Origin: an archaeon
GTDB lineage: Archaea > Iainarchaeota > Iainarchaeia > Iainarchaeales > JAAZKV01
Direction: 5' to 3'
Assembly (NCBI GenBank): GCA_038046585.1
Contig: JBBSVX010000013.1
Coordinates: 6,942-70,941 of the forward strand
Length of the DNA: 64,000 nucleotides
Both the position numbers and the translations under genes were made by a program. The notes beneath the pieces were generated by a model. That model searched no databases. It was given only the letters and a program-made list of their open reading frames with translations, and was not told the origin of the DNA. How positions within the stretch are numbered: the first letter of the stretch is position 1; each line of letters begins with the position of its first letter. Shown here piece after piece: positions 1 to 64,000 of this stretch.

Positions 1-245
1 CATTTCTGGTCATAGCACCCATAACCAATCCAGCCGTTTTTCCAAACACAACTTGAAGTTGCTGGGCTTCTCAAGCACTCATTCTTAGCATAATGACTAA
101 CGTCGCCAAAGCAGGCGTTGTATGAGCATAAGCCTGGATCAGCAGTGTTTCGGCAAACGCTTGCAGCGCTTACTGTACTAATAATAAAAACTAGAAAAAT
201 CAGAGCTGTAATAGCAAGTAAAAATGATTTATGACTCAAAACCAT
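1..245 (-). CDS. Partial secreted Cys-rich protein; N-terminal 81 aa, remainder runs off the window start
   Basis: Reverse-strand ATG at 245-243 opens a frame with no stop through position 1: MVLSHKSFLLAITALIFLVFIISTVSAASVCRNTADPGLCSYNACFGDVSHYAKNEC.... It has a signal-peptide-like hydrophobic N-terminus and a Cys-rich mature part. It is absent from the ORF track because no stop lies in the window. Confidence 0.4.
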   Translation of the reverse strand, partial: MVLSHKSFLLAITALIFLVFIISTVSAASVCRNTADPGLCSYNACFGDVSHYAKNECLRSPATSSCVWKNGWIGYGCYDQK

Positions 246-511
246 ACACCAGGCAATTATACCATATTGACCCATAAGGCTTATAAGGTTACTTCATAAC
301 TGAACTAAGTTAATAGATTCAATTACTTTTTTGAGTGCTCTTTTTGAGTACTCTAATACTATGTAACCCCTGGGGCGAAGATTTAAATGAGTACTGAAAA
401 GAGGCAGTAAATCGCACTATAATATATATAATATAAGAGAAAACGACAGCATTTCCTCAAGAAAAAACGAAAAATGCCTAAAATAAGGCAAATATGAGCT
501 TCTTTGACTAT

Positions 512-904
512 TTAGCCGATTCTTAGCACTAGTTCTTTTGACTTCTTGCTTTGAATATACTTGTAGTCACTGTTGAAGTGTTCCATTACAGTGATTAATA
601 TGGGCTGCTCCCCATTCTCTACGTTTGGTCTTGAGTAAACATCAAAGTAGTCCCTGGTCTTCTCCCCGGGCTGCATCTCATCAAATCTCTTTGTTTGGGC
701 GTTACTTCTCCCACCTTTGTCAAAAGCCAGCTGTGGACCAAGAACGATATCATAGGAGATCATCTGGATCTTGCTGGTGTTATTTACTATTTCCACCATT
801 AATTCTACCGGTTCCCTTTTTGCGAGTATCATTCTCAAAGGAGTTAGTTCTGTTTTGATATCAACCATTGTTACCACCAAAAATAATTCTACCAATATAC
901 GCAT
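512..904 (-). CDS. Hypothetical protein (130 aa)
   Basis: Complete ORF on the track with no recognisable motif. The + strand ORFs overlapping it (625..858, 771..983) look like antisense artefacts. Confidence 0.4.
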   Translation of the reverse strand: MRILVELFLVVTMVDIKTELTPLRMILAKREPVELMVEIVNNTSKIQMISYDIVLGPQLAFDKGGRSNAQTKRFDEMQPGEKTRDYFDVYSRPNVENGEQPILITVMEHFNSDYKYIQSKKSKELVLRIG

Positions 905-1007
905 CCAACATTTAAAAATCTTGTTAAAACGATTTTTTAGCGTTAAAATTCAAAAAAACGCCCCATCCCCCAAAAAGTATTAATACCCCCAAGGACCTTA
1001 CTTCTCA

Positions 1008-1157
1008 ATGGGGCTATCAAAAATACAAATGGCTGGAGCAGCAGTGCTTGTTGCGCTTGCTCTTATGTATGTGCCAGTACCTTTCGTCGACGGAAGAAGC
1101 ATTGCAGCAATAATTTTGCTGATAATCGGCATCTACCTTGTTGCGCTCGCCAAATGA
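1008..1157 (+). CDS. Small hydrophobic membrane protein (49 aa, two predicted TM segments)
   Basis: Hand-translated ORF: MGLSKIQMAGAAVLVALALMYVPVPFVDGRSIAAIILLIIGIYLVALAK*. It falls below the ORF-track size cut-off. The hairpin-of-two-helices architecture resembles Pmp3/YqaE-type small proteins, but no firm homology is claimed. Confidence 0.3.
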   Translation: MGLSKIQMAGAAVLVALALMYVPVPFVDGRSIAAIILLIIGIYLVALAK

Positions 1158-1183
1158 AAATCTTCTAACAAGGCTGACGCTCA

Positions 1184-1750
1184 ATGGGAAATTTTCCAGT
1201 AACCATTATTAATAGCTTCAGCCGTAAGAATATCAAGGAAAAAGAGTATTTCCTTTTATTTTTGGTGAAAAAAATGATACCTGAAGCAGAGCTCATTAGA
1301 AAAGAACTGACAATTAGGCAAATGGATTTTCCCAGTTCAGTTGCACTCACAAAAAATTCTCTCCTTAGATGGTGTGCGCTTTCGCTCGGACTTATCTCAA
1401 GCAATGAAAGCCGCGATAAGGGACTCCTTGCACTTGATGCACTTTTTACTTTTATTTTTACGAAGAAACAAAATCCGACAACGCTTGACATCCAAGAATA
1501 TATTATGTCAAAATCAAAGGTTGAGATGAGCGAAAAACTCATTCGCTATCATTTGAACAGGGTGATTGATCTCGGGCTAATACAACGAGAAGGACTCTCT
1601 TACAAAATCAATCCTTCCCCTACTTCTGAACAAAGAAACTCGATGAAAGAATCGTTTAACGCTTGGGTAAAAGATGCGCTCAACAAGGAAATGGAAAAAA
1701 CATCAGGCGCGCTTGACAAATTGCAGAAAATGTATGAAGAGAAAAAGTAA
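1184..1750 (+). CDS. Hypothetical protein with a probable winged-helix segment (possible DNA-binding protein)
   Basis: 188-aa ORF. The C-terminal half (IMSKSKVEMSEKLIRYHLNRVIDLGLIQREGLSYKINP) looks like a wHTH recognition helix plus wing. The overlapping - strand ORF 1165..1542 is low-complexity and was rejected. The start may be the internal Met at about 1274. Confidence 0.45.
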   Translation: MGNFPVTIINSFSRKNIKEKEYFLLFLVKKMIPEAELIRKELTIRQMDFPSSVALTKNSLLRWCALSLGLISSNESRDKGLLALDALFTFIFTKKQNPTTLDIQEYIMSKSKVEMSEKLIRYHLNRVIDLGLIQREGLSYKINPSPTSEQRNSMKESFNAWVKDALNKEMEKTSGALDKLQKMYEEKK

Positions 1751-1763
1751 GCCCGACAAAAAA

Positions 1764-2741
1764 TTAGCGGAGTTTAGTAACCCCGTTAACGCAGTTCTTC
1801 ACTTCGCCTTTTTTTAACGCAAGAACCATTTGTTCCGCAACTTCTAACCCTACGTTCTCCTGCGCTTCAAAAGTTGATGCGCCTAAGTGCGGCGTGCAGA
1901 CAACTTTTTCGTGCATTACAAGTTCTTTCTTCATTGGCGGCTCTTCGTTATATACATCTAAACCCGCAGCGGCTACTTTCCCTGAATTTAACGCGCGAAG
2001 GAGAGCATCTTCGTCTATTACTCCCCCTCTTGCAACATTTAGAATCCTCACGTTCTTTTTCATTATCTCAAACTGCGCATCAGAAATCATGTTCTTTGTC
2101 TTGTCAGTGAGCGGAACATGAACTGTAATATAATCTGCGTGCTTGTATATGCTCTCAAGCTCTGCTTTTTCCACTCCAAACTCTTTTAGCTTTGCAGCAT
2201 CGATAAACGGATCATAAACAAGAACTTTCATTTCAAATGCCAGAGCAACTTTTGCAACTTTCTTCCCAACATTTCCAAAACCGATTAGCCCGAGAGTCTT
2301 TGCTTTGAGCTCAGTTCCTTCAAAACTCTTTCTGTCCCACTTGCCTTCCTTCATTGTTTTGTGACTATGAATTATGTGTTTTGAAAGAAGAATCATTAAT
2401 GCGAGAGTGTGCTCCGCAGCAGCGTTAGTGTTCCCAAAAGGAGTGTTCTCAACGCAAATACCAACCGCTTTCGCAGCGTCCTTATCAACGTTATCTACTC
2501 CAACGCCCGCTCTTCCAATAACTTTTAATTTTCCTTTAGCGCCGGCTTCGAGGATTTTTTTCGTAATCTTTACTCCACTCCTTATAACAAAAGCGTCATA
2601 GTCCGCTGCAATAGATGCGAGCTCATCTTCCTTAAGGCCAATCTTAACATCAAGTAAAAGACCGGCTTCCCTCATTATGTCAAGAGCTGTTTCTGAAATA
2701 GGATCAGTTACCAAAATTTTTATTTCTGCCATTACAACCAC
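1764..2741 (-). CDS. serA: D-3-phosphoglycerate dehydrogenase / D-isomer-specific 2-hydroxyacid dehydrogenase
   Basis: NAD-binding GxGxxG (GLIGFGNVGKKVA) and a catalytic-domain signature (ARGGVIDEDALLRALNSGKVAAAGLDVYNEEP) typical of the D-2-hydroxyacid dehydrogenase family. It is adjacent to an aminotransferase, consistent with a serine pathway. Confidence 0.85.
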   Translation of the reverse strand: MVVMAEIKILVTDPISETALDIMREAGLLLDVKIGLKEDELASIAADYDAFVIRSGVKITKKILEAGAKGKLKVIGRAGVGVDNVDKDAAKAVGICVENTPFGNTNAAAEHTLALMILLSKHIIHSHKTMKEGKWDRKSFEGTELKAKTLGLIGFGNVGKKVAKVALAFEMKVLVYDPFIDAAKLKEFGVEKAELESIYKHADYITVHVPLTDKTKNMISDAQFEIMKKNVRILNVARGGVIDEDALLRALNSGKVAAAGLDVYNEEPPMKKELVMHEKVVCTPHLGASTFEAQENVGLEVAEQMVLALKKGEVKNCVNGVTKLR

Positions 2742-2747
2742 TCTAAA

Positions 2748-3833
2748 CTACAATTTCATTTCAACCGCTAGCGTATCAAGATATTTCTGCAATTCTTCCT
2801 TATTAAGAGTGCCCATGTGAGGTATCCTGAATGTGTCGGGTTTTCCTTGAGCCGCCAAATCATCGTTGAGTTTCCTATACCCCGCATCCATTACATACCC
2901 TTTGGTTTTCACTGCTTTCTTTACTTCTTCGAGATTTATTTTGCGAGTGTTTGAGATCGCAGTAACCGTCATTGAACGATACCCTTCTTCAGCAAATAAA
3001 TCAAGTCCTTTTGCTTTTGCCCACTCTTGGGTTTGTTTTGCGAGGCTCGCATGGCGAGTCCAAATATTGTCAAGCCCTTCAGCTATCATCGCATCGGTTC
3101 TTTGTTTTAATCCGAATATCAATCCCACCGCAGGAGTGTAAGGAGTTTGGTTTGAATCATACTCTTTTGCGAGCTCTACAAAATCAAAGTAATATCCTCT
3201 TGCTTTCACGTTTCTAGCTTTTGCTAGCGCACCCCCGCTAACTGATGCAAAGCTAAGTCCGGGCGGAAGAGCAAAACATTTTTGGGAACTTGAAATGCAA
3301 ACATCGATTCCTATCTTATCAACTTCCACTTTTGCTCCGCCAAGGGAGGAAACCGTGTCAACCATCATTAGTGCGCCGCTAGCTTTTATCACGGGCGCAA
3401 GTTCTGCCAAATTATTCATTACTCCAGTGGAAGTTTCGTTGTGGGTGATGCACACCGCTTCGTACTTCTTTTCTGAAAGTTTTTTTGCCAAAACTTCCGG
3501 CTTGATTGCTTTGCCGTCTTCGATTTTTAGCAGATCAGCTTCTTTTCCGCATGATTTTGCGATGTCATACCATTTTTTTCCAAATGCGCCACAGGAAACC
3601 ATTAACACGTCTTTCTCGACACAGTTACGTATCGCGCCTTCCATTAGGCCCGAACCGGAACTGGTTGAAATGAGAACTCTATTATTAGTGTAAAGTATTT
3701 TTTTCAAATTAGAGGTGCATGCGCCAAAGATTTCAGCGAATTCTTTCCCTCTATGTCCTATCATTTCTTTTTGCATTGCAGCCATTGTTTCGGCTGGAAC
3801 GCTTATAGGCCCCGGTATAAATAGTCTTGCCAA
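2748..3833 (-). CDS. Class V aminotransferase (archaeal phosphoserine / serine-glyoxylate aminotransferase type)
   Basis: PLP-lysine motif SSSQKCFALPPGLSF and overall AGT/SerC-like class V fold sequence. It is co-oriented with, and immediately upstream of, serA. Confidence 0.8.
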   Translation of the reverse strand: MARLFIPGPISVPAETMAAMQKEMIGHRGKEFAEIFGACTSNLKKILYTNNRVLISTSSGSGLMEGAIRNCVEKDVLMVSCGAFGKKWYDIAKSCGKEADLLKIEDGKAIKPEVLAKKLSEKKYEAVCITHNETSTGVMNNLAELAPVIKASGALMMVDTVSSLGGAKVEVDKIGIDVCISSSQKCFALPPGLSFASVSGGALAKARNVKARGYYFDFVELAKEYDSNQTPYTPAVGLIFGLKQRTDAMIAEGLDNIWTRHASLAKQTQEWAKAKGLDLFAEEGYRSMTVTAISNTRKINLEEVKKAVKTKGYVMDAGYRKLNDDLAAQGKPDTFRIPHMGTLNKEELQKYLDTLAVEMKL

Positions 3834-3935
3834 TAAATCACCCGTGTTTAGAAAACAAATCCCTTAAATGGTTAAAAAGCTTCCTCAATCCCGCGAAATG
3901 GCAAAGAAACTTTTGAAATGGCGACTCGCAATTCT

Positions 3936-5840
3936 CTACTTTAGCCTTACTGCGTCAAGATTTCTTATGGCGGTCGAGCTAATACCGAATTTTGCTGCGC
4001 AGTACTTGGAAAACTCAACACTCCTTGACGGATCGCCGTGATCTACAATGATTTTCTTTGGCTTTGGCTTCAGCGAAGCAACGTAAGCGCTTAGTTGGTT
4101 GAAATCGGAGTGCCCTGAGAACCCGTCGATTGTTTCTATTCTCATTTTTACGTCCACTCTTCTTGTTTTTCCGTTGTCGCTCACTGGGAGCGTCTTTAAT
4201 CCTTGCTGGATTTTTCTTCCAAATGTCCCTTCGGCCAAATATCCAACGAACACCAAAGTGTTTGACGGATTTTCCGCCATTTTGTAGAAATAATCTATTA
4301 CCGGTCCGCCATTCATCATTCCGCTCGTAGTTATTATTACTGCGCCGGAGTCTGCAACTATCTTGTCCCTCATATCTTTTTTTGCTTCGTTAAATACCGG
4401 ACTATCGAATGGAGAATCGTTTGTTAAAATTCTTTTTTCAAGGCTCTGTCGCAAGTATTCAGGGTACGCTGTGTGTATTGCGCTTGCTTCTCGCACCATT
4501 CCTTCAATGTAAATCTTGTTTTTGTCAGTTAGAACTCCTCTCTTGTAAGCATCTTCTATTACCATGCAGATTTCTTGCCCTCTTCCTACGCCGAATACCG
4601 GTATGAGAACATTTCCGCCAAATTGTGTTGTTTCAAGTATTATGTCAATTAGTTTTTGTTCCGATTCTTGTCTTGAGAGCTGCACTGCCGATTGAGAACC
4701 GTAAGTGCTTTCAACGATGAGTGTTTCAAGTCTTGGATATTTTATGTCCAAATTATCAAATAATCTTGTTGCACCGTATTTTATGTCTCCACTGTAAACG
4801 ACGTTATGCACCCCTTCTTTAATATTTATGTGCGCCGAGGCCGAGCCGAGTATGTGCGCTGCGTTATGCAGAGTAAGTCTCATGTCGGGGGCGATGTCAG
4901 TAACTTCCCTGTAATCTCGCGTGATGTTTTGCAAGAGCGCCTGTTTTACATCTTGTTCTGAGAATGGAACATCTTTTTCATTCGCTACGCTTACGTCCAA
5001 ATAATCAAAATGTAGTAGTGCCATTAAGTCTCTTGTCGGTTCGGTGCAATATATCGGTCCGTCAAATCCTAATCTTGTCAAGTAAGGTACTAGTCCAGTG
5101 TGGTCCGAGTGTGCGTGGGTTATTACCATCGCATCTATCTCGCTCATCGGGTATCCGAGTGAATCAATGTAAGGGTACGGATCGTCAGAGCTGAAGTTTA
5201 TCCCCGCATCGAGAAGTATTTTTGTGTGCTCTGTTTCAAGGAGCATACAGCTTCTTCCAACTTCTCTAAATCCACCAAGTGCAACGAGTCTTATCCATTC
5301 GTGTTTTGAGTGGGATACTTCTTCGTATATTTGTTCCGCGGTTTTTAAAAGGAATTTTTTTCGCTCATCGGCGTGTTTGTAGAGATGCCTTCTTATTCCG
5401 GATAGTATTTCTGATTTTGTTGTAGGAGCCCTTAATATTTTTGGGGTCCAACCGGTTTCAAGCACAATTCTCTTTGAGAGTTCTCCGCCTTTTCCTATTA
5501 CTAGTCCTTTTTTTACCGCTTCAATCACGACTTCGCTGAATGGTTCGTTGAAATAAACATCCTTTACATCCGCTTCCACAGGGATCATGGATAGGATCTG
5601 TTTCTTCGCTTGTTCTACGTTTGAAAGCAGTGTTTTGTCCGTTCTTATGTTAACTCTTTTTTTGAGTTCGAACGCAATTTTTGAGACAAGGTTATCTGCG
5701 CTAAAGAATGCTGCCGGGTTTCTGGTGTAAATTATTACTTCAGGCCCTTCCATCTCTACTTTTGTTATTTCGGCTTCTCTTGGAGCGATTCGCTTAAGAG
5801 CTTCATTGATGTCGTCAAGTATTTTCAGTTTTTGTACCAT
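3936..5840 (-). CDS. Archaeal CPSF1 homologue (KH + metallo-beta-lactamase + beta-CASP ribonuclease; transcription termination factor FttA/aCPSF1)
   Basis: N-terminal KH-like region, HxHxDH motif (VITHAHSDHTG), a 634-aa length, and the typical aCPSF1 C-terminal region. Confidence 0.9.
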   Translation of the reverse strand: MVQKLKILDDINEALKRIAPREAEITKVEMEGPEVIIYTRNPAAFFSADNLVSKIAFELKKRVNIRTDKTLLSNVEQAKKQILSMIPVEADVKDVYFNEPFSEVVIEAVKKGLVIGKGGELSKRIVLETGWTPKILRAPTTKSEILSGIRRHLYKHADERKKFLLKTAEQIYEEVSHSKHEWIRLVALGGFREVGRSCMLLETEHTKILLDAGINFSSDDPYPYIDSLGYPMSEIDAMVITHAHSDHTGLVPYLTRLGFDGPIYCTEPTRDLMALLHFDYLDVSVANEKDVPFSEQDVKQALLQNITRDYREVTDIAPDMRLTLHNAAHILGSASAHINIKEGVHNVVYSGDIKYGATRLFDNLDIKYPRLETLIVESTYGSQSAVQLSRQESEQKLIDIILETTQFGGNVLIPVFGVGRGQEICMVIEDAYKRGVLTDKNKIYIEGMVREASAIHTAYPEYLRQSLEKRILTNDSPFDSPVFNEAKKDMRDKIVADSGAVIITTSGMMNGGPVIDYFYKMAENPSNTLVFVGYLAEGTFGRKIQQGLKTLPVSDNGKTRRVDVKMRIETIDGFSGHSDFNQLSAYVASLKPKPKKIIVDHGDPSRSVEFSKYCAAKFGISSTAIRNLDAVRLK

Positions 5841-5845
5841 TTTTT

Positions 5846-6006
5846 CACTTCTGTATTTTGTATTTTTTCTCCGCTTCTTCGATTCTTTTCAATAAAAAGT
5901 TTATGTCATCCCGAATTCTTGTGAGTTCTTCTTTCATGTACTTTGCCATGTATTTTACTTCTTCGTTGCTCTTCGAACCATATTCTATTTTTGCTTCTTT
6001 TAGCAT
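5846..6006 (-). CDS. Small charged coiled-coil protein (about 53 aa), not on the ORF track
   Basis: Hand-translated: (MK)MLKEAKIEYGSKSNEEVKYMAKYMKEELTRIRDDINFLLKRIEEAEKKYKIQK*. It is preceded by an SD-like AGAGGA, and it fills the 280-nt gap between aCPSF1 and psmB on the same strand. Confidence 0.35.
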
Positions 6007-6119
6007 TTTCATTCCTCTAAAAAATTATTTCACCGCTAAAGGAGAGTTAAAGTCAAGGTTCCCTTGAAAAAAAATATTTGGCAATTAATTGATTTGATTT
6101 TTCTTTTAAGGCATTGATT

Positions 6120-6866
6120 TTAGTTTTTCTTGAAGTTGAGCTTTACTTTTGCCACTGCTTTTTCTATTTCTTTCTCGTCAACTTTCCTGTATTCTTTCTT
6201 ATCTATAATTACCATCGAAATCGTTCTTCCGCCAGTGTTAATGTCTCTGTTCTTTGAAACCATTATTGCTTTTACTGCGAGGCTTATAGCGTCTTCTTCT
6301 GCCATTTCCGGCCTAAAATCTGCGTCAAGTACTGCTATTGCGAACTCTGTTCCTGATCCGGTTACTGCATATTTTGTTTTCTTTGATATGCACCCGAATG
6401 GGGTGAGCTCATAGAGCTGTGGCTTGTTGTTTACTCCGCCGATTATTGGCATGAATATGAAAGGGTAGTATCTGTTTCCGTTTAAAACGTTTGAAAGCAA
6501 ATTTGAGATTGCTTTAGGAGTTATTTTTGTTCCTCGTTCTATTTCGTAGAGGTTCGCCTGCGCTTTTAGGTATCTTATCACCATCAGCGAGTCGCCTACT
6601 GCGCCTGAAATTGTAAGTCCAACCTTGCTTGTAATTTTATAAATCTTTTTTGCGTCGTCATCGGCGGCCATGTACCCCATTGTTGCCTGCTGATCCGCTG
6701 CTAGAACTACAAATTCTTTTCCTATTATGCCTACCGTAGTAGTGCCAGTCTTTTTCTGTTGTACTGTAATGTTTGCGTTTACTGGCCCGGCGGGAGGAGT
6801 GAATCTTACTCTCTCGCTTATGAGACTTATGGGCAATCCTTCTACTTCCTTAAAGTAGTTCATCAT
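6120..6866 (-). CDS. psmB: Proteasome subunit beta
   Basis: Propeptide followed by the catalytic Thr motif TTTVGI, then the Ntn-hydrolase fold sequence (GKEFVVLAADQQATMGYMAA...). Confidence 0.9.
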   Translation of the reverse strand: MMNYFKEVEGLPISLISERVRFTPPAGPVNANITVQQKKTGTTTVGIIGKEFVVLAADQQATMGYMAADDDAKKIYKITSKVGLTISGAVGDSLMVIRYLKAQANLYEIERGTKITPKAISNLLSNVLNGNRYYPFIFMPIIGGVNNKPQLYELTPFGCISKKTKYAVTGSGTEFAIAVLDADFRPEMAEEDAISLAVKAIMVSKNRDINTGGRTISMVIIDKKEYRKVDEKEIEKAVAKVKLNFKKN

Positions 6867-6971
6867 CGATCACAAAAATAAACAATTAGCTTTGTTACAA
6901 AGCTTTGATTCGAAAACCTTTATAAAGGTATTTGTGAAGTGCCCTAAAATCCATTAAAAATGGTTTTTGAG

Positions 6972-8003
6972 TCACTTCTTTGGCTTCGGTCTTTGTATGA
7001 TTGAAGCTGAATCTGATTTTATGTCAACATCCGCTCTTGTCGGGGCTTTCTTTTCTTTCACAACGTCACTGAATGTTCTTGCGAGCGATTTTTCTTTTTG
7101 AGGAATGGCTTTTCTCACTATTTCTTCTATGTCTTCGGCTTCTTCCTCTATTTCTTCGCTTATTTCTTGCCTTTCTAATTCTTCTTCAGCTTCTTCAAGC
7201 GCATCTTCTGTACTTTCTTGTTTTTCAACAATTTCTTTTGCCGGTGCAACTTGCGTTGCAACTGCTTTTGAGCCGTCCTTGTTCTCTTCAAATTTGATTG
7301 TAACCCCAAAAATCAGTCCGAGTCTTGCAACCGAGGCGTTTACTTTCTCAAGATTTGAATAGAATCTTGTCGGAAGTTTTATTGCTAATTTTCCTTGGGA
7401 ATATTCTTTTGTTACCCCTGGCAAAAGAGTGTAGTATTTGTCGTAAATTTCCTGCGCAACTTCATCAATGGCCGTTATTTCTTTTTCCACTTTTACTATA
7501 TATTCTATATCTCTTCCTGCGAGAGGGTGATTGAAATCAACTCTTACTCTTCCGCCTGATACGCTTTGTACTCTTCCGTAGTGTCCACCCGTTGCTATAA
7601 CCAGGCCTGGAACCGGATTCAATTTTTGATCTAAGAAAACTTTTATTGGTACTACTCTTACAAGATCAGCGATTCTTTCTCCAAAAGCGTCCTTTGGCGC
7701 GAGCTTCACTGTTTTTTCTTCGCCAACTTTCATCGTTGCAAGCTCTTTTTCCACAAGGGGAAGAAGTTCTTTTTCGCCCGTTATGATTGTAAGTGAACCA
7801 TATTTTCTTTTTTCGTCAAAAAGCTTGTTTGCTTTTGCTACTTCGGAATCGGTGCAGTCAAATACTCTTCCTTCGAGCGATTCTTTTCCGATAAAACTAA
7901 CTTGGAGCATTCTTTTTTTGATATTTAATTCGTCGTGATCATGCGAACAAGTAGGATCATCGCATTTATGGTTTTCTTCTTGGTTTCCAGTCAATTTAAA
8001 CAC
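6972..8003 (-). CDS. FKBP-type peptidyl-prolyl cis-trans isomerase (long archaeal FKBP) with Cys/His-rich N-terminus and acidic/basic C-terminal tail
   Basis: FKBP core (GRVFDCTDSE...PVPGLVIATGGHYGRVQSVSGGRVRVDFNHPLAGRDIEYIVKV) with an IF-like insertion. The N-terminus carries HKCDDPTCSHDHDE. Confidence 0.8.
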   Translation of the reverse strand: MFKLTGNQEENHKCDDPTCSHDHDELNIKKRMLQVSFIGKESLEGRVFDCTDSEVAKANKLFDEKRKYGSLTIITGEKELLPLVEKELATMKVGEEKTVKLAPKDAFGERIADLVRVVPIKVFLDQKLNPVPGLVIATGGHYGRVQSVSGGRVRVDFNHPLAGRDIEYIVKVEKEITAIDEVAQEIYDKYYTLLPGVTKEYSQGKLAIKLPTRFYSNLEKVNASVARLGLIFGVTIKFEENKDGSKAVATQVAPAKEIVEKQESTEDALEEAEEELERQEISEEIEEEAEDIEEIVRKAIPQKEKSLARTFSDVVKEKKAPTRADVDIKSDSASIIQRPKPKK

Positions 8004-8101
8004 CTTTTTTACATTTCAGCTTTCGCGCCTTAAGCGCATTCTACTAAATAAAGGGGTTCGGATGAACTCTTTTTAAAGGATTGCTTGGAATTCTTTTGTA
8101 G

Positions 8102-9211
8102 GTGTTTTTGGTGCAAAATAACGAAATGTTAAAATGGTTCGGACTTTTCATTGTCGCCGTAATGGCCCTAAGCATGCTCGCAGCAGGACTGCTATACAGA
8201 GAGAATGATACTAGCGGCGCTGATGTCGATGCCGCAAATATTTTGGCAAACCAAAACCAGGCGACTTTCAATTACACCATTACTTTTGACACTAATGCCC
8301 TAAAGGAACTTAACGCGCTTAGGTTTGCGGCAAAGACGAGTCTTACCGACAAGCAAACCATAGATGATGCTGTTCTCAAGGTTAGCGGGGTTTCAAAAAT
8401 TTCTTCAAAATTTGTAAAACAACCTAATGAAACCGACTGGTATTATTTTGCCGAAGTTTCTCTAAAGAGAGACTCTGATTCAAGCTTAATATCAAGCGAA
8501 ATTTCAAAGCTTGAAGTTTTCACATCCGATGCAAGCTCCTTTGAAGCGATGAAGTACATGACAATAAGTTCTCCAGGAAAAGTGTCGATACACAACACCG
8601 ATCTTAATGTTGACAGGGATTTTAATTTTGAAATCAGCACGCTTTCATCAATAGTTTCACTTGAAACTATTCCCAATGACAATATCACTGTTTCTGGAAC
8701 GATGACCCTTTCAGGAAATGCTATTCAATCGCTTGATCTTCTTGAGAAATTAAATAACACCAGTTCGCCTAAACAATTCTCTGCTTCAGGGAACTTCACA
8801 ATCGTTTCCGTTGAAAACGAACTTACGCTTGACGCAGAGAAAGACAGCAATGTTTTTGATGAGAATTATTTGAGAGCGGAAATAACAAAGCTTGATTCAA
8901 ACGCGCAAATGTATTTTGATTCTTCAAGCGGCGCAAAGGCAAGCATTCTTTTCACCACTGACAGTGCAGTCGCTTCTCTTGAAAAGCTTTTTACTGATGC
9001 AAATTTCTCTGTAACAACCGCAAGAACGGCCAACTTTGACGAAAATTATTTTACTGTTCCAGAAATTGGGCTTGATTTGAAATATCCTCAAGGAACTTTT
9101 ACTGCAAGCGTAAGCCCAAGCAAGAAAGCAGGCGATGAAGTTCTCCTGAACATAAACGGGTATTATTCAAGAGATAGCATTTTGTTTATTAGCGCGGAAG
9201 AAAAGAACTAA
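8102..9211 (+). CDS. Hypothetical secreted/membrane-anchored protein
   Basis: N-terminal hydrophobic signal/anchor (LKWFGLFIVAVMALSMLAAGLLY) and a Ser/Thr/Asn-rich ectodomain with many N-x-S/T sequons. Confidence 0.5.
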   Translation: MFLVQNNEMLKWFGLFIVAVMALSMLAAGLLYRENDTSGADVDAANILANQNQATFNYTITFDTNALKELNALRFAAKTSLTDKQTIDDAVLKVSGVSKISSKFVKQPNETDWYYFAEVSLKRDSDSSLISSEISKLEVFTSDASSFEAMKYMTISSPGKVSIHNTDLNVDRDFNFEISTLSSIVSLETIPNDNITVSGTMTLSGNAIQSLDLLEKLNNTSSPKQFSASGNFTIVSVENELTLDAEKDSNVFDENYLRAEITKLDSNAQMYFDSSSGAKASILFTTDSAVASLEKLFTDANFSVTTARTANFDENYFTVPEIGLDLKYPQGTFTASVSPSKKAGDEVLLNINGYYSRDSILFISAEEKN

Positions 9212-9218
9212 TTTTTAT

Positions 9219-9551
9219 TTATTCTTTTAGTTTCATTATTGCTTCTGCTATGTCGCCGCTTGATTCTTCAAGGGCTTTTTTTGCTTTTTCTTTTGTAACG
9301 CCTGCTTGTTCTGCAACCATTTGTATGTCATCTTCAGGTATCCCGGCCGCTTCTTCTTGCGGGTCGCCTATCACAGTATAAGTTCTTTTTCCTTGGACAT
9401 CCATCCACTGGACTTGGGGCGAGGAGAAAATCATTTTCTTTCCGCTCTCTTCCTCAATAATTACTTTTGTAGCTTTTACTTCGCCGCTCTTTATACCCAT
9501 CTGTCTCATCATTTGAGCCATTTGTTTTGGATTTACTCCGCCCGGAAACAT
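9219..9551 (-). CDS. nac: Nascent polypeptide-associated complex protein (NAC alpha homologue with C-terminal UBA)
   Basis: MFPGGVNPKQMAQMMRQMGI... NAC domain plus a UBA-like tail (VTKEKAKKALEESSGDIAEAIMKL). Confidence 0.85.
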   Translation of the reverse strand: MFPGGVNPKQMAQMMRQMGIKSGEVKATKVIIEEESGKKMIFSSPQVQWMDVQGKRTYTVIGDPQEEAAGIPEDDIQMVAEQAGVTKEKAKKALEESSGDIAEAIMKLKE

Positions 9552-9646
9552 ATCATCACGATTAATCTTGGATTGAAAAAGGTTAATAAATCGAATCTAA
9601 AAAGAAAGAAAGGGCCTATCGCGCCTGGGCGAAAGCCTTTCCGCAT

Positions 9647-9865
9647 TCATTCATCTTTTATTGCGACAAACTCGTACGCTTGCTGGAGCGCTAAGATTGC
9701 GCGAGGGAGATCGTCCACTCTGAGGGAATTGGTTTTCTTCCACTCTTCTCCATCCTTATAGTTCCTTTCAAGCGTGGTTGAGAAGAACTTTTTCCCATCT
9801 TTTGATGTGTTTTCCCATACCGCAACCTCTACCGGGCCTACTTTCAATGCTTTTGTTGGTTTCAT
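9647..9865 (-). CDS. Small PC4-like / YdbC-type putative ssDNA-binding protein (tentative)
   Basis: 72-aa ORF; GKKFFSTTLERNYKDGEEWKKTNSLRVDDLPRAI parallels the PC4/DUF3276 beta-beta-alpha pattern. An SD-like AGGAGGT lies 8 nt upstream. Confidence 0.45.
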   Translation of the reverse strand: MKPTKALKVGPVEVAVWENTSKDGKKFFSTTLERNYKDGEEWKKTNSLRVDDLPRAILALQQAYEFVAIKDE

Positions 9866-10206
9866 ACTTATTACCTCCTTGCCTAATTTTATGGCAAAAA
9901 ATTATTTTTGCTTTATTGCAATAAAAATGCAAAAAAAAGCAATTCACTGCTTCTTGAGTCGTGTGGAAGTCAAAGGAGCTGCCTAGTCAAAATAAAGCTA
10001 ATTTAGAGCTTTACGTAAGAAAAGTCAAACGCTTTTGAATTGCCTTCTACAAATCTGCAAATTCTTGATGAAAACATATCATACACCTCTTTACTACCCC
10101 TTCATTTTTGGTCTTTAAAAAGAAAAGAGAGGGTAGCGCGCCGGTGATCGGAAATATTTTATTTTAAAAAAAGTTTTTGTTAAAAACTCTCATTTCGTTT
10201 TGAAAA

Positions 10207-11280
10207 TTATCTTGGGAGCCTGTTTTTGTTTTGCTTTTTTTCTCTTTCAAATCTTTTCAACGCATATCCTGCGAATAACTTTACTTTTTTTGGATTTTCT
10301 TTTGCGATTGCCCTAAACCTTTGGTGCTTATCTTTTGCCGCAATGCTAACCATCCCAAGCCAGCCCTTGATTACGTTTATTTTGTAAGGCAAATTTGATT
10401 TGATTATGTCCTTAAGCGTTTCTCTTTTCCAACTGCCTATTGAGAACTGCGGCGCATGCAGCGCGCCAAGCCCAGAAAACAAATATGCTTTGCCGTCCGT
10501 GGCGAAATGCACAGTGACGGGCATTTTGGCCCCGTATAACGGCACAAGTCCGACGCCTAACGCAACATTTATTGGCGGCATGGGAGCGCCTTCCCCTCTA
10601 TGCAATTTGCCAAGCCAATTTTTCATGTCTTCGGTTCCTTTTTTGCTTGAATAAAATTCCCTCCTCCCGCTGTTGCTGTCTTGAGCCACTCGCGTTTTGA
10701 ATTCTTTTGGTATTAGTCTTGCTATGTTTTTTGGCCACCGGTATTTTTCTTGGTACTTTGTTTGGGCGACATTCTGAACGTTTGCCTTTGCACCTGCTGC
10801 TTTTGCTCCAGCAAAGAATGCGATAATTCTTGCTTCCATCTCCCGACCATAAAGCAAATGCTCCCTATCTATTGAGACGTTAACTCTTGGGAGCCCCATT
10901 CTTTTGAGGAGCGCCGCCGTCTCCGCAGGATTTGTGGGAAATAACGCAAGATTTGTTGTGATGCTGACATTTTTTCTCCCAAGGACGCGCACGGCGTATT
11001 GTGACATTTGTACGACTTCTTTATTGAGAAATGGCTCTCCGCCGGCGATGCAAATAAATTTCGAGTTCCCCAAAATTTTCCCCTGTTCTTTAATTTGATC
11101 TATTAGTTTTTTGAATTCTTCAAACTTCATATCGGGGCCCGTGTAATATTCTCTGCCGCGCTGGAAACAGAAGTTACAGTTCATGTTGCAACGGGAAGTC
11201 ACGTCAAAAGTGAAAAGCTTTATAGGAGGAATTTCTTCGCCAAAGGGCGTCTCTGGAATCTTGCTTAAAGCATCAACCAT
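10207..11280 (-). CDS. Radical SAM domain protein of unknown function
   Basis: CNMNCNFC (Cx3Cx2C) cluster near the N-terminus and a GGEPFL SAM-binding motif. The C-terminal 200 aa have no recognised motifs and end in a Lys-rich tail. Confidence 0.8.
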   Translation of the reverse strand: MVDALSKIPETPFGEEIPPIKLFTFDVTSRCNMNCNFCFQRGREYYTGPDMKFEEFKKLIDQIKEQGKILGNSKFICIAGGEPFLNKEVVQMSQYAVRVLGRKNVSITTNLALFPTNPAETAALLKRMGLPRVNVSIDREHLLYGREMEARIIAFFAGAKAAGAKANVQNVAQTKYQEKYRWPKNIARLIPKEFKTRVAQDSNSGRREFYSSKKGTEDMKNWLGKLHRGEGAPMPPINVALGVGLVPLYGAKMPVTVHFATDGKAYLFSGLGALHAPQFSIGSWKRETLKDIIKSNLPYKINVIKGWLGMVSIAAKDKHQRFRAIAKENPKKVKLFAGYALKRFEREKKQNKNRLPR

Positions 11281-11337
11281 ATGAAGAATTATGCGAAAGA
11301 ACTACTTAAGCTTTTTTGAGTATAATTAGAAAGAGGC

Positions 11338-12063
11338 TTATTCTCTTGTCCATCTTTGCATTTCGCGCAAGGCTTTTTCAGCAGTTTCAATTACTAAAAG
11401 TTTTTTGTCAAGATCCTTTACCTGTTTTCCTGCAGCTTCCATCCTAAAATCCTTTAATTCATCAGCGTATTTTGCAACTTTTTTGTCTTTTTTGTAGATG
11501 ATTGAGGTTGAAACTGTTTCAGAGAGCTGTTTTCGATAATCAAGATCTTTCACAAACATTTTCACCATCGGTTTCCATTTTTTGTCCGCTACAAGGTGCG
11601 CAGGAAGTTTTACAATGTCTGCATCTTTTCGGTAATCTGCATCCGAAGCCATTTTTGCCATGTGTTCCCAATAGAGCGGTTCTTTTAGTTTTTTCAACTG
11701 GTGAAACTGGTGGTACATTGATGCTGAAAGGTGGCTCTTTTTCCAGTCGCCAAGCTTTTCCTGATAAAGTTTCTTTTTCTCAACTATCTCGTCAATTTTT
11801 TTTCCTAGTACCATCGATTCAGGATAGGATAATTTCGGCCAGTCTTTTCCCGATTCGTGCGCTTTAATTACGCCGCCCAAGGAAAAATATTTTTCAAGAG
11901 CTGCCCTTCGTTCGCCTTCTTTTGGGGACTTAGGAAATCTTTTCTCAAATTCTACTATTGAGGCGATTACATCAGTCATTCTATCAACTAAAGAAAAGTC
12001 TTTTGTGGTTAAAAAGGATGCTGGTTTTAGATGGAAAATTAGGCTTAGGATGAGGCTTCGCAT
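11338..12063 (-). CDS. Hypothetical protein
   Basis: 241-aa ORF whose start overlaps the end of the 890-aa surface-protein gene; no recognisable motif. An internal Met (MTDVIAS...) is an alternative start. Confidence 0.45.
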   Translation of the reverse strand: MRSLILSLIFHLKPASFLTTKDFSLVDRMTDVIASIVEFEKRFPKSPKEGERRAALEKYFSLGGVIKAHESGKDWPKLSYPESMVLGKKIDEIVEKKKLYQEKLGDWKKSHLSASMYHQFHQLKKLKEPLYWEHMAKMASDADYRKDADIVKLPAHLVADKKWKPMVKMFVKDLDYRKQLSETVSTSIIYKKDKKVAKYADELKDFRMEAAGKQVKDLDKKLLVIETAEKALREMQRWTRE

Positions 12064-14717
12064 CCGAAAGTCGCGTCTTCAATCCCTATCTTGTGAGGAA
12101 TGCCATAATTGGTATTGTAGCTTATTGTGACATCTATTGTCCTTTGTGCGCCCACGTTTGCGCAAGTGTGGGTCGTGTCAATAGTTATTTTCTTTTCATC
12201 CCCCACATCTAAGAAAAAATTTTGTGTGGCGTTCTGATCATCAAATTTTATGTCTGTAATTGTAACTCCTCCGGAAGTGTTGTTCTGTAGGATTATGGTG
12301 TAATTTCCGTCAAGCGTGACCACTCCGTCCATTATCCCTATGGGGCTTGTCTGCATCTTTATTTTTGAAGATCCTTCTGATACGCTTGCGCCCGATTCAA
12401 AAAACCCAGTCATCATCCCGGTTACAAGAAGCGCGACAACGACAATAATTGCCATGAGCACTAAGTATTCTATTGTTCCTTGCGCACCAGGTGCACCCGA
12501 GGCGGGAGGGTTTGCGGGAGGCTTTGTTGGGGGTGATTTTGGAGGATTTTTCTTTGCAGCATTTTGTGCGTTGAACTCATTGAGCTGAAGCATGTATTGT
12601 TCCATTAGTCTTCTGTAAGTAGTTTCGTCCATCTGCCCTTTCATGTATCCTTGCTCAAGAAGCTTCATCTTTAATTTAATTTCCTTGATTTTCTTTTCAC
12701 GTTCGTTTCGCATATTAAAAGTGTAGACCAAGAATCCGAATCCCACAAGAATCAGTATCACTCCAATCCCTATTACGGCCATTACTACCGTGTCGAGTCC
12801 GTCAAGAGAATATTTTACGCTCGGTTTTTTTGACGATGAGGGGAGGGCATTCCATATCACTTTTCCTTCTTCGGGAAACGATTCGCCTTTAGGATCCGCC
12901 ATAGGATAAAATGAATTTATTTTTGCGCCATTGGGAACAATTATTGTCAGCGAACTTGCGCCAAGTGTGCTTTCAACGTTCCAATCCCTAAATGTTACTT
13001 CGTAGCTGTTCCCCATTAAAGGAGTGATTAGCATATCTGTTTGAGTGATAAAATCAAGGATTAGATTTCCGCCTGCAAATGAAGCGAGGCAGGTTGATTT
13101 TTCAGTTGTAAAGAAACCCATTTTTTCAAACATGGCGTCCTGCGCGTAGAGTGTGTAATTGGTGCAATCGAATGAAGCGTACTGTGCAGTGCTGATGCCT
13201 ACATAGGCAAGGCAGGCCTCATTATAGGGGAGCAAAATATTGAGATCCACATCAGCTATTCCTTCTTTGCTGACCTTGAAAGATAGATCGAATTTTGTTG
13301 CGAGCGTCGTATCTATCGAGCACTCTGCGTCGCCTAAGGAAGCATCAAACCTTGCGATAGGGGTTCCCATCGTGCCAAAGTCGTTTTGGTCTACCTCTTT
13401 TTCCACAGTGTACACTACTTCGGCTTTTCCTTCTGGAGCAATGAAGGGTATCACAAACGCGATCACGGGATCATCTTCGATAACGACCATATTGTAGTCG
13501 GAGCGTATTTCGCTTGCAGAAAGGGCGATTTCTTTCGGGATTGTTTCAATGATTTCGACCCCTTCTATCGCATTTTGCGAAGGGTTTGACACTTCAATCG
13601 ATATTGTTGATTGTTTTTGCGCGTTGTCGTCTGAAGAGCGACTTACGACTATCCCTCTCTTGAATTCGAAACTTTTTGTTTCTTCAGAAAATTCTTTTTG
13701 GGAATTCTCGTCTATAGCATCGCCCAGTTTTCCCACTTGGTCCAAAACGTCCTCTTCTTTTGGAGTATAGATAATCTCTTGAGAATAGATTTTCGTCCTT
13801 ATCTCGTCAGGGGAAAAATAGTACTCTCCGATTATTTGCGGCGGGGCAAAAACGGTTCCTGAGGTTGTGACACACACCTTGACTCCGGCCAGATCGCCCT
13901 GCTCGACTGATTTGCATTTGTAATCTCCGTCGGTGACAGACAATATTCTTACAATAATTGCCTGCCCAAAAGATTTTTCGCATTTTATAGCGGAATTTAA
14001 ATCGGCTGCAATACTGCACTTGGTTATCGTTTCAAGGTATGCTTCCGGATCGAATTTGTTCTCTCCCGAGTCGACCATAGCATTCGTATCGTTGATTTTG
14101 CTAGAAGCCGAATTTGTATCTAAAACACAGCCTTGTGAAGTTGTGCAATTCGTTTCCTGGTTTATATCAGAACTCTCGGGCGGATAATATGGATTCATTA
14201 GCTGTCCGTTGCACCAGTTCTCATCGTACCCCGCGAGGTTTTTGGTGATATTGCAGTCAAGTTTTTGGGTTTGAGAACAATCAGTCACTTTGTTAACATT
14301 AGGGCATTCCTTTATTGTGCACCCGTTTTGGTCAACGTATGTATTGCACTCAACCGCAGTTGCGGCGATGGCTTTCCACTGGCACTTGTTGTCAGAGCAG
14401 CCGCAGTAGAGATTGTAATCTACTGCCTTGTAGCAATCCGCGAATTGGCAGGTGGCGAGTGCATCAAACTTTTCATTAGCTCCTCCGCAATTACTGTCAT
14501 AGCAGCCTCCTGTTTTGCACTCAGAATCAAGTTTGCATAAGGCGTAAGTTGACGTTCCGCAGAACGAAGCGTTAGATGGAGCAGTATTTATGCTAGGGGT
14601 TGTGTTTGTATTCAAGTCCGCATCTGTTCCCTTTATAGGACTGTCAAGCGCAAGAACCGAGCCGGCAACTATCGCGACAAACAGAACTGCGAGTAGGACG
14701 AAAAGTGAGTTACTCAT
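12045..14717 (-). CDS. Large Sec-secreted, Cys-rich, membrane-anchored protein with an internal class III signal peptide and a complete pilin-like module fused at its C-terminus
   Basis: N-terminal signal peptide (MSNSLFVLLAVLFVAIVAGSVLA) and a Cys-rich ectodomain. A TM helix (VVMAVIGIGVILILVGFGFLVYTF) is followed by a basic coiled segment and a Pro-rich linker (KKNPPKSPPTKPPANPPASGAPGA). Then comes QGTIEYLVLMAIIVVVAL plus a 145-aa domain homologous to the N-terminal domains of the ORFs at 15693 and 32881. Confidence 0.7.
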   Translation of the reverse strand: MSNSLFVLLAVLFVAIVAGSVLALDSPIKGTDADLNTNTTPSINTAPSNASFCGTSTYALCKLDSECKTGGCYDSNCGGANEKFDALATCQFADCYKAVDYNLYCGCSDNKCQWKAIAATAVECNTYVDQNGCTIKECPNVNKVTDCSQTQKLDCNITKNLAGYDENWCNGQLMNPYYPPESSDINQETNCTTSQGCVLDTNSASSKINDTNAMVDSGENKFDPEAYLETITKCSIAADLNSAIKCEKSFGQAIIVRILSVTDGDYKCKSVEQGDLAGVKVCVTTSGTVFAPPQIIGEYYFSPDEIRTKIYSQEIIYTPKEEDVLDQVGKLGDAIDENSQKEFSEETKSFEFKRGIVVSRSSDDNAQKQSTISIEVSNPSQNAIEGVEIIETIPKEIALSASEIRSDYNMVVIEDDPVIAFVIPFIAPEGKAEVVYTVEKEVDQNDFGTMGTPIARFDASLGDAECSIDTTLATKFDLSFKVSKEGIADVDLNILLPYNEACLAYVGISTAQYASFDCTNYTLYAQDAMFEKMGFFTTEKSTCLASFAGGNLILDFITQTDMLITPLMGNSYEVTFRDWNVESTLGASSLTIIVPNGAKINSFYPMADPKGESFPEEGKVIWNALPSSSKKPSVKYSLDGLDTVVMAVIGIGVILILVGFGFLVYTFNMRNEREKKIKEIKLKMKLLEQGYMKGQMDETTYRRLMEQYMLQLNEFNAQNAAKKNPPKSPPTKPPANPPASGAPGAQGTIEYLVLMAIIVVVALLVTGMMTGFFESGASVSEGSSKIKMQTSPIGIMDGVVTLDGNYTIILQNNTSGGVTITDIKFDDQNATQNFFLDVGDEKKITIDTTHTCANVGAQRTIDVTISYNTNYGIPHKIGIEDATFGCEASS

Positions 14718-14740
14718 GAAACACTATCCGAGAATGTTGT

Positions 14741-14809
14741 ATATATTCCTTTGGAAGAGACAGAATTGCTTTAATTTTACCTTCCAAAAGAGCACCAAAA
14801 GGAATATAT
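14741..14809. promoter_or_regulatory. Divergent promoter region built as an imperfect palindrome carrying two inverted GGAATATAT TATA-like elements
   Basis: ATATATTCCTTTGG (14741-14754) and CCAAAAGGAATATAT (14796-14809) each lie about 24 nt upstream of divergent start codons (14717 on the - strand, 14833 on the + strand). A nested TTCCTTTGGAAG/CTTCCAAAAG inverted repeat lies between them. Confidence 0.45.
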
Positions 14810-14832
14810 CTTCTAAGAAAAATTACTTATTC

Positions 14833-15648
14833 ATGAGCAAACAAATCGGTATCGTTTATATGGTCGCGGGGCTTTCCTCGAGATTTGGGGGAAAGATAAA
14901 GCAGTTCGCGCGCGTTGGCCCTGTGGGCGAAACGCTAATTGAAGTGTCAATGAAACAAGCGGTAGCCGCGGGTTTTACAAAAATAATTTTCATTGTAGGA
15001 GAAAAAACTGAGGCTCCATTTAAGGAAATGTTTGGCACAAGTTATAGTGGAATCCCGATCGCTTATGCAAAACAGGAATTTGATCTGGCAAAAAGAGATA
15101 AGCCTTGGGGCACTGTTGATGCGCTCGTATCAGCAAAAGATGCGATAAATGGACCATTTGTGGTGTGCAATGGGGATGATATCTATGGAGAGAAAGCTTT
15201 CTCGCAGGCGCATGATTTCTTGAGCGCGAACGGAACCGATTGCGTCGCGGTCGGATACGAACTTGGAAAAGTGATTCCTGAGAAGGGAAAAACGAACAGA
15301 GGAATATTCAAGACCGACAGCAAAAATTTTGTCACAAACATGACAGAAGTTTTTGACATTGAAAAAGAAAAATTACACGAAAAGGGTTTGGAAGAAAGCA
15401 CCCTTTGCAGCATGAATCTTTTCGGACTACAACAAGAAGTTATTTGGATGCTTGCGGATAAATTAGGACATTTTAAGACGCAGCATAACGGAGATAGAAA
15501 GGCAGAGTGTCTTTTGCCAGTAGAGTTAAGCAATCTTATCAAGGAAAAAAAGATTTCACTGAGGCTTATCGCCACTGACGATAAGTGGTATGGTGTAACT
15601 AATCCTGAAGACGAGGAAAAGATAAGGCAAGAACTGGCGCAAAATTGA
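14833..15648 (+). CDS. Sugar-phosphate nucleotidyltransferase (NTP_transferase family)
   Basis: Motifs GLSSRFGG, KPWGTVDAL and VCNGDDIY match the nucleotidyl-transferase fold. The start is placed at the internal ATG 14833 (MSKQIG...), because the upstream part of track ORF 14590.. overlaps the convergent large gene and the intergenic promoter. Confidence 0.7.
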   Translation: MSKQIGIVYMVAGLSSRFGGKIKQFARVGPVGETLIEVSMKQAVAAGFTKIIFIVGEKTEAPFKEMFGTSYSGIPIAYAKQEFDLAKRDKPWGTVDALVSAKDAINGPFVVCNGDDIYGEKAFSQAHDFLSANGTDCVAVGYELGKVIPEKGKTNRGIFKTDSKNFVTNMTEVFDIEKEKLHEKGLEESTLCSMNLFGLQQEVIWMLADKLGHFKTQHNGDRKAECLLPVELSNLIKEKKISLRLIATDDKWYGVTNPEDEEKIRQELAQN

Positions 15649-15692
15649 CCTATGCCACAAGATTATTATAGATTGATAGCCCTTACTCCTCC

Positions 15693-17567
15693 ATGAAAAA
15701 CCATTCCGCGCAAGGAACAATAGAATACTTAGTAATCATCGCGGTCGTGGTAGTCATCTCGCTCGTTGTTGTCTCGATGCTTGTCGGATTCACGAACCAA
15801 GGGGAAAACGTTGCAACAGCAAGCTCACAAATATCAACAATGACCTCGCCAATAGCAATCGTTGATTCAGAATCAACACTCGACGGAAACATCTTTTTAG
15901 GATTCAAAAACAACACAGGAGAAACAATCACAATAACAGAAGTACTCGTAGGCGACGAATCACTACCAAACATCAACCAAACAATTACACAAGGCGCCCC
16001 CGCAAACATCGTAATCAACACCACAAAAAACTGCACACCCGGCACCACCATCACCACAACAATAACAACAAACTACACAACATCAACAGGCCTAACAAAA
16101 ACACAAAAACTAGAAAACATCCAAATCAACTGCAGCGACATAAACCTAAACGAAGGCATACTAGAGCAAACACAAGGCGGAACTCCCCCAACAGGGCCGG
16201 GAATTGATTTACAAAACGGATTAATCGCACACTACAAGATGAATGAAGACGCGATAGATACAACAGTTTCAGATAGCACAGGAAACAACGATGGAGTGCT
16301 AGTCAGAAATTTCGACTTAATATCAAGCACAAACTTAATGGCAACTTCAAAAATAAATGGCGCGCTAAGCTTTGATGGAAGCAGCGATTACATTGATACC
16401 GGCGCCCAACCGATTGGCGCAGGAAATAATCCTTTCTCAATTTCGTGCTGGTTTAAGACCACAAAACCTGACGGGGAAGAATATATGTGGGCAATAGGAG
16501 GAGACTTTTTCAGCGCCGACAACACTTATGCGACAGCAGGGGTCTCTTATGATGAAGATGCAGTGGGGATATTAATCTCAGGCAACTGGTTTGCGCGTGC
16601 TTACGCTTATGGAATCCGAGATGGGAAGTACCACCATTTTGTTTTTACGCATGATGGAAGTCAGGGAACTTTATGGCTGGATGACGTGAACGTGGGCTAT
16701 GGAAACACATCTTCACTGAATCTAGGAACGGCTAATCTACTTATTGGAAAAAATGCTACTTGGCCAACTTGGGATGGATCACTCGATGATTTTAGAGTAT
16801 ATAGCACAGCCCTTGGTCCAAGCGATATCGCAGCGCTATATAATTCAGGCGCAGGGACTGAAAGCGAAAGCGGCGCGCTTGGAACAAATCTTGTTGCGCA
16901 CTACAAGATGAATGACAATGCGGCAAGCACAACGGTTGTCGACAGCAGGGGAGATTATAACGGGACATCTCAAAGAGATACAAACATTTTGATTTCTTCT
17001 AAGATTAACGGTTCATTCAGTTTCAACGGAATCGGCGAATATGATCCAGATATAACTGCGGACTATATCGAAGCCGGGACCCCAAACGGGGACCTAAATA
17101 TAACTGGAGACAAACTTTCAGTATCTGCCTGGGTAAAAAGATCAACAGAAGACAGATATGATTGGATAGTCGGAAAAATGGGCTCAGGCGCAGGCTCTTG
17201 GTGGATGGACATTCAAGCATCCCACCTCGGAAATTTTGTAGACTTTGCAATAGACACTGACAGCGGACCAGGACTTGGCGGAGGAACAACGGACATTGCT
17301 TTACCTAATGATGGCACATGGCACCACGTCGTAGGAGTTTATGACGGAACCAATGTAATTGTATACGTGGACAATGCCGCATCCACCCCAATACCAACTA
17401 CAGGGAACATTGTTCCCAGAGAATATTCAACAAAAATTGGCTGGGAAGATGGATGGGACTCGCAAACATTCAAGGGAAGCATGGATGATCTTCGAATATA
17501 CAACAAAGCATTAAGTACAGAAGAAATTGCAGCAATCTATAACGACGGAAACGGAACAGAAAACTGA
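15693..17567 (+). CDS. Pilin-like adhesin: class III (type IV prepilin-like) signal peptide plus conserved pilin-like domain plus Thr-rich linker plus two LamG/concanavalin-A-like lectin domains
   Basis: MKNHSA|QGTIEYLVIIAVVVVI, with Q+1/E+5 as in EppA-type DUF361 prepilins. Two Laminin_G_3-like repeats (about 16206-16863 and 16875-17564) carry the 'W...K...HH.V..DG...LW.DDV' pattern. A TTATTATA box lies about 25 nt upstream. Confidence 0.8.
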   Translation: MKNHSAQGTIEYLVIIAVVVVISLVVVSMLVGFTNQGENVATASSQISTMTSPIAIVDSESTLDGNIFLGFKNNTGETITITEVLVGDESLPNINQTITQGAPANIVINTTKNCTPGTTITTTITTNYTTSTGLTKTQKLENIQINCSDINLNEGILEQTQGGTPPTGPGIDLQNGLIAHYKMNEDAIDTTVSDSTGNNDGVLVRNFDLISSTNLMATSKINGALSFDGSSDYIDTGAQPIGAGNNPFSISCWFKTTKPDGEEYMWAIGGDFFSADNTYATAGVSYDEDAVGILISGNWFARAYAYGIRDGKYHHFVFTHDGSQGTLWLDDVNVGYGNTSSLNLGTANLLIGKNATWPTWDGSLDDFRVYSTALGPSDIAALYNSGAGTESESGALGTNLVAHYKMNDNAASTTVVDSRGDYNGTSQRDTNILISSKINGSFSFNGIGEYDPDITADYIEAGTPNGDLNITGDKLSVSAWVKRSTEDRYDWIVGKMGSGAGSWWMDIQASHLGNFVDFAIDTDSGPGLGGGTTDIALPNDGTWHHVVGVYDGTNVIVYVDNAASTPIPTTGNIVPREYSTKIGWEDGWDSQTFKGSMDDLRIYNKALSTEEIAAIYNDGNGTEN

Positions 17568-17650
17568 CTCGGTTAAATTGCAGTCCGCCTCTTTGCGCCG
17601 GCACGCCCCCCACCCCTCATTTTTAATACTTTCAAATCCAAATTTATTCT

Positions 17651-19777
17651 ATGGTCAGCTCCGCCCATGACGTAGAAAAAATGGTTCTTGAAGCGAACAA
17701 ATTTCCTTCATTTAACGAAATGCAAAAAAAGTGCCTTGGCAAATTATCAAAAAACCTTGTAGTATCCGCGCCCACTGCGAGCGGAAAAACAATTATAGCA
17801 GAACTTTTTATTTTAGAATCTGCGATGAATGACAAGAAAAAAATAATTTACACTTGCCCTTTGCGCGCGCTCGCAAGCGAACACTACAAAGATTTCAAGA
17901 AAAAATATCCTGAACTAAAATTTGCTCTCTCAACTGGCGACCTTGATTCGTCATCATCTTATTTGAAGAAGTTTGACTGTATTTTTACGACGTACGAAAA
18001 GCTCGCTTCGCTTTTGAGGCATAATGCCGAGTGGCTTGTGGATGTCGGGTGCATTATTATTGACGAGGTGCACGAACTTGATTCAGATCGCGGGCCCGTG
18101 CTTGAAATCGCAATCACTCAGTTGAGAAATAGAAACAAAAATATTCGTACGCTTGCGCTAAGCGCAACAATTCCAAACGCGAACCAGCTCGCAAAGTGGC
18201 TCGACGCGGAGCTCATCGAAAGCAATTGGAGACCGGTGAAACTCCGCGAAGGGGTTTTGTTTGAGGAAACCTTGGAGTTTAATGACAAGACAAACGAAGA
18301 AGGAACACTAGAGGACGTAATTGAGAAAAACCTAGATGCAAAAAAACAATTTTTGTTTTTCATGAACTCGAGAAAGCGCGCCGAGGGAATGGCAAAGAGA
18401 CTCTCTGAACATACAACAAAAATGATTAAAGACAAGGAAAAGTTAGAGCTTGCAAAAATCGCTGATGATGCACTAAATGTTTTAGAGGCACCCACCGAGC
18501 AATGTTCCTCCCTCGCTGATTGCATTCGTGCCGGCGCGGCATTTCACCACGCAGGACTCATGGGAGAGCAGAGAGAAATTGTAGAGGAGAATTTCAGGAA
18601 TGGAAAAATAAAAATGATTTCTGCAACTCCAACGCTTGCGGCAGGAGTAAACACCCCCGCTGACATTGTAGTGATTCCGAGCATGTATCGTTTCGAAGAA
18701 TTCGGGATGGAGCTCATCTCGGTGCGCGAGTATAAGCAAATGTCGGGACGTTCAGGCAGACCGAAATTCTCTAGCGAGGGAAAAAGCATTGTTATCGCAA
18801 GTACCGAGAATCAGAAAGAGCTTTTCATGGAGAAATATATTAACGGTCCGATGGAGGCTGTTAGCTCGCAGCTCGGAACGATTTCAATTCTTAGGACGCA
18901 TATCCTCGCGCTCATCGCAACAGGAGACATACACAGCATCGAAAGCGCAGAGAAATTTTTTGAGGGCACTCTTTACGCGCATCAGTTACAGGAGATGGGT
19001 GAACTTATTGAAACAGTTGCCGAAGTGGTTGAGGCCTTGAAAGAATTTAATTTTGTTGTCGAAAAAGAGGAAAAGTGGAGTTGCACTCCGCTAGGAAAAA
19101 GAGTTAGTGATTTGTTCCTTGATCCCGAGAGTGCAAATAGTTTGGTGAAGGCGCTCGGGATGAGAAAAACTTTCACTCCTTTCTCTTATCTTTTCGCGTG
19201 GGTGAATTGCACAGAATTTTCTCCCTGGTTCACTACCCCAAGAAAACTTGAACCACTTATTAGGGAAGAATTTCATGACAGAATAATTGAAATCCCGTTC
19301 AGCGAGGAAGAGGCGTTATATTCTTCGGATGCACAACTCAACAAATTCTTTTCAGCGCTCATGCTTGAGCATTGGTGTAACGAGAAAAAAGAGCAAGAGC
19401 TTTTCAAGGACTATAATCTCGCGCCGGGAGTGCTTTTTGGAAAAACAAGGATCATTGAATGGCTTAGTTACTCTACAATCGAGCTTTCAAAGGTGCTCGC
19501 GCAGGAAAGGCATCTTACCCCTTCAATAAAACTCGGGTTAAGGGCGAAGTATGGGGTGAAGGAAGAATTATTGATGCTTGTTGAGCTTAAAGGCATCGGA
19601 AGGGTAAGAGCAAGGAAACTTTTTAACGCAGGAATAAAGCGCCCTAGCGAAATTAAGACAAATATGAAAAAGGTTGAAAATATTTTGGGTAAAAAAGTGT
19701 CGGATTCACTTGCAAAACAGCTAAATGTTGAAAAAACAAAAAACATTGCAGAGAAACTTGAAAGCTTTAAGCCCTAA
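17651..19777 (+). CDS. hel308: Ski2-like DNA helicase Hel308
   Basis: Walker A (APTASGKT), a DEVH box, helicase C motifs, and the winged-helix/ratchet region characteristic of archaeal Hel308/Hjm. Confidence 0.85.
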   Translation: MVSSAHDVEKMVLEANKFPSFNEMQKKCLGKLSKNLVVSAPTASGKTIIAELFILESAMNDKKKIIYTCPLRALASEHYKDFKKKYPELKFALSTGDLDSSSSYLKKFDCIFTTYEKLASLLRHNAEWLVDVGCIIIDEVHELDSDRGPVLEIAITQLRNRNKNIRTLALSATIPNANQLAKWLDAELIESNWRPVKLREGVLFEETLEFNDKTNEEGTLEDVIEKNLDAKKQFLFFMNSRKRAEGMAKRLSEHTTKMIKDKEKLELAKIADDALNVLEAPTEQCSSLADCIRAGAAFHHAGLMGEQREIVEENFRNGKIKMISATPTLAAGVNTPADIVVIPSMYRFEEFGMELISVREYKQMSGRSGRPKFSSEGKSIVIASTENQKELFMEKYINGPMEAVSSQLGTISILRTHILALIATGDIHSIESAEKFFEGTLYAHQLQEMGELIETVAEVVEALKEFNFVVEKEEKWSCTPLGKRVSDLFLDPESANSLVKALGMRKTFTPFSYLFAWVNCTEFSPWFTTPRKLEPLIREEFHDRIIEIPFSEEEALYSSDAQLNKFFSALMLEHWCNEKKEQELFKDYNLAPGVLFGKTRIIEWLSYSTIELSKVLAQERHLTPSIKLGLRAKYGVKEELLMLVELKGIGRVRARKLFNAGIKRPSEIKTNMKKVENILGKKVSDSLAKQLNVEKTKNIAEKLESFKP

Positions 19778-19850
19778 AAAAGCCCCAAATGCTTCAAAAC
19801 GCCCACAAAAAGCTTTATTAACTACTTAAGCCCATCTTGTTAATGGAATT

Positions 19851-22800
19851 TTGGCGGAAAATGAGCCAATTTTCATATTGCGCACATATAGTATATATAA
19901 TATAGAGAATTTTAGGGTTTTTTGGTCTTCTTTGGTGGACGTTGTGGGCTTTAACGAATTTGTTCAAAAAATCATCAATAAGGCTAAAAGCGTTTACTTC
20001 TTTTTCGAAGACAAATGGTATTCGGCGCTTGACCGAATCGACAAATACATTCCAATTTACAAAATAGTGGATCCAATCGACAAGGTCATTCCAAGCTTTG
20101 TGCTTTTCCTTCTCCTGCTACTTTTCTTACTTTTGTTGATGGGGTACCTCGCCAGGTTTTACGCGCCCTACGAAATCACTTTCCTTACTTACGATTCGAA
20201 GACAAGTAATTTCCTCCCGGGAGTAAAACTTAGCGGAGACATAGATGGCGATCCTTTTGATGGAGTAACCGACAAGAACGGACTTTCAAAAGTAACTGTA
20301 GAAGGGGAGGGGCGTAATTTTTTCGAGGCAGTGGCAAATATTTTCTTTCCTAGCAGCGAATATCCTCCGGCAAAAGTCTCTGCTGAAAAAATAGGGTATG
20401 TTTCAATCAAGGATAAAAACATAGAATTTGATTCTAAAGAATACAAGCTTCTTCTCCAACCAGCCCCTGAAGAAGATGTTCCCCAGTACAGTGATTTTGC
20501 GAATGTAAAACTAATTGATTCCACTACAAACGCAGCAATAGTTGATCAGAGCGGACAAGCTTATGTTAAGTTCAGCTGCAAAAACATTTCAAATTTCACT
20601 CCAAAAAGCGTGAGAGACAACGCTGATGGAAAAGTTGACGGAATTTTTAAGCTAACGGAAAACGCCTGCGATTTTGAAGTAACTAAAGCTTATTCCCCAG
20701 GATACGAAAGCCTAAGTATTACAACTTCGGTGAAAGGAGGAGACACAACAGAAATAGAAATGGATAAGGCCGAGACGGACGATACAGGGACTGCGAAGGT
20801 AAGGCTATACGAAAAAGGATCATCACCTGTAAAATATGTTGCAGGATCGAAAGTAGTATTTACAGGAGTAAATGAAACGCAAGAAGGAACAAGCGACTCG
20901 ACAGGATGGGTAAGAAAAGAAGGGATGAAAGTTGGAACATACACCATAACAGTAAAAGATTTGAATTATTATGAAATACTTCCCTCGGACAATGTAAAAA
21001 TAACAATCAAGGCAGGAGACACAAATGAAATAGAAATTGGGCTTACAAAAGTTAATCCGCAGGATATGAGAGTGGTTTACTTTAGAGTGATTGATTCAAA
21101 CAGCAGGACCGCTATTGCAAGCGCAACGGTTGATCTCATAACTCTTTACTACGATGCAAACAGAGGCTGCTACGCCGCCGACTCAAATAGAGACGGAGTG
21201 ATATATGAATCAAGCAACCCTACAATGACTGATTCAAACGGACTTTACAAAAAAGCAGCATTCACAATCAGAAGCGAAGGATATCTTGTAGCAGTAGTGC
21301 GAAAAGAAGGGTACATTTACAAGGTTTTTAAGCCAAAACTCTTTGATGTGAATTCGGGGCCCGAAACGGTAGAACTTAGTTTTGCAACAGAACAAAACAG
21401 CGGGAACGCAAAAATAATTGTTTCATCTGATTTGAATAGATATCTTGTCGGAGCGTCAACATATATTTACACTGATCTCAATTTGGGAACAGGAACATGT
21501 TCTAGCATCACAAACATAAAAGTCAACAAGGACGGAATATTAACTAACAGCGCGGGAGAAGCGCTTTACAAATATTTGCCAAGAGGAACTTACTCTGCTT
21601 CCGCTTGGTTTGATGACACGTTTTCAGGAATAACTCCAAAGCAGGATCTTGACATAAACCAGACAATTGTTTTTAATATCAGGATGAGCGTGAACGTTGC
21701 AAATCTTAGAGTAACTCTTAAGGATGCAATAACAGGAAGCATAATATCCTCCTCGAATGCAAGCGTAAAAGTATACACTGCCAGTGACGCAGAGTTCGAC
21801 ACACTTTACCTTTCAGAGACTCTAGCATATTCTAGCGGAAAGTTTGTAAGCAACGGCGGATATGCAAAGAAAAGCAGATTAGTGATTATGGCCGATTCGA
21901 ATGACTATGCGCCAAACAGCATTTATATTGACGGACCAATAACCCCTTTAGTTACAGGAAACAACGATTTCAATATGGCGCTTTACTCTGTCGCATCGCT
22001 TTATGATGTCAACATATTTTACATAAACGTCTTCACTACTAGTGACAATCTTTCAGGAACATCAAGCGTTGCAGGCCTAATGAGAGGAAACGATTATTAC
22101 GCGAAATTTGATGCAGTCATAGGAAAGAATCTCACATATCAAGAACTTCTTTCAATGATAAGAGTTGAAGGCCCTGTCGCGATAAAGAATGTCAAGCTTG
22201 TGAACATGTTGCCTTACAATTCAAAATCGCAATTGTACACTAAAAACACTTCGGCGATGGATTCACTGATAAGCCCTCACGATGACAACTACTACTTCCC
22301 GCCCACCTCGTCATACGTTGAGGCTGACAAGAGCTTAGTCCAGCTTGGAATTGATTGGACTTTGGTTAACGGAGTTTTGCCAAGAGGCACATACACTTTC
22401 GCGGTGAGATTCACAGTTGACTCAAATTCCTCCGACAACGACACGATGACGCTCAAATACAGAGCGAAGACAAAGCACTCTACTGGAACTGCTGAGACGC
22501 CTCTTGGATCCACAACTATCGCGCTCAACAAGGCAATCAAGACAGGCGTATTCTTCGTTGTCGAATACAAGGGAGTCAGCGAAATAATTGACAGCGGCGA
22601 CGCAAGCGACATTATGCTCCTTTCCTCAACCATAAGAAACGATATCAAAGTAACTCTCCAGAACAACACTTCCTCTGCGCTTTCTGGCGGAACATACAAC
22701 GTTTACTCTTATGACGGGCTGAAGAACACCTTCACTGAAAGCACAGGCGGAAGTGGATATGTTCACTTCAATTCAATTGATGGAAACAAAAAAAGTAATC

Positions 22801-24812
22801 TCTCAAACAGCCTCTCAATACCAACCGAACAAGGTTACACTACTACTCTAGCAGTTTACCCTGAAAAATTCAATTCAAGCAACTACATTGTTCTTTACGC
22901 TACATTTGGTTCTACTACTTACTCTACTTTCCTCGATGTTAAAGCATCAGGAAAACAACTCAACTTGCTTGCAGAATTTTTGGCTGGAGTGAACAACCAG
23001 AACTTCGATGGAGAAATATTCCCTAAAGATTCTGCCGATGTTGGAAGCCCTTTGGCACTTTCAGCAGTAACTCTTGCAACATACCGTTCATGCATAATAG
23101 ATTCCAATCACAGAGTATACAGCGAAACTCTTCCTTCTGCAAAAATGGCAGGGGACTTTTTCTCAACAATTGTAGACAACGTATATGAGTACAATGTTGA
23201 TTGCATAGTTGTCGACCTTGAAGCGGATGATGGAACATACAGCTATGAACCGCTCCACGAAGAAATAAAAGCTGGATCTGGCGGAACGTTTGACCCCACT
23301 CTTTCCTGCATCGACGTATCAACCCCCACGGGAGAAAAAATTATTTATCTTGAGTGGGATAAGAACCAAAAAATTGTTGTTACAAATAACTGCGCAAAAG
23401 ATGTTGTAGTAAAACTTGAAACAGGACTTGTTTGCACACCCGCTAGCGGAGTAACTTGCAGCGCGGATGCCACAATAAACGTTGGACAGGACAGAAATTA
23501 CACAATCACAGGAAAAAACATAGAATATGACCCCACAGCAGTAAAGCCAAACTTCACCGACATATTGGGATACTTCCCCGTGTTCGTTAAAGGAAGGTAC
23601 TATAGCGAAGGCAACAAGAAATTTGTTCTCGTTGATAAAGAAGAGGTTCACGTATCAAACTCGAACCAGTGCTTCGCAATATCAAAGGACATTTTTGATT
23701 TCACTGAATCAACTTCGCCGACAATTAACTTTGATGTTAACAGCTTTTGCCAGTACAATTTGATAGGCGACTTCTATGTCCCTCAGGCAAGCCTTTCCTC
23801 TTTTGGATATGACATCAACCTGGCCGTAGCAAAGCCTACCGCCAGCGTAACTTTCACCCCTTCACTAATGGTCACAGGAAACGGATACACCACTACAACT
23901 TATGATATAAATCTCTCAAGTTGGTGGGCTGCAATGATGATAGTGCCGAACAAAGCAACTTCGACTCTTGACACAACCAACCCGCTCTTGCCTTTCAGGA
24001 AATACTATAACATCAGCTTCAATGCGCTCGCATATGATCTGCCAGGGGATGCAAACAAATTACAGTTCACTTGGATAGATAAAAACAGCGAATACTTTAA
24101 CGAAAAGAAACCTTACGGGGCAGAGATAGATGGAAATGTCATTGTTACTTACACTAATGGGACAACTTACTCATTCATCCCTTCATATAATTTCTCAATA
24201 AAGAACGGCACAGTATCTTGCGTAAGCATTTCAACACCGCAATCAGGAGAGTACTGCGAACTTGGCGCTGATGTCGGCGAGAATAACCCTGACGGAGGAA
24301 AACTCGCATTCGGATTATTCTACATGAACATCCCAAGAGGAGACATAGCTAAAGTAGATTTCAACATTATAGGAGACTCAAACACTGAAAATCTCGAAAT
24401 AAAAATTAAGCCTTACACTAATTTCACTGAAACTAGAACATCCGTTACGCAGACAACAGGCGCATCAACTTACTCAATACCCCTAACGCCTTACTCCATT
24501 TATCCACTCGAAGATGTGGTGTACTTGCTTAAGCACATAAGCCAATTGAACACGTTCTCCGATTCGGCATTCTTAGGAGTAAATAATCCTACAACATACC
24601 TTGTAACGGACAATGCAAATGTTCTCGCTTGGGTTGAAGCGGGTTACCTCAAGGCAGCATATGTCGGAACTGATATCTCGCAGTATAACGACAAGTCTCT
24701 TGAATTCAAGCTTGTTAGAACATTCGGTCAAGGAATAGGGTACGGAATAGTGAACGTTGATGATTATGTTGCCACTGAATCTAGCAATGGCAAGGATATT
24801 AGCGGAGATTAA
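19851..24812 (+). CDS. Giant surface protein A (1653 aa): conserved cytoplasmic N-terminal 'KWY' motif, signal-anchor TM, then many carboxypeptidase-regulatory/transthyretin-like beta-sandwich repeats
   Basis: Paralogue of the 2216-aa ORF at 52423..59073. Their N-termini align (VYF..E.KWY..L.RI..Y.PI.K..D.ID.V.PSF.LFL) before a poly-Leu TM helix. Repeats of the type TDSNGLYK...GTYTI recur. The first 80 nt of the track ORF contain a TATATATAATATAG box and no in-frame ATG, so the true start is probably TTG/GTG at about 19932-19944. Confidence 0.8.
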   Translation: MAENEPIFILRTYSIYNIENFRVFWSSLVDVVGFNEFVQKIINKAKSVYFFFEDKWYSALDRIDKYIPIYKIVDPIDKVIPSFVLFLLLLLFLLLLMGYLARFYAPYEITFLTYDSKTSNFLPGVKLSGDIDGDPFDGVTDKNGLSKVTVEGEGRNFFEAVANIFFPSSEYPPAKVSAEKIGYVSIKDKNIEFDSKEYKLLLQPAPEEDVPQYSDFANVKLIDSTTNAAIVDQSGQAYVKFSCKNISNFTPKSVRDNADGKVDGIFKLTENACDFEVTKAYSPGYESLSITTSVKGGDTTEIEMDKAETDDTGTAKVRLYEKGSSPVKYVAGSKVVFTGVNETQEGTSDSTGWVRKEGMKVGTYTITVKDLNYYEILPSDNVKITIKAGDTNEIEIGLTKVNPQDMRVVYFRVIDSNSRTAIASATVDLITLYYDANRGCYAADSNRDGVIYESSNPTMTDSNGLYKKAAFTIRSEGYLVAVVRKEGYIYKVFKPKLFDVNSGPETVELSFATEQNSGNAKIIVSSDLNRYLVGASTYIYTDLNLGTGTCSSITNIKVNKDGILTNSAGEALYKYLPRGTYSASAWFDDTFSGITPKQDLDINQTIVFNIRMSVNVANLRVTLKDAITGSIISSSNASVKVYTASDAEFDTLYLSETLAYSSGKFVSNGGYAKKSRLVIMADSNDYAPNSIYIDGPITPLVTGNNDFNMALYSVASLYDVNIFYINVFTTSDNLSGTSSVAGLMRGNDYYAKFDAVIGKNLTYQELLSMIRVEGPVAIKNVKLVNMLPYNSKSQLYTKNTSAMDSLISPHDDNYYFPPTSSYVEADKSLVQLGIDWTLVNGVLPRGTYTFAVRFTVDSNSSDNDTMTLKYRAKTKHSTGTAETPLGSTTIALNKAIKTGVFFVVEYKGVSEIIDSGDASDIMLLSSTIRNDIKVTLQNNTSSALSGGTYNVYSYDGLKNTFTESTGGSGYVHFNSIDGNKKSNLSNSLSIPTEQGYTTTLAVYPEKFNSSNYIVLYATFGSTTYSTFLDVKASGKQLNLLAEFLAGVNNQNFDGEIFPKDSADVGSPLALSAVTLATYRSCIIDSNHRVYSETLPSAKMAGDFFSTIVDNVYEYNVDCIVVDLEADDGTYSYEPLHEEIKAGSGGTFDPTLSCIDVSTPTGEKIIYLEWDKNQKIVVTNNCAKDVVVKLETGLVCTPASGVTCSADATINVGQDRNYTITGKNIEYDPTAVKPNFTDILGYFPVFVKGRYYSEGNKKFVLVDKEEVHVSNSNQCFAISKDIFDFTESTSPTINFDVNSFCQYNLIGDFYVPQASLSSFGYDINLAVAKPTASVTFTPSLMVTGNGYTTTTYDINLSSWWAAMMIVPNKATSTLDTTNPLLPFRKYYNISFNALAYDLPGDANKLQFTWIDKNSEYFNEKKPYGAEIDGNVIVTYTNGTTYSFIPSYNFSIKNGTVSCVSISTPQSGEYCELGADVGENNPDGGKLAFGLFYMNIPRGDIAKVDFNIIGDSNTENLEIKIKPYTNFTETRTSVTQTTGASTYSIPLTPYSIYPLEDVVYLLKHISQLNTFSDSAFLGVNNPTTYLVTDNANVLAWVEAGYLKAAYVGTDISQYNDKSLEFKLVRTFGQGIGYGIVNVDDYVATESSNGKDISGD

Positions 24813-24857
24813 CAGATAGAAAAGAGATAAATAGTTGTAAGTTTTATTGGTGTTAAG

Positions 24858-26570
24858 ATGGATACAAGAAGGATTGTGGCGCTCTTCGCGTTGATACTTA
24901 TCGCGTTGCCGGCATTTGGATACTCTTTTGAGGACCTGCAGTGGAACGGATTAATGGAAATCAGCCTTGACAAGGAAGAATTCTTGGAAACTGAAGCGAT
25001 AACAGGAAATGTTGTGATAGATAATTTGGAACAATACCCCATAGTCGGGCAGAGGCTTGTGTTCCAGGTCGGCCAAGGAGCTTACACTTATCCATCCCAG
25101 TTCGCTTCGGATAACACCACCTCCGAACAAGCGATTAGCGATATCTGGGTTCTTCCTTCCTCAAACAAATCCATCCCTTTCTCAATCCCGGCTCAAAAAG
25201 CTGGAGAATACCACTTGGATGTTTACTCCTGGGTACTAAAATCAAAGTATGTCGGGGCAAGCGCGATAATGTACAACCCCCAGAGCGTAAACTTTAAAGT
25301 AAAAGGAAATAACGCAGAAGGCAAAGCGACAATAGTCAGATCCACAACAGTATTTGGAAATGGCGAGAAATGGATTGCTGGCCCGGTAGGATTCCCAATC
25401 AAAGCGGGAGAAAAATATGCAGGCAAAATATTTGTCAGAAATGATTCCACAAAAACAAAATCAGCAATGAAACTCTCAATTTCACTTTGCGATTGGGCGA
25501 TAGTATTTTGCGAAACCGCTGTGCAGAATGATTTTGAAGTCCCAACTCTAGCCCCCGGGCAGGAAACGCAAATAGATGTTGAACTCACAGCCCCAATGAT
25601 TCCTTCAGCTTATGAAATAAATATGATTCTAAAAGAAGGGGAAAGCATAGAGTCGATTTATAAAAACAGAATAATTGTTACAGGCGGAACCACAAAAGCA
25701 AGAAAAGTTTATGTTAACGGACTTGCAGATAGGAATTATCTGTTGAATGTATATATTGCAGGAAGCCCAGATCACTTCACAAATCCTGACTTCAATGATT
25801 TCACTTTAACCGTGGAAGTATATAACGAGGCCCAGCTTCTCGAAGAAAAATCAATAAATATTCAGGGAATCGGCCCTGAAGAAGTTTTAATGCACTCTTT
25901 TGATGTTACAGACCAGATGTTCACTAAAGCCTGCATCAAGGCAAAAAAAGGAGGCGAAGTGTTTGAAAGCGAATGCTTCACTGTTCCGCTAAAGGAACTC
26001 CAGGATGCTTATGATGCCGCTTTCCCAGAACTAGTGAAAGTAGAATGGAATTATGATGAAGCATTCTCTGCACTAAACGTCAACCTTACTAAGGAAACAA
26101 AACCTGTGAATGCGAGAGTGAGGATTTTTTCTTCAACAAAAACTTTGATTCTTGAAAACATAAGTCAGGCAAGCCCTTTTACAAAATCCTATACTATACA
26201 AAAAGGGGATCTCACAATGACTGTTGATGATCTTGACGCAAAGAAACAGCAGGTATTCAACCTTACCCTTAACTTGGGAGAAAAGACCCAGCTCGCCAGC
26301 GAAGTTGATCCTAACGCAGCTGAGGCAGGATACACCGGAAATTGTACAATGAATGTATGTTCCAACGCGCAAATTTGCGAAGGAATATCTTATAATTCAC
26401 CGCAAGGAGTGTGCTGCAGTGGAGCTTGCATTGAAGGAGTGAGCGGCACAGGATTAATTGAAGAAGAAATCCCATTCATATTCTTTATAGCACTAATAAT
26501 GATAATTCTTGCAGCAACAATTGGTGCGGGCGTTATGGTTAAAGCCAAAAAGAAGGGGGCGCTTAAATGA
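24858..26570 (+). CDS. Secreted protein with Sec signal peptide, C-terminal Cys-rich region and C-terminal TM anchor plus basic tail
   Basis: MDTRRIVALFALILIALPAFGYS signal peptide. The C-terminus reads ...CTMNVCSNAQICEG...CCSGACIEG...EEEIPFIFFIALIMIILAATIGAGVMVKAKKKGALK. It lies directly downstream of giant protein A. Confidence 0.7.
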   Translation: MDTRRIVALFALILIALPAFGYSFEDLQWNGLMEISLDKEEFLETEAITGNVVIDNLEQYPIVGQRLVFQVGQGAYTYPSQFASDNTTSEQAISDIWVLPSSNKSIPFSIPAQKAGEYHLDVYSWVLKSKYVGASAIMYNPQSVNFKVKGNNAEGKATIVRSTTVFGNGEKWIAGPVGFPIKAGEKYAGKIFVRNDSTKTKSAMKLSISLCDWAIVFCETAVQNDFEVPTLAPGQETQIDVELTAPMIPSAYEINMILKEGESIESIYKNRIIVTGGTTKARKVYVNGLADRNYLLNVYIAGSPDHFTNPDFNDFTLTVEVYNEAQLLEEKSINIQGIGPEEVLMHSFDVTDQMFTKACIKAKKGGEVFESECFTVPLKELQDAYDAAFPELVKVEWNYDEAFSALNVNLTKETKPVNARVRIFSSTKTLILENISQASPFTKSYTIQKGDLTMTVDDLDAKKQQVFNLTLNLGEKTQLASEVDPNAAEAGYTGNCTMNVCSNAQICEGISYNSPQGVCCSGACIEGVSGTGLIEEEIPFIFFIALIMIILAATIGAGVMVKAKKKGALK

Positions 26571-29023
26571 AAATGCATGCTCTCTTGATAATAGCAATAT
26601 TTTTAGCAGTGCTTTTGATAATTCCTACAGCAATGGCTGAGTGTGAGATAGCCCACTGCTGGTACATATCAGGAGAGATAAGCATTACCCCCACTAACAC
26701 TTGGAACGGATGCTACGCTTCAATGCCTTCCAACGTAAAAATTAACAACATATATTACCCTCTTTTGGTTTTACCCGGAAGCTACTTGTCTTCATCGGGA
26801 TTTGGAAACATTAACTTCCGATGCGATAATGGGGCAAGCGCAAGCTCGATGAACTTCGTACTGATGTACATCAATGGTGTCCGCTACACAACAAACGTTT
26901 CAGGTGGAGGGGCAGCGGTTGGTTCAGGTTATGAGTACTGTGGTAGTTCAGGGGGCTGCTATACACAAAGTGGGGTTGAGTCAGGATCAGGAAACCTCGA
27001 TCAAATGGTATCACAAACATTCTCGACAGCAGATATCGGCAAAGTATTCGATTATGCAATTAAATATATGAAGTACCCCATAGCGAACAGTTATGGAACA
27101 GAGGAAGCAAGCGACGGCTTTGGCACGGCCTATATTTCCCCTCCTCCATCACTTTTGGTTTTCGCCCAAGGGGACGAGAATTTCGGATTCTATGAAAAGA
27201 ACGGATACTACGAAAGAGAAGTGTTCTTCACTCTCGCAAACAAATTCCCGCTTGATGTGAACCTTGACGGGTACTCAATTAAATGTTCGCCTGGTGCGGA
27301 GTGCACAATAGACACAAGCAATATCGGATATACTATTAGCGGACAAAGCGGACTGATGATAATCCCCGGAAACATCAGAGTAAATAAAGGAAATTTGCCA
27401 GAATCGGTAACAATGTCACTCGACGTCAACTACAGCATCCCTCTTTTCAAAAACAAGGCCGCATGCGCCCCTTACGTAAAGAATTCGACAAGCTCAAAAC
27501 CAATGGTCTATGAGATTGGACTTCTTGACCAGCAGGACTTCCAAGTGGGACTTATTGCTGCGAAGGATCAGAACTTCTGCATAGGTGAAGACGGAATGAT
27601 AGGGCAGACAGGCCCAAGTTATGCGCCTAAAGTAAATATAGGGTTTGGCGGACCGACAAGCAATGTTGATCAGGAACTAATATCAGTGGATGAGTGCGAT
27701 TTGTACACCCCTTCATCTACCGGAACAAGAACTGATAATAATGACGCAGTATATTGTTCGCAAAGAGAGTTCCTGCTAGAACTTACAAGAAAAATTGCCG
27801 AAATCGCGCGCATAAGGGAACTAAAGGCAGCCGATAAAAATAGTACAGCACAAGAAGCCGTTTATGCTAATTTTGAAGCATACCTTAGAAAACAGGATTT
27901 TAGCACAACAAGCGTTACATCTTCCTCAAGCACTCTTGGAACTTACATCGGAGAATTCCAAAAAATAGGCCTTGAAAGCTACTTCGGGCAAACAAAAACT
28001 GAGCAGCTGGAAAAAGCTAAGAAAGTAATGGACAGCATAATATTTGAGAACACTGGAACTTTCCCCGCGGGCCTTTACACAGTAAGCATTGAGATAACCG
28101 AACTCTCTCCTCAAACAACCTCCACTTATCTCTTCAATGGAAATGCCCTGAACACCTTCTACCAGATAAAGATAAAACTCAACACAAAATCAACCCCCCA
28201 GTTCAACTGGATGTTTTACGAAATGGGAACTACAGAGCTTGATGAAAGCTCGATAGCAAGAGTACAAATAGGATCGGGAGACTATTATACTTCAAACAAC
28301 TCCAAAAGAGGGATTGTTCTTGAGATGGTTTATGACAAGAAACTCACTCACGCCGATTCAAACGCGCTCTACAATACTTTCGCAGTACCGATGATAATAA
28401 GGTCGGCAGATAAGAATGAAATTGTTGATAAGAACTTCGGGGTGGAAGTAAGAGCTGGAGTAAACCCAACTTCGCCTCCTCTTTTCACTTACTGGACCGC
28501 ATTTGCAAGCACTCTTGGAAGCGGGTGCGAAACAATAGAGAACACCGCCTTAACATCGCTCCCCTACAGAACCCCTGACACTGCGCTAGGCACATATGGA
28601 ACCGGTCTTTCGTTCAACATTGACTTCCTTAACTCGACAAAAAAGGACCAGAACATGTACTCTTCAACCGTGTTGTTCCTGCCAAAGGGCGTTGACAATA
28701 TAAACGAGGGCGTGAAAGTATACGCTCCTTTTAGGGTTATCACAAAAGACAAGACCTGTGATGGAAATTCAACTAATTTTTGCCAGACTGAAATCAATTC
28801 AGCGTCATCCACATACAATCTTTCAACATCAACTCCGCTTGCATCGGTATTCTCTAAAGTGTCTGATGGCAGTCTCTGTGTTTACCAGGGAATAAACGAT
28901 TCAGGAAAGAACCAGTGGACGGTGTTCTGGAACCAGGCACAAGTTCTAAGCGACCTTGATGCAAAGAAGAATGCAATTACTGATGCTAATATTTGCACTA
29001 CAAGAGCTATACTTGGATCTTAG
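26567..29023 (+). CDS. Large secreted hypothetical protein (818 aa)
   Basis: Signal peptide MKMHALLIIAIFLAVLLIIPTAMA. The start overlaps the previous stop (ATGA), indicating an operon with 19851 and 24858. Confidence 0.7.
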   Translation: MKMHALLIIAIFLAVLLIIPTAMAECEIAHCWYISGEISITPTNTWNGCYASMPSNVKINNIYYPLLVLPGSYLSSSGFGNINFRCDNGASASSMNFVLMYINGVRYTTNVSGGGAAVGSGYEYCGSSGGCYTQSGVESGSGNLDQMVSQTFSTADIGKVFDYAIKYMKYPIANSYGTEEASDGFGTAYISPPPSLLVFAQGDENFGFYEKNGYYEREVFFTLANKFPLDVNLDGYSIKCSPGAECTIDTSNIGYTISGQSGLMIIPGNIRVNKGNLPESVTMSLDVNYSIPLFKNKAACAPYVKNSTSSKPMVYEIGLLDQQDFQVGLIAAKDQNFCIGEDGMIGQTGPSYAPKVNIGFGGPTSNVDQELISVDECDLYTPSSTGTRTDNNDAVYCSQREFLLELTRKIAEIARIRELKAADKNSTAQEAVYANFEAYLRKQDFSTTSVTSSSSTLGTYIGEFQKIGLESYFGQTKTEQLEKAKKVMDSIIFENTGTFPAGLYTVSIEITELSPQTTSTYLFNGNALNTFYQIKIKLNTKSTPQFNWMFYEMGTTELDESSIARVQIGSGDYYTSNNSKRGIVLEMVYDKKLTHADSNALYNTFAVPMIIRSADKNEIVDKNFGVEVRAGVNPTSPPLFTYWTAFASTLGSGCETIENTALTSLPYRTPDTALGTYGTGLSFNIDFLNSTKKDQNMYSSTVLFLPKGVDNINEGVKVYAPFRVITKDKTCDGNSTNFCQTEINSASSTYNLSTSTPLASVFSKVSDGSLCVYQGINDSGKNQWTVFWNQAQVLSDLDAKKNAITDANICTTRAILGS

Positions 29024-29091
29024 TTAAAGAGAATAAACTAATTCTAAGAAAATAAACTAATCCTAAATAAAACAAAAATATCTAAATCAGC

Positions 29092-29925
29092 TTACCTAAA
29101 GAGCGCCAAGTAGATTAGTATCGCCGCAAGAACCATGATTATTAGCAGTATGATTCTGCTGTCAAAGAAAGAAAAATCAATTTTTGCTTTGCTTAATAGT
29201 GAAGGTTTTTTCTCACGCACTTCTTCCTTTGAAGAGGGCCCTTCTTTTATCATTGCTTTTTTTACTGCGTCGCCTGTTTCAAGCAATACACCGGCTGAAT
29301 ACTCAAGCCACTTTTCGGGGCTCTTTAAATCACGAAGTGTTTCGCGGGTTATTTCAACAGCGCTCTTTTCGCGGAGTGGGATATTCTCCAGGCCGCCCAT
29401 ATCCTTGCTTAACGCATTGTAAGTTATTCCATACTCATCTTCTTCTTTTTTTTCTTTTTTTATTGTAACCTGAGTCACATAAAACGGCATGAATATTTTT
29501 TTAGGATTTGAGATAACAACATTTTCTTTAGGCACGCCGAAGAACTGAGCAGTCTTTAGTTTTATCACATCATCCTGCTCTTTTTTTTCTATATTGTTCC
29601 ACTTGACATCATAATCAGAATTAGGCGCTTCGCTGAGAGCTTTTTTTAGATTTGATTTTATGAGTTCGACATTGTCAGGATCGACTGTGATCTTGTGTCC
29701 GTTAATCGAGAGCAAGCCGTCAACAGAATGTTTGATTACTCTATGACCTGCTTTTTCTTCTTCTAAATAATAGTGATAGTTGAAGAAGAAATATGGCACG
29801 AGATTGAGCCTAAGGGGGGCTAATTTATAATCGTGCCAGTTCTTTTCATTGAGCGCTTCCCTTATCTCTTTCTCAGCTTCCGTGTGCGGGACAGCCACAG
29901 GCAACAAGGGATTGCCCAAGTACAA
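29092..29925 (-). CDS. Hypothetical tail-anchored membrane protein
   Basis: 277-aa ORF with a single C-terminal TM helix (IILLIIMVLAAILIYLALFR). The rest is charged and soluble-looking. Confidence 0.5.
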   Translation of the reverse strand: MYLGNPLLPVAVPHTEAEKEIREALNEKNWHDYKLAPLRLNLVPYFFFNYHYYLEEEKAGHRVIKHSVDGLLSINGHKITVDPDNVELIKSNLKKALSEAPNSDYDVKWNNIEKKEQDDVIKLKTAQFFGVPKENVVISNPKKIFMPFYVTQVTIKKEKKEEDEYGITYNALSKDMGGLENIPLREKSAVEITRETLRDLKSPEKWLEYSAGVLLETGDAVKKAMIKEGPSSKEEVREKKPSLLSKAKIDFSFFDSRIILLIIMVLAAILIYLALFR

Positions 29926-29931
29926 TGATAA

Positions 29932-30267
29932 TCACTGTCCTTTTTTCTTTATGATCTTAACCTTTGATGGTGTAACGAGGAGTCTATCAGCGCTTACGCC
30001 TGCTATGTCTCCGTCGATTGCCTTTACTTCGGCTTTGATCTTCATTACTAGCTCCTTAAGCTTAGCCTTGTTTCTCTTATTGAGATCGGCTATTCCTACC
30101 AAAACAAGATTGCCTTGCTTTGCTTCTCTAATTATAGCGTCAGCGTCAGCATCAACAACCAAGTCTATTGGCTTAACGAATGCGTCTGCGTTCTCGTAAG
30201 TGTCTTCTTGAACTTCATCAAGGTTGTTCAAAAACTCTTCCAAGTCAACGTTGTCCTTTTTTGCCAT
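29932..30267 (-). CDS. sepF: SepF-like cell division protein (DUF552)
   Basis: Core FVKPIDLVVDADADAIIREAKQGNLVLVGIADLNKRNKAKLKELVMKIKAEVKAIDGDIAGVSADRLLVTPSKVKI matches the SepF fold pattern. The start is set at the internal Met (MAKKDN...), because the upstream 25 codons of the track ORF are Cys-rich junk. Confidence 0.6.
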   Translation of the reverse strand: MAKKDNVDLEEFLNNLDEVQEDTYENADAFVKPIDLVVDADADAIIREAKQGNLVLVGIADLNKRNKAKLKELVMKIKAEVKAIDGDIAGVSADRLLVTPSKVKIIKKKGQ

Positions 30268-30514
30268 TACTTTATCAAAGAAACCCAAATTAACCACCCC
30301 GCACAAATTCGTGCTTATACTACACTTTCCTATACAAAACATATAAAAAGCCCATCTCTATATCCAAAAATAAGTTCGCTTTCCTAACACCATACCTATT
30401 AATTGTTTTCAATCCAAGTAGTAGTGGAAGAGAGTGGACGGAAGTAAGCCTGCCTATAATACTTATTAATGCATTGGAAGAGAAGCTGTTTAGAAGCACA
30501 AGAAAAAAAAGGAT

Positions 30515-32830
30515 TTGGGAAAAATGGAAAATATTTTCGAAACACAGATGAACAAAAACACGGTTTTTCTTAACAAGGACATTATCTCTTCGCATTATAC
30601 TCCTGAAAAGCTTCCTTTCAGGGAAAAACAAATCAATGATATTACTCAAGGATTAGGCGCTGTGACAAACAACGCAAAACCAAACAATCTTTTTGTTTAT
30701 GGAAAGACCGGCTGCATCGCAGGAGACAGTCTTGTTTATACGAGCAATGGGTGGAAGAAAATAAAAAATGTCGACGCTTTGAGCGATCTTGTTTTAACTT
30801 TCAATAAGGAAACAAAAAGATATGAATGGTCCGAATTTGTATTCCTAAAGTTTGAGAACAAAGATCCCCTCCTCAAAGTTACCCTTCAAAACGGATATGA
30901 GCTCGTTGTCACCAAAGACCATCCCTTGCTTAAGTCAACAATGGAATGGTGCAAAGCAAACGAACTGCTGGCCGGAGATGAACTAGCTCTTGCGCACAAC
31001 TTGCCGTCGCTAAACGAACATGAGATGCCTCTCGCTTTGGCACGATTGCTAGGATTCACACTTAGCGATGGAAGCCTGAACAGAAGACAAAGAAGAACAA
31101 AAGACGGCAGAGGAAATTATTACAATTCCGACAGACAAAGATTTCGGTATTTTAGCATAGACAATGCCCTATTAAGCAAGGTACAGTCAGATGTCAGAAA
31201 TCTGTTCGGGGGAACACCTTCAATAATCTACCCAAAAGACAGGTGTTCACACGTCAACATCATCTCGCAGGAAGTCTGTCAGGTATTAAACTCATTAGGG
31301 GTACCATTCGGAGAGAAGAGTGGAATCATCGAAGTACCGGAGTCAGTGCTTGAGGCGTCCCCTCAAATACAAAAAGAATTTTTAAAGGCGCTTTTCTCCG
31401 GAGACGGCACAGTCAGTCAGCAAACATACCAAATAGAGTACTACTCAAATTCCAGAAAGTTTCTGCAACAAGTGGCGTGCCTGCTTTACCAAGAAGGAAT
31501 TGAATGCAAGGTAAAGTATAAGCCCGCCAAATTGAACGGTGTGACATATGATGCACACAGACTTTACATACAAGGCCAAGGAAACATAATGAAATACTAT
31601 TATAAGATAGGATTCTACAGCATTGCAAAACAGGAGAAGCTTGAAAAAATGATTGCAAAATATGTGAAGAATATGCCAGTAAACGAAAAAGGCTATGCTC
31701 TTTCACCAATAGCAAAGATTGAAGAAACATTTGAAGAATTTGTTTACGACCTCACTGTCCCAAAGAATCACAGCTTTATCGCTAATGGAATAATTTCCCA
31801 CAACACTGGAAAAACTAGTACTGTGAAGCATGTTCTTGAGCAGCTCGGAGAATTTGTAAAAAAAAGAGAGCTTTCAGTAGGCTCGGCTTACATTAACTGC
31901 AGAAGCCACTCCTCGAAATACAAAGTCTTATTGAAAGCAATAAGAGGGTTCTACCCTGAAAAAGATTTCTTGGGTTACAGCGCTTCTTTTGTTTATGAAA
32001 AACTCTTAGAATATGCGATTGAAAAGAAAGCGCACCTCATCCTAGTGCTTGATGAGATAGATAAGGTAAAGGATATTGATGATTTGGTTTACTCGCTTAG
32101 CAGGGGAAATGACGAACTCCACGGAGCAGGATCTGTTACTCTAATTGGAATCTCAAACAACCTTACTTTCAAAGAAAAGCTTGATCCTAGAACCAAGAGT
32201 TCTCTTTGCGAACGCGAAATGGTTTTTGATCCTTATAATGCGAACGAACTAAAAGAAATCTTGCACGAAAGGTGCGCCGTTGCTTTCAAAGAGAAAGCTG
32301 TTTCCGATAGCGCAATAGCGCTCGCCGCTGCTATTGCAGCACAGGAATCTGGCGACGCAAGAACCGCAGTAATGTTAATGCAGCGCGCGGGAGAAATAGC
32401 GGACAGTGAAGAAGTTACTATTGTAAGCGACAAGCATGTGGAAAAGGCAAAAGCAAGCGTTGAAGAGGAAATAATAATTTCAATGATATCAACTCTTCCC
32501 CAACAACAACAAATGGTGCTCTACGCAATTTCACAACTCACCACACAAAAGAAGGGTCTACGAAAAGTTAATGGAGAAATCGAAGAAGGAGTTCTTTACT
32601 CCGGAGAAATATTTGAATCTTATTTGGAACTTGCAAAGAAATTCGGCGAGCACACAATTACAAGCAGGTGGTATAGGCAATACATTAACGAGCTTGAAAT
32701 GTACGGACTCATATTTGTAACTAGTTCCGGAAAAGGAATCAAGGGACAAACAAGACTAATTAAACTCGGGTTTGATGCGATGAAGATAAAATCGGCGCTT
32801 GAGAAAGAACTTTTTAAGCAGATGAACTAG
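30515..32830 (+). CDS. orc1: Orc1/Cdc6 replication initiator, interrupted by an intein in the Walker A P-loop
   Basis: N-extein ...NLFVYGKTG, C-extein TGKTSTVKHVLEQL..., then AAA+ box motifs (LVLDEID), sensor regions and a C-terminal winged helix. The host protein is about 407 aa after splicing. Confidence 0.9.
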   Translation: MGKMENIFETQMNKNTVFLNKDIISSHYTPEKLPFREKQINDITQGLGAVTNNAKPNNLFVYGKTGCIAGDSLVYTSNGWKKIKNVDALSDLVLTFNKETKRYEWSEFVFLKFENKDPLLKVTLQNGYELVVTKDHPLLKSTMEWCKANELLAGDELALAHNLPSLNEHEMPLALARLLGFTLSDGSLNRRQRRTKDGRGNYYNSDRQRFRYFSIDNALLSKVQSDVRNLFGGTPSIIYPKDRCSHVNIISQEVCQVLNSLGVPFGEKSGIIEVPESVLEASPQIQKEFLKALFSGDGTVSQQTYQIEYYSNSRKFLQQVACLLYQEGIECKVKYKPAKLNGVTYDAHRLYIQGQGNIMKYYYKIGFYSIAKQEKLEKMIAKYVKNMPVNEKGYALSPIAKIEETFEEFVYDLTVPKNHSFIANGIISHNTGKTSTVKHVLEQLGEFVKKRELSVGSAYINCRSHSSKYKVLLKAIRGFYPEKDFLGYSASFVYEKLLEYAIEKKAHLILVLDEIDKVKDIDDLVYSLSRGNDELHGAGSVTLIGISNNLTFKEKLDPRTKSSLCEREMVFDPYNANELKEILHERCAVAFKEKAVSDSAIALAAAIAAQESGDARTAVMLMQRAGEIADSEEVTIVSDKHVEKAKASVEEEIIISMISTLPQQQQMVLYAISQLTTQKKGLRKVNGEIEEGVLYSGEIFESYLELAKKFGEHTITSRWYRQYINELEMYGLIFVTSSGKGIKGQTRLIKLGFDAMKIKSALEKELFKQMN
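30713..31804 (+). mobile_element. Intein (364 aa) with LAGLIDADG homing-endonuclease domain inserted in the orc1 P-loop
   Basis: Begins with Cys (CIAGDSLVYTSNGW...) and ends ...GIISHN followed by Thr. Two LAGLIDADG-like blocks (LLGFTLSDGSL, ALFSGDGTV) sit between the Hint halves. Confidence 0.8.
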
Positions 32831-32880
32831 AAAAATCGCATTCGAAAAAGGCTTAATAACAAAAAAAGCGTTGTTTACTC

Positions 32881-34539
32881 ATGCATTTGAGAAAGAAAAA
32901 TGCGCAAGGCACAATAGAATATCTTGTGATAATTGCGGTAGTGGTGGTCATAGGACTTATTGTCGTATCCATGCTAGCAAATTTTACTGGCCAAGGTTCG
33001 CAGATAACATCCGACAGCGTAAAAATCGGTTCCGCTTCGGCACCAATAAGCGTGACAAACTCGGCAGTTGACATCAGCGGAAACGGACTCCTAACAATAG
33101 GCAACAATACTGGGGAAAATGTGACCATAACAAAAGTCAAGACGGGGGACCTAGAGACTTCTTTCAACCAAACAATTCCTTCAGGAAGCCAGGATACATT
33201 CTCGCTTAGCAATCTCGGCCTCAACTGCGCCTGCGAATCGACAACAGCCGCCTCAAAAGAATGCGAATTCACCATATACACCACATCGCAATACGGAATT
33301 GTGAAGAGCGAAACAATCAAGGTAATCATTGATTGCGTGCAGAGCGCAAAAGCGAGTGATTCAAGAAGCCCGGTAGTGCTTGCAGTGCTTCCAGACATCA
33401 ATACTTGCGCGGGCTTCGGATTCACCGACGGAACGATAAGTTGTCTCACAAGAAACGGACCTGAGTGCACATCTTATGACGTGAATAATTGCTACAATGA
33501 TGGAAATATAAATGAAATTTACGACCCAAGCCTGAATGGCACTGATTATGTGATAGCCAATGATTGCTTCCAAGTGCCTACAAAGTTCTGTTCGGGTGGG
33601 GCAAGCAGCTGCGTTGGAAAAACCATTTCCATACTCTCAGGGCCCTTTCAGGGAAGTTATTCCATAAGCGAATCACTGAAATACACCAGCACATCAGGCC
33701 ACCCCGCGGGCTCCGATTATTATGACACTTACTCAGGCTACCCCGCATATTATTTTAGCGCTGATTCGCTTGATATGACTCCTAATTACTTAAGCACTAA
33801 CTGGCCCTACAAGCTTTACGGGCCAAACACCGGGGTCCCACGACCTGTTTGTGGAAACGGAGTAAGAGACGGAAACGAAGAATGTGACGGCTCTGATTTT
33901 GCATTTAATACCTGCACAATGATGGGAAAAGGATATGTTGGAGGAACGCTCGCATGCAGTTCGGAGTGCACATATAATCACGCAAGCGACAGCAATAATG
34001 TATACTGCATACCCCCTCTGACAAATTGCACTCCAAGCAATCCTTGCGAAATATTGTCCTGCGAACATCTGGCTCACATAGGCGACAGCGGCACGAGCAT
34101 GACTGGAAGCTATTACTTAAACAGAGACATTGATTGTAACAAGGGCGGCGGAAATATTGGCGCGTATGATGGTTTTGAATTTACAAGAAGATTCACAGGC
34201 ACTCTCGACGGGCGCAATCATACCATATACAACCTATTTCTGCAAAGCAGCGTGCTAGGCACAATATGGTGGACGGACATGCGCATGGGCTTATTCAGGT
34301 ACGTCGATACGGGAGGACTTGTGAAAGATTTGAATCTCGTAGACTCGAACGTCAACGGGTCCAGCAGGGTCGGATCTGTCTCCGGCGAATTTAGAGGCAC
34401 TCTCAATAACGTCCATGTTACGGGGCGCGTCTACGGCTACAGCTCGAGCTATTCTGTAGGGGGACTTGTGGGCAGGGACAACGGCGGAACTTTCATCAAT
34501 TCAACTTTCACAGGCCCCATAGAGTATTATACTTCATGA
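32881..34539 (+). CDS. Pilin-like adhesin: class III signal peptide, conserved pilin-like domain, Cys-rich myxo-type repeat and GLUG-motif beta-helix region
   Basis: MHLRKKNA|QGTIEYLVIIAVVVVIGLIVVSML. The pilin-like domain (SAPISVTNSAVDISGNGLLTIGNNTGENVTITKV) is homologous to 15693 and to the C-terminus of 12045. It carries CGNGVRDGNEECDGSDF and repeated GGLVG/GGLV motifs. The opposite-strand ORF 32853..33470 is an antisense artefact. Confidence 0.75.
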   Translation: MHLRKKNAQGTIEYLVIIAVVVVIGLIVVSMLANFTGQGSQITSDSVKIGSASAPISVTNSAVDISGNGLLTIGNNTGENVTITKVKTGDLETSFNQTIPSGSQDTFSLSNLGLNCACESTTAASKECEFTIYTTSQYGIVKSETIKVIIDCVQSAKASDSRSPVVLAVLPDINTCAGFGFTDGTISCLTRNGPECTSYDVNNCYNDGNINEIYDPSLNGTDYVIANDCFQVPTKFCSGGASSCVGKTISILSGPFQGSYSISESLKYTSTSGHPAGSDYYDTYSGYPAYYFSADSLDMTPNYLSTNWPYKLYGPNTGVPRPVCGNGVRDGNEECDGSDFAFNTCTMMGKGYVGGTLACSSECTYNHASDSNNVYCIPPLTNCTPSNPCEILSCEHLAHIGDSGTSMTGSYYLNRDIDCNKGGGNIGAYDGFEFTRRFTGTLDGRNHTIYNLFLQSSVLGTIWWTDMRMGLFRYVDTGGLVKDLNLVDSNVNGSSRVGSVSGEFRGTLNNVHVTGRVYGYSSSYSVGGLVGRDNGGTFINSTFTGPIEYYTS

Positions 34540-34714
34540 CAAATTAATTTGATAAAGGAAATTCAGATGAACCTTAGGCACTCAGCCCGAAAACTATTTG
34601 GAAAAGCCCACAACATAAAGCTAAAGCCATATTTTCTTGAAGAACGCCATCTTGGTAGTGGAAAATCCGGAAATGTAAATGAGGAACGGCTTCTTCTTAC
34701 TTGGAAAGGAAAAA

Positions 34715-34993
34715 CTATTTCTTGTAAATTCTTTTTTGCCAAACTTCCTTAAAATAAGGAAGCGAAAGGGTAGATAGCACAAATGCAGCGGAAGGCACAA
34801 GCGCATTAACAAACGGACTAGGCAAACCAGCTGCAAAAAAGAAGAGCACAACTACAAAGTAAGTAAGCACAGCTATTGCAACTTTGCGTGTCTTGCTCGT
34901 TTCCCACGCCTTGTCCATTTCCACGCGCGCGTTTCTTTCCTTTATTGAAACTATTTCTTTTTTCACGTTCATCTTCTTGGCCATATTCATCAC
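34715..34993 (-). CDS. Small membrane protein (2 TM), hypothetical
   Basis: 92-aa ORF with a basic N-terminus and two hydrophobic helices (VAIAVLTYFVVVLFFFAAGL, ALVPSAAFVLSTLSL). Confidence 0.4.
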   Translation of the reverse strand: MMNMAKKMNVKKEIVSIKERNARVEMDKAWETSKTRKVAIAVLTYFVVVLFFFAAGLPSPFVNALVPSAAFVLSTLSLPYFKEVWQKRIYKK

Positions 34994-35003
34994 CCATTAA
35001 ATG

Positions 35004-38000
35004 TCATGCAAAGTCAAACAAACTCTGCTGTTTCACGCTGTCGCTTTTGAACACCGAGTTTATTTCTTTCTCTATCATGTCAAGGCGCTGTATAAGATAT
35101 GGCGACAAGTTCTCTTGTCTTGCCATGTTCTGAGCAATCTTTAAGTATTTTCGAACGGATCCTTCGTGTATTGTAAGGATGATGGAATTCTTTCCGCACT
35201 TATAGCATTTGCCTGAAATTGGTATTCGCCTGTATTTTTCGTTGCAAGTAGTGCACCTAAATGTCTGGCGCGAAAACGCGCGCGCATTTCCAATTATGTC
35301 GGGCAAAAAGTGGGAGCCCATTACTTTCTCAAGCGCATCTTTGGCATCAACAGCCATTATTTTTTTCTGTAAAGCGTTTTGGCGCTGGATCTTTTCTTCC
35401 ATGGATTTTAATTGGACATATCTTGTGGTCTTTGGGCCTTCGTCAAACAAATCTGTGTCATGGGTGAAACCCATTCCGGTATATTGAGAAGGTTTTCCAA
35501 GGGTGTCTTTCACAAGAATTATCCCATCTACTGATGGTTCGCAAACGTTCGCAGATTTTTCGTAGAGCTCTAGAGGATATTCCCAATTGATTTCCATCTT
35601 GTGCACTTCGTCATCAACCTCTATCGGATTCACAACGAGAGTGAATACAAGGGGGGCATCCATTCTGCCGCCGCTCCTATTAGCCAAATACTTGTGGGAA
35701 AAATTAAGGAGGCCGTCCATTAGTAGCATTACCGAATCCTGATCTCCATCAACGTTTCTTCTTTTTGCGCAAATAAAATAAGGGTGACCAAACCCCAAAC
35801 GAGATTTTGTGTAACCTAGTATTCTTGAGGATACTGCAGCTGAAGTGTGAGGAGCAAGGCCGAGCACGAGTTCGCCTATTAGATCCTCTTTTTTTGAGAC
35901 GTTGTAGAAGCGCGGTTCTTTGTAATATTTTTCCAATAAATCGTCAACAAATTTACTTACTCTTACAAGCCAATCTCCGCATCCGTCGTTTACGATTATA
36001 TCCTGAACAAAAATCTCTATTATTTGGTCGTCGCGGGTGATATCTTCGCCGTGAATGTCTTTCTTGTATCCAAGCGATTTTACTTTTTCAACAGTGATCC
36101 CAATTTCTTTGGGTTTGAAGTGGGTGATTGTAGCATTGAGCAGTTCAAACCTGGAAGTGCCGTCTCTGAATATGTGGATGTCGTGCTTTGCGCGGAGGAA
36201 TCCTTTTTCTATCGGCTCGGCTTCTTTTGCGTCCGATATCAATCCTTTCACTCCTTTGATAATATCTGGAGTGGATTCTATTATGTTTGATTTTGCTTCA
36301 TCAAGCATTTGCTTAATATCTATCTCAAATGTCCCTGATTCGCGGGTTTTGTTTCCACAGGAACTGCATTTTTCTCCGACAACGCTTTTTTTGCAGTGAT
36401 CGCAATATTTGAGCCGCACTGATCTTGTATTGCAAGTGCGGCAATAACTTGTAAAGAGATATTTTTTGCAAGTTGTACAATAATACTGCGCGATTTCCAC
36501 AGATATTTTTCCGGTTTCGTTGTTGCTTGGGTCAGCCGCCTTGTTTATGCTTCTCATTGGGCCTCCGCGCAAACCCAAAGGAAATAATACATGCGGATTG
36601 CCTATCATTTGTCTTGGCTTTGCCTGTTCTGGTCTGCCCATTCTTCCACCGATAAAGGACCCGGCTTTGTCACGTATCAATAAACCTGAAAGTTCGGTGA
36701 GGTTTTCTAAAATATTTTCCTTATCACTCTTAATCTCTTTTTCTTTTCCAAGGGCGAAGGTTTCGGAGAAACTCAATGCAAAATCCTCTATCACAATCTT
36801 ATTGTCCAACAATTTGTGTGGAACCCCCATTCTTTCGAACATGTGTTTTATCTCATGCTTATTTTCAAGACTGATTTTTTTTACAACCCCCGCTTCTTTT
36901 TCAAGCAGCGCTGAGTTTAGTGCAATTTTTAGTTCACTAAATTCCTTCACATTAATTGCTTTATAAAAATGAATATAACTCGGGTGAAGCGGAACCCCAA
37001 TTTCCCTTGAAATAACAATCGCTTGCGCTTCGCCAACTTTTCTAGGTTCTTTTAGGGCGAAGTCCAACCCCAAATCAGAGAGCTTTTTCTTTTTTGTTTC
37101 ATCAAGAGAAATCGCTTTTTTAAGTTCAAGTACCCACCACTCTTCATTGTATCCAGCAGGTATGAGAGGATGCGCAGTTTTTTTGAAATCTCCGTAAGGG
37201 ATTAACAGGTCCCCTAAATAAATTATTTTGTCGAGCATCGCCTTGACTTCTTCCGCTCTTGCCATCGTGTTTATTCTTTCAACAGAGCCGTCTTTCATTA
37301 AGATTATGGGCCCATCAATAGTAGTGCAAGGAAAAAATTGCGTTGCTTTTCCCGGTCGTTCTATTCTTCCGTGGGTTCCAACCGCCAAAAATTCGTCAGT
37401 GAGAATCATTGTTGCGGGGCTAATCGCTTTTGCCATTATCCCTGTATTTCTTGCTCTCCCGTATCTTACTCTAAACCCACCCCACTGGCTCGGGTAAGCA
37501 AAGATTGGTCTCCCTGCGGCGAGTCTTTCAAGATAACTCTTATTTGGCTTTACTTCGATTTTTGTCTGGGTTTTTTCTACTTTGACAATTTTTTCCAAAA
37601 AATTCCAATCAAGGCCCAGTTCTTTCGCAGTTTCCATTACCCATAAGGCTTTGAGAGCTAATCCTTCTGCGACAACAAGCCCCATTCCGCCCCTGATTCT
37701 GTTTGTTGGAATTCGCGGAAGATCCCTATGCGCCGCCACTTCAAGCTCTTCGGTTGGAACACCGTTAATGCAAACTGGGCAATTATTTATGATGATTCTT
37801 ATCTCATCGTCTTTCATTGTGTATTGTCTTGAGATTACTTCTGTTTGGTAAAGCCCGATTTCTTCTACGTATCTTTCCACTTCGTCTTGTGTCGGCTTGT
37901 AACGATCAATGCCCAAAAATTTTCTCGCATAATCCGCAAGGATTAGCGGTATTACTGTTGATGATCCGCCTGCTGCCCTAATTGGGCCTGCAAAGTATAT

Positions 38001-38459
38001 GTCAATGTAACGGCTTCCGTCAGGGTTTTTGTTTATCTCAACTTTTGGTACTCCGTCAAGTGGTGCTACAACAACTCCTTCAGTTTCAATCAAAAGGCAT
38101 GTCTTGATTGCGGTTTCCACTCTTTTTTGTTCATCTGGGATTTTCCAGTCGCGCTGTTCAAGCATTTCTTTGAACAATTGGAAGTATGCTTTTCTCCTGT
38201 TTTTTTGATCAACAGTTATTTCACGAAATCTTTTTGCGAGTCCCGCAAGACCTATGATGGTTTCTGCTCTGTCTGCTAAGTCGAGCGCCGGCATTATTTC
38301 GACTTCGTCAGAAGTGTCAAATCCTTTTATTTTCGCTTTTTGTGCTGCGAGAAAAGCCGTTCTTGCTTTTGACTGCATGTGAACAAAATAATCTTTCACA
38401 TATGGTTCGCAGGGGAGAGTGATTTCTTTTGTTAATAGTTCGATTGCTTTTTCACTCAT
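35004..38459 (-). CDS. polD2: DNA polymerase II (PolD) large catalytic subunit DP2
   Basis: 1151 aa with Cys4 clusters (CTTCKKYLFTSYCRTCN...CDHCKK...CSSCG) and the DP2-specific C-terminal Zn-III (FRCTTCNEKYRRIPISGKCYKCGKNS). It overlaps the DP1 gene by 8 nt. Confidence 0.95.
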   Translation of the reverse strand: MSEKAIELLTKEITLPCEPYVKDYFVHMQSKARTAFLAAQKAKIKGFDTSDEVEIMPALDLADRAETIIGLAGLAKRFREITVDQKNRRKAYFQLFKEMLEQRDWKIPDEQKRVETAIKTCLLIETEGVVVAPLDGVPKVEINKNPDGSRYIDIYFAGPIRAAGGSSTVIPLILADYARKFLGIDRYKPTQDEVERYVEEIGLYQTEVISRQYTMKDDEIRIIINNCPVCINGVPTEELEVAAHRDLPRIPTNRIRGGMGLVVAEGLALKALWVMETAKELGLDWNFLEKIVKVEKTQTKIEVKPNKSYLERLAAGRPIFAYPSQWGGFRVRYGRARNTGIMAKAISPATMILTDEFLAVGTHGRIERPGKATQFFPCTTIDGPIILMKDGSVERINTMARAEEVKAMLDKIIYLGDLLIPYGDFKKTAHPLIPAGYNEEWWVLELKKAISLDETKKKKLSDLGLDFALKEPRKVGEAQAIVISREIGVPLHPSYIHFYKAINVKEFSELKIALNSALLEKEAGVVKKISLENKHEIKHMFERMGVPHKLLDNKIVIEDFALSFSETFALGKEKEIKSDKENILENLTELSGLLIRDKAGSFIGGRMGRPEQAKPRQMIGNPHVLFPLGLRGGPMRSINKAADPSNNETGKISVEIAQYYCTTCKKYLFTSYCRTCNTRSVRLKYCDHCKKSVVGEKCSSCGNKTRESGTFEIDIKQMLDEAKSNIIESTPDIIKGVKGLISDAKEAEPIEKGFLRAKHDIHIFRDGTSRFELLNATITHFKPKEIGITVEKVKSLGYKKDIHGEDITRDDQIIEIFVQDIIVNDGCGDWLVRVSKFVDDLLEKYYKEPRFYNVSKKEDLIGELVLGLAPHTSAAVSSRILGYTKSRLGFGHPYFICAKRRNVDGDQDSVMLLMDGLLNFSHKYLANRSGGRMDAPLVFTLVVNPIEVDDEVHKMEINWEYPLELYEKSANVCEPSVDGIILVKDTLGKPSQYTGMGFTHDTDLFDEGPKTTRYVQLKSMEEKIQRQNALQKKIMAVDAKDALEKVMGSHFLPDIIGNARAFSRQTFRCTTCNEKYRRIPISGKCYKCGKNSIILTIHEGSVRKYLKIAQNMARQENLSPYLIQRLDMIEKEINSVFKSDSVKQQSLFDFA

Positions 38460-39984
38460 TTATCTCACGCTCCACAGGGTCGCGCAAGAAATGCGTTTCA
38501 GTTATTTTTCTTGTTGCAAGATTAATTGTTGAAAATATGCAAGGGGTTGGGTTGTGGCCCATTTTTTTCTGAAAATCTGATTGTGCTTCCCAAGTGCCGG
38601 AATTGATTATGCTTGTTCCGCGATACATTGCATATCCGTTGTGGTGCATATCGCCGAAGAATACCAAATCGGGCTCTTCCTTTATTACCATATAATCTTT
38701 CTTTTCGGGAACGTAAGGATTTTTGCCGCCGTACTTTGGCATGAGGTCGCGCTTCTTTAGTAGCTCAACCATTCCGTCCTGCGGCTTTGACATTTCAAGA
38801 AAACTCACAGAACTTATTAAGTCGTGAACGCTCGGCCCGTGGTACACCAAAACTTTTAGTCCTTCAATTTCAACCCATGATGGGGAAGCGATGAAGTGGA
38901 AATTTTTTAATTTGCTTAGTCTTGGAACGAATTCTTTGTCTATTGCAGGCTGTGGTTCGGCCCTTCTAACGGCATCATGCTGGCCGGGGCAGATAAAGAC
39001 TTGGATATATTCAGGAATTCTTAGCATCAAATCTTCAAACACTTTGTATTGCCCGTAAACATCTTTTATCACAAGTTCGTCGTACTGACCCGGGTACACT
39101 CCGATTCCTGCAACGTTATCCCCCGTAACAAACAAGTATTGTATTTTGCCCACTCTTTCAAGCTGGGCGGGGGTTAGCCCTTGTCCGTTAATATAGTCAA
39201 GAAATTTTATGAATTGTTCTTCATAGAAAAGTTTTGATCCTATGTGAAGATCTGAAATCGCCCCGACTATCACTTCATCTCTTATAGTCTTAGGAGGTCT
39301 TATTGGCAAATCAGGCCAATAAATTTCTTTTACTAAAACAAGTTCTCCTTTCTTTGAGCCTTTAACTCCGACAACATTGTCTTCTAATATTCTTTCGGCT
39401 TTTCTTATCATTTCTCGATCCGATTCCATCACTAGCGCTATGCATTTGCCGGTCATGTCTTCTATCTCGTATGCAGTGTGTCCCTTTTTTGTTATCCATT
39501 TTCTGTTTACTATCCCAATGACGTCCACCATCTGATTGTCGGGTCTTTTTAGCAATACTTCCACTGTGACAGGTGAAAGATTGTGTCTTGATTTTAGCAT
39601 TCCTGAAAGTATCTCAAACTTGCTTCTAAACAGTCTCAAAAAGTCCTGCACAGTTCCTTCAGAATTGCTTTGCCCGGTGACATCATATTCTTCCATCACA
39701 TGGAAATTTGGAGGGCGATCTCTTGCTTGAGAAGCGAATGACGCTTTTTTCACTTCAATTTCCACCGAAGCAGAATCAAGTTTTGTGTGCGTCAGTTTTT
39801 TTTCAAGAATTGAAAGCTCTACTACAAAGTGCCCTTCAGCTATAAGTTCATCGATGATTTTTTGCCAATCTTCTTTTTTTGAGAGAAGTTCGGCGGATTC
39901 TTTTGAAATAATTATGCCTTTTTTTTCAGCGTATGTGAGAATGTCTTGCATGCCTTCACTGCTCGTTGCTTTGTGCGCATTCAT
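38452..39984 (-). CDS. polD1: DNA polymerase II (PolD) small subunit DP1 (calcineurin-like phosphoesterase / 3'-5' exonuclease)
   Basis: Phosphoesterase motifs (GDNVAGIGVYPGQ, FICPGQHD, FFGDMHHNG), an OB domain, and a DP1 N-terminal region. It is in an operon with DP2. Confidence 0.9.
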   Translation of the reverse strand: MNAHKATSSEGMQDILTYAEKKGIIISKESAELLSKKEDWQKIIDELIAEGHFVVELSILEKKLTHTKLDSASVEIEVKKASFASQARDRPPNFHVMEEYDVTGQSNSEGTVQDFLRLFRSKFEILSGMLKSRHNLSPVTVEVLLKRPDNQMVDVIGIVNRKWITKKGHTAYEIEDMTGKCIALVMESDREMIRKAERILEDNVVGVKGSKKGELVLVKEIYWPDLPIRPPKTIRDEVIVGAISDLHIGSKLFYEEQFIKFLDYINGQGLTPAQLERVGKIQYLFVTGDNVAGIGVYPGQYDELVIKDVYGQYKVFEDLMLRIPEYIQVFICPGQHDAVRRAEPQPAIDKEFVPRLSKLKNFHFIASPSWVEIEGLKVLVYHGPSVHDLISSVSFLEMSKPQDGMVELLKKRDLMPKYGGKNPYVPEKKDYMVIKEEPDLVFFGDMHHNGYAMYRGTSIINSGTWEAQSDFQKKMGHNPTPCIFSTINLATRKITETHFLRDPVEREINE

Positions 39985-40035
39985 TTACGCCGAGTGAGGC
40001 CCTAAAAAGAGATTTAGCCTTTTGTAATCTTTTTG

Positions 40036-40284
40036 TCACTTCATCTTTTCTTTCGCTGCTTCGATGAGTGAGATAGCGTGCCATATGTCCGTTCTTGTAT
40101 GGTCCGGCATATTGACATCGTTACTGATATCATCGAGGAAATATATCGCTTCGCTAAGCGTTGTGACATTGTTAGATGTTATTTTTTTTGCGGCTTCTTC
40201 TACTTTTGCCCTGATGTTCCTAGGAACTCCTCTATCGTTGAGAATCTCGTTTAAGATAGATGTTATTTCTTCGTTCATATTCAC
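40036..40284 (-). CDS. UPF0147 family small conserved archaeal protein
   Basis: 82 aa: ...ILNEILNDRGVPRNIRAKVEEAAKKI...FLDDISNDVNMPDHTRTDIWHAISLIEAA matches the UPF0147 pattern (VPRNIRR...QDPNMPLHTRT.IW). Confidence 0.7.
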   Translation of the reverse strand: MNMNEEITSILNEILNDRGVPRNIRAKVEEAAKKITSNNVTTLSEAIYFLDDISNDVNMPDHTRTDIWHAISLIEAAKEKMK

Positions 40285-40432
40285 ACCAGCACCCGGCGAA
40301 AAAATGAATTATCATTCGCCTTCAGCTAAAACAGATAGGGGGCAAAAAGCCTTATAAACAAGGGCTTAATTAGATAAAATTGTGCAAATTTGCCCGGAAA
40401 AATGTTATAAACAAGTAAAGCCTCATTAGTGC

Positions 40433-41094
40433 ATGAAAAAAAGAAGAAATGAAACTATGCCCGCGCAAAATGAAATTATGCCTGCCCACAAATTATTTGC
40501 CGGACTGATGCGCAAAGTACTAATCAAACCTTTCTTCAAAGCACTTTTCGGCTACAAGTACCCCAAGCTCACCCTAATGATGATATCCATAGTATTTGCA
40601 TATCTCACTTTTAGCGACCCTAACATGGTGAACTACCTTTCGCACTTAAATGATCTGAGCTATTTGGGAGTTCTGTTTGGAGGATTGCTTTTTTCTTTCG
40701 GATTCACTTCCCCTTTTGCAGCAGGAATTTTTCTCGAAATTAGCCCCCAAATATACTCCTTGCAGCCATTATTGGCGGGCTTGGGGCGGCCGCAGGAGAC
40801 ATGCTGATATTCCCTGTGGTGCGAATCTCTTTCCAAAAAGAAATAAATCGCGTGAAGAGACACTTCGTGCTTAAGACTCTAAACCATGCAATCGAATGGA
40901 GCCTTGGAAAAAGGCTAAAGCACTACCTGATGTGGATTTTTGCGGGAATCTTAATAGCTTCCCCTTGGCTACCTGACGAAGCGGGAATGACTGTGCTTTC
41001 AGGACTGACAAAAATTAAACCCCTAACACTCGCAATACTTTGCTTTGTGCTTAACACGCTCGGAATATTTATCCTGCTCGTAGCCCCATTATGA
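40433..41094 (+). pseudogene. Membrane protein gene split by a frameshift at a C5 homopolymer (track ORFs 40433..40807 and 40801..41094)
   Basis: Frame 2 reads ...FAAGIFLEISPQ... into a stop, while frame 1 reads cleanly from just after the CCCCC run at 40744-40748 (PPNILLAAIIGGLGAAAGDMLIFPV...). The two halves together make one about 220-aa polytopic membrane protein. Confidence 0.4.
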
Positions 41095-41099
41095 ATGGG

Positions 41100-41714
41100 C
41101 TACTTAATCACAATTATTCTGTCTGTGACCAAGTGAGTCGCATATCCTAGCGCCCCCAATAATGCAAAGAATAATGCATCCCACCACGTAAAAAATACAA
41201 GCAGACCCACTACAAATAAAAATGCAGAAAATATGAGCATAGAATTTGTCCTATGAAAATATTTGTAAGGCATATGCAGAGGTTTTATCTTTTCAGAAAG
41301 CATATAATATATTATAATTGGCGCAAACAAGAGCACTATCACTCGCTGAAGGCGGGTCGCATACTTAGAGGGCGCCCTTTCATTAAAGAAGCTGTCTAAA
41401 TCAATCATGAAGGCAGCATAGAAGAATATTGCAACACCAAATATTGTGGGGCTCAAACGAAACCTTTCAAACACACATATGTTCAGCACCGCATGGAATA
41501 TTATTATAGGAAGGATAACTCTCACAAAAACCCATATGGCAAAATCCTTATGCTCAAGAAACTCGCCCAATACTTTCTCAAAGGTTGCAAATCCCGGAAG
41601 ATGGCTCGTCATGTCAGAGAAAAATTTGTTCATTTGACCGAAGGCATTCTTTTTCTTTTTCATATAATTAATAGAACAAAGAAATATATAATTGTTTTCA
41701 TAAAAAGGTTTCAT
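41100..41714 (-). CDS. Membrane-bound metal-dependent hydrolase family protein (DUF457/YdjM-like)
   Basis: Polytopic membrane protein with the DUF457-like His pattern (MTSHLPG..., IIFHAVLN, GYATHLVTDRI). The ATG overlaps the Nog1 stop (ATGA); the internal Met at 41612 is an alternative start. Confidence 0.55.
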   Translation of the reverse strand: MKPFYENNYIFLCSINYMKKKKNAFGQMNKFFSDMTSHLPGFATFEKVLGEFLEHKDFAIWVFVRVILPIIIFHAVLNICVFERFRLSPTIFGVAIFFYAAFMIDLDSFFNERAPSKYATRLQRVIVLLFAPIIIYYMLSEKIKPLHMPYKYFHRTNSMLIFSAFLFVVGLLVFFTWWDALFFALLGALGYATHLVTDRIIVIK

Positions 41715-42679
41715 TTCTTTGTAAGTTCTGTTTTAAGAGCATCAAGCCCTTTTCCTTCAAGTATTGTAAAGTGATCGGCGAACTTTTCCTTAGCATCTTC
41801 TATTTGCTTGGGGTTTGCAATGTCGGTTTTGTTAATCACTACAATAAATCCTTGAGTGGTGAAAAGCTTTTTCATTTCCTCTAAAAGATTTCTTTGAATT
41901 TCAAGATCGTCAAGCGGATCTACCACAAAAAGAACGGTGCCTTTGAGATGTTGGAGCGCAGCAATCGCCTTTAGTTCAATCTTATTTCTTGCGTGAAGCG
42001 GCCTGTCTAAAAGTCCTGGGGTGTCTATCACTTGAACAGGCATGTATTTTCTCTGGAAATATCCAACGTTAAGTCCTTTTGTTGTGAAAGGATATGCTGC
42101 AACTTCCGGTTTTGACTCGGTCACTTTTGAAAGCAAAGTGCTTTTTCCAACATTAGGAAACCCCGCCAAAATGTAAGTGTCATTCTTTGAGTCAATGCTT
42201 GGAAGCTCTTTTAGTTTTCTCACGTTGTCGTTGTATCTGTCTATTGGACCTTTGAGCCCGTCTATTAGGGAAGAAACTCTTCCAATGTATTGGTGGGTTA
42301 TTTTTTTCGCAACTTTATCAGCGCCGTTTGAAAACTTTAATTCTTTCATTTTTACTAAACTCTCTCTTCTAACTCTCATAACTAATTTTGTTACCGAGTA
42401 AATGCTTGAAAGCGCTTTTTTTACGTCATCAATATCGATTATGCAAGTGTAAAGGTCGTAGTAAAACGGTTCAAGTTTTTCAATACTAGGGAATTCTTTC
42501 ACGGTTTTTTCAAGTACTTCTTCAATGTACGCTGCGGAGGCGTCAATAAAAGCCATTTCTTTCCCCTTGATTGTGTAAAAGGAAGTTTTTTGCTGAGGGT
42601 AGAGCGAAGAGTTCTTTCTTCCCCTGTTGAATGCCGCGTCAATTAATACCTGCGGTTTTTCCAGATGTTTCAAGCTCAT
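41711..42679 (-). CDS. NOG1-family GTPase (archaeal Nog1 homologue)
   Basis: G1 (GFPNVGKST), G2 T in FTTKGLNVGY, G3 (DTPGLLDRP) and G4 (NKTD), plus the N-terminal NOG1 helical region. Confidence 0.8.
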   Translation of the reverse strand: MSLKHLEKPQVLIDAAFNRGRKNSSLYPQQKTSFYTIKGKEMAFIDASAAYIEEVLEKTVKEFPSIEKLEPFYYDLYTCIIDIDDVKKALSSIYSVTKLVMRVRRESLVKMKELKFSNGADKVAKKITHQYIGRVSSLIDGLKGPIDRYNDNVRKLKELPSIDSKNDTYILAGFPNVGKSTLLSKVTESKPEVAAYPFTTKGLNVGYFQRKYMPVQVIDTPGLLDRPLHARNKIELKAIAALQHLKGTVLFVVDPLDDLEIQRNLLEEMKKLFTTQGFIVVINKTDIANPKQIEDAKEKFADHFTILEGKGLDALKTELTKK

Positions 42680-42708
42680 TTTTTATCCCTTCAAAATCTC
42701 AATTATAA

Positions 42709-43197
42709 TTATTTTTTTCCTTTGCCTTCATTTCTTTTTTGCTCGAATTCCTTTATTATTTCCCTAAACAATGCTGGTCTTTCTTGCCTTATTTCTCGCA
42801 TAACTTCAGGATACTGATTGATTGCAAGCTTTACATACTTCAGGTCATATCTTGCGCCAAGAGAACCCCTGTCTCTCTCCGCAAATCTTTCCAAAAATCT
42901 AAGGATAGACATCTTCGCTGCCTGCTTGTCCTCTTTTCTCGCTTTCTTTTCAACCAAAAGTTTTGCTTTCAGTAGAACCGCCGACTTTTTGCCTTTCTGT
43001 GCCTGTTCTTGTCTAAGTTTGTTTATTGCCTTTTCTTTCTCTTGTTTAGCCAAGTATTCTTGTCCGGCTTTGCTTTCAAAAAACATCAATTTGCCTATTT
43101 CTTCCTTCTGCAAGGAAGTAAGTCCAGGCCGATATTTGCTCTTTCTTTGAGCCCTATCCCTTACAGTCTTTGGCAAATGAGATTTTCTCACAGGCAT
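42709..43197 (-). CDS. Lys/Arg-rich hypothetical protein (possible ribosome/RNA-associated)
   Basis: 162 aa, highly basic, coiled-coil-like, downstream of Nog1; no specific family recognised. Confidence 0.45.
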   Translation of the reverse strand: MPVRKSHLPKTVRDRAQRKSKYRPGLTSLQKEEIGKLMFFESKAGQEYLAKQEKEKAINKLRQEQAQKGKKSAVLLKAKLLVEKKARKEDKQAAKMSILRFLERFAERDRGSLGARYDLKYVKLAINQYPEVMREIRQERPALFREIIKEFEQKRNEGKGKK

Positions 43198-43272
43198 AAC
43201 ATATTTAAGGGTTAGCCAGGTTTTTAATCTATACTAAGCACTTATTTGTGAGAAAAGCGCTTTAAGAAAGCA

Positions 43273-44340
43273 TTGGTTAAAGTTGGTTTTATGAAAGACT
43301 TTTACGGCAAGGATTACAAGAAAATGATGATAATCCCGCTCATAATGCTACTACCCATGCTATTTTTGATATTTGTTTTTCCGGGCGTATCACCAGGAAC
43401 TGATCTTACTGGAGGAAACGTAATAATCGTTCGCTCCGAATCAGCAATTACCGATATACAAATCAAGGACGCTCTCGCAGAATTCTCTTTACCTGAACTG
43501 AAGGTTTCAACAATTGCTTCCCCAACCGGGTTTGGGGCATGGATATCATACAGCAAGGATCCAAAAGTTACTCAAGTAGAAGATCTTCTTTCAAAGGCCG
43601 AAACAAGTATTGACACTGATGCTGACTCTATTGCATTTTCAAATCAGGCGCTTATAGTTCTTGGAAAACCAGAACAGCAATTTGCAAACGCAAAACTTGC
43701 AATGATTGCGGCACAGGATGCGCTTGCGGCTTACAAGGAAAATTTCTCGCAGAAACTGCAGGACACACTCACAACAAAACTTAGCCTCGGGGAAAATGCA
43801 GAATTTCAGAAGAGAGAAGTTTCTCCGACTCTTGGCGGAGCAACAATGCAATCCTCAATATTCATGGTACTTTTAGGATTTGTACTAATTACAATAATAG
43901 TTTTCATTTCATTCAGACAATTCATACCTTCCGTTGCAATAATACAAGCGATGACTTTCGATGTAATAGCAGGAGTAGCGGGAATGGCAATACTCAATAT
44001 ACCTCTTTCACTAACAACTCTCCCAGCGCTTTTGATGTTAATCGGGTACTCGGTTGACACTGATATTATGCTTACTTCAAGAGTACTAAAAGGAAAGGAC
44101 GGAACTCCTGCTTCAAGAGCGTCATCTTCTGTTTTGACTGGATTGACTATGAGCGGAACAACAATAGTTGCACTTCTAGCGATGCTTGTAATTTCCTATT
44201 TTTACCAAATAGAAGTTATTTACCAAATCTCAGCAATATTACTCTTCGGACTCATAGGAGACGTAATCTCCACTTGGTTAATGAACGGACCTATACTATT
44301 ATGGTTCATGGAAAAGAAAGAAAAGGGTGAATTCAAATGA
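43273..44340 (+). CDS. secF: Protein-export membrane protein SecF (SecDF family, smaller subunit)
   Basis: N-terminal TM, periplasmic domain with TDLTGGNVIIV, and a C-terminal 5-TM RND-like bundle. ATGA overlap with the next gene. The F/D assignment rests on size and the usual archaeal secF-secD order. Confidence 0.65.
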   Translation: MVKVGFMKDFYGKDYKKMMIIPLIMLLPMLFLIFVFPGVSPGTDLTGGNVIIVRSESAITDIQIKDALAEFSLPELKVSTIASPTGFGAWISYSKDPKVTQVEDLLSKAETSIDTDADSIAFSNQALIVLGKPEQQFANAKLAMIAAQDALAAYKENFSQKLQDTLTTKLSLGENAEFQKREVSPTLGGATMQSSIFMVLLGFVLITIIVFISFRQFIPSVAIIQAMTFDVIAGVAGMAILNIPLSLTTLPALLMLIGYSVDTDIMLTSRVLKGKDGTPASRASSSVLTGLTMSGTTIVALLAMLVISYFYQIEVIYQISAILLFGLIGDVISTWLMNGPILLWFMEKKEKGEFK

Positions 44341-45983
44341 CTAACCCTCTCCTAAGAAACTGGCAAATCACTTTTGTCGTGGCTCTTGTAATAATTTCAA
44401 TTTTGCTTGTGGCAACTATGGGAATAAAGCTTGGCCTTGACTTTCAGGGCGGGACTCTTTACCAGGTTGAACTGCAGAAACAAGTTTCAAACGAAGAGAT
44501 AGCTAGAATATCAAATATCATTTCACAAAGAATTGATCCTTCGGGATTAATGGATGCTTCTGTGACACCAGTAGGAGGACAATTTATCGTCGTCCAATTA
44601 TCAGAGACCGATCCTGTGATGCTTGAAAAAATAGAATCTAGGATGAGACAGCAAGGAAAATTCGAAGCAACTCTCAACGGAGAGATAGTATTCACCGGAG
44701 ATGAGATAAAGAAAGTTCTTAGAGGGGACAATTATTACGGCGTGGCAAAAATAGCTAGCACTTACGAGTGGAGATTGCCTTTTGTACTTAACGACGTTGC
44801 AGCAAAGAGATTCGCGGAAAAGACTTTCCACCAGTGCACAGCAACATCATTCGCAGCAAACGGAACCCCTACATACGACTGCGAAAAGACAGTGTTTTTC
44901 TTGGACAAGCCTAACGCACTAATTGTTCTTACTCAAGATGAATATGACCTAGACTCTGACCTCCTCGCTACAGGAAACCGAAACGCAAACATCCCCGCAG
45001 GAACTGAGATTGAGTCGCTCATACAAGACGCTAACACAATAATAGCAATAGTTGACGCAAATAATTCAATTGATTTGAATTTGATCAGCGCAGCACTCGC
45101 AAGAACAGATATTGCGATAGTTTCACCTAAAGTTTTGGAATCAGTCAAGAACGACCTTAACGCCGCAGGATTTGAAGTAAGAAATGGCGCAAGCGTTAAT
45201 GGAGAACCTTGGATTTGGAGTAACTTAAACGCAAGACAAATCATCAGCCTTACAGAAAATATTACTAACGAAGACAAATCAGATCCTGCTCAGGCTGAAA
45301 TATTCAGCCAGTTAAGCATCAGCGGCGGAAGAGAGACACTGGATGTCGCTAAAGCAGATCTTGAAGAATTGACAATCCTCCTAGAATCGGGCTCGCTTCC
45401 CACTCCAGTAAAAAGCATTTCAAAGGAAACAATATCTCCTTCGCTAGGAGAATCATTCCTCAACAACATCATACTAATGGGGGTACTAGCACTCATAGCG
45501 GTTGCACTTGTAATTGTAATCAGGTATAGGGCTCCAAAACTCGTTATCCCAATAGTATTCACAGGAATGAGCGAGATAATTATACTAATGGGATTCATGT
45601 CTTTCATCCAAAGACCTTTAGATCTCGCAGCATTCGCGGGAATAATTGCAGCGATAGGAACAGGAGTAGATTCAGAAATTGTAATAACTGATGAGATACT
45701 TGGAAAATCAAAGCACGCAACTGAATCGCTCGTACAAAGAGCAAAAGCAGCGCTCTTCATCATCATGACTTCTGCTTTCACGGTTCTTGGAGTAATGGGG
45801 CCAATAATTCTCTTCTCAAGAAGTCTACCGGGCCTTGACAGATTATTCGGTTTTGCAGTAGTAACAATATTTGGAGCACTTGTAGGAGTATTCATTACTA
45901 GACCTGCTTTTACAAAGATAGTTGAAAAGATTGTTGGCTCGCATGAGAGAAAGCAGGCAAAAAAAGAAGAAACTAACAACTAA
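44337..45983 (+). CDS. secD: Protein-export membrane protein SecD
   Basis: GLDFQGGT motif after the first TM, a large periplasmic domain, and a C-terminal TM bundle (MGVLALIAVALVIVIRY...). The antisense ORF 45290..45979 was rejected. Confidence 0.65.
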   Translation: MTNPLLRNWQITFVVALVIISILLVATMGIKLGLDFQGGTLYQVELQKQVSNEEIARISNIISQRIDPSGLMDASVTPVGGQFIVVQLSETDPVMLEKIESRMRQQGKFEATLNGEIVFTGDEIKKVLRGDNYYGVAKIASTYEWRLPFVLNDVAAKRFAEKTFHQCTATSFAANGTPTYDCEKTVFFLDKPNALIVLTQDEYDLDSDLLATGNRNANIPAGTEIESLIQDANTIIAIVDANNSIDLNLISAALARTDIAIVSPKVLESVKNDLNAAGFEVRNGASVNGEPWIWSNLNARQIISLTENITNEDKSDPAQAEIFSQLSISGGRETLDVAKADLEELTILLESGSLPTPVKSISKETISPSLGESFLNNIILMGVLALIAVALVIVIRYRAPKLVIPIVFTGMSEIIILMGFMSFIQRPLDLAAFAGIIAAIGTGVDSEIVITDEILGKSKHATESLVQRAKAALFIIMTSAFTVLGVMGPIILFSRSLPGLDRLFGFAVVTIFGALVGVFITRPAFTKIVEKIVGSHERKQAKKEETNN

Positions 45984-46008
45984 CCTTGTCTTGTTCTAAT
46001 GTTGCTCC

Positions 46009-46542
46009 TCAGAGTAGTTCTGAGAAATCTTTTACTTTCCCCATCTTCTTTGTTCCATAATACCATATCAGAAGTATTATCGCGCTCATCAAGAACCAGG
46101 TAAGTGTGTGAACCATATTGGCATCAAACCCGGCTTTTGCGGCAACTAGTACAAGCATTACTCGGGGGATGTTTGCAAGCAATAGTATTAGCGTTCCTGC
46201 AATGAACAACATTACTTTTTTTACAAGTTCTGGCTTCTTGAGCGAGAATATTACTGCCGCCAAGATTGATGCACTGGCTAGACCTGTGCATGAATTTGAG
46301 ATTGTATAAGTGTGCCCATTTATTTGAACAATGCTGCCAGATACTGCCATTCCTAATGCATCGCCGGCAATCTTTGCTATGGCTTGAGTAAGAAATGAAA
46401 GATCAGCCAATTCAATAAGGATTGTGAGTGCGAAATATATCCCGAAGAACTTTGCTAAGAACCACAAGAGCTTTTCCTTTTTGTTTTGTGTACTTTGAGG
46501 GCTTGAAATTGCGCGTTTAGTTTGCTTTTTTGCCTTTTTCAT
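46009..46542 (-). CDS. Short exosortase/archaeosortase-family membrane protein (putative)
   Basis: 177 aa, 4-5 TM, with the family's candidate active-site motifs: Cys in SCTGLAS and Asn/Arg in ANIPRV about 42 residues apart (compare CSG...ANxxRV in exosortases/ArtA). Confidence 0.45.
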   Translation of the reverse strand: MKKAKKQTKRAISSPQSTQNKKEKLLWFLAKFFGIYFALTILIELADLSFLTQAIAKIAGDALGMAVSGSIVQINGHTYTISNSCTGLASASILAAVIFSLKKPELVKKVMLFIAGTLILLLANIPRVMLVLVAAKAGFDANMVHTLTWFLMSAIILLIWYYGTKKMGKVKDFSELL

Positions 46543-46546
46543 GAGC

Positions 46547-47062
46547 TCACCAAGGCACTTTCTTTAGCTTCATCTTAAATGCAGCAAAATTTGTCGCCAA
46601 GTGTATTACTATGGTGGCTATCAGTAGAAATGCAGCCACTTCGAGTTCGGGGACCCTCACAATCAGGCTAAGGAGTAATCCGCCTAAGACAAAATCGAGT
46701 TGGTCAAAAAGAAGCCAGTGTGCTCCGCTTTCTATTCCCGCTCTTCTTTTTATGAAGCTTTTTAGCATGTCGCCTAAGATTGCTCCTACTGAAAGAGCTA
46801 CTGCGAAAAGAAAATAATTAGGAACGAGAATCTCAATAGTTGGGTAAAAAAATAAAAGAACTATTCCTGCGACTATCCCTCCGCCTATTCCGGAAAATGT
46901 TCCAAGAACTGTTTTTCCGTCCCCGAATATTCTTTTTTTGCCTATTTTTTTGCCAAAATCAATCGGCTTTTTGCCATGTATAACTATAGGAGTGGCGTTT
47001 GCAAAATACATTGGCACAGCGTAGGCGAAAACTAGTGTGACAAAATCAATTATTGTTACCAA
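46547..47062 (-). CDS. carS: CDP-archaeol synthase (DUF46)
   Basis: 171-aa polytopic protein: PMYFANATPIVIHGKKPIDFGKK...FGDGKTVLGTFSGIGGGIVAG matches the CarS signature region. Confidence 0.7.
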   Translation of the reverse strand: MVTIIDFVTLVFAYAVPMYFANATPIVIHGKKPIDFGKKIGKKRIFGDGKTVLGTFSGIGGGIVAGIVLLFFYPTIEILVPNYFLFAVALSVGAILGDMLKSFIKRRAGIESGAHWLLFDQLDFVLGGLLLSLIVRVPELEVAAFLLIATIVIHLATNFAAFKMKLKKVPW

Positions 47063-47091
47063 ACAAATCGCCTAAAAACTTTATTTTAACT

Positions 47092-47784
47092 TTATAAAAA
47101 TAAGCCCGTCAATAATGCGAATATCGCACCTGATGCGCATCCAATGAGATTAACGTGTGTGTTGTTTAAAATCTTTCTTGTTTCAAATATCGCGCCCGCG
47201 AGGGAGTCTATGTTTGTTCCAACCATCCCTGCCCCAATTATTATTAGCGCTGAAAATACATCAGAGTATGCGTAAAAGTGGAGCGCGGCAATTACTATTG
47301 CCCCAAAGAGCGCTGCAATTTCGCCCAAAAGAGTTATCCCCCCATCTGTCCCCCTTGGCACTTTTTTGAAGGTAGTTATCATTATCGGCTTTGATTTTGA
47401 AAAGTATCCTATTTCTGAAGATAAAGTGTCTGATAGTGCCGCAGATATTGCGCCAAAGAATGCGAGCTGCCAAAGCATTGCCTGTTCACTGTATATCGCT
47501 GTCATTGCTATGACAACTAGGGCCGGCAAAGAATTCCCCACAACATTCCAAATTGTTCTTTGCTCATGCTTCTTTGATTTGATGTTGCTTGCAAGTTCTC
47601 CAATCAAAAAGAATGTTACTACTGCCGCGAAGCAAATCAGCGGATTAGGCGTGTATATCACTGCTGCAATCCCGACAGCGTTTGCGATTAATACTCCTTC
47701 AAAGTCGAGGAGTTTTAGTTTGTATGAGATTATTGAGAATAATGCTAGGAAAACTAGCACAACAATCAGTTCTTCTATAATCAT
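47092..47784 (-). CDS. DUF92 (TMEM19-like) integral membrane protein
   Basis: 230 aa, multi-TM, with the DUF92-like SAALSDTLSSEIG block. It is adjacent to carS. Confidence 0.55.
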   Translation of the reverse strand: MIIEELIVVLVFLALFSIISYKLKLLDFEGVLIANAVGIAAVIYTPNPLICFAAVVTFFLIGELASNIKSKKHEQRTIWNVVGNSLPALVVIAMTAIYSEQAMLWQLAFFGAISAALSDTLSSEIGYFSKSKPIMITTFKKVPRGTDGGITLLGEIAALFGAIVIAALHFYAYSDVFSALIIIGAGMVGTNIDSLAGAIFETRKILNNTHVNLIGCASGAIFALLTGLFL

Positions 47785-47832
47785 AAGAAAAACCGCTTAA
47801 AGCCCTTAGCAGGCTTAAGCAGAGGGTTGCTT

Positions 47833-48456
47833 TTACTTGGTTTCAAGGAATGTTGACTTTGAAACTATTACTTTTTTTACTCTGCAAATCTTAGAAGCTT
47901 TCTTGAAAATTTCGTTTGAGAATTCTTGTCCCAATAGTATTTGAACAAGCTCTTCAAAATCCTTGCCTTTAAGTGAAGCGTACTCTTCGTGTATCATCTT
48001 TCTAATAGCCGCTTCTTGGCTTTGAGTAGCCTTTCTGTCTGTAATTGCCATGATTGTTGACTTTGCTTCTCCGCCTATTGAAGGGATTGTGCCAACTATT
48101 GCAACTTTTGAGTTTCTTCTTCTAACTGTTCTTCCCAAAGATCCTCTGTTAACTGCGAATTCTGATATTTTTGTAGACGCTGTCTGTCCCTGAACATCAA
48201 AAACTTTGAATGTTAACATGTAATCTCTTTTCATTCTCTGTCCTGTGAGAACGTCAAGAGTGACTTTCATTGTTCTGTTGATTAAATTCTTTGGCTTTTC
48301 AACCGGAGTTTCGCCTAAAACTTTCTTGTCAAATATTCTTGAAGAAAGTATTGTGTACCATTTCTTCTTCTTCCACTTGTCAACGGTTTTTCTTCCGCCT
48401 GTCCCCTTTGCAACTGGGGCTTTCTGTTCTGCTTTTGTGTCAACCATTGCCGGCAT
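47833..48456 (-). CDS. rps3ae: 30S ribosomal protein S3Ae (eS1)
   Basis: KWKKKKWYTILSSRIFDKKVLGETPV... matches the eS1 N-terminal region; 207 aa. Confidence 0.9.
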   Translation of the reverse strand: MPAMVDTKAEQKAPVAKGTGGRKTVDKWKKKKWYTILSSRIFDKKVLGETPVEKPKNLINRTMKVTLDVLTGQRMKRDYMLTFKVFDVQGQTASTKISEFAVNRGSLGRTVRRRNSKVAIVGTIPSIGGEAKSTIMAITDRKATQSQEAAIRKMIHEEYASLKGKDFEELVQILLGQEFSNEIFKKASKICRVKKVIVSKSTFLETK

Positions 48457-48586
48457 AATATCTCAACTCAAATCATTTCAACAAATCATCAATCTTCTTC
48501 AAACTTTCAATTCCTTGCCCCTCAAACAATTTTTCCTTGTCTTTTGAGAGTTTGGCTTTTATTTTCAACAAGTAACACCTTTTATT

Positions 48587-49006
48587 TTACTTTACTAAAA
48601 GTGCAGCTTGTTCTGGCGTGTACCTCCAACCAGTAGGTATTCTTTTCTTTTCAGCGTAATATTTTGTAAGTCTTCTTATCTTAGAAACTGTAAGTTCGTA
48701 ACCTCTTTTTGCGGAATAGTCTTTCTTGTTCTTTTCCATGTGTCTGAAGAGAACTACGCTTCTTCTGATTAGGTTAAGCAAGTCTTCTGGCATTTCGCCT
48801 ATGAGCTTGTGCTCTTTAAGTATCATTTGAACGCTTTTTCCGCTGGCTTCAACTATTTCTTTTACTCCGTGTTCGTCTCTAAGTATTACTCCTATTGCGC
48901 TTGGAGAGTGACCTGCGTTAGCTAAGGATACAACTATCTCTTCGATTTCAGCGCTTGAAATTGCAGCCTTATCTGTCTTTTTTGTTTTCTTAGCCATTTC
49001 TATCAC
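48587..49006 (-). CDS. rps15: 30S ribosomal protein S15 (uS15/S13e)
   Basis: 139 aa; ...LLNLIRRSVVLFRHMEKNKKDYSAKRGYELTVSKIRRLTKYY... matches archaeal uS15. Confidence 0.9.
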   Translation of the reverse strand: MIEMAKKTKKTDKAAISSAEIEEIVVSLANAGHSPSAIGVILRDEHGVKEIVEASGKSVQMILKEHKLIGEMPEDLLNLIRRSVVLFRHMEKNKKDYSAKRGYELTVSKIRRLTKYYAEKKRIPTGWRYTPEQAALLVK

Positions 49007-49156
49007 ATTTAACCTTCCTAACCTTTTCTTTGGGCTTAGGAAAGAACAACAAAATTATGATATATTTAGTGAAAATAACATTTATAAAGCTACCATTTTG
49101 TCCGAGAAAAAACGCCTTTTGCCACTCATCCCCTGACACATGAAGAAGAGGTCATT

Positions 49157-49774
49157 TCAGTGGTATCTCGCTCTCTTTTCAATCGCTTCCATTTTGAGAA
49201 TCATTTCCTGGCCAGGAGAATACCCTTTGAGCACCTTGCTCCAGCCGTTCTTCAGCGAGGAGTGGGTGGCGTTGAATGTTTTTTTGAATACTATTAGATC
49301 GGTCGCTTTGTCTTCAACTTTTTTTGAAAAAGATCCAAGACCAAAGTCCACGAATACTAAATTTGATTTTCTTCCTTTTGATGAATCAAGTTTGTCCGAC
49401 ACAATAATGTTTGAGGTTGTCAAGTCGCCATGAATTATTCCCGCATCGTGCAGTTTTTTTATTTCTCTTCCAGCCTCTTCGCAAAGAGCAGGGGTTTTTT
49501 CAATTGCTTCTTTTAGCGCGACCCCTTCAACAAATTCCATTATTATTTCGCATGATTTATCGTCCACTTTCAATATGTGAGGAACATTTACTGCACTAGC
49601 GGCTTCTTTGATGAGTTTTGCTTCGGATCTTGTGCGAAGTTTTCTTATCGAATCGTCAAGCGTTTTTTCGCGATAACCTTTTGAGATTCTTTTTTTTGAA
49701 AGAGCACATATTCCTTCAAAATCTGTTTTTGAGAGCTCGGCTTCTGCGCCTTTTTTGTAAAAGTTTTTTGGCAT
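49157..49774 (-). CDS. bud32: Bud32/PRPK atypical Ser/Thr kinase (KEOPS subunit)
   Basis: 205-aa mini-kinase: glycine-loop region, catalytic HGDLTTSNII, DFG (VDFGLG); sized like archaeal Bud32. Confidence 0.8.
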   Translation of the reverse strand: MPKNFYKKGAEAELSKTDFEGICALSKKRISKGYREKTLDDSIRKLRTRSEAKLIKEAASAVNVPHILKVDDKSCEIIMEFVEGVALKEAIEKTPALCEEAGREIKKLHDAGIIHGDLTTSNIIVSDKLDSSKGRKSNLVFVDFGLGSFSKKVEDKATDLIVFKKTFNATHSSLKNGWSKVLKGYSPGQEMILKMEAIEKRARYH

Positions 49775-49793
49775 AAGTGGAATTTTTGCGATT

Positions 49794-50312
49794 TTATTGT
49801 TCGCCGCATGCGCTCTCTATAGAATCTTTTATTTCAATCGCAGTTATGCGGTATTCTCTCACAGAATCGAGCTGATATAATCTTAATTTTGCAATATCGT
49901 CAGGCCCTAGCGAAGACATTAGAGAAATTGCCTTGTCAGCATAGGAAATTGAGAGCGATACATAATCGCGTGTCGCAAGAACCTCTTTTGATTCGCATCT
50001 CATGCCGTCATAACTAAATGAGCTTGAAGAATCAAGCGCTTTGAAAAGATAATACAGAGTTTGCGCGGATTCAAGTTCAGAGTCTATTACTCTTGAAGCC
50101 ATCATGGAAGATTTTCCCCTCAATCTTGATAGTGCGCTGATATAATCATTCATTACGCTCTGATCGGAAGAGAACTTATCAACCACATCGTATTTTTGCT
50201 TTAACGAAGATAATTCGTTGAATGTGGCTGTATCGCTTTGTGTTCCAAGGCATCCGCCAAGGAAAACTAGTGCAAGTAACGCTGCAAGAAATACTGGCGC
50301 CGCGAGCTTCAT
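49794..50312 (-). CDS. Secreted / lipoprotein-like hypothetical protein
   Basis: Signal peptide MKLAAPVFLAALLALVFLGGCLG. It is the last gene of the operon headed by giant protein B. Confidence 0.5.
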   Translation of the reverse strand: MKLAAPVFLAALLALVFLGGCLGTQSDTATFNELSSLKQKYDVVDKFSSDQSVMNDYISALSRLRGKSSMMASRVIDSELESAQTLYYLFKALDSSSSFSYDGMRCESKEVLATRDYVSLSISYADKAISLMSSLGPDDIAKLRLYQLDSVREYRITAIEIKDSIESACGEQ

Positions 50313-50370
50313 AATGACAATATGAGGCGAAAAGGAGTATTAAATGCTTTTGATTGCCTGCTAAAAACCG

Positions 50371-52320
50371 CTAAATTTGCTTGATTTGTCTCTTCTTAGA
50401 AGCCATAGAAATAAGGGCTATTGAAATCATAGCCACTGCAAGCGCTAAAAATACTGAGTTGTCAGGGATGCTTGCTTGTATTTCTTTTTGTTTTGGGGCA
50501 AGAGTGATTGTTTTACTGCAAATATCACAAGGAGCCGGAATTGTTGCTGTCAAATTATAAATAGTGTTTTCATCAAGACCCAAAGTCGAACTCACTGTAA
50601 AATCTGATTTTATCAAAGGACAGGGAATTTTCGTTTGTGTCATTGGGATGCTTTGTCCATTTGCACCGACAAACAATAAATTCGCATCAAGATTAGATGA
50701 ACATTTTATCGACCCAGATATTTTGTTTCCGTCAAGGGTTCCTTCAAAAATCTCTATTGATTTAGCTCCGCCTGTTGGGTCGATAAGCGTCCCGGTACCT
50801 CCAGGAACAGAGGACACTACGCATAGCCCATTATTGAAGCCATATCCGCTTGCACAGTAGTACTCGCACTTGTCTTTAAGGGTGCAGGAGTAAGATGTCG
50901 AGCCGACAAGCTTTCTATTCGCATTCGCCAAAAGCCCTTGGTTGTCGTTTGTGCAAAGGACTGCGTTTGAGGGCATCTCCCCGGTGCATAAAAATAGCCC
51001 AACCGGTATCTCTGTACACGATGAGCCTGAGATTTCATACCTCTCTTTGCAGTAATACTCGCATTTTGACGCATCAGTGCAGGAGTTTACTACGGTTCTC
51101 GGAGTTGGAGCCGACAAATTTTGATCATCATAATCGCACATGATTGCGTTGGCATCTATGGTTTCTGTGCACGAATATTTAGTCGCAACACAGGCTCCCC
51201 CAACATAGGCATATCCTTCCTTGCAATAGTATTGGCATTTTGCAGCAGCGGTGCATGCGCTTTTTGAGGACACCATGGTTCTGGAAGTATTTGCTGTCAG
51301 GTTAGAATCATCTCCGTCGCAGACAACCGCGGCACCAGTCGCCTCCGCCTCACCCGTACAATAATAACAATTGGCCGCATTTGTTCGCTTGAATTGGCAC
51401 ACCGCACCGAAATCAGAGCCTCCTCCGTCATTCATCCGTGCATTTTCATCGATACATTTTTCCAATACAAATGATGTGAAGGCCATCGACGATACCGAGC
51501 AATTTATTCTTCCAAGCTTCCCCCCGTCTGAGTAAAGATAAGGATAAGTCGCGGCTGGAAATGCGCTCACGAGTTGATTGCAAGTGTCGTTTATCTGCAG
51601 ACCTAAAGGGTATGTTGAAATCGAGCAGGGAAGGCGATTTGGAGCATAATTTCCTTTTACAGTTAATATGTGCTGGAGACGTTCAGAAGTGGAAGAAACA
51701 TTTGCGGTAAAATTTGTCATTCCTACTGTTGTGTATCCTGCGAATGAATATCCTTTGCACGCCGTGTCTTTGGCAGTCATATCCTTGCCTGTACTATAGT
51801 CGAGACAATATCTAATGTTGTTGACATCAAAATACTCGTTGTCCGCACAGGAATAGCAATCTCTATTTGCGAGATCCCCTGCGGTACATTCAGAAGACTG
51901 AGGGGCAAAGCATACACAAACTCCGTTTTCGTCCACGCTTCCGTCGCAGTCATTGTCCGCCCCATCGCATATCTCAGTCAGAGGGGTGCAGCAAGATTCA
52001 GTTTGTGTGCTGGTGCTGTCCGAGATCCATGCATTACAATGACCTGTAGGACTACAACCGCTTCCGGAAACGTCACCACAATTTCCATAATAATTAGTGC
52101 ATGTCTGGCTATGAAGGCCGTTTGTGCATGCGCTCCAGGCGCCGCAACTTGGCTGAGGGACTGTATTGCTATTAGGGCTTGAAGTGCAGCCACTTTCTAC
52201 CGGACCACATGAATAGGATGTACCGGCGCTTATCCCTCCTGTGCCGCAAGATACTGAAAAAGAAAAAGAGACGATAAAAATTACAAGAAGGACTATTGAA
52301 AGCAACGCTCTTGGAAACAT
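50371..52320 (-). CDS. Cys-rich secreted surface protein with MopE-like CDGxDNDCDG motif, tandem about 60-aa 'KCEYYC' modules and C-terminal TM anchor
   Basis: Signal peptide; ICDGADNDCDGSVDENGVC. Three repeats carry ...C..DDxNL.A.T.RT.V.S...C...KC(Q/E)YYC..GY...G.C (DNA about 50815-51366). It ends ...IPDNSVFLALAVAMISIALISMASKKRQIKQI. Confidence 0.7.
   Translation of the reverse strand: MFPRALLSIVLLVIFIVSFSFSVSCGTGGISAGTSYSCGPVESGCTSSPNSNTVPQPSCGAWSACTNGLHSQTCTNYYGNCGDVSGSGCSPTGHCNAWISDSTSTQTESCCTPLTEICDGADNDCDGSVDENGVCVCFAPQSSECTAGDLANRDCYSCADNEYFDVNNIRYCLDYSTGKDMTAKDTACKGYSFAGYTTVGMTNFTANVSSTSERLQHILTVKGNYAPNRLPCSISTYPLGLQINDTCNQLVSAFPAATYPYLYSDGGKLGRINCSVSSMAFTSFVLEKCIDENARMNDGGGSDFGAVCQFKRTNAANCYYCTGEAEATGAAVVCDGDDSNLTANTSRTMVSSKSACTAAAKCQYYCKEGYAYVGGACVATKYSCTETIDANAIMCDYDDQNLSAPTPRTVVNSCTDASKCEYYCKERYEISGSSCTEIPVGLFLCTGEMPSNAVLCTNDNQGLLANANRKLVGSTSYSCTLKDKCEYYCASGYGFNNGLCVVSSVPGGTGTLIDPTGGAKSIEIFEGTLDGNKISGSIKCSSNLDANLLFVGANGQSIPMTQTKIPCPLIKSDFTVSSTLGLDENTIYNLTATIPAPCDICSKTITLAPKQKEIQASIPDNSVFLALAVAMISIALISMASKKRQIKQI
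50815..51366 (-). repeat. Three tandem about 60-codon Cys-rich modules inside the 50371..52320 gene
   Basis: Protein-level repeats ending AAKCQYYCKEGYAYVGGACVA / ASKCEYYCKERYEISGSSCTE / KDKCEYYCASGYGFNNGLCVV. Confidence 0.6.
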
Positions 52321-52422
52321 GCACTATTAAGCAGTTTTATCCTTAATAAATGTTTGAGTCAATGCTTTTCAAATATCTTGCCAAAGAATAGATTCCTAAA
52401 TGTTTAATAAGTTTATATAAAT

Positions 52423-55400
52423 TTAGTCGCAGCCGTATGAGCTGCCCGAGGTCACGTCATCTATCATTTCTAGCAGGTGCTCTTCATTCCACCATACTTT
52501 GAGCGATTTATCTGATGATTGGCTTATGCACATCGTTTCTTCTCTGACGCTGTCAAGCACGAATTGTAGTGTGTCGTAATCTTCAACCCTGGGGTAGTCG
52601 TCAGGATCAATTTTTTCTGCATCAAAATTGTTTAAAACTAGCGAAGTTGTGTGGGGCCTGTTTGGATTTCTTAACTTAGCATAGCTGTCGAGCGAATTGT
52701 TTTGTTCGTCAGCTATTCTTGCGGCGGCTATCATTGAGGAAGCTACTTTTGGGGCGAAGAAGGTGGTCGCAAGGTTTATTGTTCCCGCTTCTGTCCCGGT
52801 CCAGCTCATGGATTTTACCCCATTTTCCGTTTCGGATTCAATGAATCTTCTTATGCTTTCCCCCGAAAAGTCAATGCATTCTCTGCCACCCATTGTTGAA
52901 CCTAGCATATACCATTCTTTGTTTGGCGCTTGAACTATTGGCTGAGATTGCTGTGAAAGATTTATCAAAGAATAGCTTGCTTTAGCTTTGCCATCGGCGC
53001 TTTTCACATTCATTATCATCGGCGAAGGGTTTGACGGGTTGAATATCATTCTCTTCGAAGCAGTGTCATAAGTCAACACTATTCCTGATGCCAAGTCATC
53101 AAGGGCCTGCGAAGAATCATAATCTATTGTAGTTGTTGCGCCAGAATATGAATGTGCTTTTGTTGTAGAATTGAGTTTTAGTTCGCCTCCGCTTATTGAT
53201 GCCCCAAATCCGGTTCTTGCGAAATTAGTTCCATTCGTTCCTATCTCGCCGTCGAATGGAGTTTCATATAAAGGAGTATAATTAGGGGCTTTTCTTATCG
53301 GAGCAAGTGTCACAGTTATTGTCGCATTAGGAGCGTTGTTATCAAAGAGATTTAAGTAATCAGGATTATCAAGTTCTAATCCTATTTCGACTCTGTATAA
53401 TCCACCATAAGGAAGTTGTGTCTCGCTAGCCCCATCTTTTCTTAGCTGGAACTTGAGTCTGTTTGAAGTTATGAACTGGTCAAATCCTCTTATAGTGCCT
53501 ACAGTATTAAAGTACGAATCTGCGTTTGCGAGTTCCTGAGAGTAATATTCATCAAACGAAGTCAAGAAATCTTGCGAGTAATTGTCCGCAATAAGCATCG
53601 CGTTATATACGCTAAGTTCGGCAACTTCATTAGGCTTGTTTGCAATCAAGTAGCGCTGCATTAATGCGAGTTTCTTAAAGAGCGTGACAGTGAACTGTGC
53701 CGCGTCGCAATATACTGCTTGATCGTTTTGCGAGTCGCAAGCTTCGTCGTCTATTTGCTGCCAGTTCCAATTGAACAATACTTTGGGAACAAATTCTTCT
53801 CCTGTTGCTCCGGCAGTTCCATCGGCTGCGTAACAAAGTGACGGCTGACCAACGAGTTTCACTTGGAACACGCGTTCGCTCTTTACTAACACCCCATTCT
53901 CATCCATTATCCAATCGGCAACTGTTACGGCGGCGTATTCTTGGCCTAGCAAATTATTTTTTGAAACATTGAAATCGATTGTGTTCGAATCTATTTCGGG
54001 AAGGCCAATATATTCGGCGTACACGTGGCCGTTTTTTAGGAACATTCTCAAATATTGCTTTCCTTCGTTGTTTACTGGTATTGTGTCAGTTGGGATGTAG
54101 TACATTGCGTTCCCTGTTCCATCATATTCTACTAACGGGTCGGCTGCCGGTCTTATTACCCATTTCATCCAGCCACAGTTTGTTTCTGTGCTATTTCTGC
54201 AATTTTCAATGTCATCTATTGTCCAATTTACTTTGCTTTCGCATGTAGTATCGCCAACGACGCATCCTTGTGTATAATCAACTGCAGCGTGCTCAGGATT
54301 TACAAAACCGTTAGAATACATCGGACCCATAGTGTAATAACTGTAAGGGAATGCTTTCCCTTCTCCTGATGCGTATCCGTCGGAGCTCTCGTCGACTTCG
54401 GTCCATTGTGGAATAGGGGAGGCTTCGCCGTACGAACCTAAATCGTGAACTACTCCTTCTTCGGCGTTGATGCTAACATTCTTATCAAAGTATCCTCTTC
54501 TTTCATGAATTATTTCTCCGCCTCTCATGAGCTCGAACTGGATATAGAGATCTGCCGGCTCGTCGTCACATCCGAAGAGAGAGCAATCAGTGTCTCCGTC
54601 TGCAGAAGTTTTGAAGTAGTGGAGTCCGCCCCCAAGATAACCTGCTTCAACTAATTGACAATCTTCGCACCCGCTTGTCCCAAGAACTACATAGCACATA
54701 TCGCCTTTTTCGGTTATCCCAAGCCACAATGGAGAATTTCTATACCATCTTTGAGGAGAAGCTAAGTCATACCACTTTCCATCAGAGCCTTTCCAAACAG
54801 TCCCTATGTGGGTGCCGGATTTGCTCATTACATTTGGATCCAACGACAACCCTATACTGCCTGAAGCGGATATCCTTTCAGTATCCTCATTATTCCAAAG
54901 GAATACGGGCCAACCCAAATATTCTATGTATTGGTCCCAAGGGTAAAGCATATTTTTGCATGGAGCTCCAGAGTCACCGGCGGATGAAGTACTTGGGCAA
55001 GTATTTGCGTCATTATAAGTATAGGCTCCTGAAGTGGTCTCATAAGTCGAAGGAAGCTCTGCTGTTCCTGCAACAAATTCACCATACAGTCCAACAGAAG
55101 GAGTTATTGGCCACCCCCCAGAATCTACTTGCGTAGTAAGAGTAGTTGCTTGAAATGAAGCTTTTTTTGCTTTGGCATTTATATTTTCTTTTGAAGACAT
55201 TTCTCCCGAATCTGCGGAAGTATCGCTTGTTTCCCAATCTGAAGGAATTGGCAATCTATAAAGAGGCAAATCTGGATTTGTGATATTTAGATCCGGTTCT
55301 GGTTTTTCAATCGATTCACCATTATACTCAAAAGTGTTTGCGGTGTCTTCAAAATCCGAAAAACAATTCAGTTCCTCAGCTTTTGAACCTGGAACAGGCT

Positions 55401-58400
55401 GTGCTTCTGCATCTCCGCCATCGCCATCACTCTTGTGATGGAAAATTGATGACCCAATTGTGCTTTGCCAGAATCCTTCAAGAGCCGAACCGATTACTGT
55501 GACATTGAAATCAATCTTCTTCGGATTGCCCGGCTTTTTGTATTGAAGCGAAACGCTGCCGGTACTGATATCCATCTTTGGGTAAAAATTATCATATCTT
55601 CCTTCAAAGCACTTGTTGATTATTTTTCCGGGCAAGAGTGTGTTTGTTCTTAAATCATAAATTGCTTCTGTGAGTTCAAAGCAGGAAGATGGGTCTGATA
55701 TTACTATGTCAAACGAGGCTACTCTTTTTGCATTGTTTGAATCTGTAACTGATATTGGGTATGCTCCAAGCATTGGATAATTTTCAGGAGCTACAAGTCT
55801 GGCGTTTGCAAGTACTGAAATCTCGATTGATGAATCGGCGGGGATTGTTGCGGTCATCGGGGATACTATTGCGCCATCACTTTGAACCGAAATGTTTCTT
55901 GCTGAAGGACAACTGGATTCTATTGTGAATGTTTTTGTTGCATCGTTTTCAATGTTTAGGCGAGGATTAGCTTGAGTGGATATATCTACGCCGGCAATCT
56001 TGATTGAAAGGCACTCTGTTTCTGCCACCGGCAAAGAAGGGGCGAGTTTTGAAAGTTTTATTGTAAGGGTTCCGGGTAATGCGCCCTCATCATCCCATGT
56101 GGTGAAAAGGACATCTGTTCCTGCCGAATAATTCAAAAAGCTTAATGAAGTCAATTGTATTCCATTTTGATCAGTAGTGCCTTCGCTCACAAGTTCTTTT
56201 TCTCCGCCTGAAAGTATTGTTTCTGCTTTCCAGTGAGCCGTAACCCTATTATTGCCTGAAGTGTATTTTGTTTTTATGTACACAAAAGGGTTTTCTGAAT
56301 TTGCTTGCATGCTTTCAGGAGCGACAATTATTTGTAATTGATCTTTTTTGGCTATCCAAAGCCTGAAGGGAGCGCTGTTTCCCGCGTACCATTTTAACCT
56401 ATCTTGGCCGTCTTTCATTTGCTCTACTGATTCATACGCTTTTGCCGAGGAAGATGCAGTCTTTAGCATCAATGAAAACTCTTTTGGCAAGGCGTCCGAT
56501 AATGGGCCCAAGTTTATTTGCATAGAAGATGAATTTTTGTCTGTGTCAAAAGCCAATCTGTCATAAACTTCAGCCTTGACAAAAAGCAACAGATCCGATA
56601 ACCCTATTGCTTCATCAGTCGTGTTCGAAACAATAACCTTCACTTTATAATCGTCGCCAATCAAAACGCGGTAAGGTTCTTCTCCCATTGGAACGTATGC
56701 CCGCTGGTTCCACTTTATGTAATTGCTGAAAAGGAAAACTGGGCAGTCTCTGAGGCAAAACTCCTGCCCAATATTAAAGTCTTTTGAGTATAGCAAGCTG
56801 TTGTCGTCGCCAAAAAGCCCTTGCCAAGATATCTTCGCTGGGCCAATTGCGTTTGCGTCAACTTTTATTGAAACCACTATCGGGATTGATTTTGGTCCTT
56901 GGAGGGTAGCTATTGAAACGTTTGCTTGTTTTGCTAGCGAAGAAACTAGAGAATTTGAGTCAATTGAGATTCTCATCGAATCCATGTTTGAGGAAAGCAG
57001 ATTAATTGCACCCGATATTGATTGGACGGAATTAATTGAAATGTTGTCGTTGATGTCGAGTGTTTTTTTAAGCGCATTTCCAATATAAAAGTTTGAGAGC
57101 AGATCAAGTGACTCTTCCTTGTTTGCTACAAAAGTGAATAGCAAGAAGTATTCGTTGTTTGGCAAAAGAGTATCTGCAACTGCGGCTTGGGTTGATAGGG
57201 GGTTTGATTTGTACACTTGATTTAGGAATATCTGTGGAACTCGAGCGTTAGGAAGCTGGGTTGGTATTAGGTATATTTCTCTTTGCTGATTCCCTCTTTT
57301 TATCCTAAACACTGTTGTTTCATAGCTAAAGAAATTGGAATCATTTATGAGCAGCATTAATTCTGTGTTAACTTTCAGGGTCTTTGTAGTATACATTCCG
57401 CTTTTCGCCAGGGCTGATTCGGCTTTAATAAACTGGCCTCCGAATTCACGGGTGTAAAGTTCAAGCGCCGGACTCACCGAGTCCCCTTTTTGGGAGTAAA
57501 ATTTGAACTTGTAAGTTCCAGTCCCAAGTATTATCATGACGTTGATATCTAGTTTTGAATTTGACCCTAGGGAAGTATTTGCTTCGCCTTCGGAATCTTT
57601 AGAACTAGCCTTTATTGTATAACTTGATTCAGGCAGGGATTTGAATATTGCTTTTCCGTTCCTGTCCGAAACGTCATTTTCTATTTCAAAGGGGATTCCG
57701 GGGATGTAAAGCATCACTCTTGCTTCCGAAACTTTTTCATACGCATCATCTATAACGCTTATATCTATCTCTGATCCGCCCTGGTTCAGCTGTACTTCTT
57801 GTGGATTGGAATTTGAGTCTAAAAGGTTCACAAGTACTACCGCGGTTTTATAGCCCGGTTTTTTTATTAGCGCCCTTAGGGTTGTTGAAAAATCAATCGA
57901 TTTTTCTAGAATAGTTCTTTTCTGGATTTCGCCGGATCCGGAAGTTGAAAGATCGGGAGATATCGTGTTCGCATCTGAAAATAATTTTACTTTTGCCCCG
58001 GCAACTGGAGTGTTTCCGTCAAGGATTTTGACCCAAATATATTTGTTGTTACTATGGTCCACTGGTTTTGTTGCATCAACTTCGAACTCTACCCTAATGT
58101 CTTTGATTTCCTTTGCGAGTATTTCAAATGAACCTTTTTGCATTTCTCCGCTGATCTTGCTTATCGCCACAAAAGAATATTCCCCGGCATTTATCTTCTC
58201 CGTCGCCACTCCACTTTTGTCTGTGTAAAGCGTCAGTGATTTTTTTGTGAGCGCACTTGTAAGAACAATTTCAATTTCTGACTGGGCTTTGCTTTTGCTT
58301 TCTGCCGAAAATATTACTGTGCCTTCAGTGATTGTTTTTTCTAAAGCAATTGAAAGTCGCTGATCGGTTGGATTAAGAGTTATTGTTTTTTCATCATACC

Positions 58401-59073
58401 CTGAAGCGAAAGCTTTTGCTTGAAGATTTACACACCCTGATTTTATCACAACATCAAATCCTTTTTCAGGCTGATCTTTATAGTAGAATTTGTTTGAGTC
58501 TGTGAGGCAGGTTAATTCAAGAGAAGCTCCTTTCACTAGCGCTTTGTCAATATCTGTTACTTGAATAAACAATTTCTTTTCAGGAAGTGGCGCACTTGAA
58601 AGGAACACTTTTGCAGATAGTGTTTCGTCAAAAGAAATGTTTTTGTCTAGCGGGAGATAAAGTTTTTTTGTGATGCTGAGTAAAACTGTTTTTGAGCATG
58701 CTTCAAACACCGCAACCCCCGAAGAATCACTTGTCGCTTCTTGAATCACTTCTTCGCCCGAGCAAATCATTTTGGCTTCTACTTTTGCGCCAAAAAGCGC
58801 AAGACCGGAAGATGAGAAAACTGTTACTTGGGCGTCATATAGCTCCGACTGCGGGCCAAACATAGGGAGCAAAACAAAAGCTAGCAGGGAGAGCAAAAGT
58901 ATTGCTAGAAATATTAGAAAGAGTGCAAAACTTGGGACAACTGCATCTATCTTGTCAGTAACCTTAAGGATGGGGACATAATCGTTGATTCTCTCAAGAA
59001 CATCGTACCATTTTTGCTCGAGGCCGAAGTATACTTCTTTAATCGAATCAGAAATGTTAGACTTCAAGCCCAT
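52423..59073 (-). CDS. Giant surface protein B (2216 aa), paralogue of 19851..24812
   Basis: The same conserved N-terminal KWY motif plus poly-Leu signal-anchor, then many beta-sandwich repeats and N-glycosylation sequons. A GATTATTAATG TATA-like box lies about 30 nt upstream. Confidence 0.85.
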   Translation of the reverse strand: MGLKSNISDSIKEVYFGLEQKWYDVLERINDYVPILKVTDKIDAVVPSFALFLIFLAILLLSLLAFVLLPMFGPQSELYDAQVTVFSSSGLALFGAKVEAKMICSGEEVIQEATSDSSGVAVFEACSKTVLLSITKKLYLPLDKNISFDETLSAKVFLSSAPLPEKKLFIQVTDIDKALVKGASLELTCLTDSNKFYYKDQPEKGFDVVIKSGCVNLQAKAFASGYDEKTITLNPTDQRLSIALEKTITEGTVIFSAESKSKAQSEIEIVLTSALTKKSLTLYTDKSGVATEKINAGEYSFVAISKISGEMQKGSFEILAKEIKDIRVEFEVDATKPVDHSNNKYIWVKILDGNTPVAGAKVKLFSDANTISPDLSTSGSGEIQKRTILEKSIDFSTTLRALIKKPGYKTAVVLVNLLDSNSNPQEVQLNQGGSEIDISVIDDAYEKVSEARVMLYIPGIPFEIENDVSDRNGKAIFKSLPESSYTIKASSKDSEGEANTSLGSNSKLDINVMIILGTGTYKFKFYSQKGDSVSPALELYTREFGGQFIKAESALAKSGMYTTKTLKVNTELMLLINDSNFFSYETTVFRIKRGNQQREIYLIPTQLPNARVPQIFLNQVYKSNPLSTQAAVADTLLPNNEYFLLFTFVANKEESLDLLSNFYIGNALKKTLDINDNISINSVQSISGAINLLSSNMDSMRISIDSNSLVSSLAKQANVSIATLQGPKSIPIVVSIKVDANAIGPAKISWQGLFGDDNSLLYSKDFNIGQEFCLRDCPVFLFSNYIKWNQRAYVPMGEEPYRVLIGDDYKVKVIVSNTTDEAIGLSDLLLFVKAEVYDRLAFDTDKNSSSMQINLGPLSDALPKEFSLMLKTASSSAKAYESVEQMKDGQDRLKWYAGNSAPFRLWIAKKDQLQIIVAPESMQANSENPFVYIKTKYTSGNNRVTAHWKAETILSGGEKELVSEGTTDQNGIQLTSLSFLNYSAGTDVLFTTWDDEGALPGTLTIKLSKLAPSLPVAETECLSIKIAGVDISTQANPRLNIENDATKTFTIESSCPSARNISVQSDGAIVSPMTATIPADSSIEISVLANARLVAPENYPMLGAYPISVTDSNNAKRVASFDIVISDPSSCFELTEAIYDLRTNTLLPGKIINKCFEGRYDNFYPKMDISTGSVSLQYKKPGNPKKIDFNVTVIGSALEGFWQSTIGSSIFHHKSDGDGGDAEAQPVPGSKAEELNCFSDFEDTANTFEYNGESIEKPEPDLNITNPDLPLYRLPIPSDWETSDTSADSGEMSSKENINAKAKKASFQATTLTTQVDSGGWPITPSVGLYGEFVAGTAELPSTYETTSGAYTYNDANTCPSTSSAGDSGAPCKNMLYPWDQYIEYLGWPVFLWNNEDTERISASGSIGLSLDPNVMSKSGTHIGTVWKGSDGKWYDLASPQRWYRNSPLWLGITEKGDMCYVVLGTSGCEDCQLVEAGYLGGGLHYFKTSADGDTDCSLFGCDDEPADLYIQFELMRGGEIIHERRGYFDKNVSINAEEGVVHDLGSYGEASPIPQWTEVDESSDGYASGEGKAFPYSYYTMGPMYSNGFVNPEHAAVDYTQGCVVGDTTCESKVNWTIDDIENCRNSTETNCGWMKWVIRPAADPLVEYDGTGNAMYYIPTDTIPVNNEGKQYLRMFLKNGHVYAEYIGLPEIDSNTIDFNVSKNNLLGQEYAAVTVADWIMDENGVLVKSERVFQVKLVGQPSLCYAADGTAGATGEEFVPKVLFNWNWQQIDDEACDSQNDQAVYCDAAQFTVTLFKKLALMQRYLIANKPNEVAELSVYNAMLIADNYSQDFLTSFDEYYSQELANADSYFNTVGTIRGFDQFITSNRLKFQLRKDGASETQLPYGGLYRVEIGLELDNPDYLNLFDNNAPNATITVTLAPIRKAPNYTPLYETPFDGEIGTNGTNFARTGFGASISGGELKLNSTTKAHSYSGATTTIDYDSSQALDDLASGIVLTYDTASKRMIFNPSNPSPMIMNVKSADGKAKASYSLINLSQQSQPIVQAPNKEWYMLGSTMGGRECIDFSGESIRRFIESETENGVKSMSWTGTEAGTINLATTFFAPKVASSMIAAARIADEQNNSLDSYAKLRNPNRPHTTSLVLNNFDAEKIDPDDYPRVEDYDTLQFVLDSVREETMCISQSSDKSLKVWWNEEHLLEMIDDVTSGSSYGCD

Positions 59074-59196
59074 AACCCCTTCTAGGAATAAGACTCATTC
59101 CCCCATTAATAATCCTTACTTCCGGCTTTTTTTGAGTTCAACCCACCCAAAAGTCCTATTCCGGCCCTCCAAAATCATTATTAAGCCCAAATTCTT

Positions 59197-61944
59197 TTGT
59201 ATTTAATGCGCACTTCGCTAAAAATACTAATTTTGCTTTTTACATTTGCTTTGTTGACTCAGGTGGCTTTTGCTGAAGGCTGGCAAATGGTTTTTAGAGA
59301 TGATTTCACTACCGCCCTTGATTACTCAAAATGGGAAGTGACAAAATCTTCTGATTCAGGATTTAGTGGATCAGATGGCGGATTTTTTTTTATTGATGGG
59401 AGAGCCTGGCTATTCTCAATAGGAAAAGTTTTCCCCTCGCTGAAAAGCATCGCTGGAAAGATACCCAAATCGAAGAGGCTAAGAGTTGGAACAAATATAA
59501 CTTATGACCGATATGGGGGATATGGTGCCGGAATTTATTTTGTCGGAACAAACAATGAACTTTTAGGGCAGGTTTGGGAAAGCTCCGACCCTGCAAGAAC
59601 GAACTGGGATCCTGGAACAGGAATAATTTGCCTACAACTTTCAAGCGGAGAGAAATGCTTCTACCCAACAGACGCTTACAAAACTTACACCTTCACAAGA
59701 GACGGCAGCAATTATTCAATAATGGACAACTATCCTTCAGGAGGAAGTGTATATGCTACTACTAACACCAGTTATGACTCGCCAGGTTCAACAAACCCCT
59801 ATATTATTATAGGAAATCCTAACGTAGTGGCCACTGCATCAAACTGGGTGAAGTTTGGAATTGATTGGATACAAGTGGATTGCTATTCAAGCGCTGAAGA
59901 ATGCAACGGTTGGGATGATGACTGCGACAAAACAGTGGATAACGGACTCATAGTCCCTTCAACAACTTGTACAGCTGGAATTGGAGAATGCGCAAGAACA
60001 GGAACAAAAAACAAAACATGCCTTGGCGCACAAGGATGGAGTACATCATATGGAAATTGCTCAGTAAGTGCCGGCCCTACTTCAACTGAAACCTGTGACG
60101 GAAAAGACAATGACTGCGACGGAAGCACTGATGAAACATTTACTTGCATACAAAATAGCACAGGATGCACTAGTTCCTGCGCCTGGAAAACTCAAAATGG
60201 AACTTGCTCAGGAAGTATTCCTGCAAATGCAATATCAAACAGCGGTTCTAGCGGAACCCAATTTGTTCAGACAGCTAATTCAAGCGGAACATTTTTGCCA
60301 ACTACGAAAACTTATACTTACAACACCACTGTTGGAGAATGTAATTGGAAATGCGCTTCTTCAGATTATCTTTACTCCTCATCCACAAACACTTGCATTG
60401 CCAACGCAAGAGAGGCTACTTGTTCTTCAAGCAAACCCTCAAATTCTGATTGGAATGATTTCGGACAAAACGGAAAATACACCCAGACAAGCGTGAACGG
60501 ATCTTACACTCCTTCTGGACTTGTTTCACATTATAGTGAAGTCGCACAGGATTGTGCATGGAATTGCAAACAAGGGTATTACCAGTCTGGGGGAAGCTGT
60601 CTTCTTGCGACAAGAACAACTGATTGCCAAATAACTGCAGTGGGGGGAAATCTCCCTGAGAATGCAAAATGGAATGACAACGGGCAAAGTGGAGATTACT
60701 TGCAAACATACACTAACGGGGCTTGGCCAACTACTCTTATTGCTTCATACAATGAAACCCCAGGCGACTGCAAATATTCATGCAAAGCACTTTTCCGCGA
60801 TTGTACCCCTAATCAGGGGACGTATTGCGGAACTGGAACGCAAAACTGCGATCAGGGAAATTGGGGAACTTGCCAGCAAGGTAATTCAGTAGTGTGCACA
60901 ATAAACCAATACTGCCAAAACAGCTTGTGCAAGTTCTGCGCAACTGATACGAAGAACTGTGATATGAATCTTACAAACGGATGCGAAACAAACACTAATA
61001 CTAATTCAGATAATTGCGGCACCTGCGGCACAAAATGCGCGAGCGGGAAAAGGTGCTCAAATGGATTGTGCACAAAAAGCGCTCTTCAAATAGATACAAA
61101 CAAATGCGCAGGAATAACATGCGGAACAAACTCCACTTGTTCGACTGCAACAGGGATCTGCCAATGCAAGACAGGATATTATGATTGCGATGGAAGTTCA
61201 CTAAATGGTTGTGAGGGAGCTGGCACATGCAACCAAACCCCAGATACAAATGATGACGCTAATGTTTCAACCCCAGAATGCGAAGTGGATGGAGAGTGCG
61301 GCATAGATGAACAATGTGCCAATAATATTTGCCAGGCCATAAGCGCCGGAAATCCTTGCTCCATACAAAGTGATTGCATGGATGACGAGAAATGCATTGC
61401 GGAACAATGTGAAAAACTTGACTGCGGATCAAGTTATTCGCTTGAAAATCACTCTTGCGTCTGCAAAGGAACTGTTTGCGGAGGAAATTGTTTTGAGGAA
61501 AACGGGGCATGTTGCACAAATATTTGGAACAAGGGGCTTGTTAGCTGCACATTTTCAGTGGAAAACATTGTCCCTCTAGTTGAAAGCGCAAATGACATTG
61601 AAGCAAGCAGTTTGCTTGATGATGCCCAAAGTTCAATAAAGAAAGGAAATATTTCAAGGGCTCGGGCTCAGGCAGCGCTAGCAGAACTAAAAGCGCTAAT
61701 CACAAAAACAAATGATTCGGAAGCTCTTTTGGAGAAATATGATGCCGCAATTCTTGCACTTAATGACGGAAACTATTCTAATGCGGAAGAGCTTGCAAGA
61801 GCAGCCATAGGAGATGCAAAAGATACTTTAGCGGGGCTTAACGCAATCCAAATAATAATGATAGTACTGGCAATTGTCGCTTTGGTACCGCTTGGATTTT
61901 TGGGTTATAAGAAGTTCTTTGGCAAAAAGAAGGTTGAAGAATAG
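59197..61944 (+). CDS. Cys-rich secreted surface protein: N-terminal ConA-like lectin/glucanase-like domain, MopE-like CDG.DNDCDG motifs, EGF-like Cys modules, helical stalk and C-terminal TM anchor
   Basis: Signal peptide MYLMRTSLKILILLFTFALLTQVAFA. It carries DDFTTALDYSKWEV (GH16/LamG-like) and ECNGWDDDCDKTVDNG / CDGKDNDCDGSTDE. It ends IIMIVLAIVALVPLGFLGYKKFFGKKKVEE. It is divergent from giant protein B. Confidence 0.75.
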   Translation: MYLMRTSLKILILLFTFALLTQVAFAEGWQMVFRDDFTTALDYSKWEVTKSSDSGFSGSDGGFFFIDGRAWLFSIGKVFPSLKSIAGKIPKSKRLRVGTNITYDRYGGYGAGIYFVGTNNELLGQVWESSDPARTNWDPGTGIICLQLSSGEKCFYPTDAYKTYTFTRDGSNYSIMDNYPSGGSVYATTNTSYDSPGSTNPYIIIGNPNVVATASNWVKFGIDWIQVDCYSSAEECNGWDDDCDKTVDNGLIVPSTTCTAGIGECARTGTKNKTCLGAQGWSTSYGNCSVSAGPTSTETCDGKDNDCDGSTDETFTCIQNSTGCTSSCAWKTQNGTCSGSIPANAISNSGSSGTQFVQTANSSGTFLPTTKTYTYNTTVGECNWKCASSDYLYSSSTNTCIANAREATCSSSKPSNSDWNDFGQNGKYTQTSVNGSYTPSGLVSHYSEVAQDCAWNCKQGYYQSGGSCLLATRTTDCQITAVGGNLPENAKWNDNGQSGDYLQTYTNGAWPTTLIASYNETPGDCKYSCKALFRDCTPNQGTYCGTGTQNCDQGNWGTCQQGNSVVCTINQYCQNSLCKFCATDTKNCDMNLTNGCETNTNTNSDNCGTCGTKCASGKRCSNGLCTKSALQIDTNKCAGITCGTNSTCSTATGICQCKTGYYDCDGSSLNGCEGAGTCNQTPDTNDDANVSTPECEVDGECGIDEQCANNICQAISAGNPCSIQSDCMDDEKCIAEQCEKLDCGSSYSLENHSCVCKGTVCGGNCFEENGACCTNIWNKGLVSCTFSVENIVPLVESANDIEASSLLDDAQSSIKKGNISRARAQAALAELKALITKTNDSEALLEKYDAAILALNDGNYSNAEELARAAIGDAKDTLAGLNAIQIIMIVLAIVALVPLGFLGYKKFFGKKKVEE

Positions 61945-61958
61945 TCTCCAGAATTAAA

Positions 61959-63086
61959 CTAGTCTTTCCCAAATATCTTGTCAAAGAATCCTTTACGTTT
62001 CTTTGCAGCCCCTTCATCTTTTAAGAATTCTTCTAAAATCTCTTTTTGTCTCTTTGAAAGTTTTTTAGGAGTCTCGATTATTACTTTCACATACTCGTCG
62101 CCGTGAGATTCTGATTTGAGGCTCTTTATCCCTTTCCCTTTCATCTTGAATATTGTTCCAGTCTGGGTTCCCGCGGGGATTTTTAGGTCGGCTTTGCCTT
62201 GTAGTGTTGGAACTTCGATTTCTGATCCAAGTGCCGCTTCTGCAAAAGAGAGGGGAACTTCTGCGTAAATGTCTTCGCCGTCTCTTTTGAATACTTCATG
62301 AGTGTGAACAAATATTATGACATACAAGTCTCCAGCCCCGTCTCTTCCTTGGTTCCCTTTGTTTTGGAGGCGCAAATGATTTCCCGTGTTCACGCCGGCT
62401 GGAATCTTAACAGATACATTTGCTGTTGATCTGACAAATCCTTGACCCGAACAGGCGGAGCATGAATTCTCAGCAACTTCTCCTCTTCCGTTGCATGTTC
62501 TGCAAGTAGTTTGCATTCGCATTGTGCCAAAGGGAGTTCTCTGTTCGCGTATTGTTGCGCCTGATCCTTTGCATTGAGAGCATGTCTTTAGTTTTGCTCC
62601 TTCTGCGCCTGTGCCCTCGCATTTTTCGCAGCGCTCAATTTTTTCGTAAGAGATATCTTTTGTTGTTCCAAATACTGCTTCTTCAAAAGTGAGAGTAAGG
62701 TTGACTTTTATGTCTTCCCCATAGTCTCCGCGCGATTGTGATCTTCTTTGCCCTCCGCGCTGTTCACCGAAAATGTCCCCAAAACCTGAGAAGCCCGAGA
62801 ACTGATTGAATATGTCCTCAAAATCAAAGTCCATCTTCTGGCCATATCCGCCCTGGTACCCTTCGAAGTTCTGGTACTTGTCGCCATAGTTGTCATAATT
62901 TTGTTTCTTTTCAGAATCAGACAGTATGGAATAAGCTTCAACTACTTCTTTGAATTTTTTTTCAGCGTTCTCTTCTTTTGATACGTCAGGGTGATATTTT
63001 TTTGCAAGCTCCTTATATGCTCGTTTCACTTCTTCTATTGGGGCGCCTTTTTTTAGGCCGAGAATCTCGTAGTAATCCTTTGCCAT
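61959..63086 (-). CDS. dnaJ: Chaperone DnaJ (Hsp40)
   Basis: J domain (DYYEILGL...HPD), G/F-rich region, four CxxCxGxG zinc-finger repeats, and a C-terminal peptide-binding domain. SD-like AAGAGG lies 9 nt upstream. Confidence 0.95.
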   Translation of the reverse strand: MAKDYYEILGLKKGAPIEEVKRAYKELAKKYHPDVSKEENAEKKFKEVVEAYSILSDSEKKQNYDNYGDKYQNFEGYQGGYGQKMDFDFEDIFNQFSGFSGFGDIFGEQRGGQRRSQSRGDYGEDIKVNLTLTFEEAVFGTTKDISYEKIERCEKCEGTGAEGAKLKTCSQCKGSGATIREQRTPFGTMRMQTTCRTCNGRGEVAENSCSACSGQGFVRSTANVSVKIPAGVNTGNHLRLQNKGNQGRDGAGDLYVIIFVHTHEVFKRDGEDIYAEVPLSFAEAALGSEIEVPTLQGKADLKIPAGTQTGTIFKMKGKGIKSLKSESHGDEYVKVIIETPKKLSKRQKEILEEFLKDEGAAKKRKGFFDKIFGKD

Positions 63087-63247
63087 TTTTTTAGTCGCCT
63101 CTTATTTTGTTTCTTTCAGAGCCAAATCCGAAAGGGTTTAATAAATGTGCTCGCGGGAGCCTTTACGAAGCGAGCCACAATTGGTTCATATTTGGGGCGG
63201 ATGCCCCTTTGGCATCAGCCTTTTGGCACTTAGGTGCCAATCGAATT

Positions 63248-64000
63248 TCACTTTTTTGATTTGTTGTCTTTTTCTTTGAATTCTGCGTCAACGACATTGT
63301 CATCCTTTTCGCCTCCGCTATCTTCTCCTACTTCAGGCTCTTCGGTAACGTTTGTCTTTTCCTGTTGTACTTTTCCGTATACTTCTGAACCTATCTCCAT
63401 GAGCTTCTTGTTCAAGGCTTCGATCTTTGATTTCATTGCCTTGGCATCTTTCTTCTCTTTTGCAAGCTCTTCCTTAAGATCCTTAAGGTTGCTTTCAATG
63501 TCGGCCTTATTCTTGTCGCTTACCTTTCCGGCCAAATCTACAAGCATCTTTTCTGTGCTGTAAACCGTCGAATCGGCTTCGTTGTATATTTCAATTTCTT
63601 CTTTTACTTTCTTGTCTTCGTCCGCGTGCGATTCAGCTTCCTTCTTCATCTTTTCGACTTCTTCGTCGTTAAGTTTCTGCGATGAAACAATCTTTATGCT
63701 TGTTTCTTTTCCTGTTCCTTTGTCTTTTGCGGTTACGTGAACTATTCCGTTCGCATCAATGTCGAAAGATACTTCAATTTGAGGCATTCCTCTTGAAGCT
63801 GGCAAGATACCGGATAGTTGGAATTTTCCCAAAGTTTTATTGTCCCTTGAAAGAGGTCTTTCTCCTTGGAGAACATGTATGTCAACAGTGGTTTGATTGT
63901 CTGCCGCCGTTGAAAATACCTGCGACTTCTTTGTCGGGATTGTTGTGTTTCTTTCAATTATCTTTGTTGATACTCCCCCGAGAGTTTCAATTCCTAAGCT
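63248..64000 (-). CDS. dnaK: Chaperone DnaK (Hsp70), C-terminal part; N-terminus lies beyond the window end
   Basis: ...[60 protein letters not shown]... is the Hsp70 substrate-binding domain/lid. The frame is open to position 64000. The 'M' at 63832 on the track is a TTG inside the gene. Confidence 0.95.

Follow-up and report, generated by a model that had tools for sequence, protein, structure and literature searches.

Iainarchaeota are uncultivated DPANN archaea, and we know of no experimental data on their cell surface or on their attachment to other cells. The DNA analyzed here (64,000 nt, referred to as the window) carries two genes for giant proteins, A and B, each of which is followed by genes for smaller secreted or anchored proteins. 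In the first-pass annotation, the two loci were read as diverged copies of one functional module with the same gene order, consisting of a giant fibre, an anchored partner, and an accessory protein. Are the companions of the two giants related, and does the gene order reflect a common module? The analyses described below place both giants in one family; it is likely that locus A represents a split form of this design, conserved among relatives, and that the neighbours of giant B are not partners in a homologous module.

Gene content of the window

The features considered in this study are compiled in Table 1. All six open reading frames of the first-pass annotation were confirmed, and the topologies ascribed to A2, A3, B2, and B3 agreed with hydropathy analysis. 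Giant A is present in the locus assigned to it (19851..29023), but its start is probably the GTG at 19944 rather than the TTG at 19851, because the resulting N-terminus (MGFNEF..) fits that of the family and GGTGG is found just upstream. Predicted surface proteins account for about a quarter of the genes in the window. Their N-glycosylation sequon density is 2–4 times higher, which is a consequence of composition.

Table 1. Features of the window in order of position
Feature	Position	Strand	Basis or remark
Hel308-type helicase, kept upstream of the split operon in relatives	17651..19777	+	synteny
Giant A, stalk gene at locus A	19944..24812	+	listed ORF start TTG 19851, probable start GTG 19944
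A2, 570-aa bitopic surface protein encoded in the middle of the split operon	24858..26570	+	hydropathy, family profile, structure model
A3, 818-aa predicted secreted head protein	26567..29023	+	signal peptide residues 1–24, C-module residues 321–818
C-module of A3 (residues 321–818)	27527..29020	+	homolog of the C-terminal end in giant B and other fused giants
277-aa tail-anchored protein and SepF, kept downstream of the split operon in relatives	29092..30342	-	synteny
Bud32 (KEOPS kinase), follows B3 directly, synteny anchor	49157..49774	-	synteny
B3, 172-aa small secreted lipoprotein-like protein	49794..50312	-	conserved DnaJ-B3-Bud32 block
B2, 649-aa Cys-rich anchored surface protein, MopE-type motif	50371..52320	-	102 nt downstream of giant B
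Giant B, 2216-aa unsplit family member	52423..59073	-	N-module and TM helix residues 1–74, mid1, mid2, C-module
C-module of giant B (residues 1742–2216)	52426-53850	-	405 bits, C-module profile
Further anchored MopE-motif protein rich in Cys (7.0%), transcribed divergently from giant B	59197..61944	+	PF11617 27.9 bits, just above the cut-off of 27
DnaJ, synteny anchor, adjoins the B3 homolog in relatives	61959..63086	-	synteny

The giant surface-protein family

Giants A and B are homologous (blastp E 3e-16 over ~600 aa, residues 41–608 of giant A aligning with residues 7–516 of giant B), and the N-module and mid1 profiles are common to both. The family, which is unnamed, was defined in this analysis by N-module, mid1/mid2, and C-module profiles. 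In the fused design, a conserved N-terminal motif of ~45 aa with a single membrane helix is followed by a ~1,600-aa stalk with abundant beta-sandwich repeats of Ig-, CarboxypepD_reg-, and macroglobulin-like type and, at the far end, by a conserved Cys-containing C-terminal module of ~480 aa. The N-module is characterized by the motif EEKWYxxLDKIDxxIPIYKIxDPIDxxVPSF followed by one TM helix, and the C-module by YCDAxQF ... C..WWN ... C. Both ends occur in one chain in the proteins P0002-P0004 (2397-2910 aa). An iterated N-module profile matched giant A with an E-value of 4e-25 and giant B with 2e-22; in related loci, the module was found in 87-89 ORFs, exclusively members of the giant family, and it is absent from A2 and A3.

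A word-indexed protein search performed poorly, with four matches for the giants and one for the C-module alignment, and a genome scan and an exhaustive HMMER search were used in its place. Scanning 185,579 species genomes revealed 77 loci, nearly all of them in Iainarchaeota or unclassified archaeal MAGs. Small membrane proteins that trail giant arrays elsewhere had no homolog in the window. Searches of Pfam, NCBIfam, and PDB sequences with the six proteins and with the A2, A3, and C-module alignments gave only weak Ig-, CarboxypepD_reg-, and MG-like matches, among them a bMG3 match on giant B in Pfam. The N-module and the C-module matched no Pfam, NCBIfam, or PDB entry, structure searches gave no specific match for the C-module fold, and a literature search found no description of the giant family. 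On the basis of the shared profiles, both giants are assigned to one predicted family of giant surface proteins specific to Iainarchaeota (Diapherotrites, DPANN archaea). The family is previously unannotated and lineage-wide, with diagnostic N- and C-terminal modules.

The predicted split operon at locus A

Giant A contains the N-module (ORF residues 45–99, with a TM helix at residues ~72–90), the mid1 repeat region (residues 174–951), and the start of mid2 (residues 1152–1288); no C-module was detected by profile search. Its residues 950–1288 correspond to positions 856–1134 of the fused giants (hhalign E 4.5e-21), and its last ~50 columns (51) to positions 1600–1650, directly before the C-module (hhalign probability 88%). 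This alignment gives moderate support for placing the C-terminus of giant A just before the C-module.

The C-module lies in A3. It was missed by the C-module profile with default HMMER filters; with filters off, A3 residues 321–803 spanned positions 16–673 of the 679 profile positions (99.7 bits). Residues 268–798 aligned with residues 1682–2205 of giant B (blastp E 4e-9), and hhalign matched the module to the fused giants with a probability of 99.95% (E 2e-37). As giant A ends before the C-module and A3 carries it, locus A appears to be one giant-B-type gene in two parts. By hydropathy, A3 has a signal and no anchor of its own. Its residues 25–320 are lineage-specific and beta-rich, with no counterpart in fused giants (hhalign), and no C-module gene outside split loci was found to have an extra N-terminal region of this type. 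A3 forms a distinct stand-alone family of 54 cluster representatives (E ≤1e-30), mostly 800–900 aa in length and aligned end to end; its structure was modeled with a pLDDT of 85.6.

A2, encoded between the two parts, begins with a signal peptide and ends in a TM helix. The Cys-rich C-terminus attributed to it was borne out, with five of the ten Cys residues within the last 70 aa. The model (pLDDT 87) predicts four domains of the beta-sandwich type (MG/Ig-like) and a Cys knob, in which six Cys are invariant (C496-C524); its only long helix is the TM helix at residues 540–569. The A2 family (n=52) is distinct and stand-alone, without counterpart in fused giants (hhalign). Its members are 35–70% identical, with identity down to 28% across lineages keeping the operon, and all but two are 548–578 aa long. 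In L033, an A2 homolog is paired with an unrelated secreted protein and the stalk gene is absent; the trio of stalk, A2, and A3 is thus not obligatory. This arrangement fits the reading that A2 anchors whatever product is encoded downstream.

At least nine other genomes keep the trio in this order and at this genomic site, with the genes abutting or overlapping. The gene order helicase - stalk - A2 - A3 - (-270 aa) - SepF - Cdc6 was found in L050, L081, L084, L085, and L086. Ten of 15 stalk-only genes are followed by an A2-family gene and four of 15 directly by a C-module gene, while 12 of 14 A2-family genes are directly followed by a C-module gene. The gaps at locus A are 45 nt and -4 nt; the start of A3 does overlap the stop of A2, as annotated (ATGA at 26567-26570), and the same 4-nt overlap is present in L084-L086. 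Locus A combines a stalk without C-module, A2, a C-module gene, and the site between the helicase and SepF/Cdc6. Judged by gene spacing and conservation, it is predicted to be a conserved operon that encodes stalk and head of the giant in separate genes, between which lies the gene of an anchored protein. The split may have arisen more than once, since the stalk gene of the L025 clade is closer to its adjacent fused paralog (30% identity) than to giant A of the window (21%).

The split could be due to a frameshift or misassembly of the MAG, or locus A could be a decaying pseudogene of a fused giant. Broken giant genes do arise in MAG assemblies, and giants in pieces without an A2 gene were seen in L014, L048, L062, L077, and L085. 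However, the recurrence of the trio with near-constant gene lengths in nine or more assemblies, independent of one another and from different projects, the separate signal peptides of A2 and A3, the end-to-end alignment of A3 orthologs, and the existence of A2 as a separate, well-conserved family with a confident fold make such an origin hardly credible.

The three proteins might also be co-expressed and yet independent, with no reassembly of stalk and head and with A2 as a chance-inserted, unrelated surface protein. A2 is found without stalk or head genes in L033, and bipartite splits without A2 exist in L048 and L062. On the other hand, gene order and abutting or overlapping junctions are strictly kept, down to the lowest A2 identities. 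Such retention across diverged lineages argues for stoichiometric co-production, and the confinement of the extra A3 region to split loci is as expected of a docking adaptation. Independence of the three products is in our view unlikely, and the reading of locus A as a conserved split variant is retained below.

Gene neighbourhood of giant B

Giant B is fused, with one N-terminal hydrophobic helix at residues 51–69 (hydropathy). B2 begins with a signal-like helix, ends in a TM helix, and contains 7.4% Cys; it reached 24.2 bits for the MopE-type motif (Pfam PF11617), below the cut-off of 27. The N-terminal signal of B3 carries a lipobox-like LGGC.

The proposal of two diverged copies of one module draws on the homology of the giants, on the succession behind each of them of a same-strand protein with signal peptide and C-terminal TM helix and then a signal-peptide protein, and on L012, where a giant-B ortholog is again followed by a Cys-rich anchored gene. 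The companions, however, proved unrelated. The blastp comparison of A2 (24858) and B2 (50371) gave an E-value of 4.4, and a 50-sequence A2 profile did not retrieve B2 at E ≤10. For A3 (26567) and B3 (49794), no blastp alignment was obtained and the profiles were negative; A3 is homologous to the C-terminus of giant B itself and not to B3. What the two gene orders have in common is only a secreted or anchored protein after each giant. With a fused giant and a B2 outside the A2 family, locus B does not belong to the split operon. Spacing differs as well: the gaps of locus B are 102 and 58 nt, and each contains a putative TATA-like element about 30 nt before the ATG, in contrast to the close junctions of locus A. 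A sigma-70 promoter and terminator scan stayed at background level; its model is irrelevant to archaea.

B3 homologs follow DnaJ in L005, L021, L087, L088, L089, and L091, and the order DnaJ-B3-Bud32 occurs in these six relatives wherever the giant sits. Going by this synteny, B3 is assigned to a DnaJ-B3-Bud32 housekeeping block and is probably not an accessory of giant B. In this genome, DnaJ and B3 are separated by the Cys-rich protein at 59197-61944, giant B, and B2, which form a variable island within the block.

Among 85 fused giants, two have a Cys-rich anchored gene downstream. In L012, the giant-B ortholog is followed by a Cys-rich anchored protein of ~600 aa that shares a 140-aa membrane-proximal domain and the anchor with B2 (26% identity, E 1e-7). 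Because of this arrangement and the homologous domain, a loose association of giant B and B2 in a narrow clade is possible, and the two might be a real clade-restricted pair, unrelated to locus A, in which a fast-evolving Cys-rich ectodomain is joined to the conserved membrane-proximal domain. Nine other giant-B orthologs (28–36% identity; L004, L005, L007, L008, L010, L013, L017, L018, and L021) nevertheless lack a B2-like gene. Apart from the 140-aa match in L012, no B2 relatives were detected, including in the metagenome scan, and these genomes contain many Cys-rich MopE-motif proteins at scattered positions. A dedicated pair is improbable on this evidence. A B2-like match in L087 was rejected, as it consisted of the generic MopE-type motif only.

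Locus B is not a module, and B2 is a lineage-specific neighbour of giant B. The first-pass annotation had itself named relatives without the gene order and companions without relationship as arguments against a module, and both were observed for locus B. Its notion of a functional module holds for locus A, where the trio is kept, and is not supported for locus B as a diverged copy; likewise, synteny in related genomes was found for the order of locus A, whereas giant-B orthologs lack the order giant-B2-B3. That the two loci are copies of one module is very improbable.

Comparison with known surface proteins

Giant Ig-repeat adhesins of DPANN archaea and bacteria comprise several thousand residues with beta-sandwich repeats, have fast-evolving tandem paralogs, and are presumed to mediate cell-cell contact. 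The Iainarchaeota giants resemble them in their extracellular beta-sandwich repeats, multi-thousand-residue size, and fast-evolving tandem paralogs. They differ in their N- and C-modules, which are without database match, in an N-terminal helix anchor with no sortase, S-layer, or T1SS signal, and in the existence of a conserved split-operon variant. Topics discussed in the literature include nanohaloarchaeal giant proteins (PMC10266531) and bacterial Bap/Giant-type proteins (PMC4647330, PMC12863079).

SlaB of the Sulfolobales S-layer (~500 aa) has N-terminal beta-sandwich/Ig-like domains, a 132-aa coiled-coil helix, and a C-terminal TM helix (PMC10903991). According to model and hydropathy, A2 has a similar outline and size, with signal peptide, beta-sandwich domains, and C-terminal TM helix. 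The adjacent gene encodes A3, which is larger, beta-rich, soluble, secreted, and without anchor, in keeping with the soluble secreted partner of the SlaA/SlaB type. Unlike SlaB, A2 is predicted to have four beta-sandwich domains and a Cys knob and no long (trimeric) coiled-coil helix. No sequence homology to SlaA or SlaB was detected, and locus A adds a 1,600-aa anchored stalk protein to which no Sla protein corresponds. SlaA/SlaB could serve as a working analogy for the surface retention of A3.

The best Foldseek matches of the A2 model were MG-domain arrays of complement proteins (C3-C5) and alpha-2-macroglobulin (E ~1e-10, probability 1.0), but with TM-scores of just 0.15–0.20 and ~10% identity. 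No thioester, bait, or CUB region was found in A2, whose model comprises beta-sandwich domains, a Cys knob, and a TM helix only, and no Pfam match to a thioester domain or bait region was found on A2 or 50 family members. The modeled likeness is one of generic tandem beta-sandwich similarity only.

As in very large exported proteins of bacteria with ESPR or YSIRK extended signal peptides, a conserved N-terminal extension precedes the hydrophobic segment of the giants, and it is confined to them, A2 and A3 having short ordinary signal peptides. In contrast to ESPR and YSIRK, the giants gave no corresponding Pfam match, and the length of their hydrophobic segment (~23 aa) suggests a permanent anchor rather than a signal that is cleaved. 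An ESPR-like function of the extension would be purely inferred from this analogy.

Proposed model and implications

We propose that a fused ancestor was split by fission, a direction suggested by parsimony rather than the reverse. Giant A would be a membrane-anchored stalk ending just before the expected start of the C-module, and A3 would be this module made on its own as a secreted protein, equipped with a signal peptide and with ~300 additional beta-rich residues in its N-terminal part. A2, encoded between stalk and head, C-terminally anchored, and composed of four predicted beta-sandwich domains and a Cys knob, may be the stalk by which the secreted A3 head is held at the membrane, much as SlaA is held by SlaB, and the three products may reassemble on the cell surface. 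A role in cell-cell or host adhesion, or in envelope scaffolding, is conceivable. We suggest only tentatively that stalk, A2, and A3 form an Iainarchaeota-specific multi-component envelope structure, in which the giant was broken into stalk and head and A2 was recruited as an adaptor to hold the head non-covalently.

The look-alike gene order around the paralogous giants is no evidence of a shared module. At locus A, one syntenic locus kept across many genomes distributes the giant design over three genes, one of them for a dedicated anchored partner. It provides concrete targets in the form of three co-encoded proteins and two confident structure models (A2 and A3), and a natural comparison of fused and split forms for the role of the distal C-module. 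If the proposed envelope structure is real, a giant adhesin would have been naturally modularized into an S-layer-like anchor-plus-canopy system, with fused and split forms in one genome.

Gene models and window content

The six ORFs that the first-pass annotation had assigned to the two giant-protein loci were all found where it had placed them, and their topologies agreed with a hydropathy scan and Cys counts (Table). The overlap of the A3 start with the A2 stop was likewise present (AAATGAAA, ATG at 26567, TGA at 26568-26570), and a G-rich Shine-Dalgarno-like run precedes the A3 start. For giant A, GTG 19944 is the most likely start, because MGFNEF... fits the consensus of the family (MGLxD...) and GGTGG is found 6-10 nt before it; TTG 19851, previously listed as the start, is probably too early.

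Table. Features of the window discussed in the text
Feature	Position	Strand	Description
890-aa ORF	12045-14717	-	Cys-rich N-terminal part; TM at ~residues 644-662; internal class-III-signal-like segment QGTIEYLVLMAIIVV at ~residue 745
Pilin-like protein, upstream	15693-17567	+	two Laminin_G_3 (ConA-like lectin) domains
Giant A	from 19944 (most likely)	+	stalk gene
A2	24858-26570	+	signal, C-terminal TM, Cys cluster at C-terminus; AABW59_01170
A3	26567-29023	+	signal alone
Orc1/Cdc6	30515-32830	+	771 aa; intein with LAGLIDADG domain
Pilin-like protein, downstream	32881-34539	+	Pfam Class_IIIsignal; weak M26 peptidase N-region match
PolD large subunit	35004-38459		1151 aa; no intein
B3	49794-50312	-	signal with lipobox-like LGGC
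B2	50371-52320	-	signal-like N-terminal helix, C-terminal TM; 48 Cys (7.4%)
Giant B	52423-59073	-	fused; one N-terminal helix, residues 51-69; AABW59_01295
Cys-rich flanking protein	59197-61944	+	anchored; 7.0% Cys

By its genes the window is archaeal, encoding both PolD subunits, a proteasome beta subunit, SepF and KEOPS Bud32; the intein-bearing Orc1/Cdc6, ribosomal proteins S15 and S3Ae and class-III-signal pilin-like proteins are also encoded. Neither tRNA genes nor Rfam families at gathering score were detected across the whole 64 kb. In the database, giant B and A2 are entered as hypothetical proteins; their relatives come almost exclusively from Candidatus Iainarchaeum, Diapherotrites or unclassified archaeal MAGs, which places the window in an Iainarchaeote (DPANN). 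In the collinear relatives L081 and L084-L086, Cdc6 is free of the intein (402-436 aa), and the PolD large subunit contains one in L081 (1610 aa).

The two pilin-like proteins carry the same class-III-type N-terminus (40% identical over ~150 aa) and large ectodomains; Pfam did not match the signal in the upstream one. The internal segment of the 890-aa ORF resembles the N-termini of both (E 3e-12 upstream, 1e-9 downstream), and this ORF may have arisen by fusion, or two genes may have been joined in error. The ORF has no equivalent in the collinear locus L050, where the Laminin_G_3 gene is absent as well.

Homology of the giants and the A3 head

All-against-all blastp identified the giants as homologs (giant A residues 41-608, giant B residues 7-516, 25% identity, E 3e-16) and aligned A3 residues 268-798 with giant B residues 1682-2205 (E 4e-9). 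Three fused proteins from a database search (P0002-P0004, 2397-2910 aa) combine a giant A-like N-terminus and an A3-like C-terminus on a single chain. Four profiles (N-module, mid1, mid2, and C-module) were built from fused proteins and iterated on 77 related loci, obtained by scanning 185,579 species-representative genomes. Mapped with HMMER filters off, giant A contained the N-module, mid1 (residues 174-951, E ~1e-90) and the beginning of mid2 (residues 1152-1288), A3 residues 321-803 covered C-module positions 16-673 of 679 (99.7 bits), and A2 matched none of the four.

In profile-profile comparisons, the A3 C-module matched the fused giants with a probability of 99.95% (E 2e-37, 421 columns, template 1653-2114 of 2124). 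Giant A residues 950-1288 were assigned to template positions 856-1134 (E 4.5e-21), and the final ~50 columns of its C-terminal region to positions 1600-1650 (probability 88%, E 3e-6), which directly adjoin the C-module. No counterpart of the A2 family or of A3 residues 25-320 was found in the fused giants by this comparison. By both maps, the whole of locus A corresponds to one giant-B-type gene cut right before the C-module; A2 and the N-terminal region of A3, which is new, lie where the cut is.

Pfam gave only sub-threshold CarboxypepD_reg and bMG3 matches on the giants and, on A2 and the rest of its family, weak Ig-like ones; searches of NCBIfam and of PDB sequences returned no match. The A2 model (50-sequence alignment, pLDDT 87, pTM 0.74) showed four beta-sandwich domains (about residues 28-150, 155-275, 280-375, and 390-470), a low-confidence linker, a small knob with six invariant Cys (residues 495-527) and a TM helix (residues 540-569). 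Its best structural matches were MG-domain arrays of complement C3/C4/C5, alpha-2-macroglobulins and CD109 (E ~1e-10, TM 0.15-0.20), a likeness of generic tandem beta-sandwiches; A2 contains neither thioester nor bait region. The A3 model (37 sequences, pLDDT 85.6) consisted of beta-rich domains (residues 25-320), a disordered linker (321-334) and a mixed alpha/beta C-module (335-818). Foldseek against PDB and BFVD retrieved only Ig-like, adhesin or discoidin-type matches for A3, none of them specific for the C-module.

Conservation of the split operon

Gene-order maps of all loci supported the proposal that locus A is a module. The arrangement of stalk (N-module to mid2, 1350-1820 aa), A2-like gene and C-module gene (790-1120 aa) recurs in L025, L027, L038, L050, and L060, where the middle genes (~570-610 aa, signal and C-terminal TM) are A2 orthologs (phmmer, E 7e-121 to 3e-53). 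Independently retrieved contexts of A2 and A3 homologs added L081-L083, L084, L085, and L086. These share with the window the order NTP-transferase/Hel308-type helicase, stalk, A2, A3, then a ~270-aa tail-anchored protein (opposite strand), SepF, Cdc6, and PolD; the 4-nt A2/A3 overlap is common to the window and L084-L086. Complete stalk-only genes were followed by an A2-family gene in 10 of 15 cases, directly by a C-module gene in four and by a further stalk fragment in one, and 12 of 14 A2-family genes directly preceded a C-module gene. The L085 stalk gene (3920-8883) is cut into ORFs of 1045 and 571 aa in this assembly, which could reflect a further fission or a sequencing frameshift.

The A2 family comprises 52 proteins, all but two of 548-578 aa, with 35-70% identity to A2. 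Searched exhaustively with HMMER, 1.84 billion cluster representatives yielded 54 A3-type proteins at E<=1e-30, mostly 800-900 aa long and aligned over their full length; fused giants scored weakly, via the common C-module alone. The profile of the A3 N-terminal region gave weak but specific matches to C-module genes of distant split loci (L038, E 2e-6; L027, 1e-4; L025, 2e-4; L060, 3e-4) and matched no fused giant. These matches, together with the common A2 gene and genomic site, favour a single origin of the split. Since the L025 stalk resembles the fused paralog beside it (30% identity) more than giant A of the window (21%), it is also conceivable that paralogs recombined or that fission happened more than once. 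The three-gene operon is conserved, and one protein family occurs in two gene architectures.

Locus B

Locus B had been regarded as a diverged copy of locus A. The homology of the giants and the modular nature of locus A stand, but the copy does not: A2 and B2 (E 4.4) and A3 and B3 (no alignment) were unrelated in all-against-all blastp, and gene order is not kept around fused giants. For 85 fused-type giants the next gene downstream could be seen; it was another family member in 33 and a bitopic, Cys-rich protein of 300 aa or more in only two, those of the window and L012. All that B2 and the L012 protein have in common is the anchor and a membrane-proximal domain of 140 aa (26% identity, E 1e-7). 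A metagenome scan found no relatives of B2, whose sole other similarity is a 22-aa MopE-type motif ('CDGxDNDCDGxxDE') also present in the Cys-rich protein on the other side of giant B (68% identity, nothing else in common) and in an unrelated L087 protein, encoded after B3.

B3 homologs follow DnaJ in L005 (= L090), L021, L087, L088, L089, and L091, directly in four of these loci and with one gene between in L021 and L088. Bud32, S15, and S3Ae come after B3 wherever the contig reaches far enough, and the giant-B ortholog lies 4-7 kb off, past DnaK, in L005, L021, and L088. The minus-strand order in the window is DnaK, DnaJ, Cys-rich flanking protein (opposite strand), giant B, B2, B3, Bud32, S15, S3Ae. 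Thus, B3 is part of a housekeeping block (DnaJ to Bud32) broken up in this genome by the flanking protein, giant B and B2. Each intergenic gap (102 and 58 nt) contains a TATA-like element ~30 nt ahead of the ATG, suggesting separate promoters. Locus B does not form a module.

Many other Iainarchaeota have two or three fused giants in tandem, with two to four small membrane proteins after them (~90-135 aa, one 47-member similarity cluster; e.g., L031 18917-19858, L040 5852-6910, L076 ~5200-6635), of which no homolog occurs in the window. The closest relatives (L006, L011, L012, L016, L017, L018, and L020) encode next to their giant-B orthologs a ~1,600-1,800-aa paralog with mid2 and C-module but neither N-module nor mid1 (e.g., L012 18524-23776), also without counterpart in the window.

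Proposed mechanism and implications

The fused giant would form a fibre anchored at its N-terminus, its distal tip formed by the conserved C-module. In the split form, the giant A stalk would remain anchored, while the A3 head would be exported via its ordinary signal peptide and held non-covalently. The best candidates for holding it would be the giant A tip or A2, the gene of which is translationally coupled to A3; the A3 N-terminal region, confined to split loci, might serve as docking element. In L033, the stretch 1101-4990 (-) pairs an A2-family gene, through the same 4-nt overlap, with the gene of an unrelated 737-aa secreted protein, and no stalk gene lies upstream; a fused giant lies nearby at the usual helicase-adjacent site. 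This pairing fits A2 being an anchor for whatever the downstream gene encodes. The nearest working analogy is the S-layer of Sulfolobales, in which SlaB anchors SlaA (PMC10903991); A2 lacks the coiled coil of SlaB and no homology was detected, so A2 may work like SlaB rather than belong to its family. The conserved N-terminal extension, found on the giants alone, may play a part similar to that of the extended signal-peptide regions on very large exported proteins of bacteria, a likeness for which Pfam gave no support.

Repeat-rich surface proteins of giant size are already known from DPANN archaea as well as from many bacteria. No description of this giant family, its end modules or the split operon was found in the searchable literature. 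From sequence, the role may be either adhesion to other cells or envelope scaffolding. Unannotated so far are the giant family itself, its two diagnostic end modules, and a conserved split operon in which an anchored protein is encoded between stalk and head.
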